Notes: generated by a model not told the origin, from the letters alone. A DNA stretch of 64,000 nt from Squalus acanthias (GCA_030390025.1 CM059430.1:61504001-61568000), one strand, 5' to 3'; shown: positions 1-64,000, counted from the first letter of the stretch. A program made the numbers and translations.

Positions 1-519
1 CATTACTGAAAGGGCTTGTATTTAAAAAAAATTAAACAAACGCATAGTTGCCCAAATGCATCACCTTGTACAGCTATCTTGTGGGTTACTCTCTCCATGC
101 CCTAAAAATAATATACAGCATAGAAACAGGCCATTTAGCCCAACTAGTCTGTGCTGGTGTTTATACTCCACACGAGTCTCCTCCCATTCCAGCGACCTCA
201 TCTCAGCTTTTCAGTATATCTTTCTATTCTCTTTGCTCTCATGTACTTGTCACGTTTCCTTCTGAAAGCATCTAAGCTATTTGCGTCAACCACTTCCGTG
301 CTAGCCAGTTCCACATACTAACCACTCTCTGAGTAAATACATTTCACCTTATTTCTGTATTGTATTTATTAGTAACTATTTTGTATTGATGGCCCCTAGA
401 TTTGGATTCTCCCACAAGTGTAAACATTCATTCCACATATACCCTGTCCAACTTATTCATAACTAAAAAAATACCTCTGTCAGATCTCCACTAAGTGTTA
501 TACTTTCCGACGAAAAAGC

Positions 520-2290
520 CCTAACCTCCGACAACCACAACCATCTTCCTTTGTATGACTCCAGCCAGTGAAGTGTTTGCCCCCCATCCCCATTGACTTC
601 AATTTTATTAAGGCTCTTTGGTGCCGCAATCGGGCAAATGCAGCCTTGATGTCAATGACATTCACTCTCACCTCACCTCTGAAATTCAGCTATTTTGTCC
701 AGGATTGGACAAAGGCTGTTTTGAGGTCTGGAGCTATGTGTTCCTGGCAGGATCCAAACTGAGGATCGGTGAGCAGGTTATTTGTGAGTAAGTGCAACTT
801 GGCAGCACTGCCGACGATACCTTACATCACTATGCTAATGATTGCGAGTAGGCTGATGAGGCATTAAATGCGCCGATTGAATCTGTCCAGCTTTTTGTGG
901 GCAGGACATACCTGGGCAATTCTCCACATTATTGGGTAGCTGTCAATGCTGTAGCTGTACTGGAACAGCTTGGCCAGAGGCGCAGCTGATTCTGGAGCAC
1001 AAGTTTTCAGCACTACAACCAGGATGTTGCAGGGACCCATAGCCAGTGCTGCCACCACTGCACTCAGCCATTTCTTGATATCACGTGGAGTGAGTCGAAT
1101 TGGCTGAAGACTGACACTTGTGATGGTGGGAATCTCAGGAGGAGGCAGAGATGGATCTTCAACTGGGAACTTCTGGCTGAAGATGGTTGCCAATGCTCCG
1201 CCATCGTTGAGGCTGATGATGTTCATGGAGGCATCTCCTCCTGTGAGTTGTTTAATTGTCCACCACCATTCACGACTGGGTGTGGCAGGACTTCAGAGAT
1301 TTGACCTGATCTGGTGGTTGTGGGATCGCTTTGCTCTGTCTATCGCATGCTGCTTCTGCTGTTTAGAATGTTGTAGCTTCCCCAGGTTGGCACCTCATTT
1401 TTAGGTATGCATAGTACTGCTCCTGGCATGCCTACAGTACTCCTTGAAACAGGGGTGGTGGCCTGGCTTGATGGTAATATTAGAGTGCGGGATATGCTGG
1501 ACCATGAAGTTACAGATTGTGGTGGAATACTATTCTGGTGCTGCGTATGGATGCCAGTTTTGAGCTGTTCTGATATAATTTTGCACAACACGTTACCTCA
1601 ATGTGAAGACGGGATTTTGTTGGTTACTCCTACCAATGTCATGGTGAATTTTTTCAAGTTTTACCTGGTCAAGTAGGATTTTCCCTCGTGTTGATTCTCT
1701 CACCAGTTGCCACAATCCCAATCAGCCAGCTCGGCCAGTAGTGGTGCTACCGGGCCACTCTTGGTGATTGAAGTCCCCTAGCAGTACATTCTGTGCCCTT
1801 AGTGATTCTTCCAAGTGGTGTTCAACATTCATCAGCTGAGGGCGGGAATCAGCAGAAGGTTTCCATGCCATGCGGAATCAATGTTGAGGAATGCCACTCC
1901 CTTCAACTGGTGGTTCTGTCCTGCCAGTGGGACAGGCCATACCTAGAGACTTTGGCTGATAGGTCAGTGAAGTCGGTAGGACAGCTCTCTCAATTTTGGC
2001 ACAAGTCCCCAGATGTTAGTGAGAAGGACTTTGCAGGGTTGATTGGGCTGGGTGTGCCTTGCTCATGTCTGAATCCAATGTCGAGTAGTCCTGCTGCGTT
2101 ATTCTTATTATGATTTTTTGTAGCAGTGTGATACAACTGAGTGGCTTGCTAGGCGGTTTCTGAGTGCATTTAAGAGTTAACTACATTCTATATTCCCCGG
2201 CACATGGGTCCAGAGTCACATGTGGACCAGACAGGGGAAAAACAACAGGTTTCCTTCTCTAGAGTACAGTAGTGAACCAGTTGAGTTTTT
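520..2290 (-). mobile_element. Degraded non-LTR retrotransposon, second CR1/L2-group family (RT fragments)
   Basis: ORF 864-1226 (LKTCAPESAAPLAKLFQYSY...WRIAQVCPAHKK) is RT-proximal LINE sequence; same family as 54980-56360 and 60010-61660. Confidence 0.75.
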
Positions 2291-4649
2291 ACAACAATCC
2301 GATAGCTTCATAGAATCATAGAATGGTTACAGCACAGAAGGAGGCCATTCGGCCCGTCGAGCCCGTGCCAGCTCTCTGCAAGAGCATTTCAGCTAGTCCC
2401 ACTCCCCCGCCCTTTCCCCATAGCCCTGCAAATGTTTTTCTTTCAGGTACTTATCCAATTCCCTTATGAAAGCCACGATTGAGTCTGCCTCGATTAACCT
2501 TTCAGGCAGTGCAATCCAGATCCGAACCACTCGCTGTGTAAAAAAGATTTTCCTCATGTCACCGTTGATTCTTTTGCCAATCACCTTAAATCTGTGTCCT
2601 CCGGTTCTCGACCCTTCTGCCAATGGGAACAGTTTCTCTCTATCTACACTGTCTAAACCCCTCATGATTTTGAATACTTCTATCAAATCTCCCCTCAACC
2701 TTTTCTGCTCTAAGGAGAACAACCCCAGCTTCTCTAGTCTATCCACGTAACCGAAGTACATCATCCCTGGAATCATTCTCGGAAATGTTTTCTGCGCCCT
2801 CTTCACATCCTTCCTAAAGTGCAGTGCCCAGAGGTGGACACAATACTCCAGTTGAGGCCGAACCAGTGTTTTATAAAGGTTCATCATAACTTCCTTGCTT
2901 TTATACCCTATGCCTCTATTTATGAAGCCAAGTATCCCATATGTTTTTTAAACCGATTTTTCAACCTGCCCTGCCACCATCAACGATTTGTGCACATATA
3001 CCCCCAGGTCTCTCTGTTCATGCACCCACTTTAGGATTGTACCCTTTAGTTTATATTGTCTTTCCTCATTCTTCCCAACAAAATGTATCACTTCGCAATT
3101 TTCTACATTAAATTTCATCTGCCACGTGTCCGCCCATTTCACCAGCCTGTCTATGTCTTCTTGAAATCTATCAATGTCCTCCTCACTATTCACTATACTT
3201 TCAAGTTTTGTGTCATCTGCAAATTTTGAAATTCTGCTCTGTACTCCCAAGTCCAAGTCATTAATATATATCAAGAAAAGCAGTGCCCTTGTACCGACCC
3301 CTGGGGAACACCACTGTATACCTTCGACCATTCTGAAAAACAATCGTTCACCACTACTCTCTGTTTTCTGTCACCTAGCCAATTTCGTATCGATGCTGCC
3401 ACTGTCACTTTTGTCCATGGGCTTCAACTTTGCTGGCAAGCCTATTATATGGTACTTTATCAAATGCCTTTTGGAAGTCCATGTACACCACGTCAATCGC
3501 GTTACCCTCAGCAACCCTCTCTGTTACCTCATCAAAAAACTCGATCAAGTTAATTAAACACGATTTGCATTTAACCAATCCGTGCTGGCATTCCTTAATT
3601 AATCCATAATTGTCCAAGTGACTGTTAACTTTGTCCCTGATTATCGTTTCTAAAAACCTTACCCGCTACCGAGGTTAAATTGACTGGCCTGTAATTGCTG
3701 GGTTCATCCTTACACCATATTTTGAACAAGGGTGTAACATTGCAATTCTTCAGTCCTCTGGCCCCACCACCGTATCTAAGGAGGAATGGAAGATTATGGC
3801 CAGTCCCTCCGCAATTTCCACCTTTACTTCACTCAGCATCCTAGGATGCATCCCATCCCGACTTATCAATTTTAAGTACAGACAGCCTTTCTAGTGCCTC
3901 CACTTCATCATTTTTTAAAATCTCATCTGTTATCTCCACTACCTCCTCTTCCACTATGACTTTGGCAGCATCTTCTTCCTTGGTGAAGACCGATGCAAAG
4001 TACTCATTTAATACCTCAGCCACGTCCTCTGGCTCCCTGCACAGGTCTCCTTTTTGGTCCCTAATTTGCCCCACCACTCCTCTTTCTACCCATTTCTATT
4101 TATATGCCTATAGAAAACTTTTGAATTCCCTTTTATGTTAGCTGCCAATCTATTCTCATACTCTCTCCTTTTATTCTCAACCTGGCATCTGTCGTATGAG
4201 TGCTTTTTCTGCTTCATCTTACTCTCTATCTCCTTCATCATCGAGGGAGCTCTGGTTTAGTTGTCTTACCTTTCCCCCTCGTGGGAATGTGCCTCGACTG
4301 TGCTAGAACCATCTCCTCTTTAAAGGCAGCCCATTGTTCAATTACAGTTTTGCCTGCCAATCTTTGATTCCAATTTACCCGGGCCAGATCCATTCTCAAC
4401 ACACTGAAATTGGCCCTACTCCAATTAAGTGCTTTTACTCTCGATTGTTCACTAAATTTCCCCCAACTGACTCTTGCTCTGCTCGACCCATCTCATTCCC
4501 CAGAACCAGATCCAGGAATGCCTCCTTCCTCGTTGGGCCAGAAACGTACTGATCAAGAAAGATCTCCTCAACACACTTCAGAAAATCTTCCCCATCTCTG
4601 CCCTTTACACTATTACGATCCAGTCTTTATTAGGATTATTGAATTCCCC

Positions 4650-7600
4650 CAACAACTTGAGAGTTTGGTATGTGTGGGAGTTTAAAGGGTTAATCTCTTT
4701 TAAAATCTAGTGTTAATTGCTAGTAGCTCTTAAGTAAGATCAACTGTTTAAGTTAAATTTCAAACTTTACATTTTTAAGTTTCTTTCAGGCTTAAGCAGA
4801 GACAAACAAGCAAGCTCTCCTGCTGGAGAGCTGCTGTAGTCAGTTAATTAGCTAGCTAGATTAAACTGGTTCCTGAAACAATACTGGCGCGGTGCTGACT
4901 CACCTGAGGGACCTGTGAGTGCAACCAGCACTAGGTGCAACGGGCACAGAGCAAACAACTTGGAAGTTTGGTAAGTGTGTGAGTTCGGTGAAGTGGGGGA
5001 AGGAGGTGATGCTTTGCCTTGCTTTTCCTAACTTCTCCTGCAGAGCGGCGGCAGACCTGAGCGGGAGTAAACCGAGGCCCGAGAGCGGGGATAAAAGCCA
5101 CAGCAGACCTGCAACAACAAGAGAAAACTGCAGTGTGACTTCACAGGTAAGGCAGGTAAATGATTGGTAGTGACTGTGGGCTTAGTTTTAAGTTAACATA
5201 TAGCATAAACCTAAATTTTGAAACCTAAACTTAATTTAATTAATTCAATAAACTTGACGATGTAAATAATTTGATTAACACTAAACTAATTAATAAAATA
5301 AATAAAATAATGGGAGAACAGGAAATGTGGTGCTGCTGCAATATGTGCGAGCTTGTGGACATTTTTGTCCAGGGTAAGTACATCTGCGGTAAGTGTCTGC
5401 GGCTTGAGTAACATCAGCTCCGAGTTGAGGAGCTGGAATCCGAGCTGTAAGACATTGCAAGACATCAGGGAGGGAGAAAGTAACCTGGACCTTTTGCTCG
5501 AGGAGGCAGCCACATCCCTTAGATTAAATACTTTAGAATGAACACGTGGTCAGGGATTGGATGGTGTGATTATGAGTGAGGCAGGAACGGGGTTGTATTG
5601 CAGGAGCCTCAGTCCCTGCACTTGTCCAATAGATTCGGGGTTCTTGCAACCCTTGTGGACAACTGCGGGGACTGTGGGGAAGACGAGCAAACTGACCATG
5701 GCACCGTGCAACAGGAAGCCGTTCAAGTGTTGCGAGTAAAAAGGAAGGTGGTTGTAGTAGGCGACAGTATAGTCAGGGGAATAGACACTGTTCTCTGCAG
5801 CCAGGAGCATGAGTCCCGAAGGCTATGTTGCCTATATAGTTGGTGCCAGGGTAAAGGACATCTCTTCCGGGCAGGAGAAGAACTTGGAGTGGGAAGGGGA
5901 GGATGCAGTTGTCGTGGTCCACGTAGGTACCAACGACATAGGTAGGACTCAGAAAAAGGTACTGCTGAGAGAGTTTGAGCAGCTAGGGACTAAATTAAAA
6001 AGCAGAACCACAAGGGTAATAACCTCTGGATTATTACCTGAGCCACGAGCAAATTGGCACAGGGTAAATAGGATTAGCGAGATGAATGCGTGGCCCAAAA
6101 ATTGGTGTGGGAGAAGTGGGTTTTGATGCATGGGGCTCTGGCACCAGTACTGGGGAAAGAGAGAGCTGTTCCATTGGGATGGACTACACTTGAAGCATGC
6201 TGGGACCAGGGTTCTAGCGAATCGAGTAACTAAGGAGGCAGATAGGGCTTTAAACTAAATAAGGGTGCGGGGGAGCATCCCGGTGGAGAGAATGCTAAAG
6301 AGAAAAGACAAGGAACCAGTGCAGGAAAGTGATTGGGGTAAGGATAACCAGATTATGTCAGGGAGGGATAGAGCGTACAAACAAAAGACTGCAGTAACAG
6401 ATAGGTCTGGGTAAGAAAAATGGTAATAAGACAAATAGGGCCATAGTACAAAAAAATGTTAAGATGTCTAAAAATGTTAAAAAGACAAATCAAAAGGCAC
6501 TGTATCTGAATGCACGAAACATTCATAATAAGGTAGATGAATTAACAGTGCAAATAGATGTAAACGGATACAATATAATTGCGATTACGGAGACATGGCT
6601 GTAGGGTGACCAAGGCTGGGCGCTGAGTATCCAAGGATATTCGATATTTAGGAAGGACAGGCAAAAAGGAAAAGGAGGTGGGTGGCGTTGTTAGTAAAGG
6701 ATGTAATCAGAGCAATAGTGAGAAAGGATATTGGCTCAGAAAATAAAGATGTAGAATCAGTCTGGGTGGAGCTAAGACGCACCAAGGGGCAGAAAACATT
6801 GGTGGGAGTTGTCTATAGGCCTCCAAACAGTAGTGGTAATGTAGGGGACGGCATCAAACAGGAAATTAAAGATGCATGTAACAAGGGTACTACAGTAATC
6901 ATGGGTGATTTCAATCTACATATAGAGTGTCCAAACCAAACAAGCAATAATACTGTGGAAGATGAACGAGATGTTTTTTCAGACCAGTACGTTGAGGAGC
7001 CAACTAGGGAACACGCTATCCTAGATTGGGCATTGTGCAATGAGAACGGGTTAATTAATATTCTTGCTGTGCGGGGTCCTTTAGGGAGGAGTGCCATAAC
7101 ATAAAATAATTCTTCATTAAGATGGAAAGTAAAGTAGTCCAATCCGAAACTAGGGTCCTAAATCTAAACAAAGGCAACTACGAAGGTATGAGGAGTGAAT
7201 TGGCTATGATAGATTGGGGAGCATTATTAAAAGTCATGACGGAGGATAGGCAATGGCTAACATTTGAGGAATGAATGCATGAATTGCAACAATTATACAT
7301 TCGTTTCTGGCGCAAAAGCAGAAAATGAAAAGCGGCTCAACCATGGCTAACAAAAGAAATTAAGAATAGTATTAGATCGAAAGAGGAGTCATATAACGTT
7401 GCCAGAAAACCTAGCAAGCCTGAGGATTGGGAGCAGTTTAGAATTCAGCAAAAAAGATCAAGAGATTGATTAAGAGGGGAAAATAGAGTATGAGAGTAAA
7501 CTTGCAAGGATCATAAAAGCAGACTGTAAAAGCTTCTACAAATATGTAAAAAGAAAAAGATTAGTGAAGACAAATGTTGGTCTCTTACAGTCAGAAACGG

Positions 7601-9313
7601 GAGAATTTATAATGGGGAGAAGGAAATGGTAGTGCAATTAAACAAATACTTAAGCTCTGTCTTCACGGAAGAGGACACCAATAACGTCCCAGAAATGCTA
7701 CGGAACCAAGGGTCTAGTGAGAAGGAGGAATGAAAGGAAATTAGTATTAGTAAAAAAATAGTGCTGGAGAAATTAAAGGAACTGAAAGCCGATAAATCCC
7801 CAGCACCTGATAATCTGCACCCCAGAGTACTAAAAGTGATTAAAAATGTAACCCCACTTTTTAAAAAAAGAGGGAGAGAGAAAACAGGGAACTACAGACC
7901 GGTTAGCCTAATATCAGTACTAGGGAAATGCTAGAGTCTATTATAAAGGATGTGATAACAGGACACGTATGAAATATCAACGGGATTAGACAAAGTCAAC
8001 ATGGATTTATGAAAGGGAAATCGTGTTTGACAAACCTACTGGAATTTTTTGAGGATGTAACTGTTAGAACAGATAAGGGAGAATCAGTTGATGTGGTGTA
8101 TTTGGATTTTCAGAAGGCCTTTGATAAAGTCCCACATAAGAGGTAAGTGTGCAAAGTTAAAGCACATGGGATTGGGGGTAATATACTGACATGGATTGAA
8201 AATTGGTTAACAGACAGGAAACAGAGAGTAGGAATAAATGGGTCTTTTACGGGGTGGCAGGCGGTGACTAGTGGGGTACCGCAGGGATCAGTGCTTGGGC
8301 CCCGGCTATTAACAATATATATCAATGGTTTGGATGGGGCACAAAATGTAATATTTCCAAGTTTGCTGATGACACGAAACTAGGTGGGATTGTGAGATGT
8401 GAGGAGGATGCAAAGAAGCTTCAAGGCGATTTAGACAAGTTGAGTGAGTGGGCAAATACATGGCAGATGCAATATAACGTGGATAAATCTGAAGATATCC
8501 TCTTCGGTTGGAAAAAAACAGAAAGGCAGAGTATTATTTAAATGGTGATACATTGGGAAATGTTGATGTACAAAGGGACCTGGGTGTCCTTGTACGCCGG
8601 TCACTGAAAGTAAACATGCAGGTGCAGCAAGTTGTTAGGAAGGAAAATGGTATGTTGGCCTTTCTTGCAAGAGGATTTGCGTAGAGGAGCAAGGATGTCT
8701 TACTACAGTTGTACAGGGCCTTGGCGAGACCACACCTGGAGTACTGTGTGCAATTTTGGTCTCCTTACCAAAGAAAGACTATACGTACCATAGAGGGAGT
8801 GCAGCGAAATTTCACCGGACTAATTCCTGGAATGGCAGGACTGTCGTATGAGGAGAGATTCGGTCGACTAGGCCTGTATTCAATAGAGTTTAGAAGAATG
8901 AGAGGGGATCTCATTGAAACGTATAACATTCTGACAGGGCTAGACAGACTGGATGCAGGGAGGATGTTTCCCCTGGCTGGGGGGGTGGGGGGCGGGGGAT
9001 CTAGAACGAGGCGTCACAATCTCAGGATACGGATTGGGACATTTAGGACTGAGATGAGCAGAAATTTCTTCACTCAGATGGTGGTGAACCTATGGAATTC
9101 TCTACCACAGAAGGCTGTGGAGGCCAAGTCACTGAATAAATTTAAGAAGGAGATAGATACATTTCTAGACACAAAAGGCATCAAGGGGTATGGGGAGAGA
9201 GGGGATATTGGTATCGAGATAGAGGATCAGCCATGATCATATTGAATGGCGGAGCAGGCTCGAAGACTGAATGGCCTACTCCTGCTTCTATTTTTCAATG
9301 TCTATGTTTCTAT
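4650..9313 (+). mobile_element. CR1 LINE, near full length and inactive: 5'UTR, ORF1 (SGNH esterase), ORF2 (APE+RT)
   Basis: VVVGDSIVRG and VVVHVGTNDI (ORF1); VGVVYRPPN and MGDFN (APE); GVPQGSVLGP (RT); tail tctatgtttctat; multiple stops and frameshifts. Confidence 0.92.
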
Positions 9314-10839
9314 TACTCCTCTATAGTTCTTGCACATCTGTGTAATTTCCCTGCAAATTTGTTCCTCTATATCTTTCCCACTAATTGGTAGCCTATAAAA
9401 TACATCAAGTATTGCAATGGCACCTCTATTACTTCTTAATTCTAACCAAATAGATTCTGTCCTTCACCCCTCCAGGACATCCTCTGTCTCCAGCACTGTA
9501 ACATTCTCCTTAACCAAAACTGCCACCCACCTGCTTTCTTTCCTTCCTTATCTTTCCTGAACACCTTATATCCATGAATATTTAAAAACCAATCGTGCCC
9601 TTTTTTGAACCAGGTCTCCATTATCGCCACAACATCATATTCCCATGTGGCTATTTTCACCTGCAGCTCACCAACTTTATTTACCATGCTTTGTGCGTTT
9701 ACACACATGCACTGTAAACCTGTCTTAGATCTTCTTGTATTGTCTCTTATTCTGACCCCACCTAATACATTGCTATTTCTTATTCTAGTGCCATTTGTCT
9801 CTCCCCATCCTTTGTGCAGTTTGTTTCTCCTTTCTAATGCTACATCCTTGTACCCAGCCCTCTGCCAAATTAGTTTAATCCCTCCCCAACAGCGCTAGAC
9901 CCCACCCCACCCCCGCGAGGACATTGGTTCTGGCTCTGTTGAGATGCAACTCGTCCGGCCTGTACAGATCCCACCTCCCCCAGAACCAGTCCCAATGTCT
10001 CAGTAATTTGAAGCCTTCCCTCCTGCACCATCTCTCCAGCCAGGCATTCATCTGCTCTATCCTCCTATTTCTATACTCACTAGCTCGTGGCACAGGGAGT
10101 AATCCAGAGATTACTACTTCTGAGGTCCTGATCTTTAATCTCTTTCCTAGCTCCCTAAAATCTGCCTGCAGGACCTTCACCCGTTTTTTCTACCTATGTC
10201 CACGAGCTCTGGCTGTTCACCCTCCCCTCTCAGAATGTTCTGCAGCCGCTCAGTGACATCATTGACCATGGCACCAGGGAGGCAACATACCATCATGGAA
10301 TCACGTCTGTGGCTGCACAAACGCCTGTTTGTTCCCCTAACTATCGAATCCATGACCACTATTGCCTTCCCAATTTTTCTCTCCCCCTGCCCTGTACAGC
10401 TGAGCCACCCGTGGTGCCGTGGATTTGGCTCTGGCTGTACTCCCCAGAGGAACCATCACCCTCACCAGGAAAGCGAGATGCACTCATGGGATGCCTGAGC
10501 TACCTGCCTGGTCCTCCTTGTCTGTCTGACGGTCACCAGTCCCTATCTGCCTGCACACTCTTAAGCTGCAGGGTGACCACCTCCTGAAACGTGCTATCCA
10601 CCTAGCTCTCAGCCTCAAGTATGCACCGCAGTGAGGCCAGCTGCAGCTCAAGCTCCAAAACCTGGAGCTTGAGCTCCTCGAGCTGACGACACTTCCTGCA
10701 AATGTGATTGTCCAGGACATGGGAAGCATCCTGGATTTCCCACATGACACAGGATGTTCATTCCACGGGACTGAGGTGCCCTGCCATGCCTCTATTTATT
10801 CAACTATTAATTAACTTAGAGAAATAAACTTAAGACCTA

Positions 10840-11577
10840 GGGCTGGATATAAGCCTCCTTCACGCTTCCCGTTATCGCCTCCGGGTAGTGATAACGGGGC
10901 ACTAACGACTTACCGACTGGGCGGGGCAAAATAAACTACTCCTGCGAAATTAAATCAGGGAATAGCACCAGCGGTAAAATTTATCGCCTCGATCTGCTCT
11001 GCCCTGGAGATCGTGATGTTATCCGGTCTGCGTTGCCCCGTTACTGCCCAAACTGATCCCAAATTCACTTCCGCCCCCTGCAGCTTTGCCGGGCTTCAGC
11101 AACGGCAGCTGCAGGGGCCGTTGTGACCTCGGCTGGCTGCTTGGGGAATGGCAATTAAAGGAATTGGTGGTCAGGTAGGCCAAAAAAAAATTCTCACCCC
11201 TTAGTGCTGTTTTCTAAATTTTTAATTGCTGCAATTGATCAGCCTTGCACTCTCTTAGAGTGCTTGGGGTTGCTCCTCCCGGATCGCGCGTGCCATCGCC
11301 GACCCATCCCCAGCCTTACCTTTAACTGCTTTTAAGGGAGAGAAGGAGTCTACGCTTCCGGCAGCATTGCACGGAACATTGGTCAGCGCACTGCCGATAC
11401 TGACCCACTCACTCCCTTCCACTAAGGGAAGTGGTAGTTCTAAATTTAGTGCTCCACTTCCTTCTTGGAGCGCTACAACTGAATTTCGCGGGAGCCTTTC
11501 ATCACTTACGCCTGATGATAATATTTCCGCTTCTGAAGTTTTAGCGCCCCAAACGGGGCTATAATGAATTTCTCCCC
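10840..11577. mobile_element. Non-autonomous DNA element (Harbinger-type MITE), degenerate TIRs
   Basis: Starts GGGCTGGAT, ends AATTTCTCCCC; GC/CpG-rich insert in a CR1 5' region; TSD not cleanly matched. Confidence 0.55.
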
Positions 11578-11889
11578 TGAATAGTCTTAAAAGTCGGGCC
11601 GACCTTTATTTCCTGCCGCTTCTCTCACTCTCTTATTTAAAGTCTTTATTCACGCAGTTAAGTTAGAGACTAAAATGCTAATACTCACCCACCAATCACC
11701 TACCTGCTGCCCTGTGACGTCACTCCATGATTTTTACCTTTATTGTCTATGAATTTATCCGATCGCTGACTATTCGTGTTAACTTTATTCTTTCATTTAG
11801 TTTGTCCTTTACTCTCTTTTCTTGATTCTTTTATTGTTAGGTTTCTCTAATTTCTCGCAGTCCCCCCCCCCTCCATATTATTATTTTAA

Positions 11890-13380
11890 AATCGTATTTA
11901 CAGTCCTAGTTATCCTTTCCAGGAGGACATTGGACCCAAGCTGGTTCAGGTGCAGCCCGTCCCAATGATGCAGCTCCTTCCTGCTCCAGTACTGCTGCCA
12001 GTGTCCCATGAAATGGAACCCATCCTTCCCACACCACTCCTATAGCTAAGTATTGACTTTTCTATTCTGTTTGTCTCTATAGCAATTTCCACGTGGCTCA
12101 GGTAATAAACCGAACAAACATAAAAAACCGGACCTCACACGTAATAATCCCGAGATTATTACCCATGAAGTCCTGCTTTTCAAGTTAGCTCCTAACTCCT
12201 GATACTCTCTTAGCAGGATCTTTCCCCTAATCTTTCCTTTATTAGCCAAGGCATGGAATATAAGAGCCGGGAAGTTATGCCACAGCTAGAGTACTGCGTA
12301 CAGTTCTGGTCACCAGATTACAGGAAGGATGTGATTGATCTAGAGAGGGTACAGAAGAGATTTACGAGGATCTTACCAGAACTGGAGAATTTCATCTATG
12401 AAGAGAGATTGGATAGACTGGTTTTTTTTCTTTGGAACCGAGGAGGCTGATGGGCGACTTGATTGAGTTGTATAAAATTATGAGGAGCCTAGATAGAGTG
12501 GATAGGAAGGACCTATTTCCTTTAGCAGAGAGATCAATAACCAGGGGGCATAGATTTAAAATAATTGGTAGAAGGATTACAGGGGAGTTGAGGAGAAACC
12601 TTTTCACTCAGAGGGTGGTGGGGGTCTGCAACTCACTGCCTGAAAGTGTGATTGAGGCAGGAACCCTAATCACATTTGAAAAGTACTTGGATATGCACTT
12701 GAAATGCCAGAACCTACAGGGCTACGGACAAGAGCTGGAAAGTAGGATTAGGCTGGACAGCTCCTTTTCATCTGGCACAGACACAATGGTCCGAATAGCC
12801 TCCTTCTGTGCCGTAAATATCTATGATTCTCTGCTGTTGGTTCCGACATGGAGCACAATAATGAGATCCTCTTCTCCCCTTCCAGATTATTTACTATCCA
12901 TTTCGAGATTTCCCTTACTCTATCATCGGTAGGCAACATACCCTTCGGGAATCTTGATCCCTGACTGCTAAGAATACTACACATCCACCTAATTATAGAA
13001 TCCCCCGTAACTTCAACCTTTCTATTCTGCACCTCCTCCATTGGAGAAGCTTCTGCTCCATAATGTCTTGTCCGGCATTCTGGCTGTCCTTCCCACAGTC
13101 TTTCACCTTATCTACACAGGTATCAACTACTTTGTACTGATTGGATAATTCTGATGGACCTCCTTCACTACCTCTCCTACGTTGCTCTTACCCAATTGAC
13201 TGACCGTCAAACTCTCCCCTTCCTGTACCTATTCTTTCCTCTGGTGTGTAACTGTATTCTGGTGTAAATTATGCAGAATTTCCCCCTCCTCCCTTATGTG
13301 TCGGAGTGTTTCCAGCTCACACTCCTGCTCAATGACTCTGAGCCAGAGTGTCTCGAAGCAGAGGCATTTCTTGCAGATTT
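11890..13380 (-). mobile_element. CR1 ORF1 fragment with a nested plus-strand CR1 3' fragment (about 12240-12830)
   Basis: TGDSIIR and VIISGLL on the minus strand; PQLEYCVQFWSP and GDLIELYKIM on the plus strand. Confidence 0.8.
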
Positions 13381-14540
13381 TTTAATTCGTTTCTGAGATG
13401 TGGGCGACGCTGACAAGGTCAGCAGTTATCACGCATACCTAATTGCCCTTGAGAAGGTGGTGGTGAGCCGCCTTCTTGAACTGTTGCATTCCGTGTGGTG
13501 AAGGTACTCCCACATGGCTGTTTGGGAGCGAGTTCCAGGATTTTGACCCAGCAACGATGAAGGAATAGCGATATATTTCCAAGTCAGGATGGTGTGTAAC
13601 TTGGAGGGGAACTTGCAGGAGATGGTGTTCCCATGAGCCTGCTGCTCCTGTCCTTCTAAGTGGCAGAGGTCACGGGTTTGGGAGATGCTGTCGAAGAAGC
13701 CTTGGCGAGTTGCTGCATTGCATCTTGTAGATGGTATACATTGCAACCATGGAGAACCGGTAGTGGAGGGTGTGAATGTTTAATGTGGTGACAATCAAGT
13801 GGGATGCTTTGTCCTGGATTGTGTCGAGCTTGTTAAGTGTTGCTGGAACTGCACTAATGCAGGCAAGTGGAAAGTATTCCATCACACTCCTGACTTGTGC
13901 CTTGTAGATAGTGGAACGGCTTTGAGGAGTCAGGAGGAGAGACAGAATACCCAGCCTCTGATCTGCTCTCGTAGCCACAGTATGTATGTGGCTGGTCCAG
14001 TTAAGTTTCTCGTCAATGGTGATCCACAGGATTTTGATGGTGGCGAACTCGGCGATGGTAATGCCATTGAACGTCAAGGGTGGGGGGTGGTTAGGCGCTC
14101 TTTTGTTGGAGATAGTCATTGCCTGGCACTTGTGTGGCGTAAATGTTGCTTGTCACGTATCAGGCCAAGCCTGAATGTTGCCTATGCATGCGGGCATGGA
14201 CTGTTTCATTATGTGAGGATTTGCGAATGGAACTGAATACTGTGCAATCATCAGTGAACGTCCCCACTTCTGCCCTTATGATGGAGGGAAGGTCATTGAT
14301 GAAGAAGCTGAAGCTGGTTGGGCCTAGGACACTGCCCTGCGGAAGTCTTTAAGCGATATCCTGCGGCTGTGATGATTGCCCTCCAACAACCACAACCATG
14401 TTCCTTTGTGCTAGGCATGCCTCCAGCCAATGGAGAGTTTCCCCCTGATTCCCATTTATTCAATTTTACTGGGCTCCATGATGCCACACTCGGTCAAATG
14501 CTGCCTTGATGTCAAGGGCAATTACTCTCACCTCACTGTG
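13380..14540 (-). mobile_element. Second-family CR1/L2-group LINE, 3' part
   Basis: TIYKAQVRSVMEY...LNKLDTIQDKA RT C-terminal region. Confidence 0.8.
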
Positions 14541-17500
14541 GCAGTCTGGGATAGTCTCGTTGTCCACAAACTCCCACTTACTAAAATCCCGACACAGTGC
14601 CTGTATTGCCAAGTCTTCATTAATTAATTAATTAATTAATTAACTTATTTCATTGTTGGTTATCTGTAGTTTATTTCTTGAACTATTTGGTCACTTGAGG
14701 TCTAGATTGAATAAATAGGTAGATTTAGCTCAATGTTTGGTAAATTAGCAGTTAGTTACTGTGATTAACTGATTCGCTATTTATCAGTCATTAGTGTCTT
14801 TAAATTGCCCTAGTGCAATAAGATGTCTTTGGGTCCAAATGGTTGGAGCCTCTCCAGTTTAGTCGAAGAAAGAATACGGGTGGACGAATATTATTTCACT
14901 GTTCTCGTCGCAATTACTGCTTCGCTGCTCCCATTTGTTTCCGTAGAAATACCGAATACGATGTATCCCGCAATGCGACCGCGTAATTTTAACCATTCCA
15001 GGTTCACAGTGTCCAACTTTCTCTTCAAAGAGCAAACTTTCATTTGAATTGGTTTCGCCCATGGCATAAATTCTGATGGTGGATTTTGAGTACAAATCAA
15101 TGTCAGATGTTAATGGGCCTCCAACGCGTCTCGTATTTATAATTCTACGACCAGAACTTTCTCTCTCAGTCACTTCATTTTACATCAGTAAAATATAAGA
15201 CATATGAAAGGTTTACACACTCGATACAACTTGACACGTATAAATATCAACATTTAGATTTATTGAAAAATGTCGTCAGCTGGAAACATTCATCCATCAA
15301 GATACGTGTCAGGCCGCAAAAAATACTGACATGAAGTGTCAGCTACATCCCTCTCCTCCTTCTTAATACTGCATTTACATAGAAAGCAATAAGCTCATTA
15401 TATACAGGAGCCAACTAGCAGTTACCTTTGTATAATCTAATGCTGCAGAAAGAGTGTGTAGCGAAGTATAATGGAAACCGGCTGTAAGCGAGTACTGCAG
15501 GAACCCTTTATCCGTTTCGATTGCGGCTCCTTCATCGCGTTCCCTGCTTTCGTATGTTGCTGCTTTTAATTCCCAGCTGTGCCTGGACAGGCGTTATTCT
15601 TTCCCAAAGGCTAACCTATTGCTCTCGTGGAATTTTGAGCAGCGGAGGCAGAGATTATCAGCAGTTCTTTACCTGGCCATTAAAAACAACATTCAGAATC
15701 ATAGAATCATAGAAATTGAAGGCACAGTAGGAGGCCATTCGGCCCATCGTGTCTGTGTTTTTCAATAATGTAATTACCTTGTTTATTTTTTCTATTTTCC
15801 ACCCACACGCGGTGCCCTTTAGAACACGTCAGCATCAATATAAATAGACTCACAGACACACTCACAACTGCATAAATATCCAACTATTATTAAATTAAAG
15901 AAACGTTCTTCAATTATATCCTTTAATTGTGATTCGACAATAATTATCAAAATAATCTTACATTAAATCATTCTAGGACTAAGACAAACTTTCCTCTATT
16001 TTAAATAAATATGCCGTCATCTCAGGATGTCAAAAAAATATTAGGATGCAAAACTTACATTTATGTTTAATAACTTTCATTCGGCGATATTCTTTCACTC
16101 ATAATGATTGTGTATGTGTAATTGTGCACTTTATCTTTTCTATATTACGAATAAATTGATATAAACATTAACAACCGATTACCTAAATCAGAACCGATGT
16201 CGCACTGAATCGTTTCCACTGCACTTAATGTAGAATGATATTGATATAAAAATACTGCTCTTAGTTATATGAATATCTGAATGAGAACCTTCGAACCGTC
16301 TGCACTCACCTGATGTCCAATACTCCCTTGCACGCATACAATTACATTTCACACTGAAAAAATCCACATCTTAAGGAACCCTTGGGTATACCACCGAGCC
16401 ATACAAATCAGAAGATGCCAGGTTGGATTGCCTGTCTGTGTTGTGTTAAATGATCCCAGTTCCTGCAGCAGTTGAAACGATAAAACTGGCCTGAGCGCCC
16501 AGGGAGAGGAAGAGGGCAATTGACATTATATCCTGCTTGTGACTGTTACCCAGGGGCCGCTGCTAGAAATTGCAAGTCTAATGAGAACGGGATCGGGATC
16601 GACCATGTGATGCCTGTCGGTACTCACACTCTATGCCCACACGGGAACATAAGAACATAAGAAATAAGAGCAGGAGTAGGCCATTTGGCCCTTCGAGCCG
16701 GATCCGCCATTCAATAAGATCTTTTACCTCATATCCACTTTCCTGCACTATCTCCATATCTCTTGATCCCCTTAATATTCAAAAATCTATCGATCTCTAT
16801 CTTGAATATACTCAACGACTGAGCCTCCACAGCCCTCTGGGGTAGAGAATTCCAAAAATTAACCACTCTCTGAGTGAAGAAATTTCTCCTCATCTCAGTC
16901 GTAAACGGCCGACCCCTTATTCTGAGACAGTGACCCCTGGTTCTAGACTCCCCAAGAAGGGGAAAATTTAACCTGTTAAGCCCTGTAAGAATTTTGTGTG
17001 TTTCAATGAGATCACCTCTCATTCTTCTAAACTCTGGAGAATATAGGCCTAGTCTACTCCAATCTCTCTTCATAGGACAATCCCCCCACCCCTGGAACCA
17101 GTCTGGTGAACCTTCGTTGCACTCCCTCTATGGCAAGCATATCCTTCCTTAGGTAAGGAGAAAAAAACTGCATGCAATTCTCCATGTGTGGTCTCACCAG
17201 GGCCCTATATAATTGCAGTAAGATGTCTTTACTCTTATACTCAAATCCTCTTGTAATAAAGGCCAACATACTTCTTTCCTAATTGCTTGCTGTACCTGCA
17301 TGTTAACTTTCAGTGATTTGTGTACCAGGACACCCAGGTACCTCTGAACACCAACATTTCCGTATCTCTCAACATTTAAAAAATACTCTGCTTCTCTATT
17401 TTTCCTACCAAAGTGGATAACTTCACATTTATCCTCATTATATTCCATTTGCCATGTTCTTTCCCACTCAGTTAGCCTGTCTATAACCCCTTGAAGCCTC

Positions 17501-17789
17501 CTTGCATCCTCCTCACAACTTACATTCCATCCAGCTTTGTATCTTCAGTAAACTTGAACATATTACATTTGGTCCCCTCATCCAATTCATTGATGTAGAT
17601 TGTGAATAGCTGAGGCCCAAGCACTTATCCTTGTGGTACGCCAGTAGTTACAGCCTGTCAGCCCAATAATGACCTGTTTATTCCTACTCTCTGATTTCTG
17701 TCCGTTAACTAATCCTCAATCCATGCTAATACATTACCCCCATCCCATGAGCCCTAATTTTGTTTACTAACCTCTTATGTGGCACCTTT

Positions 17790-19345
17790 ATGGAATTTAA
17801 TACAGAGAAGTGTGAGGGGATGCATTCTGGGAGAAGGAACAGGGAGAGACAATATACACTTAATGGCACAGTTTTAAAGATTGTGCAGGGACAGAGTGAC
17901 GTGGGAGTTAATGTGCATAGATCCCTGAAGGTGGCAGGACATATTGAGAGAGTGATTAGCAAAGCATATGGGATCTTGGGCTTCATAAATAGAGGTATTG
18001 AGTACAAAAGTAGAGAAGTTATGCTCAACCTTTATAAAGTGCTGGTTAGGCCGCAACTGGAGTATTGCATCCAGTTCTGGTCACCACACTTTAGGTGGAT
18101 GTGAAGGCCCTTGAGAGGGTGCAGAGGAGAATCACCAGAATGGTTCCGGGGATGGGGTATCTTAGCTACAAGGACAGGTTGCCGAAGCTGGATTTGTTTT
18201 CATCAGAGCAAAGGAGGTGGAGGGGTTATTTGATAGAGGTGTACAAATTACGACTGGTTTTGATAGGCTAGTCGGGGAAAGGCTGTTCCCACTAGTTGAT
18301 GGTACAAGAACTAGGGGACACAGATTTAAGGTTTTGGTCAAGAGATGCAGGGGCATGTGAGGAAAACCTTTTTACACAGTAAGTGCTGAGGACCTGAAAT
18401 TCACTGCCTACGGAGGTGGTGGAAGCGGAGACACTCAGGGCTGGATTTTGTCTTGGGGTCGGGTCTTCCGCATTCCGTGTTATCCACCCGCCTGAAATTG
18501 GATGTGGGAGATTGATGCAATTTTCACTTAATTGGGCAATTGAGTTCCAGCATGTGGGAACCCATGAACCAATTAGTGGTTTCAGTCTGAAAGTCGCCTC
18601 TGATGATGTCATCATTGTAGGTCACAGACTGCCTGGTCTGGTCTCAGAGATTGCCTGGCCTTTGCTGTGAGACGACCTGGATGCAAAATGCAGCATCTCA
18701 GCAGAGAGAGAGAGAGAGAGAATTTTTTTTTTCCATCCAGGTCCTCCAAAGGCCCTGGCAGTCTCTGAAGACATTCAATGCAGTAGCATCAGAGGCGACT
18801 TTCAGACCTAATACTACTACTACCTTCACACATCTCCATTGTAATAGTGGACCTGCAGCTGATAGTCAGCTATCCACTTGTGCTCCTGACAGGTTTCACT
18901 GGCGTGTTTCACATCAGGCGTGCTTCACGTCGGAAAAGAGTTAAACTGGCTAAAACATTTCAAAATGGCATTGCAGAGCCAATTTAGGGCTTGTTAAGGG
19001 CTTTAATGGCCTCTCCCGCCTCTTGGAGGCGGGACGGAGTCGGGAACACCTCACATGATTTTATCAAAATTGCGTGGAGGCGGGTTGGAGGCGGGCTGTT
19101 GTCGGGAATCCCCGAATCTGCAACTTTAACCCCCCACACGCCTCCAAACCCGACTCCACGGGTCATTGAAAATCCAGCCCTCAATATTTTCAAGGGAAGA
19201 CTGGATAGGAACTTGAAGGAAATAAACTTGCAGGGCTACGGGGATAGAACGGGGGAATGGGGCTGACTGGATTGTTCTACAAATAGCTGACAGGGATGCG
19301 ATGGCCGAATGACCTCCTTCTCTGCTGTATGACTCTATGACTCCA
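17790..19345 (+). mobile_element. 5'-truncated CR1 carrying a MITE insertion
   Basis: MEFNTEKC...LVRPQLEYCIQFWSP; tail tatgactctatgactc. Confidence 0.85.
18438..19180. mobile_element. PIF/Harbinger-type MITE (743 bp), TSD TCA
   Basis: Perfect TIR GGGCTGGATTTT/AAAATCCAGCCC flanked by TCA on both sides; removing it restores the CR1 3' sequence. Confidence 0.9.
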
Positions 19346-19911
19346 TGACCTTATCAAATGCCTTCTGAAAATCCAAAGCAACCACATCCACTGGTTCCCC
19401 CTTATCTATTCTGCGAGTTACATCATCAAAAAATTCTAACAGATTTGTCAAACACGATTTCCCTTTCATAAATCCATGTTGACTCTGCCCAATCGTATTA
19501 TTATTTTCTAATTGCCCTGTTACCACGTCCTTAATAATAGTTTCTAGCATTTTCCCTACGACTGATTTCAGGCTAACTGGTCTGTAGTTCCCCGTTTTTC
19601 TCTCCTTCCTTTTTTAAATAGTAGGGTTCCATTTGCTACCTTCCAATCTGCTGGAACCATTCTAGAATCTATGTAATTTTGGAAAATGACAACCAATGCA
19701 TCTACTATCGCTATAGCCAACTCTATCAAAAGTATAGGATGTAGCTTATCGGTTCCAGTGGATTTATTGGCTTTCAGTCCCATTTATTTCTCCAGTACTA
19801 CTTTTTTACTAATACTAATTTCTTTCAGTTCCTCATTCTCGCTAGACCCTTGGTTCTCCACTATTTCCGGGAAGTTTTTTGCGTATTCTTCTGTGAAGAC
19901 AGACACAAATT

Positions 19912-21411
19912 GGGCAGGATTTTCCAACCCTCACGTGTGTGTACGAGGTGTGTACGCACCCGTAGAGGCCTTGCAAGTGTCGGGTTTAGGCATGTGAAGC
20001 ACATGCGCTAAAACCCGGCACTTCTGATCTGTCAAGAATTCTTTTGACAGATCATCCATCTGCTCACGAAAAGGGCCTCCGCAGGTTGAGAGTTGCGCTT
20101 TCTGCACAACTTCTGCCCGCTGAAAACCTTTAAAAATCTTACGCCTAGTAAGGCCTGCTTTTACCAGCATAAGAGTTTAAAAAAATAAAAAATAATTTTT
20201 TTCACTCATTTATAATTTAAAAATACTTTTTAAAATGTAAGTTTCTTTATAGTAGCGTAAAAAACTTTAATTATTTTTTTCAAAAAATTAAATTTTATTT
20301 TAAATATATAATTTAATGGGCCGTATTTTCCAGTCGGAGGCTTCCCGCGTGCAGAGGCCTCCGATGTGGAAATAATCTATGGACTTATCTGAGGGCTCCC
20401 TAGGTCAGCACACTTCCAATGCTGGGCCTCTCCAACTCGAACTGCATAGGTCCCACGTATCCCAGGGGCGCATGCGATTTGCAAGCGTCCCTGGGATCAC
20501 GTGGGCCATGGGGAGCCAATCAAAGAAGGGAATCTCCCTTCATACACTTGACAGATAGACCTGTCAAATATATGAATGGAGATCACACCCAGAAACACTG
20601 TAAAACATTAAATAAAATTAAAAAAACATCACATTTTTAAAATTAGTTGAAATTACAATAAATTAAATATCTTAAACAAAATTTAATTTTTTGAGAAAGT
20701 AATTAAAGTTTTTTACGGGACTAAAAATTAACTTACTTTTTTAAAAGTATTTTTAAATGATAAATGAGTGAAAAATATATTTTTTTACTTTTATCAAATC
20801 TTATGCTGGTAAAAGCAGGCCTTACCTGCATAAGACTGCTAAGGGTTTTCTGCGGGCGGAGGTTCTCCAGAAAGCAGAACTATCTGCCCGCAGATGCCCT
20901 TCTCTAGGGCAGGCATCCGATCTGTCAAGAGCATTCTTGACAGATCGGAAATGATGGTTTTCAGCGCATGAGCTTTGCATGCCTGAAACTGGCATTTCCA
21001 ATGTCCCTACGGGTGTGTACACAGCGCGTACACATCCGTAGGGATCAGAATAAACGGCCGAATGTAATTTTTACTAATTTTAAATAAGTGATTTAAAAAG
21101 AAAATTATTTAATGTTTAACTGTGTTTTTTACGTAATACCCATTCATACTTTTGACAAATCCGTGCGTAGAGACCTGTCAATAGTGTGAAGGGGGATTCC
21201 CTTCTTTGATTGGTTCCACATGGCGCATGTGAGCCCAGGGGTGCTTGCGAACCACATTCGCCCATGGGATACTTGGGCCTCTGTGCATTTCGGAGAGCAG
21301 AGGCCCAAGATCGGAAGTCTCGGGACCTATCGAGCCAGCAGGTATGTTCGTAGATTTTTTCCGATCGGAGGCATCCACACGTAGGAAGCCTCCGATTGGA
21401 AAATAAGTCCC
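19912..21411. mobile_element. Harbinger-type MITE containing an inverted copy of the same family (20318-21060, TSD AAT)
   Basis: Outer TIRs gggcaggattttccaa/ttggaaaataagtccc; inner gggccgtatttt...taaacggccg flanked by AAT; inner halves are reverse-complement homologs of the outer halves. Confidence 0.85.
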
Positions 21412-22289
21412 AAAGTTTTTGTTTAATTTCTCAGCCTATTCCTTATTCCCATTATAGTTTCTGCTGTCTCAATCTGTAAGGGGCCCACATTTACTTTCGC
21501 TAATCTTTGCCTTTGTACATACCTATAGAAGCTTTTACAGTCTGTTTTGATGTCGCTCACTAGTTTACTCTCGAATTCTATTTCCTTTCTTTGTCATTAT
21601 CTTGGCCCTCCTTTGCTGAATTCTAAAATCCTCCCAATCCTCAGGCTTACTACTGTTTTTGGCAACATTATAAACCTCTTCCTTTGATTATAATACTATC
21701 TTTATCTTCTCTTGTTAGCCTCGGTGGGACCACTTTTCCTGTGGGGTTTTTGTGCCTTAAAGGAATGTATATTTGTTTTAAATTATGTATCAATTCTTTA
21801 AATGCTAGCCATTGCTCGTCCACTGTCATAACTTTTAATGTAGTTTCCCAATCTACCTTAACCAACTCGCCCCTCATACCTATGTCGTTTGCTTTGTTTA
21901 GATTTAAGACCCTAGTTTCGGATTTAACTAAGTCACTTTCAAATTCAATATAAAATTCTATCATATTATGGTCACTCTTTCCTAAGGCCCCTTTACTACA
22001 AAGTTCTTAATTCTCAGTGGCCACGTGGGAAACATATGGAGAAGGCTGTGGATATCCCAGCAAGAATCTGCGCTTTGAGAAGAGGAGAAAACAGGCGAAA
22101 ATGGCAAAGTAACCACACGAAAACAGCGCACTCTGAGAGGCATGTATACCAGATTAAAGCATTGTCTCAGAATACCAACCTCGCAGTTTTTGCTGATGTT
22201 AAAGCAATAATGAACAAGAGCACTCGGAAAGTGGCACCTGTGATATGAAATATTCAACCATACATATAAACCATCGAAAATACAAGACA

Positions 22290-22720
22290 AAAGTTGCATT
22301 TATACAGAACCTTTTATCACGACAGGACGTTCCAAAGAGTATTTCCAAAGGACTATAGAATGTTCCAAACAACAATTGAAGTACTTTTGAAGTGTAGTCG
22401 CTGTTGTAATGTAGGGTAAAGCAGTAGCCTATTTGCACACAGCAAGCTCCCACAAAAAGCAATGAGATAAACGACCAAATAATCGGTTTTAATAAATTGG
22501 ATTGAGGAATAATTATTGGCCAGGACACAGGGGAGATCTTCCATGCTCATCGACAAAATAGCGCCATGGGATCTCTTACATCCACCCAAGAGGGCAGACG
22601 GGTCTCATTCAGTGCTGCGCTGCAATATTAGCGTGGAGTTTGTGCTCAAGTCTCTGAAGTGAGAACATGAACCCACAACCTTCTGACTCAGGACAAGGAG
22701 CTACCACTGTGCCAAGGCTC
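22290..22720 (-). mobile_element. Deu-domain SINE (SacSINE1/AmnSINE-like)
   Basis: tRNA-like head at about 22660-22715 (reverse complement tggcacagtggtagc...gtgggttca); Deu core ggatgtaagagatcccatggcgctat...ccctgtgtcctggccaa. Confidence 0.7.
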
Positions 22721-25700
22721 AAAATTGCGTCCGATGTTCAGCGTTTACTATTTGAATTGTCCTGTAGGAAACTGAATTAAATATGAAAATTGTCATGTTA
22801 AAGTATCGTTTTTCTATGTTGTCAGCAATTTGGTGGCAAAGCGTTTTAATCGTTAATCTTAAATTACATAGAAGCATTGATTAGTTCAGTGCAGAGGTGG
22901 GCCTTTCAGCCCATCGAATCTGCGCTGGCTTTTTCAAAGAGCAATACTGTTAGCTTCACTCCCCCACTCATTCCTCATGATCCTGCAATTTTATTCTCCT
23001 TCAAGTATTTATCCAATACCCTTTTGAAGGCTACTATTACAACTGTATCTACCTCCCTATCCAAATCCTAACCACTCGATGCATGAAAATATTTTTCATA
23101 AGAACATAAGAAATAGGAGCAGGATTGGCCATAGGCCACTCGAGCCTGATCCACCATTCAATAAGAACCTGGATGATCATCGACCTCAACTTCACTTACC
23201 CACCTGATCCCCATATCCCTTGATTCCCTTAGAGTCGAAAAGATCTATCGATCTTAGCCTCTCAGCATTTACCCTGTCAAACCCTCTCAGAATATTTTAT
23301 ATTTCAATGAGATTACCACTCATTCTTCTAAACTCCAGAGAGTTTAGTCCCAAGCTACTCAATTTCTCCTCATAGGACAACCCTATCACCCCAGAAATCA
23401 ATCTAGTGAACCTTCGTTGCACCCCCTCTAAGGCAAGTATATGATTCCTTAGGTACGGAGACCAAAGCTGTACACAGTACTCCAGGTGTGGTCTCACCAA
23501 AGTGCTGTACAATTGCAGCACGACTTCCTTACTTTAGTACTCCAACTCCCCTGCAATAAAGGTCAACATACCATTTACCTTCCTAATTGCTTGCTGTACC
23601 TGCATGTTAATGTTCTGTGATTCGTGTACAACGACAGCAAAATCCTTCTGAACACCAGCATTTAATAATTTATCACACTTAAAATAATCTGTTTTTCTAT
23701 TCTTCCTACCAAAATGAATGACCTCACAATTCCCCACCTTATACTCTACCTGCCACCTTCTTGCCCATTCACTTAACCCGTCTGTATCTCTTTGCAGACT
23801 GTTTGTGTCCTCCTCACAGCTTACTTTCCCACCTAGCTTTTATTGTCAGCAAACTTGGATACATTACACTCGGTCCCTTCATCTAAGTCATTAATATAAA
23901 TTGTAAATAGCTGAGGCCCCAACACTGATCCTTGCAGCACCCACTAGTAACATCCTGTCAGCTTGAAAATGACTTGTTTATCCTCGTCTCTGTTTTCTGT
24001 CCTTTAACCAAACCTCTATCCATGCTAATATATTACCCCCCAACCCCATGTGCCCTTATCTTGTATAAAAACCATTCGTGTGGCACCTTATCGAATACCT
24101 TTGGAAAACCCAAATATACTACCTCCACTGGTTGGCCTTTATCTACTCTGCGAGTTACATGCACAAAATACTCTAATAAATTTGGTAAACACGATTTCCC
24201 TTTCGCAAAACCATGTTGACTCTGTCTAATCATACTATGATTTTCTAAGTGCACTGTTAACAGTTTTTTAATAATAGATTCCAGTATTTTCCTGGTGACT
24301 GATATCAGGCTAACTGGCCAGTAGTTCCCTGTTTTTTCACCTTCCTTTCTTGAATAGCGGTGTTACATTTGCTACCTTCCAATCCACTGGGACCATTCCA
24401 GAATCTAGGGAATTTTGGAAGATCACAATCAATACATCCACTGTTTCTGCAGGCACCTCTTTTAGAACCCTAGGATGTAGGCTATCAGGCCCAGAGGATT
24501 TGTCGGCTTTTAGACCCATTAATTTCTCCAATATTTTTTCTTTACTAATATTAATTACTTTAAGTTCCTTACTCTAATTAGTCACTTGATTCCCTACTGT
24601 TGATGATATATGTTTTGTTTCTTCTACTGTGAAAGCAGTTACAAAATAATAGTTTAACGTCTCTGCCGTTTCCTTATTTCTCATTATAATTTCTCCTGTC
24701 TCAGCGTCTAAGAGACCCACATTTACTTTCACCACTCTCTTCCTTTTTACATACTTTTAGAATCTTACAAATTTTTTTATATTTCTTGATACTTTACTCA
24801 CAGATTCTATTTTCTCTATTTATTAATTTTTGGTCATCCTTTGCTGGTTTTTAAAAGTCTCCCAATGCTCGGGCTTACTACTCCTCTCGGCAACATTGTA
24901 AGCCTCTTCTTTTAATCTATTACCATCCTTAACCTCTGTAGTTAGCCACGAGAAAAGGTCACCTTTTCCGTGGAGTTTTTATTTCTCAATGTAATCTATA
25001 TTTGGTGAGAATTATGAAATATTTTTAAATGTTCGCCATCTTATCTTTTAATCTAATTTTCTAATCTACCTTAGCTAACTCGCCCCTCATACCTTTGTCA
25101 TTGGCTTTATTTGTAATACTCTAGTATCGGACTTAAGTATGTTACTCTCGAACTCAACGTGAAATTCTATCATATTATGATCACTCTAGCCCCAGAGGCT
25201 CCCTTACTATGACATTACCTCATTACACGAGACAAGTTCTAAAATAGCCTGTTCCCTGGTTGGTTCCACGAAATATTGTTCGAGGGAACTGTCTCAAATG
25301 GATTCCCTGAACTCGTTTTCCAAACTACTTTTGCCAATTTGATTTGTTCAGTCTATATGAAGATTGACGTCCCCCACGATTGTTGCAGTACCTTTGTTAC
25401 AAGTTCCTCTTATTTCATGATTAATACTCTGTCCAACAGTATAGCTACTGTTGGGGAGCGGGCTATAAACTACTTCCACCAGTGTTTTCTGTCCCTTGTT
25501 ATTTCATTTCTCCACCCATACTAATTCTACTTCCTGCTCTTATGAACCAAGATCCTTCCTCAATATTGTCCTTATGTCATCCTTTATTATTAGAGATACC
25601 CCCTCCTTTTCCATTTTGTATGTCTTTTCGAAACGTAAATTACCCTGGAATATTTAGTTCCCAACCTTGGTCACCATGCACCAACGGCGATCTATTGGCT

Positions 25701-26534
25701 ATTAGATCAAACCAGTTTATCTCAATTTATGCCATTAATTCGTCTGTTTTGTTATGAATGCTTTGTGCATTAAGATAAAGTGCCTTTAATTTTAGTGTTT
25801 TATTATTTTTTCCTGATTTAGGTTTACTGATGCATTATTACTGTCCATTTCTGCCACACTCTGTTTATCATTACCTAAATTACAACACTGCTCTATGGCC
25901 TTGACTTTTCTCTATAGATTTATACATTTCCCCTCACCAGCACACTCCCCACTTTTCACTTTAAAGCCCTGTCTACAGCCCTAGTTATTCGATTCAGCAG
26001 GACATTGGTCCCAGCCCGGTCTAATTGGAGACTGTCCCAACAGAAAAGCACCCTCTTTCCCCAGTACTGCTGCCAGTGCCCCTTGAATCATAACCCCTAA
26101 TTCCCACACCACACTTTCAGCCATGTATTCAACTCTCACTGTTTGACCCGATGCTAATTTGTGCTTATCTCAGCTAGTAATCCAGAGATCATTACCTTTA
26201 AGATTCTGCTTTTCAATTTGGACCCGAGCTCCTCAAACTCCCTCAGCAGAACTTCATTCCTAGGTTTCCTTATGTCGTTGGTTCCTACGTGGACTACGAC
26301 AGCTGGATCATCTCCCTCCCACTCCAAGTTCTTCTCCAGCTGCGAGGAGATGCCCTTAACCCTGGCACTGGGCAGGCAGCACCACCTTCGGAACTCCTGT
26401 TTGTGGCCAAAGAGAACATTATCTATCCCCATGAATAAACTGTCCTCTACCACGACCACAATCTATTTCACTTCACTCACCGGAATAGCCTCCTGTACCA
26501 CGGTACTGTTGTCAGTTTGCTTATCTACCCATAA

Positions 26535-26895
26535 TAACAACAGAAAATGCTGGAAAAACTCAGCAGGCCAGGCAGCATCCGTGGAGAGAGAAAGAGAGTT
26601 AACGTTTCAGGTCGATGACCTTTCGTCAGAACTGTGAAGAGCCGGAAATCAAATAGATTTAAGGCCAGAGTAAAGCTGGGAAAAGGGGGAGGGGATAAAA
26701 GAACAAAGGGGGAGATGAAGAGACATTAAGAGACATTAAGAGATATGCAAGGCTAGAGGTGGTGTTAATGTGACAGATTAAGGCTGAAAGAAGTGTGAAA
26801 TCCACTGGCAGAATGAAGGACAGCTGCCAGCTTCTAGGAGGAAAAAAAAGGTGGGGGGGGGGGCAAATAAAAGGGGTGGAAAAAATAAAATATAA
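26535..26895 (-). mobile_element. Penelope-like pLTR fragment inserted in CR1 ORF1
   Basis: aaatgctggaaaaactcagcaggccaggcagcatc...gttaacgtttcaggtcgatgacc; the same repeat flanks the GIY-YIG fragment at 62.6 kb. Confidence 0.75.
26597..26633 (-). ncRNA. Minimal type I hammerhead ribozyme motif (Penelope pLTR)
   Basis: AGUU-CUGACGA-A-AGGUC(AUC)GACCU-GAAAC-GUU-AACU: intact core, 5-bp stem II, 4-bp stem I, palindromic AACGUU in place of stem III. Confidence 0.65.
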
Positions 26896-27619
26896 ATCTA
26901 CCCTGCAGACTTTGACTTCATCTACACAGGCAGCAAGAACCTAGTACCTGTTGGATAACAGCAAGGGCTGAGGTTCCTCCAGCACTGCTCCTGACTTGCC
27001 TGACTCACAGTCACACCCTCCTGTCCATTAACACGAACCAGACCTGTGCCACTACCTAACCTAAGGGGTGTGACTGCCTCCTAGATCAAAGTGTCCAGTA
27101 ACTCTCCCCCTCCCTCCAGTTTAGCAATTCTGAGCTGAAATTCCTCGAGATGTAGACACTTACTGCAGATACGTTTGTCCAAGATCCTGATGCTCCCCAC
27201 AAACTCCCACATGCTGCAGTTGCGACACACCTTCTGCCATTCCTATATAACGTTGTTTTATTTATTTAATCAATTGAAGTTTATGTAATTAACCAACTTT
27301 TATTTATATTCTTTATTTTTTAACTAATTACTTGATCTAATTTAAGTTATAGGTATATTAAATTAAATAATTAGCTGCAACTTACCCCGCCACCCTTCCT
27401 TCTGCTGTGCCACCACTTTGCGATTTTTCTATCATGCCGCTCTCGGCTTCACCGTTTTCTTAGATCTCAGATCTATTTGTTTAACTAACGTGTACTATGG
27501 TCGTAATACGCTGATAGATGAGAAATTAAACAATTAAATATGATTCCTCAGCTCCCGCCACTCCTCACTCTATACTGACATTGATGTCATTTTTTGAGTT
27601 TTTCCCTCCGTTTGTCTGG

Positions 27620-27740
27620 TAACAGCTGCTGCTCTCTGCCCCGCTCCTTTTAATCAGCTGCTGCTCTCTGCCCCGCTCCTTTTAAATCACTGGTGCTCGG
27701 GATCCCGCTCTTTTTAATCAGCTGCTGCTCTCTGCAGCTG
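27620..27740. repeat. Short tandem repeat, about 32-bp unit x3-4 (CR1 5' end)
   Basis: cagctgctgctctctgccccgctccttttaat repeated. Confidence 0.8.
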
Positions 27741-27827
27741 CTTACAAAGAAACAGCTGGCAAAAATAAATGTCTCATCTCGGTAAAACCAATCCTATCTG
27801 TGTATACTTCGAAGGTGATTTCCTGAA

Positions 27828-30800
27828 TTAATAAAGCGTTTTCTTACCTTCATTGGAAGTTATTTTTACGTGGTCCACAATAATTCCCGTCAGTGCAAGA
27901 ATTATCAAAAAACCCAGAACAAGCCGAGCAATCAGGAGGAACCGGATGCTGAAACTGTGACCTACAATGTTGGATTAAAACCAAGATATAAAACTGTGGT
28001 ATATAAGTATTATCGAATGGAAGCAACAGTGATTGGTTTATACAGGGGCATGGGGTTCATTAAATGGCTACTTTAAACCGAACTCCATGGGGGCGATTTG
28101 AACTTGCCTAAATCGGCGTTAACGGTGCGAAAAGGGCTTCAAAATTGGATCGGTAGACTTAGCAGCATGTTAACGCCCACAACGGAGTCTTCCACTGCCA
28201 GAGAGGGCCTGTTGCTCGGGGCTTTCGCCTTTGTCTCAGGCAGTAGGCTACTCTTCATATCCAAATCGAGGTTCTATGATGAATAGAGGATCCCGATAGC
28301 CATTTCAGGACAAAACTGGTACGCCCTGACCTCTGAGGTCAGTTTTACTAGCGAGAGAGATAAAGAGATCTGAACATGTACATTGAAATTATTTTTGCGT
28401 GACTAGGAAAAGCAGGAGTGCTCCTGTGGGCCCCATAAAGATAATCTGGAATGCTGCAACCCGCCCACGAAACCTCCCCCCACCCGCACCCCAACCCGCC
28501 ACTACCTGATCTTGACACTCCCGGTTTAGCTTGCTGTCCAGCAGGCTGTCTCTGGAGACCTGCGAAGTGTACACGCCTTACATGCATTAAGGTTCCTCAT
28601 TTTCATACAAGTAGCCTGGCATATTCTCCCTTTATAGGAGACTAATTCTCACCAGCACAGGGGCCAAGTGCCAATTATTTTCGATCTGCACAATAATCTC
28701 CACCATTCCTTAATTTTATTCTAACTTCCACAGTGATCAAAACAGTTCCGAACATTTCATAAACTGTTATTTATTGGTCTAAAGGGTCCATAGCTATAGT
28801 GGTAGCCAGAGTAAATCCATCAATTGCTCCAACAATCTACAAGAAATTGAGGAGAAAAGTTGCTCAGTGGATGAAAGAAATCCAGGTAATAGTTTCCTTA
28901 TACTTTTGGAAGATATTTGCAGAAGTTCTGCGCGTGAGGCTTTTGAAGCAAATTCAGCCTCATGGCATTCGGGGAGAATTGGAAAGTGATAAATAAAGGT
29001 TCTGTCTGGGGAGCAGTGGATTTCTAGACAGAGCTCTACCCGGTCTATTTTAGGTTCAATGCTGTCTCGTCTATTGATGAACTATATGGAGGAGCCACTT
29101 CTAGTAATAGTCCTAGATGTGCTGATGGCGTCAATACATAGATAGAAGAGATGTAGGTTAATAACACTCCAAGAAATCTGGGTCATCGAAGAAATGCCCT
29201 TGAAAGATATTGGTGGCAGATCCACGCAAAGTCTGTTCAAATCTTACCTTGCTTAACGGTGTAGCTGACATTGGCGGGCACCGGAAGAGAGACATGAGAT
29301 ACCAGACATGTATAAACAACTCCGCTCTGGGCAGGCTGTGCTTCTTCCAACGAACTGGTAACCTCAAACAGTCCCTCCGCGTTCCTGTTTTTCACAGTTG
29401 CTATTCCGGTCAGATTTTCGACACCATCTCTTCGCCAGGAGATTTCTAAATGCTCCGGGTAAAAGGCAGTCGTTTTACACTCGAGCTTTAGAGAAGTCGC
29501 TGAAATCCCTTCAACAGGAGCGATTTTCAGGGGAGTTGGGGGAACTTGAACAGAAAAAAAGTTTTTTGAAATTTAAAGGAACACATTCTAAGTTGCCTAC
29601 TCTCGTTATACTGTTACAGTCCGACTGTCACAATAGTTATCCGTGTTGTCGTTTATTTTAAACTTCGAGTTTGCATTTATTTTGTACATTGTTTTACGGC
29701 GCACAGCGAAATACGGGATGTATTGGAAACGGTACGCAAAGAGGGTGAATCTCCCAGGGCTGCTAACATGCAGGGAGGCACGCGCCACTGTTCTGAATGG
29801 AGTATCAGATCCTGGCGCGGGATTGTGGTTGGCAGCAGTGACCCCGAGTGAGGTTCCTGTCCGACTATATCGGAGAGAGCGCAGCCCAGTCTGAACGAAC
29901 AGTGGAATCGCTTCTCGTTATTCATTGATAATCTTTGGAGTATTAAACATTTTGTGTGTTTAATTAGAACTTGGTCGCTTTTTAGATATTTGATACATTG
30001 CAAACATATTTTATATAAACGGTGAATATTGAGAAGAATAATTCTTACCAATATATCGAAATATCTCTGATGTCTACACAGATTGCAGACAGGATGCTGT
30101 TATATCTATAGATTAATATTCGTGCATTAAGTTGCTAACTCAGCATTTCAGTGTCTGTGGTGGAGATTTCAAATCGTGCAGCTTTCACGAAATGTACTTT
30201 CCCCAGAGCGCGAACCGAGGGCTGGAATATTTTTCACTTCATGACAGGGTTATATTGGTAATAATGTATCTCTATGTAGATCACAACATCCATATAGATG
30301 AGGGAATCTGAATAGGAAATCCCAACTCAGAGTGCATGTCTTATATAATTCCAGGGGTTTTGTCCTTCCCCAAGTCTATTCCGTCTGGTGAACACGTTTT
30401 GCCTGAAGAAGATTCTGCTTATATCAGTCCTACAATCGTCTTTTACGAATGTGAACCTTTGTCCGCTAGAGCTACAGTCACTGTTTAGCTGGAAATAGAG
30501 TCCCTTATTAGGTTTGCATTGTTCTGTCAGTTTATTACAAACAATCGCCTTCACATCTTTTCTTTAAATGTTTACTTTTCCGACTTTGTAGTAATAGCAA
30601 ACATTTAAGTTAGGGGTATTATTACATTGGAAAGTTATTTTAGCCTTTATTCCCAGCAGCACCGTGTTGACTGCCCAACCAAAGCTCAGAAGTCCTCCAT
30701 TCTTTACCACTGATCTGTTTAGGTATAATATGTAATGCGGTAGAATTTCCGTGGAGGAGGAGGACGAAAGTGTTCACTTAATCTGCTGCCGTAACTTCAG

Positions 30801-32582
30801 TCTGGGATTGGTAGAATGGAAATGGAAATTAGATTTGCAAATACGGGAGTCCAGGCGTTTATAGCAATTTCGGCGACAATCTGCCCAATTGGCGTAAGAC
30901 AGATGTTCAAACAGGAGCATTGGGTTTCTACACTCTCCTGCAAGGTCTAGGACTTGGGGTGGAATCCAGCATTGAGGGTAAGACCAACACTTCCCCTTTC
31001 AATGAACTATAAGATTCCTTTGTGAAATGAGTTCGGCAGTCTCAAATAAGTTCTCAACGAAAGCAAGTGAACAGCTTAAATTGCGGATATAGGAACAGGA
31101 GGAGACCATTTAGCCCCTCGAGTCTGCTCCGCCATTCAATTAGATGATGGCTGATCTGTACCTCAAATCCATTTGTCCACTTAACTCCACATCCCTTGAT
31201 AACCCCACCTAACAAAAATCTATCCATCTCCATCTTGGAAGCTGCAATTGTCCCATCATCCACAGCCTTTTGGGAGAGAGAATTCCAGATTTTGGACAAT
31301 CCTGTACAGAAAATATTAGATTGGCAATTTCAAGCTGTGGGGCCAAAATGTGCCCTGGTGTGTGCAATAACCACGATTGTAGCAGGACATTGTTCTGTTG
31401 AGTTTGTGATGAAGGCACCTTGTTGGAGCGGCGGAGCTTGCCTTTAATGAAGTATAAAATACCTGACCTCGGAGGTGTTAGAATTGTTCCCATTGTCGCT
31501 CCTTGGCACCGCTATTTTGGTGAGAAGGAATTTGGCCATCTAATCCCAGTTATTAATTTCAAACCAAGATTTAAAAATTTATACTATTTCAGTATCTTGC
31601 CTCCTTAATAATTAGAAGTCGCACAACACCAGGTTATAGTCCAACAGTTTTATTTGAAATTACGAGCTTTCGGAGCTCTGCTCCTTCTTCAGGTACAGTG
31701 AGGGAATATTAATAATTGTAACTGCACTTCCAAAAGAACTCATTGGATGCAAAGCACGTTGGAATGCCATGCAGACAATGAAGGGGGGAAATTGATCTGG
31801 GGCGGTAGCGCAAACCGGGCGCTAGCGAATCGGCTGGCCGTTGTACACCGGGGTGAATAGAAAAGAAAATCGGGAGAAGTGTAAAACGAATTTGCTATCA
31901 CCTGGTTTTCGTCAAGTGATAAAAGTTCAAATTACCCCCACTACTGAGTTTTACATATATCGCAAACTGCTGAGAATCTCCCACTCCCCGGCACAATGAC
32001 ACTTACCGTACACAGTAAGCTGGGAGCCACTTCCATCTCCAATAGATTTTTGATGATGTTTTACTTTGCAGTAATACACTCCGGAGTCGGCGACACTCGC
32101 ATTCAGGAGATCAAATGAACCACTTCCCTTTTTTACATTAAATTGCTTTCTTTTGTCTGGCTCCAGAAACGTCTCCTCACCCCATCTCCGCCAATAAACA
32201 TCGGGGGCATCTTGAAATATTGGAAATGTGCAGAACATGGAAACATTTGTACTCCTGGTAACATTAATGTATTTCGGGAATTGATTCACTTTGATAGAAG
32301 TTACTTCAGCGGCTATCAGAAAATAAACAAAAACGCTGACATAATAGTTTGCATACTTGAGAAAATAAATATATAATGACTTAGAAATTTAAAAAAAACC
32401 AAGAAAATTACCACGTTACTAACACAATAAGAAAAACGGATGAAAGAAATGTGCACAAAATATGACAAATTGTTTTAACACTAGCCTTTATTCGCTAAGC
32501 ATGGAGCGGTAAGATAAACAAACACACCTCTGTAAAGAACTCCCACAAAAGATATGCAGAAAAGCGCGGAGCTCACCGCCAT
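27828..32582 (-). CDS. Non-rearranging VJ-C1-TM(Arg) immunoglobulin superfamily receptor (antigen-receptor/NKp30/SIRP-like); spliced CDS 32582-32528, 32312-32007, 29544-29248, 27961-27848 (or read-through to TAA at 27828)
   Basis: Four exons with GT-AG boundaries, all phase 1, join into one open frame: MAVSSALFCISFVGVLYR-AAEVTSIKVNQFPKY...YYCKVKHHQKSIGDGSGSQLTVY-VPPTPLKI...YTCLVSHVSL...TVKQ-GHSFSIRFLLIARLVLGFLIILALTGIIVDHVKITSNEGKKTLY*. The 3' end is uncertain. Confidence 0.88.
27848..27961 (-). CDS. Exon 4: transmembrane exon with intramembrane Arg
   Basis: Acceptor caacattgtag, donor G|gtaaga, 114 nt. Translates GHSFSIRFLLIARLVLGFLIILALTGIIVDHVKITSNE; phase matches the C1 exon. Confidence 0.85.
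28088..28652. mobile_element. Degenerate Harbinger-type MITE in the C1-TM intron
   Basis: Begins GGGGGCGATTT, ends AATTCTCACC; GC-rich interior resembles the other MITEs here. Confidence 0.4.
29248..29544 (-). CDS. Exon 3: Ig C1-set domain
   Basis: Acceptor tttttttctgttcaag, donor G|gtaaga, 297 nt open. LECKTTAFYPEHLEISWRRDG...GLFEVTSSL...YTCLVSHVSL carries the C1 signatures CxxxxFYPxxxxxxW and YxCxVxH. Not in the ORF track. Confidence 0.95.
31085..31300 (-). mobile_element. CR1 3'-end fragment
   Basis: IWNSLSQKAVD...KMEMDRFL plus the CR1 3'UTR hairpin region. Confidence 0.8.
31661..31695 (-). ncRNA. Minimal hammerhead ribozyme motif, second Penelope-type repeat family
   Basis: UAC-CUGAAGA-A-GGAGC(AGA)GCUCC-GAAAG-CUC-GUA: core, 5-bp stem II, 3-bp stem I, palindromic AGCU. 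Confidence 0.6.
31783..31939. mobile_element. Small MITE (about 157 bp)
   Basis: Imperfect TIR GGGGGAAATTGA / TCAAATTACCCCC. Confidence 0.6.
32007..32312 (-). CDS. Exon 2: Ig V-set domain with germline-joined J-like G strand
   Basis: Acceptor tttgtttattttctgatag, donor G|gtaagt. B-strand Cys (SMFC), C-strand Trp (VYW), DSGVYYC, and GDGSGSQLTV (GxG J motif) are all in one 306-nt exon. Confidence 0.95.
32528..32582 (-). CDS. Exon 1: signal peptide MAVSSALFCISFVGVLYR
   Basis: ATG in good Kozak context (agaATGG), hydrophobic 18 aa, donor G|gtgtgt in phase 1, 215-nt intron to the V exon. Confidence 0.8.
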
Positions 32583-32654
32583 TCTGAGTGACGAATATTA
32601 GACTGGCCATAAGCTGCAAGGAGCCACTTAGCTCCTGGAGCTTTGGAAGCCAGG

Positions 32655-32755
32655 GGTTTGCACGTGGTCTAGAGTGGCGTGTAATATCACGTGCCTAAAT
32701 GTACAATTTCAATTGATGTATTTCCTTTGTTACGACAGTATTGTGGGCGGAGAGT
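32655..32755 (-). promoter_or_regulatory. Probable proximal promoter of the VJ-C1 gene
   Basis: Two CACGTG E-boxes (32661, 32688) and a GGGCGG GC box (32745) lie 80-170 bp upstream of the ATG in unique, CpG-containing sequence. Confidence 0.35.
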
Positions 32756-33769
32756 CGTGCAGACTCAGGGTTTAATGCACCCATTTAAAAGATCTAGGAT
32801 ACTTAGGCGTATTGTAGTTACTCGTGTAACTCACCTACGCAAAAATGCCCCATTTTTAAAGCCATGTAACTTGTTTGCCTCCAGATTGCACTTCTCTCTT
32901 GGCGGAAACGCGGAGACAACTCCGGACTGTGAGTGCTCCTTTCTTGTTCTTGTAGTGATAAAGCGTTATTGATTGAACTGGTGTATTTTGTTCCGCCTAT
33001 TCCTACAGCAAACCCTGATCAGTGTAAAATAAATCTCCTGCCTGTGCGTTGAATGCCCGTGCGCCTTTACGCTAACCAATCGAGATCTCCATGTTAATGA
33101 GCTTAAAAGCATAAGTCAAAATCCATCGACTCACATTCTGCTGTAAATAGGAGGAGCCTATTTGTCTGATCCACGGTTGTGCAAATGTAACAACACGCTT
33201 GACTTCAGCTGTGATGGTGAACTGTCGGGTGAACTGACTGGCCGACCTCATCCCTATTAACCTTCTGGTCTTATTACCGATGAACGTTGAAACTAACAAA
33301 TGAGAAAACAAGAGTGAAAGTGGAACGGCAGATCGTGTGGACTATAGTTATTTTGTGCGTTATAGTGAATCCCGTCATCCTGTTGCCCGATCATAGCTCC
33401 CAGATCCACCTGAATTCACAAATGCTGTCCTAGTGGCTTCTATTAAATGATTGCAGTGTCTACCATAGCCTATGAGTATCCCATAAGCACCATCCTCCGA
33501 TCACATACTCCGGTGTGAGTTTGGTTTACATATGTAAGTTCAGTGAACATTCATGCTGCCACTAAACCCATTCACTATATATCTGTATTGTTTCAGATTG
33601 CATGCTTGCTTACCATGACCTGGTCGCTTATTTGGTGAAGCCATTGTCCTTGGAGTCTTCTGTATTAGGTGACCTCAGAGACAAATATTGCAGTAGTGGC
33701 ATGATTGAGCTAAGTGCCCCTGCACTGGACAAAACAGTAATCAATTAGGCTTGGGTTGTCATCCATATC

Positions 33770-36500
33770 TGAAGCAGGCAACTGAAATGAAGTTTTGTAA
33801 TAAGGCCAATGTCCGCAGTGTAATTAATAGGTTGTTGAACTGCAGGCACAAATTGCTGCATGGGAATATGACGTGGTTGTAATAATAGAGACCTGGCTAA
33901 AACAAGGCCAGGAATTGATTCTTAATATTCCTGGTTACCAAGCATTCAGGAATGATAGCGAAGGATAAAGAGCAGGGGGCGAGGCAGCATTGATTAAAGA
34001 TGATGTTACAGTTCTAAGTCGAAAGTATACACTGGATGATTCTGGGACTGAATTTATTTGGCTTGAGTTGTGGAACCGAGGGGGAGCTGTTACACTGTTG
34101 GAAACTTTTTTATAGAGCTCCAAACAATGGGAAGGAGTTGGATGAGCATATTTGTCGGCAAATTTCAAAGACGTGTAACAAAAATAGAGTAGTAATATTA
34201 GGAGACTTTAATTACCCTAATATAGACTGTGGAAAACATAGTGCTGAGGGTAGGGAAGGAGAGGAATTTCTGATATGTGTACAGGAGTACTTTCTCGATC
34301 AATATATCTCCAGTGCAACAAGGAAGGAAGCAGTGTTGGATCTGGTTCTGGGAAATGAAGTAGGGCAAGTGATGTGTGTTACCATGGGAGATCATCTAGC
34401 TAAAAGTGACCACAATATAATTCGGTTTAAAATAAGTATGGAAAGAGAGCAGAAAATGTCGAAGGAAAAAATGCTCAACTGGGGAAGAGCTATTTTCTGT
34501 GATTTAAGGAGGGACCTATCACAGATAGATTGTAAAAGGCGATTGCAGGGTAAAGCAGTAAAGGAGCAATGGAAGGCATTCAGCGAAGAGATAGTTCAGG
34601 TGCAAACTAAGCCCATTCCTTTGAAGGGAAACGGTAGAACATCCAAAGTTAATGCGCCCTGGATGACAAAGGAAATACAATTTAAAATAAAAGAAAACAA
34701 GGAGGCTTATGATAAATTTCAGGAGCAAAATTCAATTATTAACCAGGAAGTGTATGGAAAGTACAGGAGGGAATTGAAAAATTTAATTCGTGAGGCAAAG
34801 AAAGGTTACGAGAAAAGATTGGCAAGCAATATTAAAATGAACCCTAACGCAGTTTATAAACATATAAAGCATAAGTAGTTAGCTAAGGACAAAGTTGATC
34901 TATTAATGGCCCAAAGGGAAATCTTCATGTCGAGGCAGAGGACATGGTTAAACTATTAAATGAATACATTGCATCTGTCTTCACAAAGGAAGATGGAATG
35001 CATCCTAGGTTGCTGAAAGAAGCAAAGGTAGAAATAGAAGAGACATTGGTCAAAATCTTTCAATTCTCATTGGATACAGGAGTAGTGCCGGAGTACTGGT
35101 GGGTTGCTAATGTTATACCACTATTCAAGTTAGGGGAGAGGGATAAACCAGGAAACTACAGGCCAGTCAGCCTAACATCGCTAGTGGAAAAGTTAATAAA
35201 AACCATTATCAGGGACAAAATAAACTTTCATTTGGAAAGGCATTGGTTAATCAAGGAGAATCAGCATGGATTTGTTAAAAGCAAATCTTGTCTGACTAAC
35301 TTGATTGAATTCTTTGATGAGTTAACAGAGAAGGTCGATCAAGGTAATGCAGTAGATGTTGTATGAATGGATTTTCGGAAGGTATTGGACAAATTGCGCA
35401 CAGGAAGCTTATTAAGAAGATGGAAGTGCATCGAATTCAGGGAAAAGTAGCGGTATGGATACAAAATTGGCTCAGTGACAGGAAGCAAAGGGTAGTGGTG
35501 GATAGATGTTTTTCAGACTTGGAGGTGGTTTGCAGTGGTGTTCCCCAAGGATCAGTTTTGGCTCCATTATTCTTTTCAATTTTAATAAACGACCTAGACT
35601 CGGCTGTAGGGAGCAGATATTTACAGATGATGCGGAATTTGGTAAAGTAGTAGATAGAGATGAGGATTGTTATAGGCTTCGTGATGACATAGACAGGATG
35701 GTGAAATGGGAAGAAGCATGGCAGATGGAGTTCAATGCGGAGAAATGTGAAGTGATGCACTTTGGGAGGACTTATGTGGAAAGTCTGTACACTGAAAAAG
35801 GGCACGATTTTGAAAAGTGTAGATGAGCAGAGAGACCTTGGTATCCATATACACAAATCCTTAAATGATGCAGGGCAAGTTGATAAGATGGTTAAAAAAT
35901 CCTATGGGTTAATTGGGTTTATAAATAGAGGAATAGAATATAAAAAGCAAAGAGATCATGCTGGAACGTTATAATCACTGCTTAGGCCTCAGCTGGAGTA
36001 TTGTGGACAATTCTGGGCACCACACCACATGAAAGATGTAAAGGTCTTAGAAAGGATACAGAGCAGGTTTACTAGGATATAACCAGGAATGAGGGACTTC
36101 AGTTATGAGGAGAAGGTAGAAAAGGTAGGACTGTTCTCCTTGGAACAGGGAAGGTTAAGAGGTGACCTAATAGAGCTTTTCAAGATGATGGGAGGTTTTG
36201 ATAGAGTAGAGAAAAACTATTCCCTCTGGCGAGCGGAGCAAAAACTACAGGCCACAGGATACAAATCATTGACTAAAGATCTAGAGGGGCGATGAGGAGT
36301 TTTTTTCACTCCAAAATGGTGGAAGCTGATTCCATAATTAATTTTAAAAGGTTGTTGGACAGGTACTTGAGAATGTGGAACTTCTATTGTTACGGAGAAA
36401 AAGCAGGGATGTGGGACTAAGCAGGGATGCTTTTTCAAAGTGCCATTACATGCAGGACGGGCTAAATGGCCTCCTTTTGTGCCGTAAGTTTCTATGATTC
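33770..36500 (+). mobile_element. CR1 LINE ORF2 (APE+RT), degraded
   Basis: VVILGDFNYPNID, GNYRPVSLTS, QHGFVK, GVPQGSVLAP; tail ttctatgattctacgat. Confidence 0.9.
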
Positions 36501-39500
36501 TACGATCCTTATGTATAAAATAGGATGGCAAAGGTAATTCGGGAATACTACTAAGCAGTGCTGGTAGGACAAGTTGACACGTGTGCAAAATAGCAGAAGG
36601 TAAATTTTAGACTGATATCAGGAAGATTTATTTTCACACAGGAATGGTCACCATGTGGAAGGGACTTCCAGTTAGAGTAGTGGAGATAAAAAATAATCCC
36701 TGGAATCATTTCAAAAACAATTGGATACTCTGCTCAGAATATGTAGCGTCTTTGAGGGCGCACGGCCCAAATTTATTTTCTCACCTGTATCTACTTTGCA
36801 CTCATGACGCCTGCTACAAGGTGTTTGTTTATGTGTGCATGTCCTCTATGGCCCAATTTTGGCTCCATTCCCATATTCCACCCCCAGTCACCATTGGGAC
36901 TGACGCATGAAGAATGGTCAGTTGGGTGATGGTGAAAGGTACAGGAGAGCTAATTGTGCAAGTGGACGCTTATCTGATTCACTTTGAAGAGCAGAAGAGA
37001 AATGGGCAGGGAAGTAGGCAACATTGTTTAAAATCCGCTTCTGCATTTTCGAAAGCAGGTAAACTAGTTTAAATATAAGTGATTTGTCGCGTTTAAATAG
37101 TAGGTTTTCTTCTTTATTTTCTAAGTAGTTTTGGACTCATCCCTTTGACATGAGAAGGTGATGGTGCCGGGCCTTCTCCTTGAAGGTTTTGTTTTACAAC
37201 TGGATGGCTTCCTAGGCCTTTTCAGAGTACAGTTCAGAGTGAACCACATTGGTGCGAGACTGGAGACACATATAGGCCGGGTGCCAGTTTCAATTTCTTA
37301 AAGGAGTGAACTGTTAATTGATCGTTAGTCAATAGTAAACCGCTGGGGTCTTTACAACAATCCAATCTCTTGATTGCCAATTTTACTGCTACCAGATTTT
37401 TACACCTTCAATCACATCCATAAAGAGATTTATCTGAAATATGTTTTATATCATGCTTTTTACTTTCAATTTGAATTAAAATTCTCAAACTGTCACGTTA
37501 AAATTTTAACTCACGCTCGCTTGATATTAACACCTGAAATAATGCAACCGATGCTTCCTGAGCAGAAATAACTCGAGTATTTGGTTAAATTGAAAGGACC
37601 TTAAACAGCCTATCGCCGCCGCACAGCCGTATTAATCACATTGCGAAACAATCGCCCTGTCACTGCAACAGGTTGAAGGAGATAAATTTATTTTGCACGT
37701 TCGGTTGCTCATTTTGCAACATTCAAATCAAAAGAACAGCAATGATTGGTCTAACGCTTGCAGTGAAAGATCAAGCTAGCCTGCTTGGTTTGAGTAACGA
37801 ATTACCACCCTGGCTATTTCTATTTTCTTATATATTATTTATACGTTTAAACTTTTTGTTATAACCTGTCATGTTTTCAATCAGGTTCATTTCTAATTTA
37901 TGCTTTTTATTTTACATGCATTTATGCAATTTGGAAAGCCGTTGAAACATAATTCCCAGGACCAAATATAAAGTTAAGGTCTGAGACAGCTCTCAGTATC
38001 GATCGCTCGAAACTAGTCCAGGAGTAAATGGTGTACGTTATGTCGGGGTATTGGACAGTGCCGGGATTTTTGCAAATGGTTTAACGGGCTGGGATAAATA
38101 TGTAAGCATCTGCTTTATTTTTCAACAATTAATCAATTTTAAGATGACACTAAGATTGACATGAAGTAGTTCAAGGCGGTCCTTTTCATTGAGGCATCTC
38201 TGTTCTAGCTAAGATAAGTAAGGTGCGGTGAGGGAGACAACACACGATGAGACATGTCATGTAGGTGAAGTGGGAATGGGACTTAACTTAGAAGCTCAAT
38301 TGGAGAATAAAGAATGCACAGAGAGACACAACAATGACCAACTGTACAAATCTTAGCTATTTCCGTGTATCGATTCATTTCTAGTCCAAGACGAATCATT
38401 TAAACAATTTATGCAGAGCAATAAATAAACTATATTATGCGGCGGGAAGCTTTGGTGGAGCAATAAAATAACAACTAAATACAATAGCATTTAAATATGT
38501 ATCTTAGGTGACAATAATCTTCTTCCATGTATACAATCTTTGTTTAACTGCTCCTGATTCTATGCGTCACCGAGGTACACACGTTAATGTCATTGACATG
38601 TTCAGTTAAAGTTCAGAGGCACCCGCACAAGTTCACTCCTCATGAGTTGCCCATTACATGGACTGTATATAAAAAAACACAATGTAGAAGCCGTCATCGT
38701 TCTTCCGCTCCTTCTTTTCATTTTTTGGTTTAATCCCAAGCAGGATCCTGCGTATCCAATGAAATCAGTTAAAAAATACATTGCTGTCCCAGATACACAT
38801 GTACTCTTTATTTAATTACATGACCAGAAGATATTTAATTGAAAAGTTGTGTAATAGATATTACAACTTTACATTCTCGCAATTTCGACTAAAGTTATAA
38901 TTGCTGTTTGGCAATATATAATTTTCGACTACATTTTCCAGTGGGTATTTAGTATTTGCCTACCAGTAATTCAGTAAACAATTCAGTTTGCTGCCAGTCT
39001 TTTCACCTCGTCAGAGATAAAACATATTTAAATTTGTTGCTAGTGGTCTTCAGACGTTTGATTCTGACTTGTATGCCTTCAGTGTCTTCCCCTGTTCTCC
39101 TAAGGTGTTGAATTATGTTTGGGTGTAAACCCAAGGCTGCCGGTTACCCTCTACACGCTCACCCAAGTGGCCTAGATTGGCGGTAGGCTTTTCGATTGTG
39201 AGGGTCAACAAAGCTGAAACCTCTCCTATCCCCTCACGGTATCCGCTCAGGAGCACTTTCTAGCAGAGGGTAAGGATCAGGAATGCAAATACAGATTGAT
39301 AATTTTTCATTTATAAATCGATTTTTTTTGCCTCCCTGTTATTTCTCCAGCAGATAAATGCACAGCGGAATGAAAAGGAATATCGCCAGTGGGAACAAGA
39401 GATGTTTGACCTTGCAGTGAATTTGAGAACTCAAAGATGTCGTCCTGTCCAATATTTCAATTAGATATAATTAGGGTTAAGTTATTAAATGCGCTTTCAG

Positions 39501-40502
39501 CCATGTAGGCAAGAAGGCATTTTGTTTTTATAAAGTGGTGTTACTGAGAGCAGCTGCTTGATTTGTCTTTGTCACTGATTCAAATAGGGTCCAGAAAATT
39601 AGGCAGTGTTTGGATAGTGAATGATACACCATAACTCTCACTTTGAACGCAACTAGGATTGTAGTTTTATCTGATGTTCGGTCATTACTGCCACATAAAT
39701 CTATTCGAAACAGGGTAAGAGCATTTCTCAGATCCAACCCCATCCATAAACGTGGTTTGTACAAATAGGCCCTGAGGTTACTCCCTGAGAACAATATAGG
39801 TATTATCTGCAATTTGTCCTCTTCCCTCTTTTAGAGGAGGCGGTTGTCGTTCTGTTTTAAAAGGATTCGTGCATCCGGTGAAATGAGGAACAGAGAAATT
39901 TTGGACGAACGCATTCCCAGTGTCAAAGCTACTGTGTCACAGCATAACTACAGACCCAGCTATTTACGGACCATTGAATAAGACCTTTGAATTTATGCAG
40001 TACAACATTCGGTTAGGAATCTTTACGAATTCATAACAACTTCTTCCATCGGTTATTTCAACACAGACATTAACCAATTTACTTCAAAGAAGTTGCTGTC
40101 TCCAGTAAAATAATGGGCAGGAAATTTAATATGCACACCTTCAGCGATCCTGTGTTAATATCACACAGGGCAATTTTCAGACTAAAAGCTTATTTAAATT
40201 GGAAGGAATCTTATCTTATTGCAGTATCTCTATGTGACTCTAGCTCTAGTGTGCGTCTGATGCGGTTTGTGTACAATCAATGTAATCATCGGTGGCAAAT
40301 TTACGAATTCGATATAAGCATAAACAGGACTGTTTGCACCTAACTCCTTGTTTTGGGCATTTTTTGTCTTTCTGTTCTGGGCGTTTTATGAAAGGCACTG
40401 AGCCCGTGTGCGTTTTCAAGAAGGTGAAATATGGATACAAGCTAAACATTGCTTCATCTCAAAGTCTCAAACAGTTGTATGTAGCGTATGCAGGTAACTT
40501 AC

Positions 40503-40538
40503 CTGTTTCTGATTCATTCTGATCCGATTTAACTGTAC
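40503..40538 (-). other. Candidate 36-nt orphan exon (GTVKSDQNESET), phase 1-1
   Basis: cttctgtaccgctcacag|...AACAG|gtaagt; strong sites on both sides and an open frame. Confidence 0.45.
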
Positions 40539-40829
40539 CTGTGAGCGGTACAGAAGCAAGATTTTGAAAAGGGATAAAGCTGGTTATCACTATTAAATAC
40601 ATTGTATTTACAGCAAAGTAAATTGAAATGCAATTTTCAAAGTAAAACAATTGACTGGTAACTAGCAATGGTGCTCGCTGGAACTACAGCTTTTAACTAA
40701 AAGGAGAGCTATCGTGCCGCTGTTAAGTTGTAGGTATACATTTGAGACTAAAAGCCGCTTAGAGCATGAAAGGACCGTAGCTGTACACTGTTCGCTGGTC
40801 AGGCAAAGCGGAGATTGGCCTGAATGTCC

Positions 40830-41620
40830 TGAATGGGCTGATAAGTGGCAGGTAACATTCGCGCCACACAAGTGCCAGGCAATGACTATCTCCAACAAGC
40901 GAGCGTCTAACCACCGTCCTTTGACTTTCAACAGCATTACCATCGCCGAATCCCCCACCATCAACATTCTGGGTGGTCACCATTGACCAGAAACTTAACT
41001 GGAACAGCCACAGAAATACTGTGGCAACAAGAGCAGTTCAGAAGCTGGGAATTCTGCGACGAGTGTCTCACCTCCTGACTCCCCAAAGCCTTTCCACCAT
41101 CTACAAGGCACAAGTCAGGGTTGTGATGGAATACTCTCCACTTGCCTGGATGAGTGCAGCTCCAACAACACTCAAGGAGCTCGACACCATCCAAGTCAAA
41201 GCTGCCCACTACTTTGGCACCCCATCCACCACCTTAAACATGCACTCCCTCCACCACCGGCGTACCGTGGCTGCAGTGCATACCTTCTACAAGATGCACT
41301 GCAGCAAATTGCCAAGGCTTCTTCGGCAGCACCTCCCAAACCCACGACCGCTACCAGCTAGAAGGACAAGAGCAGCAGGCGCATGGGAACACAACCACCT
41401 CCAAGTTCCCCTCCAAGTCACACATCCTCCTGACTTGAAAGTATATCGCCGATCCTTCATCGTCGCTGGGTCAAAATCCTGGAACTCCCTACCTTCACCA
41501 CAGGGACTGCAGCCGTTCAAGAAGGCAGCTCACCACCACCTTCTCAAAGGCAACTGGGGATGGGCAATAAATGCTGGCTTTGCCAGCGGCGCCCACATCC
41601 CAAGATCGAATAAATATAAA
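40830..41620 (+). mobile_element. Second-family CR1/L2-group LINE, 3' fragment
   Basis: WADKWQVTFAPHKC; LSTIYKAQVRVVMEYSPLAWMSAAPTTLKELDTIQ. Confidence 0.85.
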
Positions 41621-42226
41621 AAAATAAACAATGTACCTGACTGTCCGTATTGGAAAAGTCCAGTTCAACTGTGTCTAAATCCTGGTCCAATATTAGCAAA
41701 AATTGAATTGGTTATTCTGCTCAAGAACAAAAAAAAAGTTATAAATGAAGTTTGAAACGATACTTTTGAATCAAAAACCTCAAGTCTCCGAATGAATAGA
41801 GTTTCACATTCCAGAAACAACATTGGTGCTCAGTAAAACTAAGGAGCTTTGGCTTAGCGCCTGCTGTATTTAAATACAAGTAGAACAAAGTGAAAATTTG
41901 AACATTCTGTTTTTTTTGTGGCGTTTTCTGAATTTGGCAAAGAGCCAATGCTTAACCTACACTATCATCGAGTTAACCGATTTTAGCTGGACGGGGAGTG
42001 GAATTCTGTGCATACCATTGGAGCAGCGCTTTGTTCCGTTTGAATGTGGTGTAGAGCCAACAGAATAACTTGCATCGCCCGGCTCTGCAGCCTCGATTTG
42101 CCTCCATGAGCGCAATTTGAAAATTTCACGTCCATTTTCAAAATTTTAATTGTACGAAGGCAAGTATCACTGATCACTAAAAAACTTTTCTCCCCTTTAA
42201 GCTGTTTCAGTTGATTAGTTTTTGTA

Positions 42227-42365
42227 TTATATATATAAACTCTTTGTCCTATCTGTACAACTACGTAATATAAATGGATTAGCGAGGATAAGTAGCAACA
42301 TTAATATTGCCAATGAACCCACTACAATATGAGGGATTCTATAATTGGAGGAGGCAACATTTGTT
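42227..42365 (-). other. Candidate orphan transmembrane exon (IPHIVVGSLAILMLLLILANPFIL)
   Basis: About 24-aa hydrophobic stretch in unique DNA after a pyrimidine-rich AG acceptor; donor site unclear. Confidence 0.4.
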
Positions 42366-42845
42366 CTTACAAGATATATGAAATAAAGGCAAAACTGACA
42401 TGTTATATGTAACTTCATTTAATTGATATGAAGACAACTGTATTAGATGTTAGCCCTACAAGTTACTTGGTTATTTGCAGAGGAACGTAGGAATTGCTGG
42501 ACGAAAAAATACAAGATTCCATCTTGCTCCCCTTCTACCATCCTGGTTGTCGCATGATACAATGCTAAAGGAGTTGTTAACTATTCACGGCAATCAGTCT
42601 CTATCAATTAGTCTACAGCATGCTTATACATGACGCGAGGAAAACCCCAGTGGTAGAGAGCTTTGGGAACCAAAGGGCCAAAGTCTCCTGTTCCTCCCAA
42701 GCATGCTACACTTACCACATGTCCTTTCTCAAATTAATCATATATTGTATCCCTAAATGTTATTTTTTGAAATAAATCTAATTTGCATTTGAATGATTCA
42801 ATGCTAACAATTTCAATTGAGAGACAGTTGGCTTTAGTTCTCCAA

Positions 42846-43265
42846 AAGCAACACACTGCGGATGCTGGAAATCTGAAATAAAAACAGTAAATTCTGGAAA
42901 TACTCAGCAGGTCAGGCAGCATCTGTGGAGAGAGAAACAGAGTTAACGTTTCAGGTCGATGTCCCTTCGTCAGAACAGTTCTGTCGAAGCGTCATCGATC
43001 TGAAACGTTAACTCTGTTTCTCTCTCCACAGATGCTGCCTGACCTGCTGAGTATTCCCAGCATTTTCTGGCTTTACGTCGCCTCGGAAGCATAGCTTCAA
43101 AGGTCCACGGTATTATCCAAGTATCTCACCAGTTCAGAAGAAGGATAAACGACCTGTAAAGTTAACTTTGTTTCTCTCTCCACAGATATTGTCTGATCTG
43201 CTGAGTATTTACAGTATTTTCTGTTTTTATTTCAGATTTCCAGCATCTGCAGTATTTCGGTTTCA
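42846..43265. mobile_element. Penelope pLTR fragments in inverted arrangement (about 92-bp-arm palindrome centred near 42977, plus a third copy)
   Basis: 42884-42976 is the near reverse complement of 42978-43069. Confidence 0.8.
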
Positions 43266-43914
43266 TTATCGAAGTATCAATCCTTATCATATTGGTTTAA
43301 ATTATTTAGTCTGCTATTTTGTAGCAGAAGCGATACTTTTGACTAAACGAGTTAATGTGTCTGGTAAAATAGTGACAAAAAGAATTCGATAGCAATGCCT
43401 GAAGCGTTTGTATAATCACATAGCCTGATTTCAAAGTTCACATATTTTGTAGTTATTTTCATATTGAAATATAAACAGAAATGAATACTTTATACATCTG
43501 AGCGTTCCGTTAAATGAAGACAGTAGAGCATTCTTCAGACAACAATCCCATAGCCATTCAAACATAACAGATAAATATAGACTGATTATAGAATAGTGGT
43601 GGATCTCCCCTGACCAGGCTCGCCCCTACTGGTATGTCTTTTAGCTGCATTGTTGTAACAGGCTGAGCAAATTCATAGCCCCACATCTGGAGCAAGTTAG
43701 GAATAGCACGGGTTCTTGTATAACTATTTTAAGAGGATGCAGTGCGATCCTGTGGAGAGCGGGAAGATAGGAAGTGTTACTGTTACCTTTACCACATTAC
43801 CCATTGATATCAATGGACTGGGAGTGTTTCAGCCTCAGCTAAGCTGTACGATTTTATACGAAATAGCCAGTTCCCGTGGGGTTGCATATCTGAAGTCAGA
43901 ATATATGATATATG

Positions 43915-44130
43915 CTTTATCTGTCTCTGTTGTCTTCGTGTTGCTATTTCTCTCTGTCTCTGCTTCTCTGCTTTTGTCTCTCTTTCTCTTCTCTTGCTTC
44001 TGTCACACTAAATGTCCTCTTTGCCTCTCTCTCACTTAAACACGGACACACTCAGTGCCTCTCTCTTTCTCTCTCTCTCCTTCTCTCCCCTCCTTTCTCC
44101 CAGGTCTCTTCGGCCTCTCCGCCTTTTACT
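43915..44130. repeat. CT-rich low-complexity/microsatellite
   Basis: Degenerate (CT)n and (CTGT)n runs. Confidence 0.7.
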
Positions 44131-45069
44131 TCTCCCGATATTTCTTTTCATACGTGGGGTGACATGTTATCCTTGCAAAATAAGCTGCTGATGACTGCAG
44201 TTTCACGTATGAAATGTACAGAAAAGGAAATATTTCTGTATGTCTGTCTACAAATTTGTGTACGTATGTGTCTCTGTCTTTCTGTGCCTTTCATAAGTGT
44301 CAGACATTAGAATATTTCATTTTCTACCTGTCAAAATAACACAGGAGAGACGCTTACACGCCTTCTGTTTGTTTTAAGATTTAACAATCTTTGAAACTTT
44401 TACTAAACGTATGGTGAGAAAAGAGCTTCTCGACCAGCTCAATGTACTTTCTAAAGTTTATAGAAAAACAAAACAAAAGCTTCAACAGATGTGTACTCAC
44501 CGCATTTTCATTCTTCTCTCATTCTTTCTCTCTCACAGTTAAAGCGGGAAGCCAGGGAGCCTAATTTCTGGGCCATTGTTCTCACATAAATACGCAAATA
44601 AATGTTCCCTAGCTTTCCTTTAAATAACTTTGATAAACAACTGAGAATAAATTGCTTGATGTTAAAGAAAAATATTCCCCCGTACTGTTGACTGAAAGGT
44701 ATTGATTCATCCTAGGAAATTAGAGACACTGCACTTCTTCAGTATCTGCTTTCAACGAACAGAATCACAGCTCTGGGCAAAAATATCAAGTCGGAGCCTA
44801 GCTTTTGGGATAGACTGAGGTCTTAAAGTAAACATTTAATGAAGACATTAAAGAATACAAGAGAAAATTCAACGGATAGATATAATAACTTTGTTATAGT
44901 TAATGTTTTCTTTAATTCTTCATAAATGGAAACAATTATGGATTATTTTATAGAAAATATTTTGAGTGACTTTTTGGGAACACATAATACAGCACCACAT
45001 GATTTTACAGGGAGTTGTTATAACTCAGCGCTTGGAGTAACATTGGAAACCCTATTACAATATCATCTA

Positions 45070-46215
45070 CATTAAGTACTGCCAGCCTTTTTAGTACCTC
45101 CACTTTATCTATTTTTATCACATCCAGTATCCTGGCAACCTCCTCGTTTACCATAGCTTTGCCGAAGTCATCTTCCTTGGTAAACAGCGATTTAAAGTAC
45201 TCCTTTAGTACCTAAGCCATACCTTCTGCCTCCACCAATAGATCTCAACTTTGGTCCCTAATTGGCCCCACCGCTTCACTGATAAACCTTTTACTGTTAA
45301 GATGACTATAGCAAACCTTTCGATTCTCGTTTATGCTAGCCGCCGATCTATTCTCTTATTGTCTCTTTGTCCCTCTTATTTCCTCTTTTACTTCTCCTCT
45401 GAACGTTTTATATTCAGCCAGATTCTCCCTTGTATTGCAAGCTGACATCTGTCATACGCCCCCTTTTTCTGCTTCATCCAACTCTCTAATTCCTTTGTCA
45501 TCCAGGGAGCTCTGGCTTCGGCTGCCCTCCCTTTCCCCCTTGTGGGAATGTACCTAAATGTGCCCGAACCATCTCTTCTTTAAAGGCCATCCATTGGTTT
45601 ATTACATATCTGTCTGCCGGTCTTTGACTCCAATTTACCTGGGCCAGATCCCTCCTCAATTCGCTGAAATTAGCCCTCCTCCAGTTACATATATTTATTC
45701 TAGATTGCTTCCTGTCCTTCTCCATAACAGTCTAAACCTTACGAAACCATGATCACTATTCTCGAGATGCTCCTCGACTGACATTCTCCACTTGACCCAC
45801 TTCATTCCCCAGGACAAGATCCAGCAATGGTAGTGTAAGGGATATACCTTTTTGCTGCTGCTGATGGCCTGCAATGCCTCATGGATGCCCATTTTTGAGC
45901 TGCTACATCTCTTCTGAATTTATCCCATTTGGCACGCTGCTAGTGCCACACAACACGATGGAAGGTGTCCTCAATGTGAAGATGGGACTTCGTTTCCACA
46001 AGGACTCTGCAGTGCTGACTCCTACCAGTACTGTCGTGGACAGATGCATCCTCGATAGGTAGATTGGTGAGGGCGAGGTCAAATGGGTTTTTCCCTCATG
46101 TTGGTTCTGTCACCACCTGGGACAAGCTTAGTCTGGCAGCTATGTCCTTCAGGACTCAGCCAGCTCGGTCAGTAGTGGTGCTACCAAGCGACTCTTGGTG
46201 ATGCACATTGAAATC
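45070..46215 (-). mobile_element. CR1 ORF2 fragment followed by a second-family LINE fragment
   Basis: NWRRANFSELRRDLAQVNW; EHLENSDH; 45830-46215 matches 60080-60330 in reverse. Confidence 0.7.
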
Positions 46216-46230
46216 CCCCCGCCCAGTTTA

Positions 46231-48660
46231 TGGCCGGCAATTTTTACTGATACTGGCAATTCCACTGAAATACATCGGGGGGAATTTCCTGGGGGGTCAG
46301 CAGGCGTGTTCGGTGGTAAGTCGTGTGGGAATTTTTTTTTAGACAGCTGTCAACCCGCTGTCATGTGCCTTTCCCAGATGTTGGGTCTGTCAGCACTGAA
46401 CAGACCCGACATACAACAGCAAGGGAGACAATTGAAGTCATTATGACCTTGTTAACAGCCCAATAAGAAGTTGTTTGAGCTTACTGTTACATTTTACGAG
46501 GTCCACGGGGTCCACGCTGCTCGGAGATCATGTCAAGTAAACAGGTCGGGAGTTTTATGACCATGGAATCATCTCATTACCTGACAGCTTGAAATGTGCT
46601 TTAAAAGCTTCCATCTCACATCTGTTCACTTTCGAAGCTCAGAAGCTGTTGCTTACTGCATTTGGAAGACCGATTTAGCTTTAAGCAGGTTGCAAGTGTT
46701 TGGAGCAAACTTCTATCCAGTGTCACCTGATTGGAACAACCTATCTCACCATTGACAGATTGTTTCTGTCAGTCAGGGGCAAAATAATTTTGGGCAGCGG
46801 GATGGAAACAGCAGCGGGGTCGGGAGCTGCCACCGACCTCGCCCGCCACATTCCTGCCGAGGTTGGTAAAATCCAGCTGAATTTTATCGGCACTCAGAGG
46901 GCGGGTTTGGAGGTTCCCCAGCTGTCAAAATCAAAAAGATATCCCACTCTGAACCCGCCTCTTTGTCAGTTACCCAAGTGTCATTTCTGCCTGTGCTTTG
47001 CAGACACGGCACTAAGCGGCGGGTCATTCAATTGTGCTTCTTAGGAGGGTGTTTAAAGTAATTAAGTCCCCATTTTCCTAGTTCCAAAGCATTTTGCCAA
47101 GTTTTCCACGAGGTTCCCGTCGCTCAGAGATCACGCCAGGTAAGTATGTCGGGGTATGAACAACTCTCCATTTCTTTCAATCGGTGACAGCTGCAAAAGT
47201 GGTTTAAAACCTACCATTTGAAAGCTGGTCAGTTTCCAATCTCAGAAGCTTCAGCCTTCAGTATTCAGAACCCACTTTGAGCTTTATACACTTTTGAATT
47301 GTTCTGAGTAATCTCTCTATCCACTGTCACCTCCTTAGAACAACCTATCACAACAGTGACAGATTGCTTCTGTCATCTGAATCTCACCTGCCATCTATTC
47401 CCTCAGCATTGGTGTCCTTGAAATAATCTCATCTTGGTCCTCAGAATTCCAAAACGATGAGCCCCAACACCAGCATCACCGGGCACACCAGCAGCACTAA
47501 CATCCACACCAAACTTCTCCGTAATCAACTGATGCTGCACTGGACACAGGGCATCATCACCTGTGCACATTGCTGCCCGGGATGCCAGCGATGGACTCAC
47601 CATGTCCAGATTAGCTTCACGTAACACGGTATACCCTGGCTGCAAATCATGCACCAGGTTGGCAACACCCCATATCAGCATACCTACAATGTCCAAGGCA
47701 TTCCTTTCACACTCATCACCATTGCGGGAGGGGGCGGTGTTGGTGGGGGGTGGGGGGATTGTTGACGCTATGTGTCACCATTCACTGCAACTCACTAAGA
47801 CACTTTCAAATGTGCATACAAATCTGTCCAAGAATGCAATGTGTTGAAAATAAAGATTTCAATGTTTGACAGCACATTATCAGAAACTTCACATGAATAT
47901 AGGCTAAACCACCCAAGTGCCTACACTTGTGTGTTGTTAGTTGGTATGCTTGCAGTAGGATGAGGGTGAGTGTGAGGGGTGGCTAGTGAGATGGGGAATG
48001 ATAATGTTCATAGAGCGTGATGGGTGGAGGTGCAAGGTATGTTGGTGTGCGTAAAGATGTGCAGCAGAAGGGTAGGGAAGGCAGATTGATGGGGATGTGA
48101 TGAGTGGCACAGCAGGATGAGGTTGAGTGTGGCTTTGCAGTAACGTTTCATGATCTACTGAGATAATTGAAAGGTGTGCACCACTTGTTCCTCCTGATGA
48201 CATCCCTGCTTGTGTCCTCCTGTGTAATGTGGAACCAGGCTGTGTTGGTGTCATGGGGAAGTGTCTTCCGCCCATTGGAAGGGAAGAGAACCTCTCTGCT
48301 TGCTGTGACTCCCTCCATAAGCAGATGAAGGGAGTCATGGGAGAGCCTGAGTGCAGCCGTGCACCTTTCTGCAGTGCTTGTCAGTTTTTGCAGCAACTCA
48401 ATGCTGCAGAACACTGACAGTAGAACTGTCAAAATCAATTTGGACATGGCCCTTTTAAGGAAACTGGCTGATGACACATCATCAAATGACGTCATTAGAC
48501 CCGCTTCCTATTAATTGGCCGGGAACCTCACAGGGCGGGTTTAACACGGCCAATTATCGGAATATCTTGTTGGAGGCCGGGATCGAGACAAGTGCAAGGT
48601 CCTCACATGCCACCGACGTCGCCCGTCCCGGACCCGCCTAGGTTGGAAAAATCAAAGCCA
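46231..48660 (-). mobile_element. Two adjacent non-autonomous PIF/Harbinger elements; the second has a Myb/SANT-like ORF remnant
   Basis: LLMEGVTASREVLFPSNG...TAWFHI...RDVIRR (48148-48495); homologous in reverse to 50408-52393. Confidence 0.7.
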
Positions 48661-48822
48661 ACTCTGTTTCTCTCTCCACAGATCCTGGTTGACCCTGAGC
48701 TTCCAATCGCTTGCCATTTTAATTCTCCGTCCCACTCCCACTCTGACCTCTCTGTCCTCGGCCTTCTACACGGTTCCAGTAAAGCTCAATGGAAGCTCGA
48801 GGAACAGCACCTCATATGGAAA
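48660..48822 (+). mobile_element. Penelope GIY-YIG fragment
   Basis: PIACHFNSPSHSHSDLSVLGL...KLEEQHLI. Confidence 0.75.
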
Positions 48823-49455
48823 GGTGAATGCTCTTGACAGATCGGACGCCTGCCCGAGAGAAGGGCCTCTGTGGGTGGGATAGTTCTGCTTTCTGGAGAA
48901 CCTCCGCCCGCAGAAAACCCTTAGAAATCTTACACCTGGTAAAAGCAGGTGTAAGGCCTGCTTTTACCAGCATAAGAGTCGAAAAAAGTAACAACACATT
49001 TTTTTTCACTCATTTATCATTTAAAAATATTTTAAAAAAGTAAGTTTATTTTCAGACTCGTAAAAAACTTTAATTATTTTGTTCAAAAAATTAAATTTTT
49101 GTTTAAAATATTTAATTTATTGTAATTTCAACTAATTTAAAAATGTGATTTAAATTTTTTTTTAAAATGTTTTACAGTGTTTTTGGGGTGATCTCCATGC
49201 ATATATTTGACAGGTCTATCTGTCAAGTGTATGTCGGGAGATTCCCTTCTGCTATTGGCTCCCCATGGCCCACGTGATCCCAAGGATGCTTGCAACCGCA
49301 TGCGCCTCTGGGATATGTGGGCCCTGCGCATTTCGAGTTGGAGAGGCCCAGGAGCAGAAGTGACTGTATCTCGGCAGCTCTCAGGTAAGTCAGTAGATTT
49401 TTTCCACATGGGAGGCCTCTGCACGCAGGAAGCATTCCATCGCAAAATACGGCCC
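48823..49455. mobile_element. Truncated third copy of the AAT-TSD MITE family
   Basis: Reverse-complement homolog of 20318-20950; ends aaaatacggccc|AAT. Confidence 0.8.
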
Positions 49456-50407
49456 AATATATTTTCCAATTTGAAACAATTAGGTCGGTAGCCAGAGGTC
49501 ACAGATTTATGGCAAAATAATTGGCAAAAGAACGAGAAGGGAAATTAGGAGAATTCTTTTGATGCAGATGTTTGTTAATATCCAGAATGCACTACTTGAA
49601 GGAGTGGTGGAAGCAGATTCCATAGGAACTTTCAAAAGACAATTAGAGATGTACTTGAAGTGGACTGATTTGCAGGATTATCAGGAAAAACCTGGGGTGC
49701 GGGCGTAAATTGGTCAGCTCTTCCAAAGAGCCGGCAGAATGGCCTCCTTCTTTGCTGTAAGATTCTAAGTTTCTACGATTCTATGATGACTATTAGATGA
49801 AGAAATCGAATGGAAAAATTAACGTAATTACACGTCAACAGTTGCTGAAAATTTACTTCAAGTTTTCGGACTGTGTCACAGTGGAACATTTGGTATTGCA
49901 ATTATGAGCCTTCTTGGAAATGCCTATAGTCATTTAGCCCAGAGAATTCGAAAAACCATTCTGTTCACCTAACACATTTAAATTCAGAGAAAAAATGCGC
50001 ATTCAAACGCCACCAATGGAAATACGAGACAATCAGTTCCGAGTTCGCTTTGAGTCTGGAGGACGCATTTATAAGTCCAAAATCATATCCGAATTATTTT
50101 GTTTATTGGCATCATGGTACCACCAAACATACATAATAAAATAGTTTCGACAAATCTGAAGTGATTTAGCCATATCCCCAGATACAACAGCCAAGTGGGG
50201 CGCTATTTAAATCTAATTATATTAATTTCCTCCCTAATGGTTTCTCAATTTGCCCTTTGGGACGAGAACCACAGAAAACTGGATTTAGTCTGTGGTCTGT
50301 GATCTGCTGTTGCAGTCACTTTGATCTGCCAGCAACCGAGGGAGTGAAATTCTACTTTAGTGCGGGTGCAGAATTGGTGGCGGTGGCTGGCCCACCGATT
50401 ATACTCT

Positions 50408-52393
50408 GGCCGGGATTTTGCTGATCTCGGCGGTTCCGTGACGGGCGACGTGGCTGGCGGGTCCCGACCCCGCAGCTGGCTCCAGCACGCGGTGTAAAAT
50501 GAATGTCCCTTGATGGGGTTTGTTTCCTGGCCAATGGATGAAGCGGGTCTAGTGACGTCATTTGATGACGTGTCATCAGCCCGTTTCCTTAAAGGGACCA
50601 TGGCCAACTTTAATTTGACATTTGTGCTGTCAATGTTCTACAGCATTGAGGTGCTGCAAACACTGACAATGATTGCACAAAGGCACAGTGCTCCACCCAA
50701 GCTCTCCTATGACTCCCTGTATATGCTTATGGAGGAAGTCACAGCACACAGGGCAGTCCTCTTCCCTTCCAATGGGCAGAAGAGACTTCCCCAGGAGATC
50801 AACACAGCCTGGTTGCACATTGCAGAGGAGGGCACAAGCAGGGATGTGGTCAGGAGGATTTGGGTTTTGCGCTGCAAATGTTTCAATGATCTCAATAGAT
50901 CAAGAAACGTTAGTACAAAGCCACACTCAACCTCATCCTGCTCTGCCACTTATCACATCCCCATCACTCTGCCTTCCCTACCCTACTTCTGCACATGCTT
51001 CTCACGCCAACTTACCTTGTATCTCCACCCATCCCTCTCTATTCATATTATCACATTCCCATCTCCTGAGCCACCCCTCACACTCACCTTCATCCTAGTC
51101 CAATCATACCAACTAACAGCACACAAACATTGACATCTTTATTTTCAACACATTTTGTTTTTCGACAGATCTGTGTGCACCTTTGGAAGTGGATTAGTGC
51201 AACACGGTGGCATAGTGGTTAGCACTGGTGCCTCACAGCGCCAGGGACCCGGGTTCAAATCCGGCCTCGGGTGACTGTCTGTGTGGAGTTTGCACATTCT
51301 CCCCGTGTCTGCGTGGGTTTCCTCCGGGTGCTCCGGTTTCCTCCCACAGTCCAAAAATGTGTGGGTTAGGTTGATTTGGCTATGATAAATTGACCCTTAG
51401 TGTTAGGGGGGGATTAAATATGTGGGGTTCTGGGGATAGGATGGGATATGTTAGGGGGAATTAAATACGTGGGGTTACGGGGGTAGGGTGGGATATGTGT
51501 ACTGTGGGGATTAAAGGATACAGTGGATGATGAGACATAACGGTGCACCCCGCAATGATGATGCATGTGAAAGGAATGTCTTGGGCATTGCAGGGATGCT
51601 TTATGTTGTTGGTGTGGGGTGATGCCAACCTGGCACATCATGTGGCAGACAGGGTGTACAGCGTCAAGTGAAGTAAATCTGGCCATGGTGAGGCCATCCT
51701 TGTCCTCCTGGTCACCAATGTGGTCGGGTGCTCATGCCCTCTGTCCTGTGCAGCATCAGGTAATTGCGGAGAAGGTTGGTGGTGTTGTTGTTGGTGCTGC
51801 TGGTGTACCTGGTGCTGCTGGTGTCGGGGCTGACCGTGATGGGATTCTGAGGACCAGGCTGAGAGAGTATAAAGGACACCCATGCTGATGGAATAGATGG
51901 CAGTTGAAGTAGAGATGACAGAAGCGATCTGTCAATGGTGAGAGAGGTAATGAGGTCAGACTGGATGGAGACTTGTGTAAAGACTTGCAGCATGGTAAAT
52001 CTGTTGTGGAAATGCAGTGAAGAAGAGCTTGTGGCGGAGGGAAGTTATCTCTGTAAAGTGGGAGCTATTACTGTACATTTGAAGCTGTCAACTCAACAGC
52101 TGATTTAATGGCTACTGAACTCCCGACTCAGCTTGACAGACGTGCTACATGACCAGTGTGGACCCCATGGATGAGCATGTAAAATCAAAACGTGAGCTTA
52201 ATGATCTCTAAATTAGATCATAATATTTGAATTGGGTCCCCCATCGCTGCGCATCGGGTCTGCTTAGCGCTGACAGACCCATCATAGGGAAAGGCGTGTG
52301 GCGGCGGGTTCACAGCAGCGTTCTGACCCACTGAGAAAAAAACACTTTCCCACCCGAAACCCCGCACCTGCTGATCCCTGGACAATCTCGGCC
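50408..52393 (+). mobile_element. Non-autonomous PIF/Harbinger element with Myb/SANT-like remnant, inserted in a small MITE (50340-52437)
   Basis: TIR GGCCGGGATTTTG / GACAATCTCGGCC|TAA; LMEEVTAHRAVLFPSNG...AWLHIAEE...CKCFNDL. Confidence 0.75.
51198..51518 (+). mobile_element. tRNA-derived V-SINE (HE1-like)
   Basis: A box tggcatagtgg, B box ggttcaaatcc, V domain gtggagtttgcacattctccccgtgtctgcgtgggtttcctccgggtgctccggtttcctcccaca. Confidence 0.92.
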
Positions 52394-52629
52394 TAACTGT
52401 CCGATTTTCCTTATCGCAGAAACTTAAAATCTACCCCAGTGTCATATTGGGGTAGAAATTTGTCTTGTGCGTTGGGGCAAAATGGGCGATAGTGAATTGA
52501 CATTTCGTTTTGCACTCCACCCGATTATTTTTTGCTTGAACTAAATGAAATGGAAAATCGGCAGTGTGCAAATCGGGCAGTCGTTTTGCGGTTGTGTGTT
52601 TTCCCACTACCACACAAGAAGAAGAACCA

Positions 52630-54979
52630 ACCTGATGACTCCAAGTGATTTAGAGACACAGAGTGTCCACAACGCCTGGTCTGCAATCAAGGCCTCCATA
52701 ATCAGCACCTGTGACGAGATGCTCGGTCACTCGACAAGGAAACACCAAGACTGGTTCGACGAGAATGACCAGGAGATCCAGGAGCTAATAAGTCGCAAAC
52801 GCAAGGCATTCCTGATCTGGAAACAGCAACAGAACTCGAGAGCAAGAACGCAGCTCTATAGACGGCTGAAGGCCGAGGTCCAACAAAAAACTCATGACCT
52901 AAAGAACAGATGGTGGGTGGAGAAAGCGCAGGAGATCCAGCAACTAGCCGACAACCACGACGTACGTGGATTCTTTCGCGCAGTGAAGGCCACCTACGGC
53001 CCAAGCACCCAAGATCCTACCCCACTGTGGGCCAAGAACGGAGAAGTGCTCATCAAGGACAGAGAGGCAGTCAGTGCCCGCTGGAAGGAGCACTTCGAAG
53101 ATCTCCTTAACCGAGACTCTGTCTTCGACGCGAGTGTCCTCAACTCCATCCTGCAGCATGCTACCCGCCACCACCTCAGCACAACCCCAGCGGCATGAGT
53201 TGGAAAAGGCCATCTGACAACTGAAGAACAACAAGGCCTCAGGAGCAGATGGAATCCCCACCGAGGCACTAAAACATGGTGTAAAAGCCCTATTGGTGCG
53301 AATACATGAACTCATTTCTCGTTTTTGGAAGGAGGAGAGCATGCCAGGGGATCTCAGAGATGCCGTAATCGTGACAATCTTCAAGAAAGGTGACAAGTCT
53401 GATTGCAGTAATTACAGAGGAGTCTCCCTGCTGACTGTCACAGGGAAAGTCATCGCAAGAATCCTCCTCAATTGCCTTCTCCCAGTGGCTGAAGAGCTCC
53501 TTCCAGAGTCACAATGCGGATTCCGCCCACTAAGGGGCACAATGGATATGGTCTTCACTGCGTGTTAACTGCAAGAGAAATACAGGGAACAGTACCAACC
53601 GCTGTACATGGCTTTCTTTGACCTGACAAAGACCTTCGATACCATTAACCCTGAGGGATTATGGAGTGTCCTCCTCAAATTCGGTTGCATTCAAAATTTG
53701 GTCACCATCCTCCACCTGCTTCACGATGACATGCAAGCCGTGATCCTGACCAACGGATCCACGACAGACCCAATTCAAGTATGGACCAAGTTCAAGCAAG
53801 GCTGTGTCATCGCACCAACGCTTTTCTCGATCTTCCTGGCTGCAATGCTCCAGTTACCCTCAGTAATCTCCCCGCTGGAGTGGAGCTAATCTACAGAACA
53901 AACGGGAACTGTTCAACCTCCGTCGCCTCCAGTGCAGATCCAAGGTCCTCCCTTCCTCTGTCATCGATTTACAATATGCAGATGATGCTTGCATTTGCGC
54001 ACACTCTGAGGCCGAACTTTAAACCATCAACAACACCTTCACTGAAGCGTAGGAGAGCATGGGCCTGACACTAAACATCTGTAAGACAAAGGTCCTCTAC
54101 CAACCTTCCCCCACCACACAGTACTACTCCCCGATTATCAAAATCCATGACGAGGCCTTGGACAACGTGGACCACTTTCCATACCTCGGGAGCCTACTGT
54201 CAACAAGGGCAGAAGTCGATGACGAATCCAACACTGCCTTCAGTGTACCTGTGCAGCCTTCGGTCGCTTGAGGGAGAGAGTGTTTGAAGACTAGGACCTC
54301 AAACCCAGCACCAAGCTCATGGTCTACAGAGCAGTAGTGATACCCGCCCTCCTGTATGCTTCAGAGACATGGAGCATGTACAGCAGGCACCTCAAAGCAC
54401 TGGAGAGGTACCACCAATGCTGCCTCCGCAAGATCCTGCAAATCCATTGGCAGGATAGGCGCACCAAATTCAGTGTTCTCGCTCAGGCCAACATCCCCAG
54501 CATCGAAGCTTTCACCGCGCTCGATCAGCTACAATGGACAGGTCACATTGTCCGCATGCCCGATAGGAGACTCCCAAAACAAGCGCTGTACTCGGAGCTC
54601 CGACACAGCAAGAGAGCCCCAGGTGGGCAGAGGAAACGCTTCAAGGACACCCTCAAAGCCTCCTTGAAAAAGTGCAACATCCCCACTGACACCTGGGAAT
54701 CCCTGGCCCAGGACCGCAAAAAGTGAAGGAGAAGCATCCTGGTAGGCACCAAACTCCTCGAGTCTCTTTGCCGGGAGCAAGCGGAAGTCAAGCGCAAACA
54801 GCAGAAGTTGTGCACATCAACCCAAGCACCCCACCCACCCGCCCCTTCAACCACCATCTGCCCCACCTGTGACAGAGACTTTAGGTCCCGCATTGGACTC
54901 ATCAGTCACCTGAAAACTCAATTTTAATGTGGCAGCATGTCATCCTCGCTTCCGAGGGACTGCCTAAGAAGAAGAAGAA
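52630..54979 (+). mobile_element. RTE-clade (BovB-like) LINE, 5'-truncated and disrupted
   Basis: HQDWFDENDQEI, NYRGVSLL, ESQCGFR, KQGCVIAPTLF, YADD, C-terminal CPTC..H zinc finger, (GAA)n tail. Confidence 0.9.
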
Positions 54980-56360
54980 ACCTGGAGGTCATGGTGTTCC
55001 CCTGTGCTGCTGCTCTTGTCCTTCTATGTGGTAGGGTTTGCGGATTTGGGATGTGCTGTCGAAGAAGCCTTGGCATTGCATCTTGTAGATGGTACACACT
55101 GCAACCACGGTGCACTGCCAGTGGGGGTTTTGACTATTTAAGGTGGTGGATGGGGTGCCTATCAAGTGGGCTGCTTTGTCCTGGATGGTTTTGAGCTTCA
55201 TGAGTGTTATTGGAGCTGCACTTATCCAGGCATTGAAGAGTATTCCATCAGACTGCTAACTTTTGCCTTGTACATGGCGGAAAATCTTTGGGGAGTCAGG
55301 AGGTGCATCACTCGCCGCGGAATACCCAGCCTCTGACCTACTCTTGTAGCCACAATATTTCTGTGGCTGGTCCAGTTGCGTTTCTGGTCATTGGTGACCC
55401 CCAGGATGTTGACTGACAGGAATTAGACGATGGTAAAGCCGTTGAATGTCAAGGGGAGGTGGTTAGACGCTTTCTTGTTGGTAATGGCCAATGCCTGCAA
55501 CGTTTGTGGTGAAAATGTTACTTGCCAGTTACCAGCGCAAGCCTGAATGTTGTCTAGGTCTTGCTGCATGAGTGCAAAAACTGCCTCATTATCTGAGGAG
55601 TTGTGAATGGAAATAAACACTGTGCAATCTTCAGCGGACATCCAATTTCTGACCATATGATGGAGGGAAGCGCATTAATGAAGTAGCTGAAGACGGTTTG
55701 GCCTAGGCCACTATAATGCGGTACACCTGCAGCGATGTCCTGGGGCTAAGATGATTGGTCTCCAACAACCACAAACATCTTTCTTTGTGCTAGGTATGAC
55801 TCCAGCCAATGGAGAACTTTTCCCCCTTATTCCCATTGACTTCAATTTTACTAGGGCTCCTTGATGCCACACTCGGTCAAATTCTCCCTAGATGGCAAGG
55901 GCAGTCACTCTCACATCACCTATGAATTCAACTCTTTTGTCCATGTTAGTACAAAGGCTGTAATGTTGTCTGGAGCCTAGTGGTCCTGGCGGAAACCGAA
56001 CTGAGCATCGGTGAGCACTAAGTGCCACTTGAAAGCACTGTCAACGACACCTTCCATCACTTTGATGGATATTGAAGTCTCCTACCGAGAGTACATTTGT
56101 GCCCTTGCTGCCCTCAGTGCTTCTTCGAAGTGGTGTTCAACGTGGCACTCTTTCACTAGCTGATGGACGGCAGTAAGTGGTAATCAGCAGGAGGTTTCCT
56201 TGCCCACGTTTGACCTGATGCCAGGAGACTTCATGGGGTCCGGAGTCAATGTTGAGGACTTCCATGGCCAATCTTTCTCGATTGTATACCACTGTGCTGC
56301 CACCTCTTGTGGGTGCGTCTTGCTGGTGGGACAGTACATACCCAGGGATGGTGATACAGG
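54980..56360 (-). mobile_element. Second-family CR1/L2-group LINE, degraded
   Basis: MQQDLDNIQAC..WQVTF; KTIQDKAAHLIGTPS. Confidence 0.8.
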
Positions 56361-57204
56361 AGTCTGAAGCATATAAATATAACTTCTCTGCTTCTTACAA
56401 TCAATGGAGCGGAGGTGCAAAAGTTCACAATATTCGCTCTCAGCCTATGCCCGAAACACAAGCATGAAACGTTTGTCCTTTTGTTTATATACCAACTTAC
56501 AAGCCATGAATTTCCATAGCGATTGCCCCAGTTTTTCAGCCATTTGCTCTGTTTCTCTAAAAAAAAAATTGCCAGTCTATTGTCGAAGTTATGGCAGATC
56601 ACGCCCGCTAAATTTAATGGCATACTTTAATAAGAGTAAAATTTTGGTTTGGAAACCACAGTCACAATGTTGCTAATCACTGGGTCTGTCTCTCACAGGT
56701 GTTGTCTAAGCAGTTCACAACAGAGAACAGCATCACTTTCATTTGAGAATTCAATATCCAATTTATTTCAAAGTCTTTTGGAAAAAGCAAATCAATTTTC
56801 AAACTATCAGTACTGAAGGGAAATACCCTCTACTATTAAATTCCTTTTGATGCACAGGCAGTATGTAGGGAAATTCTGCAAAGTATGAATGCTCAGAATG
56901 CAAAAATTGCTCGCTGTAAAATTCTGCAAGACACACAAACTCATAATCCACAGATGTAGTTGAACGTCCCCTCCAACTGCTGTGAGCTAAACAAATATCC
57001 AATCGAAGTCTAAGCTTTTAAGACAGGTTAAGACCTTGAAACAAAAACTTTAAGGACGCTTTTAAAAGATGCAAAAGTCAATTGAGTGGGTACATATAAG
57101 CAGTAGCAACATTATGTTTTACAGTTTCATTTGTCCTGACAACGGATACAGAGTTAACATGAACAATTATCAAAAAGTTCACGTTTTCCGATATAATTGC
57201 TTCA

Positions 57205-59085
57205 GAACATAAGAAATAGGAGCAGGAATAGACCACTTGGCCCCTCGAGCCTGCTCCGCCATTCAATAAGATCATGGCTGATCTTGGGCTCAAAGCCACT
57301 TCCCTGCCCGCTCCCCAGAACTCTTCAATCCCTTATCTTGAAAAAATCTGTCTATCTCCACCTTAAATGTATTTATTGACCCAGCCTCCACGACTCTCTG
57401 GGGCAGAGAATTACACAGATTTAAAACCCTCTGAGAGAAGAAATTCCTCCTCATCTCAGTTCTAAAAGGGCGACCCTTTATTCTGAAACTATGCCCCCGA
57501 GTTCTAGATTTCCCCAAGAGGGGAAACATCTTCTCTGCATCTACCTTGTCGAGCCCCCTCAGTATCTTATATATTTCAATAAGATCACCTCTCATTCGCC
57601 TAAATTCCAATGAGTATAGGTCCAACCTGCTGAACCTTTCTTCAAAAGTCAACCCCCTCATCTCAGGAATCAACCGTGTGAATCGTCTCTGAACTGCCTC
57701 CAATGCAAGTATATCCTTCCTTAATTAAGGAGACCAAAACCGTACGCAGTACTCAAGGTATGGTCTCAACAATACCCTGTACAGTTGTAGCAGGACTTCC
57801 CTGCTTTTATACTCCAACCCCCTTGCAATAAAGGCCAACATTCCATTTGCCTTTTTGATTACCTGCCGTACCTGCATGCTAACTTTTTGTGTTTCATGCT
57901 CAAGGACCCCCAGGTCCCTCTGAACTGTAGCATTTTGTAATCTCTCTCCATTTAAATAATAATTTGCTTTTTTATTTTTCCTGCCAAAGTGGATAACCTC
58001 GCACTTTCCCACATTATACTCCACCTGCCAAATGTTTGCCCACTCACTCAGCCTGTCTATATCCCTTTGCAGATTCTTTGAGTCCTCTGCACAACTTACT
58101 TTCCCACCCATCTTTGTATCATCTGCAAACTTGGCTACATTACACTCGGTCCCTTCATCCAAGTCATGAATGTAAATTGTAAATAGGTGAGGCCCCAGCA
58201 CCGATCCCTATGGCACCCCACTAGTTACCGTTTGCCAACCGGAAAATGACCCATTCATTCCGACTCTCTGCTTTCTGTTAGTTAGCCAATTCTCTATCCA
58301 TGCTAATATATTACCCCCAACTCCGTGAGCTCTTATCTTTTGCAGTAACCTTTTATGTGGCACCCTATCGAATGCCTTCTGTAAATCCAAATACACCACA
58401 TCCACTGGCTCACCCTTATCCACCCTGCTCGTAACATAATCAAAGAACTCCAGCAAATTTGTTAAACATGATTTCCCTTTCATAAAACCATGCTGACTCT
58501 GCTTGACTGCATTATGATTTTCCAAATGCCCTGCTACTGCTTCCTTAATGAAGGACTCCAGCATTGTCCAACGACAAATGTTATGCTAATTGGTCTATAG
58601 TTTCCTGCTTTCTGTCTCCCTCTTTTCTTAAATAGTTGTGTTACATTTGCAGTTTTCCAATCCGCTGGGACCTCTCCAGAGTCCAGGGAATTTTGGTATG
58701 TTGCAACCAATGCATCCTCTATCTCTGCAGCCACTTCTTTTAAGCCCGTGGGATGCAGGCCATCTGGTCCAGGGGAGTTGTCGTCTTTTAGTCCCATTAT
58801 TTCACAAAGTACTTTTTCCTTAGTGATAGTGATTGTCTTTAGCTCCCATTTCCCTGTGGCCCCTTGATTATCCATTATTGGGATGTTGTTAGTGTCTTCT
58901 AGCATGAAGACAGATGCAAAATATTTGTTCAGAGTCTCAGCCATTTCCCTGTTACCCATTATCAATTCCCCATTCTCATCCTCTAAGGGAACAACGTCTA
59001 TTTTAGCTACTATCTTCCTTATACTATACATGTAGAAGCTCTTACTTTCTGTTTTAATATTTCTTGCCAGTTTACTCTCTTTGTT
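57205..59085 (-). mobile_element. CR1 LINE, 5'-truncated RT
   Basis: [38 protein letters not shown]; tail aacataagaa. Confidence 0.92.
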
Positions 59086-60009
59086 GATTGAAAATTCATA
59101 AATGATTGAAAAAGTACTAACTACAGCTGCATTCTGCAATATAATGCTAAAATATGCGCGGTGGCAGATGGGTGGTAATCTTGGGCCAGTTTTTGGTCTC
59201 AGTGGAGAGATTACCAAGTTAAAAGAGACAAACGGAAATCCCGTCGGAGAGAAGAGCAGAAGTTCTTCAAGGTGGGCATTCCCAGAAGAGAAGAGGCAGT
59301 GAATTAAACACTAATACAAAAGTAAAATACTTTTGATCTGGAAGGTATTTACGGCAAAAACATGTTTGCATTCACAAGAAATAGCAACCAAAGCAAGCCC
59401 CACCACGCACACACATACACACACACATTGGCTGCTGATATGCTGAATGGCACACGAAGCTGCTACGAGATTTCGTATGTCATATATGACTCAACCATTG
59501 AACTGCAACTTGAATTATAAACTATTGATTATGACGAAATAATAATCATTAACTTTTACTATTTTTCAGAATTAACACCTTTTCCTTAATGTAAAAACAT
59601 TTGATTTACCCAATTGCATTTATGTTGTATTAGCTGAAGGCATTCAAAAGCTAATTGCTCGGAGCAACAGGAGAAACAACGGCAACAAATTGTTCGCACT
59701 CTCTCGGTCAGTTCAACGTGAGAACGACATATGATTTATATAGGATAATGTACAATACAGCAGGTTAAAATTTTCGCATAAGTAAAGTGTATTACAGGTT
59801 CAGTTGCATAGAGCGCTATAGTAAAGATGAAAGTGCAGAAACCAGCGACGTATATTAGATATGATTCGGTAGAAAGCTTAGAACATCTGCGAGAAATAAT
59901 GAAAATAGTTTAACATTACAGAAGTTAGAATTAATATTTTTGTATTATGAGAATGTATTCTGTGTGATAGTGGCTAACACATGGCTTAGATTAGGCCGTT
60001 AGGGTTCTG

Positions 60010-61660
60010 CAACACCACTTGGAAGAAGCCCTGAGAATAACAAGTGCACAGAATATACTCTGGGTGGGGAACTTCAATGACCATCAACAAGAGTAGCTCG
60101 GTAGCACCACTACTGACCGAACTAGCCGAGTCCTGAAGGATATAGCTGCCAGTCTGGTCCTGCGACAGGTGGTGAGAGAACCAACACGAGGGAAAAACCT
60201 ACTTGACCTCATCTTCACCAATCTACCTGTCGCAGATGCATCTGTCCATGACAGCATTGGTAGCAGTGACCACCGCACAGTCATTGTGGAGACGATGTCC
60301 CGTCTTCACTCTAAGGACACCCTCCATCGTGTCGTGCTAAATGGGATAGATTCAGAACAGGCAAGACTTACTCAACAATAACCTGCTCACTGATGCCCAG
60401 TTTGGGTTCCGCCAAGGCCAATCGGCTCCCGACCTCATTACAGCCTTGGTCCAAACATGGACAAAGGAGCTGAATTCCAGAGGTGAGGTGAGAGTGACTG
60501 CCCTTGACATCAAGGCAGCACTTGACCGAGTGTGGCATCAAGGAACCCGAATAAAACTGAAGTCAATGGGAATCGGGGGCAAAAACTCTCCACTGGCTGG
60601 AGTCATACCTAGCACAAAGGAAGATGGTTGTGGTGGTTAAAGGTCAATCATCACAGCCCCAGGACATCGCTGCAGGAGTTCCTCAGGGCAGTGTCCTAGG
60701 CCCAGCCATCTTCAGCTCCTTCATCAATGACCTTCCCTCCAACATAAGGTCAGAAATGGGGATGTTCGCTGATGACCACACAGTGTTCAGCACCATTCAC
60801 ATCTCCTCAGAAAATGAAGCAGTCCATGCCCTCATGCAACAAGACCTGGACAACGTTCAGGCTTGTGCTGATAAGTGGCAGGTAACATTCATGCCGCACA
60901 AGTGCCAGGCAATGACTATCTCCAACAATCGGGAGTCTAAGCACCGCCCCTTGACATTCAACGGCATTACCATCGCCGAATACCCCACAATCAACATCTT
61001 GGGGGTCACCATTGACCACAATCTTAACTGGACCAGCCACATAAATACTGTGGCAACAAGAGCAGTTCAGTGGCTGGGTATTCTGCGGTGAGTATATCAC
61101 CTCCTGACTCCTTTCCAGCATCTACAAGGCACAAGTAAGGAGTGTGATGGAATTCTCCCCACTTGCCTGAATGAGTGCAGCTCCAACAACACTCAAAAAG
61201 CTTGACACCAACCAGGACAAAGCAGCCCGCTTGATTGGCACCCCATCCACCACATTAAACATTCACTCCCTCCACCACTGGCGTACTGTGGCTGCAGTGT
61301 GTACCATCTACAAGATGCTCTGCCGCAACTCGCCAAGGCTTCTTCGGCAGCAGCTCTCAAACCCGCGACCTCTTCCACCTAGAAGGACAAGGGCAGCAGG
61401 CACATGGGAGCACCACCACCTCCAAGTTCCCCTCCAAGTAACACATCATCCTGACTTGGAAGTATATCGCCGTTCCTTCATCGTCGTTGGGTCAAAATCC
61501 TGGAACTCCCTCCCTAACAGCACTTTGGGACTACCTTCACCACACGGACTGCAGCGGTTCAAGAAGGCGGCTCGCCACCACCTTCTCAATGGCAATTAGT
61601 GATGGGCAAAAAATGTTGGCCTTGCCAGCGAAGCCCACATCCCATAAACGAATAAAAAAA
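60010..61660 (+). mobile_element. Second-family CR1/L2-group LINE with internal deletion
   Basis: EPTRGKNLLDL..SDH (APE); GVPQGSVLGP, MFADD (RT). Confidence 0.88.
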
Positions 61661-61734
61661 TGTGTATTACCGAGTCATCTCGATACCCAATATTTTCTGA
61701 CCTCAACCCAAGCCCACACCAGACAATCTCGTAA

Positions 61735-63640
61735 TAAAAACAGAAAATGCTGGAAACACTTAGCAGCTCCGGCAACGTCTGTGGAGATAGAGACAGAGTT
61801 AACATGATGTAATCGACCTGAAACCTTAACTCTGTTTCTCTCTCCACAGATCCTGCCTGACCCGCTGAGTGTTTCCAGCATTTTCTGCTTTTATTTCAGA
61901 TTTCCAGTCCACCGTATTTTGCTTTTGTACAAGGTATTTCCATATTCAGTATATCTGTTGGAAATTTCTTTAATAAAATATAAGGTAAGTTATGCTGAAT
62001 TATATTGTTGGCCACGTCAATTGAGTTACCAAATAGAACTTTCTGAGACTGTCTGAACTTCGAATGCTGTTCGAACAGCTTTATACAAATGTAAAACAAA
62101 CTCAAGCTGAGGAGAACAACCACTGGCCACAGAGCGACACAACAGTGATTAGATAATGACATGGTTTTCAAATCCTCACGATTATTGGATAAAGGAAAGA
62201 CAGAACGATAAATAATTGGAGAAAATGCCGGAAATACTCAGTAGGGGAGGCAGCAGCTGTGGAGAGAGAAACAGATTCAACGGTTCAGGTCGGTGACCTT
62301 TCGTCAGAACTGGAAAATCTTACAGCTGTAACAGGTTTTATGCAAGTACAGAGGCAGGGAAAGGGGGAGGAGAGGAAAGCACAGCAGTGTAGTCCTGTGA
62401 TGGGATGGAAGGCAGGAGTGATTACATGAAAAAAGGGATGACGGTACAAGACAAAATCGGCTGGTAATGGGACAAGTAAAGAAATAATAGATATGTCTAG
62501 AGGAGCTGTAAATGGCAACAAAAGAATCATTATCAGCAATTGCTGTCCGAAAAGAAATGGGAGCTGTGGTTATGATCTGAAATTGTTGAACTCGATGTTG
62601 AGTCCAGAAGGTTGTAAAGTGCCTAATCGAAAGATGAGCTGCTGTTCCTCGAGCTTCCGTTGAGTTTTATTGGAACCCTGTAGGAGGCCGAGAGCAGAGA
62701 GATCATAGTGGGAGTGGGACAGAGAATTAAAATGGCAAGCGGCCAGAAATTCAGCGTCATGCTTGTGGGCTGAATGGAGGTGTTCATCAAAGTGATCACC
62801 CAATCTGCGTTTGGTCTCCTCAATGTAGAGGAGACCACAACAGAAAATGCAGGAAACACTCAGCCAGTCAGACAGCATCCACTATCTCCACGGATGCTGC
62901 CGAACCTGACGAGTGTTTCCAGCATTTTCTGCTGGTATTTCAGATTTCCAGCATCCGCAGTATTTTGCTATTGTAGAGTAGTCCACATTGTAGCAAATAC
63001 AGTATACTAAATTGAGAGGAGTACAAGTAAATTGCTATTTCACCTGGAAGGTGTGTTGGGGCCTTGGATGGTGTGTAGGAGATGAATGGACAGGTGCTGC
63101 ATCTCTAGCGCTTGCACCGGGTAAGTGCTGTGGGAAGGAGAGCGGATGTAGGGCATAATTGAAGAGTGGCCCAGGGTGTCGCGGGGGTAACATGGACATT
63201 TTAATTCTCCATCCCACTCCCACTTTAATCTCTGTCCTCTGCCTCCTACACTGTTCCAAAGAAGCTCAACAGAAACTCGAGAACCAGCACTTCCATTAGA
63301 CACTTTACAGCCCTCAATATTGACTTCCACGAATGCAGGTCATACCACTGCTCCAATTTTTTCGGACAACATGTGCAGGTAATGGTTCTGCTGTTGTAAT
63401 TTACACCTCCTCTAGACCCATCTTTTGTTTTTTTACTTTTACTTTTTTACTTTTCCGATTACCACACTTTTTGCCTTTCACCATCATCCTTTTTTTCATT
63501 TAATCACTCCTGCCTTCCAATCTTTCACGGACCTTCCCTTTTTTTCTTCCCTCCCTTTCCCCCTTTCACTGCCACTTACATAAAAGCTTAAATCGCTAAC
63601 TTTTTCCCGTCCTGACGAAAGGCAATCGAGCTGAAGCGGC
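61735..63640. mobile_element. Cluster of Penelope-like fragments (pLTRs and GIY-YIG endonuclease remnant at 62570-62835, minus strand)
   Basis: LYIEETKRRLGDHFDEH...CHFNS...RKLEEQQLIFRLGTLQPSGLN; inverted pLTR pieces. Confidence 0.85.
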
Positions 63641-64000
63641 CGCTTGGGAGCGGGTCAGCTGGTTTCCAGGTTCCAATACGGCCCCCAACTGCATCGGCGC
63701 ACAGACGTGATTTTACGTTAATTGGCCTTGTTAAGCCCACCCTGCGGGCTTGCCGGTCAATTAAGAGTAAGCCAGTCAGATGACGTCATTTGATGATGCA
63801 TCATCTGCCGGTTTTCTCCAAGGGAACACACACAATTTTTTTTGACTGATGATATCTCATTGTATGACAGCATTGAGCTGCTGCAAACACAGACAATCAC
63901 TGTACAAAGGTGACCACTTGCACCTAGGCACTCCAGTGACTCCACTCCTTATGATAGAACAGATGGCAGCTGCAGCTGAGATTACAGAAGCGATCTGTCA
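63640..64000 (+). mobile_element. Harbinger-family fragment running off the window end
   Basis: gatgacgtcatttgatgatgcatcatc shared with 50550-50580 and 48470-48495. Confidence 0.65.

What the first reader, a model, noticed from the sequence alone, without database searches (positions are those of the whole stretch)
27828..32582. Intact non-rearranging VJ-C1-TM gene: a one-gene mimic of a T-cell receptor chain in a shark
Seen in sequence: four phase-1 exons (leader, V, C1, TM) join in frame without stops, amid otherwise decayed repeats. The V exon already contains the J-type GxGxxLTV strand, and I found no heptamer-spacer-nonamer RSS next to it. Established: C1 domains are largely confined to Ig, TCR, MHC, B2M, tapasin, SIRP and some B7 proteins. 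Single-exon VJ domains occur in NKp30/NCR3, SIRP and non-rearranging genes proposed to resemble the pre-RAG antigen-receptor ancestor. NKp30 has no C1, SIRPs are typically V-C1-C1, and shark UrIg is antibody-like. Inference: this V-C1-TM(Arg) gene belongs to a little-characterised or undescribed family of germline-encoded antigen-receptor-like chains in cartilaginous fish. Automated pipelines would probably mislabel it as SIRP-, tapasin- or Ig-light-chain-like.
Basis: partly seen in the sequence, partly recalled or inferred. Interest (0 to 1): 0.9.

Follow-up and report, generated by a model that had tools for sequence, protein, structure and literature searches.

The report
Shark activating VJ-C1 paired receptor gene
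This is an intact shark gene for a membrane receptor with an antibody-like V domain (already joined to its J strand) and one C1 domain; it is the activating member of a large, unnamed family of paired immune receptors found across sharks, rays and chimaeras.

Summary
On the minus strand, leader, V (with an in-exon GSGSQLTV J strand), C1 and TM exons are open, all phase 1, with GT-AG borders and no credible RSS.

Two corrections:
- The TM exon ends in a consensus donor at 27848.
- The gene is not a lone TCR-chain mimic. It belongs to a multigene VJ-C1-TM family found here in 21 cartilaginous-fish species. RefSeq labels its members inconsistently: SIRP-alpha-like, NCR3LG1-like, tapasin-related-like, Ig-lambda-like, TCR-beta-like.

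The family is paired. Inhibitory members have uncharged TMs and several ITIM-like tyrosines. Activating members, including this gene, have a conserved Arg...Asp/Glu-His TM and no tyrosine motif.

SIRP membership is inconclusive: Ig light chains, UrIg2 and SIRP-alpha score about equally. My nine counted paper searches found no description of the family; the key closed papers could not be read. RNA evidence was uninformative.

The scan's first readers noted the same kind of gene on other pieces of this genome.

The parts
32528..32582 (-). Exon 1: start codon (32582) and signal peptide, 18 codons plus 1 base, donor GT
   Evidence: The ATG has A at -3 and G at +4. The length matches the orthologues' leaders.
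32007..32312 (-). Exon 2: V domain with the J-like strand (GSGSQLTV) in the same exon, phase 1 at both ends
   Evidence: V-set 2.9e-9. 72-76% identical to Heptranchias and Heterodontus relatives. Keeps the family-invariant W, D, C, G-x-G and V.
29248..29544 (-). Exon 3: C1-set domain (FYPEHLEISW ... YTCLVSH), phase 1 at both ends
   Evidence: (C1-set 1.4e-9). 79-81% identical to Heptranchias P0165 and P0173.
27848..27961 (-). Exon 4: short stalk without Cys, TM with conserved Arg (IARLVLGF...) and an Asp-His at the inner end, start of the tail; ends in donor AAG|GTAAGA
   Evidence: 69% identical to P0165; R and D/E-H are kept in 9 of 9 activating-type models.
27828..27847 (-).
   Evidence: No RNA data to choose between the two ends.
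15611..15672 (-). Probable exon 5: AG acceptor at 15674-15673, encodes (G)KELLIISASAAQNSTRAIG, stop TAG at 15613-15611
   Evidence: tblastn of the C-termini of four shark relatives: E 5.6e-4, 76% over 17 aa with P0165, the only hit below E 1. Sequence read. Translation. Frame closes by arithmetic.
15259..15264 (-). Candidate AATAAA poly(A) signal about 350 nt after the exon-5 stop
   Evidence: Read. It is a motif only and was not tested.
32840..33049 (-). Conserved upstream non-coding stretch (candidate 5' exon or promoter), followed by AG|GTGAGT
   Evidence: 63% match to the mis-called N-terminus of Heptranchias P0173. Has a stop in that frame here. Sequence.

Best explanation
The gene encodes a type I membrane protein. 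Its parts are a signal peptide, a germline-joined VJ-type V domain, one C1 domain, a short Cys-free stalk, a transmembrane helix with a conserved arginine toward the outer leaflet and an Asp-His at the inner end, and a short tail without tyrosine motifs.

It is the activating member of a multigene family of paired receptors spread across cartilaginous fish. The inhibitory paralogues carry very similar ectodomains, but have an uncharged TM and a long tail with three to four ITIM/ITSM-like tyrosines.

Inferred mechanism:
- The V domain binds a ligand.
- Inhibitory members would recruit SH2 phosphatases through their tyrosines.
- This member cannot signal by itself and would pair, through its TM arginine, with an acidic-TM ITAM adaptor (FcR-gamma/CD3-zeta-like more likely than DAP12-like).

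Shown: anatomy, family membership, the two TM/tail types and their conservation. Inferred: adaptor coupling, phosphatase recruitment, expression and ligand.
For: - Anatomy and domains.
- Family size: a full HMMER scan of 1.84 billion representatives with the V exon gave 293 hits at E<=1e-3. Many are 250-390 aa proteins at 40-82% identity.
- Taxon range: every family protein I had named (19 of the 20 asked about) is chondrichthyan, from sharks, rays and Callorhinchus. The other named one, Callorhinchus P0135, was never confirmed as family. The remaining three of the 23 looked up are reptile multi-Ig proteins.
- Word-index searches: 31 of 31 hits and 36 of 38 hits are chondrichthyan.
- Best orthologue: Heptranchias P0165, with V 72%, C1 79% and TM 69% identity.
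- Two forms: the ITIM-like tails and the activating TM motif are tabulated.
- Activating TM: R-[LF]-x-L-x-[FV]-L-[VIL]-[IL]-L ... [DE]-H is kept in 9 of 9 activating-type models from Scyliorhinus, Heptranchias, Carcharodon and one unnamed source, and in the window.
- Conservation: the window keeps 5 of 5 invariant and 17 of 18 near-invariant family residues.
- Branch lengths: its end branches (0.097 for V, 0.072 for C1) are below the tree medians (0.16, 0.12), so there is no sign of decay.
- Paired-receptor pattern: in both trees activating and inhibitory forms group by species or subfamily (Scyliorhinus P0164/P0163; P0039/P0057; P0026/P0036), as expected of paired receptors that exchange ectodomains.
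Against: - No expression evidence. The three small runs of the same species label (kind 'RNA?' is a guess) laid contigs only on intronic and downstream repeats and none on any exon.
- In some orthologues the residues before the Arg are not hydrophobic. The Arg may therefore sit at the membrane edge rather than in the core, which weakens the adaptor inference.
- Adaptor genes were not looked for.
- Near-invariant G39 is Ser in the window.
Confidence: 0.72

Rival explanations
1. It is simply the cartilaginous-fish SIRP family. The inhibitory members would be SIRP-alpha co-orthologues and this gene a SIRP-beta-like activating member that has one C1 domain instead of two.
For: - SIRP-alpha (2wng) aligns colinearly over V plus C1 with natural family members: P0011 residues 26-210, 62 bits, E 4.6e-16; P0165 residues 40-218, 51 bits.
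- With the family profile it scores 106 bits, and SIRP-gamma 95.
- The ESM Atlas places inhibitory P0151 next to two SIRP-alpha clusters (0.96, 205 of 256 features).
- RefSeq's commonest label for the family is SIRP-alpha-like.
- From memory only: the four-tyrosine tail pattern resembles SIRP-alpha's, and a chicken SIRP with V plus one C1 has been reported.
Against: - Whole Ig light chains score about the same as SIRP with the profile (about 92 bits in one stretch). The lambda FR3-J-C piece scores 72.9 bits and UrIg2 129 bits.
- With V alone, SIRP is not among the best 60 of 191 sequences or of 5020 sequences. The best single V domains there are shark IgNAR V, TCR and CD79b.
- With C1 alone, SIRP is not among the best 60. 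MHC class II beta gives the best single-domain score, 44.7 bits.
- The tail-less orthologue P0165 sits nearest an 'Ig kappa light chain-like' V+C1 cluster, with SIRP only fourth. The Atlas SIRP signal is therefore partly tail-driven.
- The TM has Arg plus Asp-His, not the mid-TM Lys of SIRP-beta (recalled).
- No tetrapod SIRP was reached by the two family searches, though that tool's word index limits its reach.
Confidence: 0.3
2. It is a surviving relative of the pre-RAG antigen-receptor chain. On this reading it is a TCR/Ig-like chain that pairs with a partner chain through its C1 domain and signals through CD3-like subunits.
For: - VJ in one exon plus a true C1 domain is the antigen-receptor layout.
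- The best solved matches include Ig light chains and UrIg2.
- Unchecked first-reader notes report family genes lying among Ig light-chain clusters on other pieces of this genome.
- The family predates the elasmobranch-chimaera split, since Callorhinchus has members.
Against: - No membrane-proximal Cys.
- Only one TM Arg is conserved and there is no R...K pair.
- Most family members carry ITIM-like tails, which antigen receptors never do.
- The CDR3-like loop (KVKHxxKSIGDGSGSQLTV) is nearly the same in Heterodontus, Heptranchias and Scyliorhinus relatives. That fits one conserved ligand, not a repertoire.
- No Ig light-chain exon lies in this window.
Confidence: 0.08
3. The family is secondarily derived from an Ig light-chain cluster. 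That cluster would have been joined in the germline (recalled: RAG-mediated germline joining is known for shark Ig genes) and later gained TM and tail exons, so the non-rearranging state would not be primordial.
For: - Lambda/kappa light chains are the best single-stretch V-J-C matches of the family profile.
- The nearest Atlas cluster of P0165 is light-chain-like.
- RefSeq labels several members 'immunoglobulin lambda-1 light chain-like'.
- Unchecked notes report embedding in light-chain arrays.
Against: - The scores are no better than for SIRP or UrIg2.
- The V-only profile does not favour light-chain V domains.
- The family is old and diverse, with chimaera-specific and elasmobranch-specific clades.
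- No footprint of a joint was sought or seen.
Confidence: 0.1
4. The gene is an unexpressed or dying copy. It looks intact, but it is stranded in a repeat-filled cluster, with a 12-kb LINE-laden last intron.
For: - No contig of three same-species runs lies on any exon.
- Scan notes describe dead or frameshifted exons in neighbouring family genes.
- Near-invariant G39 is replaced.
- An out-of-frame upstream ATG lies at 32610.
Against: - Five open exons with canonical borders.
- 22 of 23 conserved family residues kept.
- Short end branches in both trees.
- Conserved upstream region.
- The runs are small (about 120-130 million letters), of unknown tissue and not shown to be RNA.
Confidence: 0.1

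Closest known systems
SIRP family (SIRP-alpha / SIRP-beta paired receptors)
   Same: N-terminal V domain with an in-exon J-like strand followed by a C1 domain. Inhibitory members have several ITIM-type tyrosines and activating members a charged TM and short tail. There is a colinear V+C1 alignment to solved SIRP-alpha and SIRP-gamma.
   Different: One C1 domain, not two. The TM has Arg plus Asp/Glu-His rather than a mid-TM Lys (recalled). V alone and C1 alone do not single out SIRP. The family is expanded to many genes per genome. CD47 binding is unknown.
Teleost NITRs and other paired Ig-like receptor families (KIR, LILR, CHIR, PILR) - recalled, not tested
   Same: Multigene clusters of receptors with similar ectodomains, split into ITIM-tailed and charged-TM forms. 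NITR V domains also carry J-like motifs.
   Different: NITRs have a V plus an I-type domain, or V only, and no C1. Passages of a 2019 review mention NITRs only for ray-finned fishes and as missing from the coelacanth, and say more may be found once better cartilaginous-fish genomes exist (PMC6795676, passages).
UrIg / UrIg2 (non-rearranging shark antibody-like genes)
   Same: Single-exon VJ plus C1 domains in elasmobranchs. UrIg2 is the top solved match of the C1 exon by summed score (E 9.4e-17).
   Different: UrIg2 has many C1 domains and forms Fc-like homodimers (PMC12227049, passages). The best single UrIg2 domain scores only 28.5 bits with the C1 exon. The present family has one C1 and ITIM or charged-TM signalling ends.
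NKp30 / NCR3
   Same: Non-rearranging VJ-type V domain. From memory: an activating receptor with a TM Arg that pairs with CD3-zeta/FcR-gamma.
   Different: NKp30 has no C domain. It is not among the best 60 solved matches of the V exon or of the V profile.
PRARP (chicken non-rearranging VJ IgSF pair, Fu et al. 2019)
   Same: Cited as a non-rearranging VJ gene family (PMC10751288 and PMC11599192, passages). From memory: a VJ domain plus a C domain, a TM and a tail.
   Different: Could not be compared. The paper is not held and no PRARP sequence was available.

Membership tests
Chondrichthyan VJ-C1-TM paired-receptor family (unnamed; RefSeq 'PTPNS1-like', 'NCR3LG1-like' and other labels) | V and C1 domains clearly closer to family members than to anything else | tested here: met
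   V is 72-76% and C1 74-81% identical to Heptranchias and Heterodontus members. The window sits inside an elasmobranch subfamily (V: 27 rows, support 91/98; C1: 28 rows, 96).
Chondrichthyan VJ-C1-TM paired-receptor family (unnamed; RefSeq 'PTPNS1-like', 'NCR3LG1-like' and other labels) | Family signature residues, including the J-like G-x-G, the VPPTPL hinge, FYP...W and YTCLVSH | tested here: met
   5 of 5 invariant and 17 of 18 near-invariant columns are kept. The hinge PPTPL starts the C1 exon.
Chondrichthyan VJ-C1-TM paired-receptor family (unnamed; RefSeq 'PTPNS1-like', 'NCR3LG1-like' and other labels) | Activating-type TM (R ... D/E-H) and a tail without tyrosine motifs | tested here: met
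   The window TM exon aligns with 9 of 9 activating-type models. There is no Tyr in exon 4 or exon 5; the read-through tail GKKTLY ends in a Tyr that is part of no motif.
SIRP | V domain plus two C1 domains in the ectodomain | tested here: not met
   Only one C1 exon lies between V and TM. No further Ig exon is present in the gene or the window.
SIRP | V and C1 domains group with SIRP domains rather than with other V/C1 families | tested here: inconclusive
   SIRP-alpha is among the top solved matches for V+C1, but Ig light chains and UrIg2 score equally. SIRP is absent from the best 60 for V alone or C1 alone. No reference sequences were available for a tree.
SIRP | Shared synteny with the SIRP locus; CD47 as ligand | not testable with these tools
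There is no binding assay.
T-cell receptor / Ig chain | Separate V and J segments flanked by RSS | tested here: not met
   The J strand is inside the V exon. Only chance-level heptamer/nonamer matches were found.
T-cell receptor / Ig chain | Membrane-proximal Cys for an interchain disulfide, and a TCR-type TM basic pattern | tested here: not met
   There is no Cys after the C1 domain. Only one Arg is conserved and there is no R...K spacing. The TCR pattern itself is recalled.
NKp30 / NCR3 | Single VJ domain directly followed by stalk and TM (no C domain) | tested here: not met
   A C1 exon is present.
UrIg / UrIg2 | VJ followed by several C1 domains in an antibody-like molecule | tested here: not met
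   One C1 only, followed by a TM. UrIg2's high score comes from three summed domains of 12.6, 19.4 and 28.5 bits.
PRARP | Orthology to the chicken PRARP pair | not testable with these tools
   The paper is not held and no sequence was available.

The most novel reading that the evidence does not exclude
The gene belongs to an ancient family of membrane-bound, non-rearranging VJ-C1 receptors that predates the shark-chimaera split. The family is as close to Ig light chains and UrIg2 as to SIRP. According to unchecked scan notes, it lies interleaved with Ig light-chain clusters in this genome.

If both points hold, the family would be a living sister lineage of the rearranging antigen-receptor chains, or the common stock of SIRP and antigen receptors. 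It would already have ITIM/adaptor signalling, making it a new and experimentally tractable candidate for what the receptor looked like before the RAG transposon split its V exon.
Probability: 0.15. Interest if true: 0.85.

Novelty: new variant of a known kind. Interest (0 to 1): 0.55.

Why it matters
Single-exon VJ genes linked to a C1 domain are actively sought as relics of the receptor that the RAG transposon invaded (PMC12227049, PMC10751288, passages). The passages I read name UrIg/UrIg2, NKp30, PRARP, SIRP, CD79, CD8 and NITR. None mentions a large VJ-C1-TM family in cartilaginous fish.

If the family is confirmed and placed by proper domain trees and synteny, there are two possible outcomes:
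- It pushes the SIRP-type paired-receptor system back to the base of jawed vertebrates.
- It adds a new non-rearranging branch next to Ig light chains.

It would also be a paired inhibitory/activating Ig-type receptor family in sharks. I found none described in the passages and search listings I read, and NK-type recognition in sharks is, from memory, poorly known.

For this one gene the value is more modest. It is a clean, intact activating member with a corrected five-exon model.

Tried and rejected
- Paralogous exons or Ig light-chain exons in the window: none. The other tblastn hits were transposon-derived parts of the P0026 model, a shark SINE at 51276-51347 that also ends the P0054 model, and the conserved upstream stretch.
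- Relics of an inhibitory TM or ITIM exons downstream of C1: the best hit had E 0.63, which is chance level.
- Idea that exon 5 is a decayed LTYAAL ITIM exon: a profile of that exon from 23 ITIM-tailed or long-tailed members scored the window's and three relatives' tails no better than shuffles. Shuffles reached the observed score in 161, 134, 192 and 189 of 400 trials; a fourth relative got no score. Rejected.
- Reptile proteins among the V hits (turtle, gecko, Sceloporus): these are multi-V/I-set receptors with ITIM tails and have no V-C1 layout. They are not orthologues.
- Reaching tetrapod SIRPs by sequence: the searches with P0151 and with the 34-row family alignment returned only cartilaginous-fish proteins plus two weak teleost multi-Ig proteins. 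The TM/tail search returned three Heptranchias proteins only. These tools need shared 5-residue words, so the blanks say little.
- RNA support: one run search and one read-laying run gave contigs on repeats only.
- MHC linkage: the white-shark MHC is on chromosome 19 (PMC10751288, figure legend). White-shark family members lie on a 193.5-Mb sequence. That suggests a different, larger chromosome, but I did not verify chromosome sizes.
- Literature, counted searches: searches found no paper describing the family.
- Literature, passages read: PMC12227049, PMC10751288, PMC11599192, PMC6795676 and PMC11372145 (77, reference-list hit only).
- Literature, not held and so unread: PMC3709836, PMC4594805, PubMed 30770416, PMC10530332 and PMC6761025. 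Any of these, or the closed supplementary gene tables of PMC10751288 and PMC12227049, may mention these genes.

Full report
**What is in the sequence**

On the minus strand there is a clean gene.
- Leader exon: runs from the ATG at 32582 to 32528, 18 codons plus one base.
- V exon: 32312-32007, 101 whole codons, ending ...YYCKVKHHQKSIGDGSGSQLTVY. The J-like G-x-G-x-x-L-x-V strand is therefore inside the V exon.
- C1 exon: 29544-29248, starting PPTPLKI and containing FYPEHLEISW and YTCLVSH.
- TM exon: begins at 27961.
- Every junction is phase 1, every border is AG/GT, and no exon holds a stop.

Supporting checks:
- Pfam calls V-set (E 2.9e-9) and C1-set (E 1.4e-9), both above their curated cut-offs. 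The TM exon matches no family.
- These two exons are the only Ig-motif open stretches of 60 aa or more in the 64-kb window (2 of 2).
- No exon has a paralogue elsewhere in the window.
- A heptamer/nonamer scan of 27000-33500 found three distinct weak sites, against 16 in the whole window. None is placed to separate V from J.
- The neighbourhood is LINE/reverse-transcriptase debris.

**A correction at the 3' end**

The TM exon ends ...TSNE with one further base, followed by GTAAGA, a consensus donor at 27848/27847.

The closest relatives in other sharks end differently. After the TM comes G-K-x-R-L-x-I-S-A-S-A-A-x-N-S-x-R-x-x-x, seen in Heptranchias P0165 and P0173 and Scyliorhinus P0164. Heterodontus P0162 has the same end joined directly to C1.

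A tblastn of those four C-termini on the window gave one hit below E 1, at 15673-15623 on the same strand (76% over 17 aa, E 5.6e-4). The DNA there reads ...tttttaatggccag|GT AAA GAA CTG ... TAG. That is an AG acceptor in phase 1, encoding (G)KELLIISASAAQNSTRAIG with a stop at 15613-15611 and an AATAAA about 350 nt further on.

The likely gene therefore has five exons over 17 kb, with a last intron of 12.2 kb full of LINE remains. By arithmetic it encodes 277 aa; the read-through form gives 263 aa.

**Expression**

Their contigs lay only on repeats at 27.0-27.4 kb, 31.0-31.4 kb and 31.6-32.0 kb, and on none of the exons in the stretch laid (27000-32700; exon 5 lies outside it). This says nothing either way.

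**What it belongs to**

A full HMMER scan of 1.84 billion representative proteins with the V exon gave 293 hits at E<=1e-3. Below some giant multi-Ig proteins, these include dozens of 250-390 aa proteins at 40-82% identity.

I looked up names for 23 of the stored proteins (20 asked about, plus three that came up as cluster members):
- Nineteen of the 20 asked about are family proteins from cartilaginous fish; the remaining one, Callorhinchus P0135, was never confirmed as family. The lookups and the two word-index searches together named 21 chondrichthyan species.
- Sharks: Heterodontus, Scyliorhinus canicula and S. torazame, Heptranchias, Mustelus, Carcharodon, Cetorhinus, Hemiscyllium, two Chiloscyllium species, Stegostoma and Pristiophorus.
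- Rays: Mobula (two species), Narcine, Hypanus, Hemitrygon and Pristis.
- Chimaera: Callorhinchus.
- Three are reptile multi-Ig receptors without a C1 layout.

Two word-index searches, one with a full-length member and one with a 34-row family alignment, returned 31 of 31 and 36 of 38 cartilaginous-fish proteins.

RefSeq's automatic names for one and the same family are:
- 'tyrosine-protein phosphatase non-receptor type substrate 1-like' (SIRP-alpha-like)
- 'signal-regulatory protein beta-1-like'
- 'natural cytotoxicity triggering receptor 3 ligand 1-like'
- 'tapasin-related protein-like'
- 'immunoglobulin lambda-1 light chain-like'
- 'M1-specific T cell receptor beta chain-like'
- 'HLA class II ... 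DO beta chain-like'

Within each species the hits share one long sequence record (contig column), which is consistent with clustering. The scan's own notes place further family genes 0.4-15 kb before and 33-35 kb beyond this window (unchecked).

**Two forms**

Most members have an uncharged TM (…GCAGGILAILLLIIIL…). They also have a long tail with three to four tyrosines in ITIM/ITSM-like settings, with family consensus x-Y-A-x-L, TVYAQT, LTYAAL and TEYAEI.

A minority has R-[LF]-x-L-x-[FV]-L-[VIL]-[IL]-L…I-I-[VM]-[DE]-H and a short tail without tyrosine motifs. This is 9 of 9 activating-type models, from Scyliorhinus, Heptranchias, Carcharodon and one unnamed source.

The window's TM exon (HSFSIRFLLIARLVLGFLIILALTGIIVDH…) is of this second kind. 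Only its second Arg is conserved; the first is Ser or another residue in orthologues.

Placement of the window gene:
- The best overall orthologue is Heptranchias P0165 (V 72%, C1 79%, TM 69%).
- The window keeps 5 of 5 invariant and 17 of 18 near-invariant family residues.
- In separate V and C1 trees it falls in an elasmobranch subfamily (27 rows at 91/98; 28 rows at 96) with end branches shorter than the median.
- Charged-TM and ITIM forms group together by species or subfamily rather than by form. The C1 tree is the quick version because the careful run did not finish.

This is the pattern of paired receptors.

**How it most likely works**

Shown: a signal peptide, a VJ-type V domain, one C1 domain, a five-residue Cys-free stalk, a TM with a conserved basic residue, and a tail with no signalling tyrosine.

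Inferred from what is known of paired receptors (recalled, not tested):
- The ITIM-tailed paralogues would inhibit through SH2 phosphatases.
- This member would need an acidic-TM ITAM adaptor.
- An Arg in the outer third of the helix is typical of FcR-gamma/CD3-zeta partners, and a mid-helix Lys of DAP12 partners. I therefore favour the former.
- The CDR3-like loop is almost the same in Heterodontus, Heptranchias, Scyliorhinus and the window. That points to one conserved, perhaps self, ligand for this subfamily rather than a diversified repertoire.

**Comparison with known families**

- SIRP is the closest named system in logic. It aligns colinearly over V+C1 with natural members: 62 bits with P0011 and 51 bits with P0165. 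With the family profile it scores 106 bits.
- Whole Ig light chains reach about 92 bits in one stretch with the same profile. A lambda FR3-J-C piece reaches 72.9 bits and UrIg2 129 bits.
- With V alone, the best single-domain matches are shark IgNAR V, TCR and CD79b, with neither SIRP nor NKp30 in the best 60.
- With C1 alone, the best single-domain score is MHC class II beta, 44.7 bits.
- The ESM Atlas puts the ITIM-tailed P0151 beside SIRP-alpha clusters. It puts the tail-less orthologue P0165 beside an 'Ig kappa light chain-like' V+C1 cluster, with SIRP fourth. Part of the SIRP signal is therefore the tail.
- SIRP's defining V-C1-C1 layout is not met.

I therefore do not file the gene as a SIRP. 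I say that it works like one and that membership is open. TCR-chain, NKp30 and UrIg membership each fail a defining feature (see the membership table). PRARP could not be tested.

**Literature**

Nine counted searches found no paper that describes this family.

From the passages I read:
- The 2025 UrIg2 paper, the 2023 cartilaginous-fish MHC paper and the 2024 CD28-family paper list the known joined-VJ genes without it.
- The passages I read of a 2019 review mention NITRs but describe no paired Ig-type receptor family in cartilaginous fish.

Five likely relevant papers are not held, and supplements were closed. 'Undescribed' therefore means 'not found in what I could search'.

**Verdict**

This is a real, intact gene and a correct observation. 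It is the activating member of an old, expanded, SIRP-like paired-receptor family of cartilaginous fish, with a corrected five-exon structure.

First readers of this scan noted the same kind of gene repeatedly on other pieces of this genome, several times next to Ig light-chain clusters (unchecked). If verified, that linkage would raise the interest considerably.

Noticed in passing
window 32840-33049 (minus), and 32610-32613: A stretch 260-470 bp upstream of the ATG matches, at 63% on the protein level, the N-terminal 'coding' part of the Heptranchias model P0173. In this window it holds a stop in that frame and ends in AG|GTGAGT. It looks like a conserved non-coding 5' exon or promoter that was mis-called as CDS in that model. 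A possible acceptor (ccttgcag) and an out-of-frame upstream ATG at 32610 precede the main ATG.
   Followed up: partly
window 15426-15485 (minus): In the putative 3' UTR, the translation TAGFHYTSLHTLSAALDYTK resembles the last ITIM exon of a ray family member (8 of 20 residues, E 4), with Ser where the Tyr would be. The match is chance-level. It could be a relic of an inhibitory tail.
   Followed up: partly
window 51276-51347 (minus): A common shark SINE. The same element supplies the last 24 residues of the database model P0054, so that model's C-terminus is an annotation artefact.
   Followed up: yes
window 15700-27800: The 12-kb last intron is filled with decayed LINE/reverse-transcriptase sequence in both orientations. 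Contigs of the three runs pile up on short repeats at 27.0-27.4 kb, 31.0-31.4 kb and 31.6-32.0 kb at very high summed depth.
   Followed up: no
database proteins P0033, P0047, P0101, P0107, P0112, P0125 (turtles, gecko, Sceloporus where named): Reptile receptors with two or three V/I-set domains and VTYADL...VVYAEV tails are the nearest non-chondrichthyan matches of the shark V exon (about 30-34% identity). They form their own clade in the V tree and have no V-C1 layout. Their automatic names (FCRL5-like, obscurin-like, ESAM-like) also look arbitrary.
   Followed up: partly
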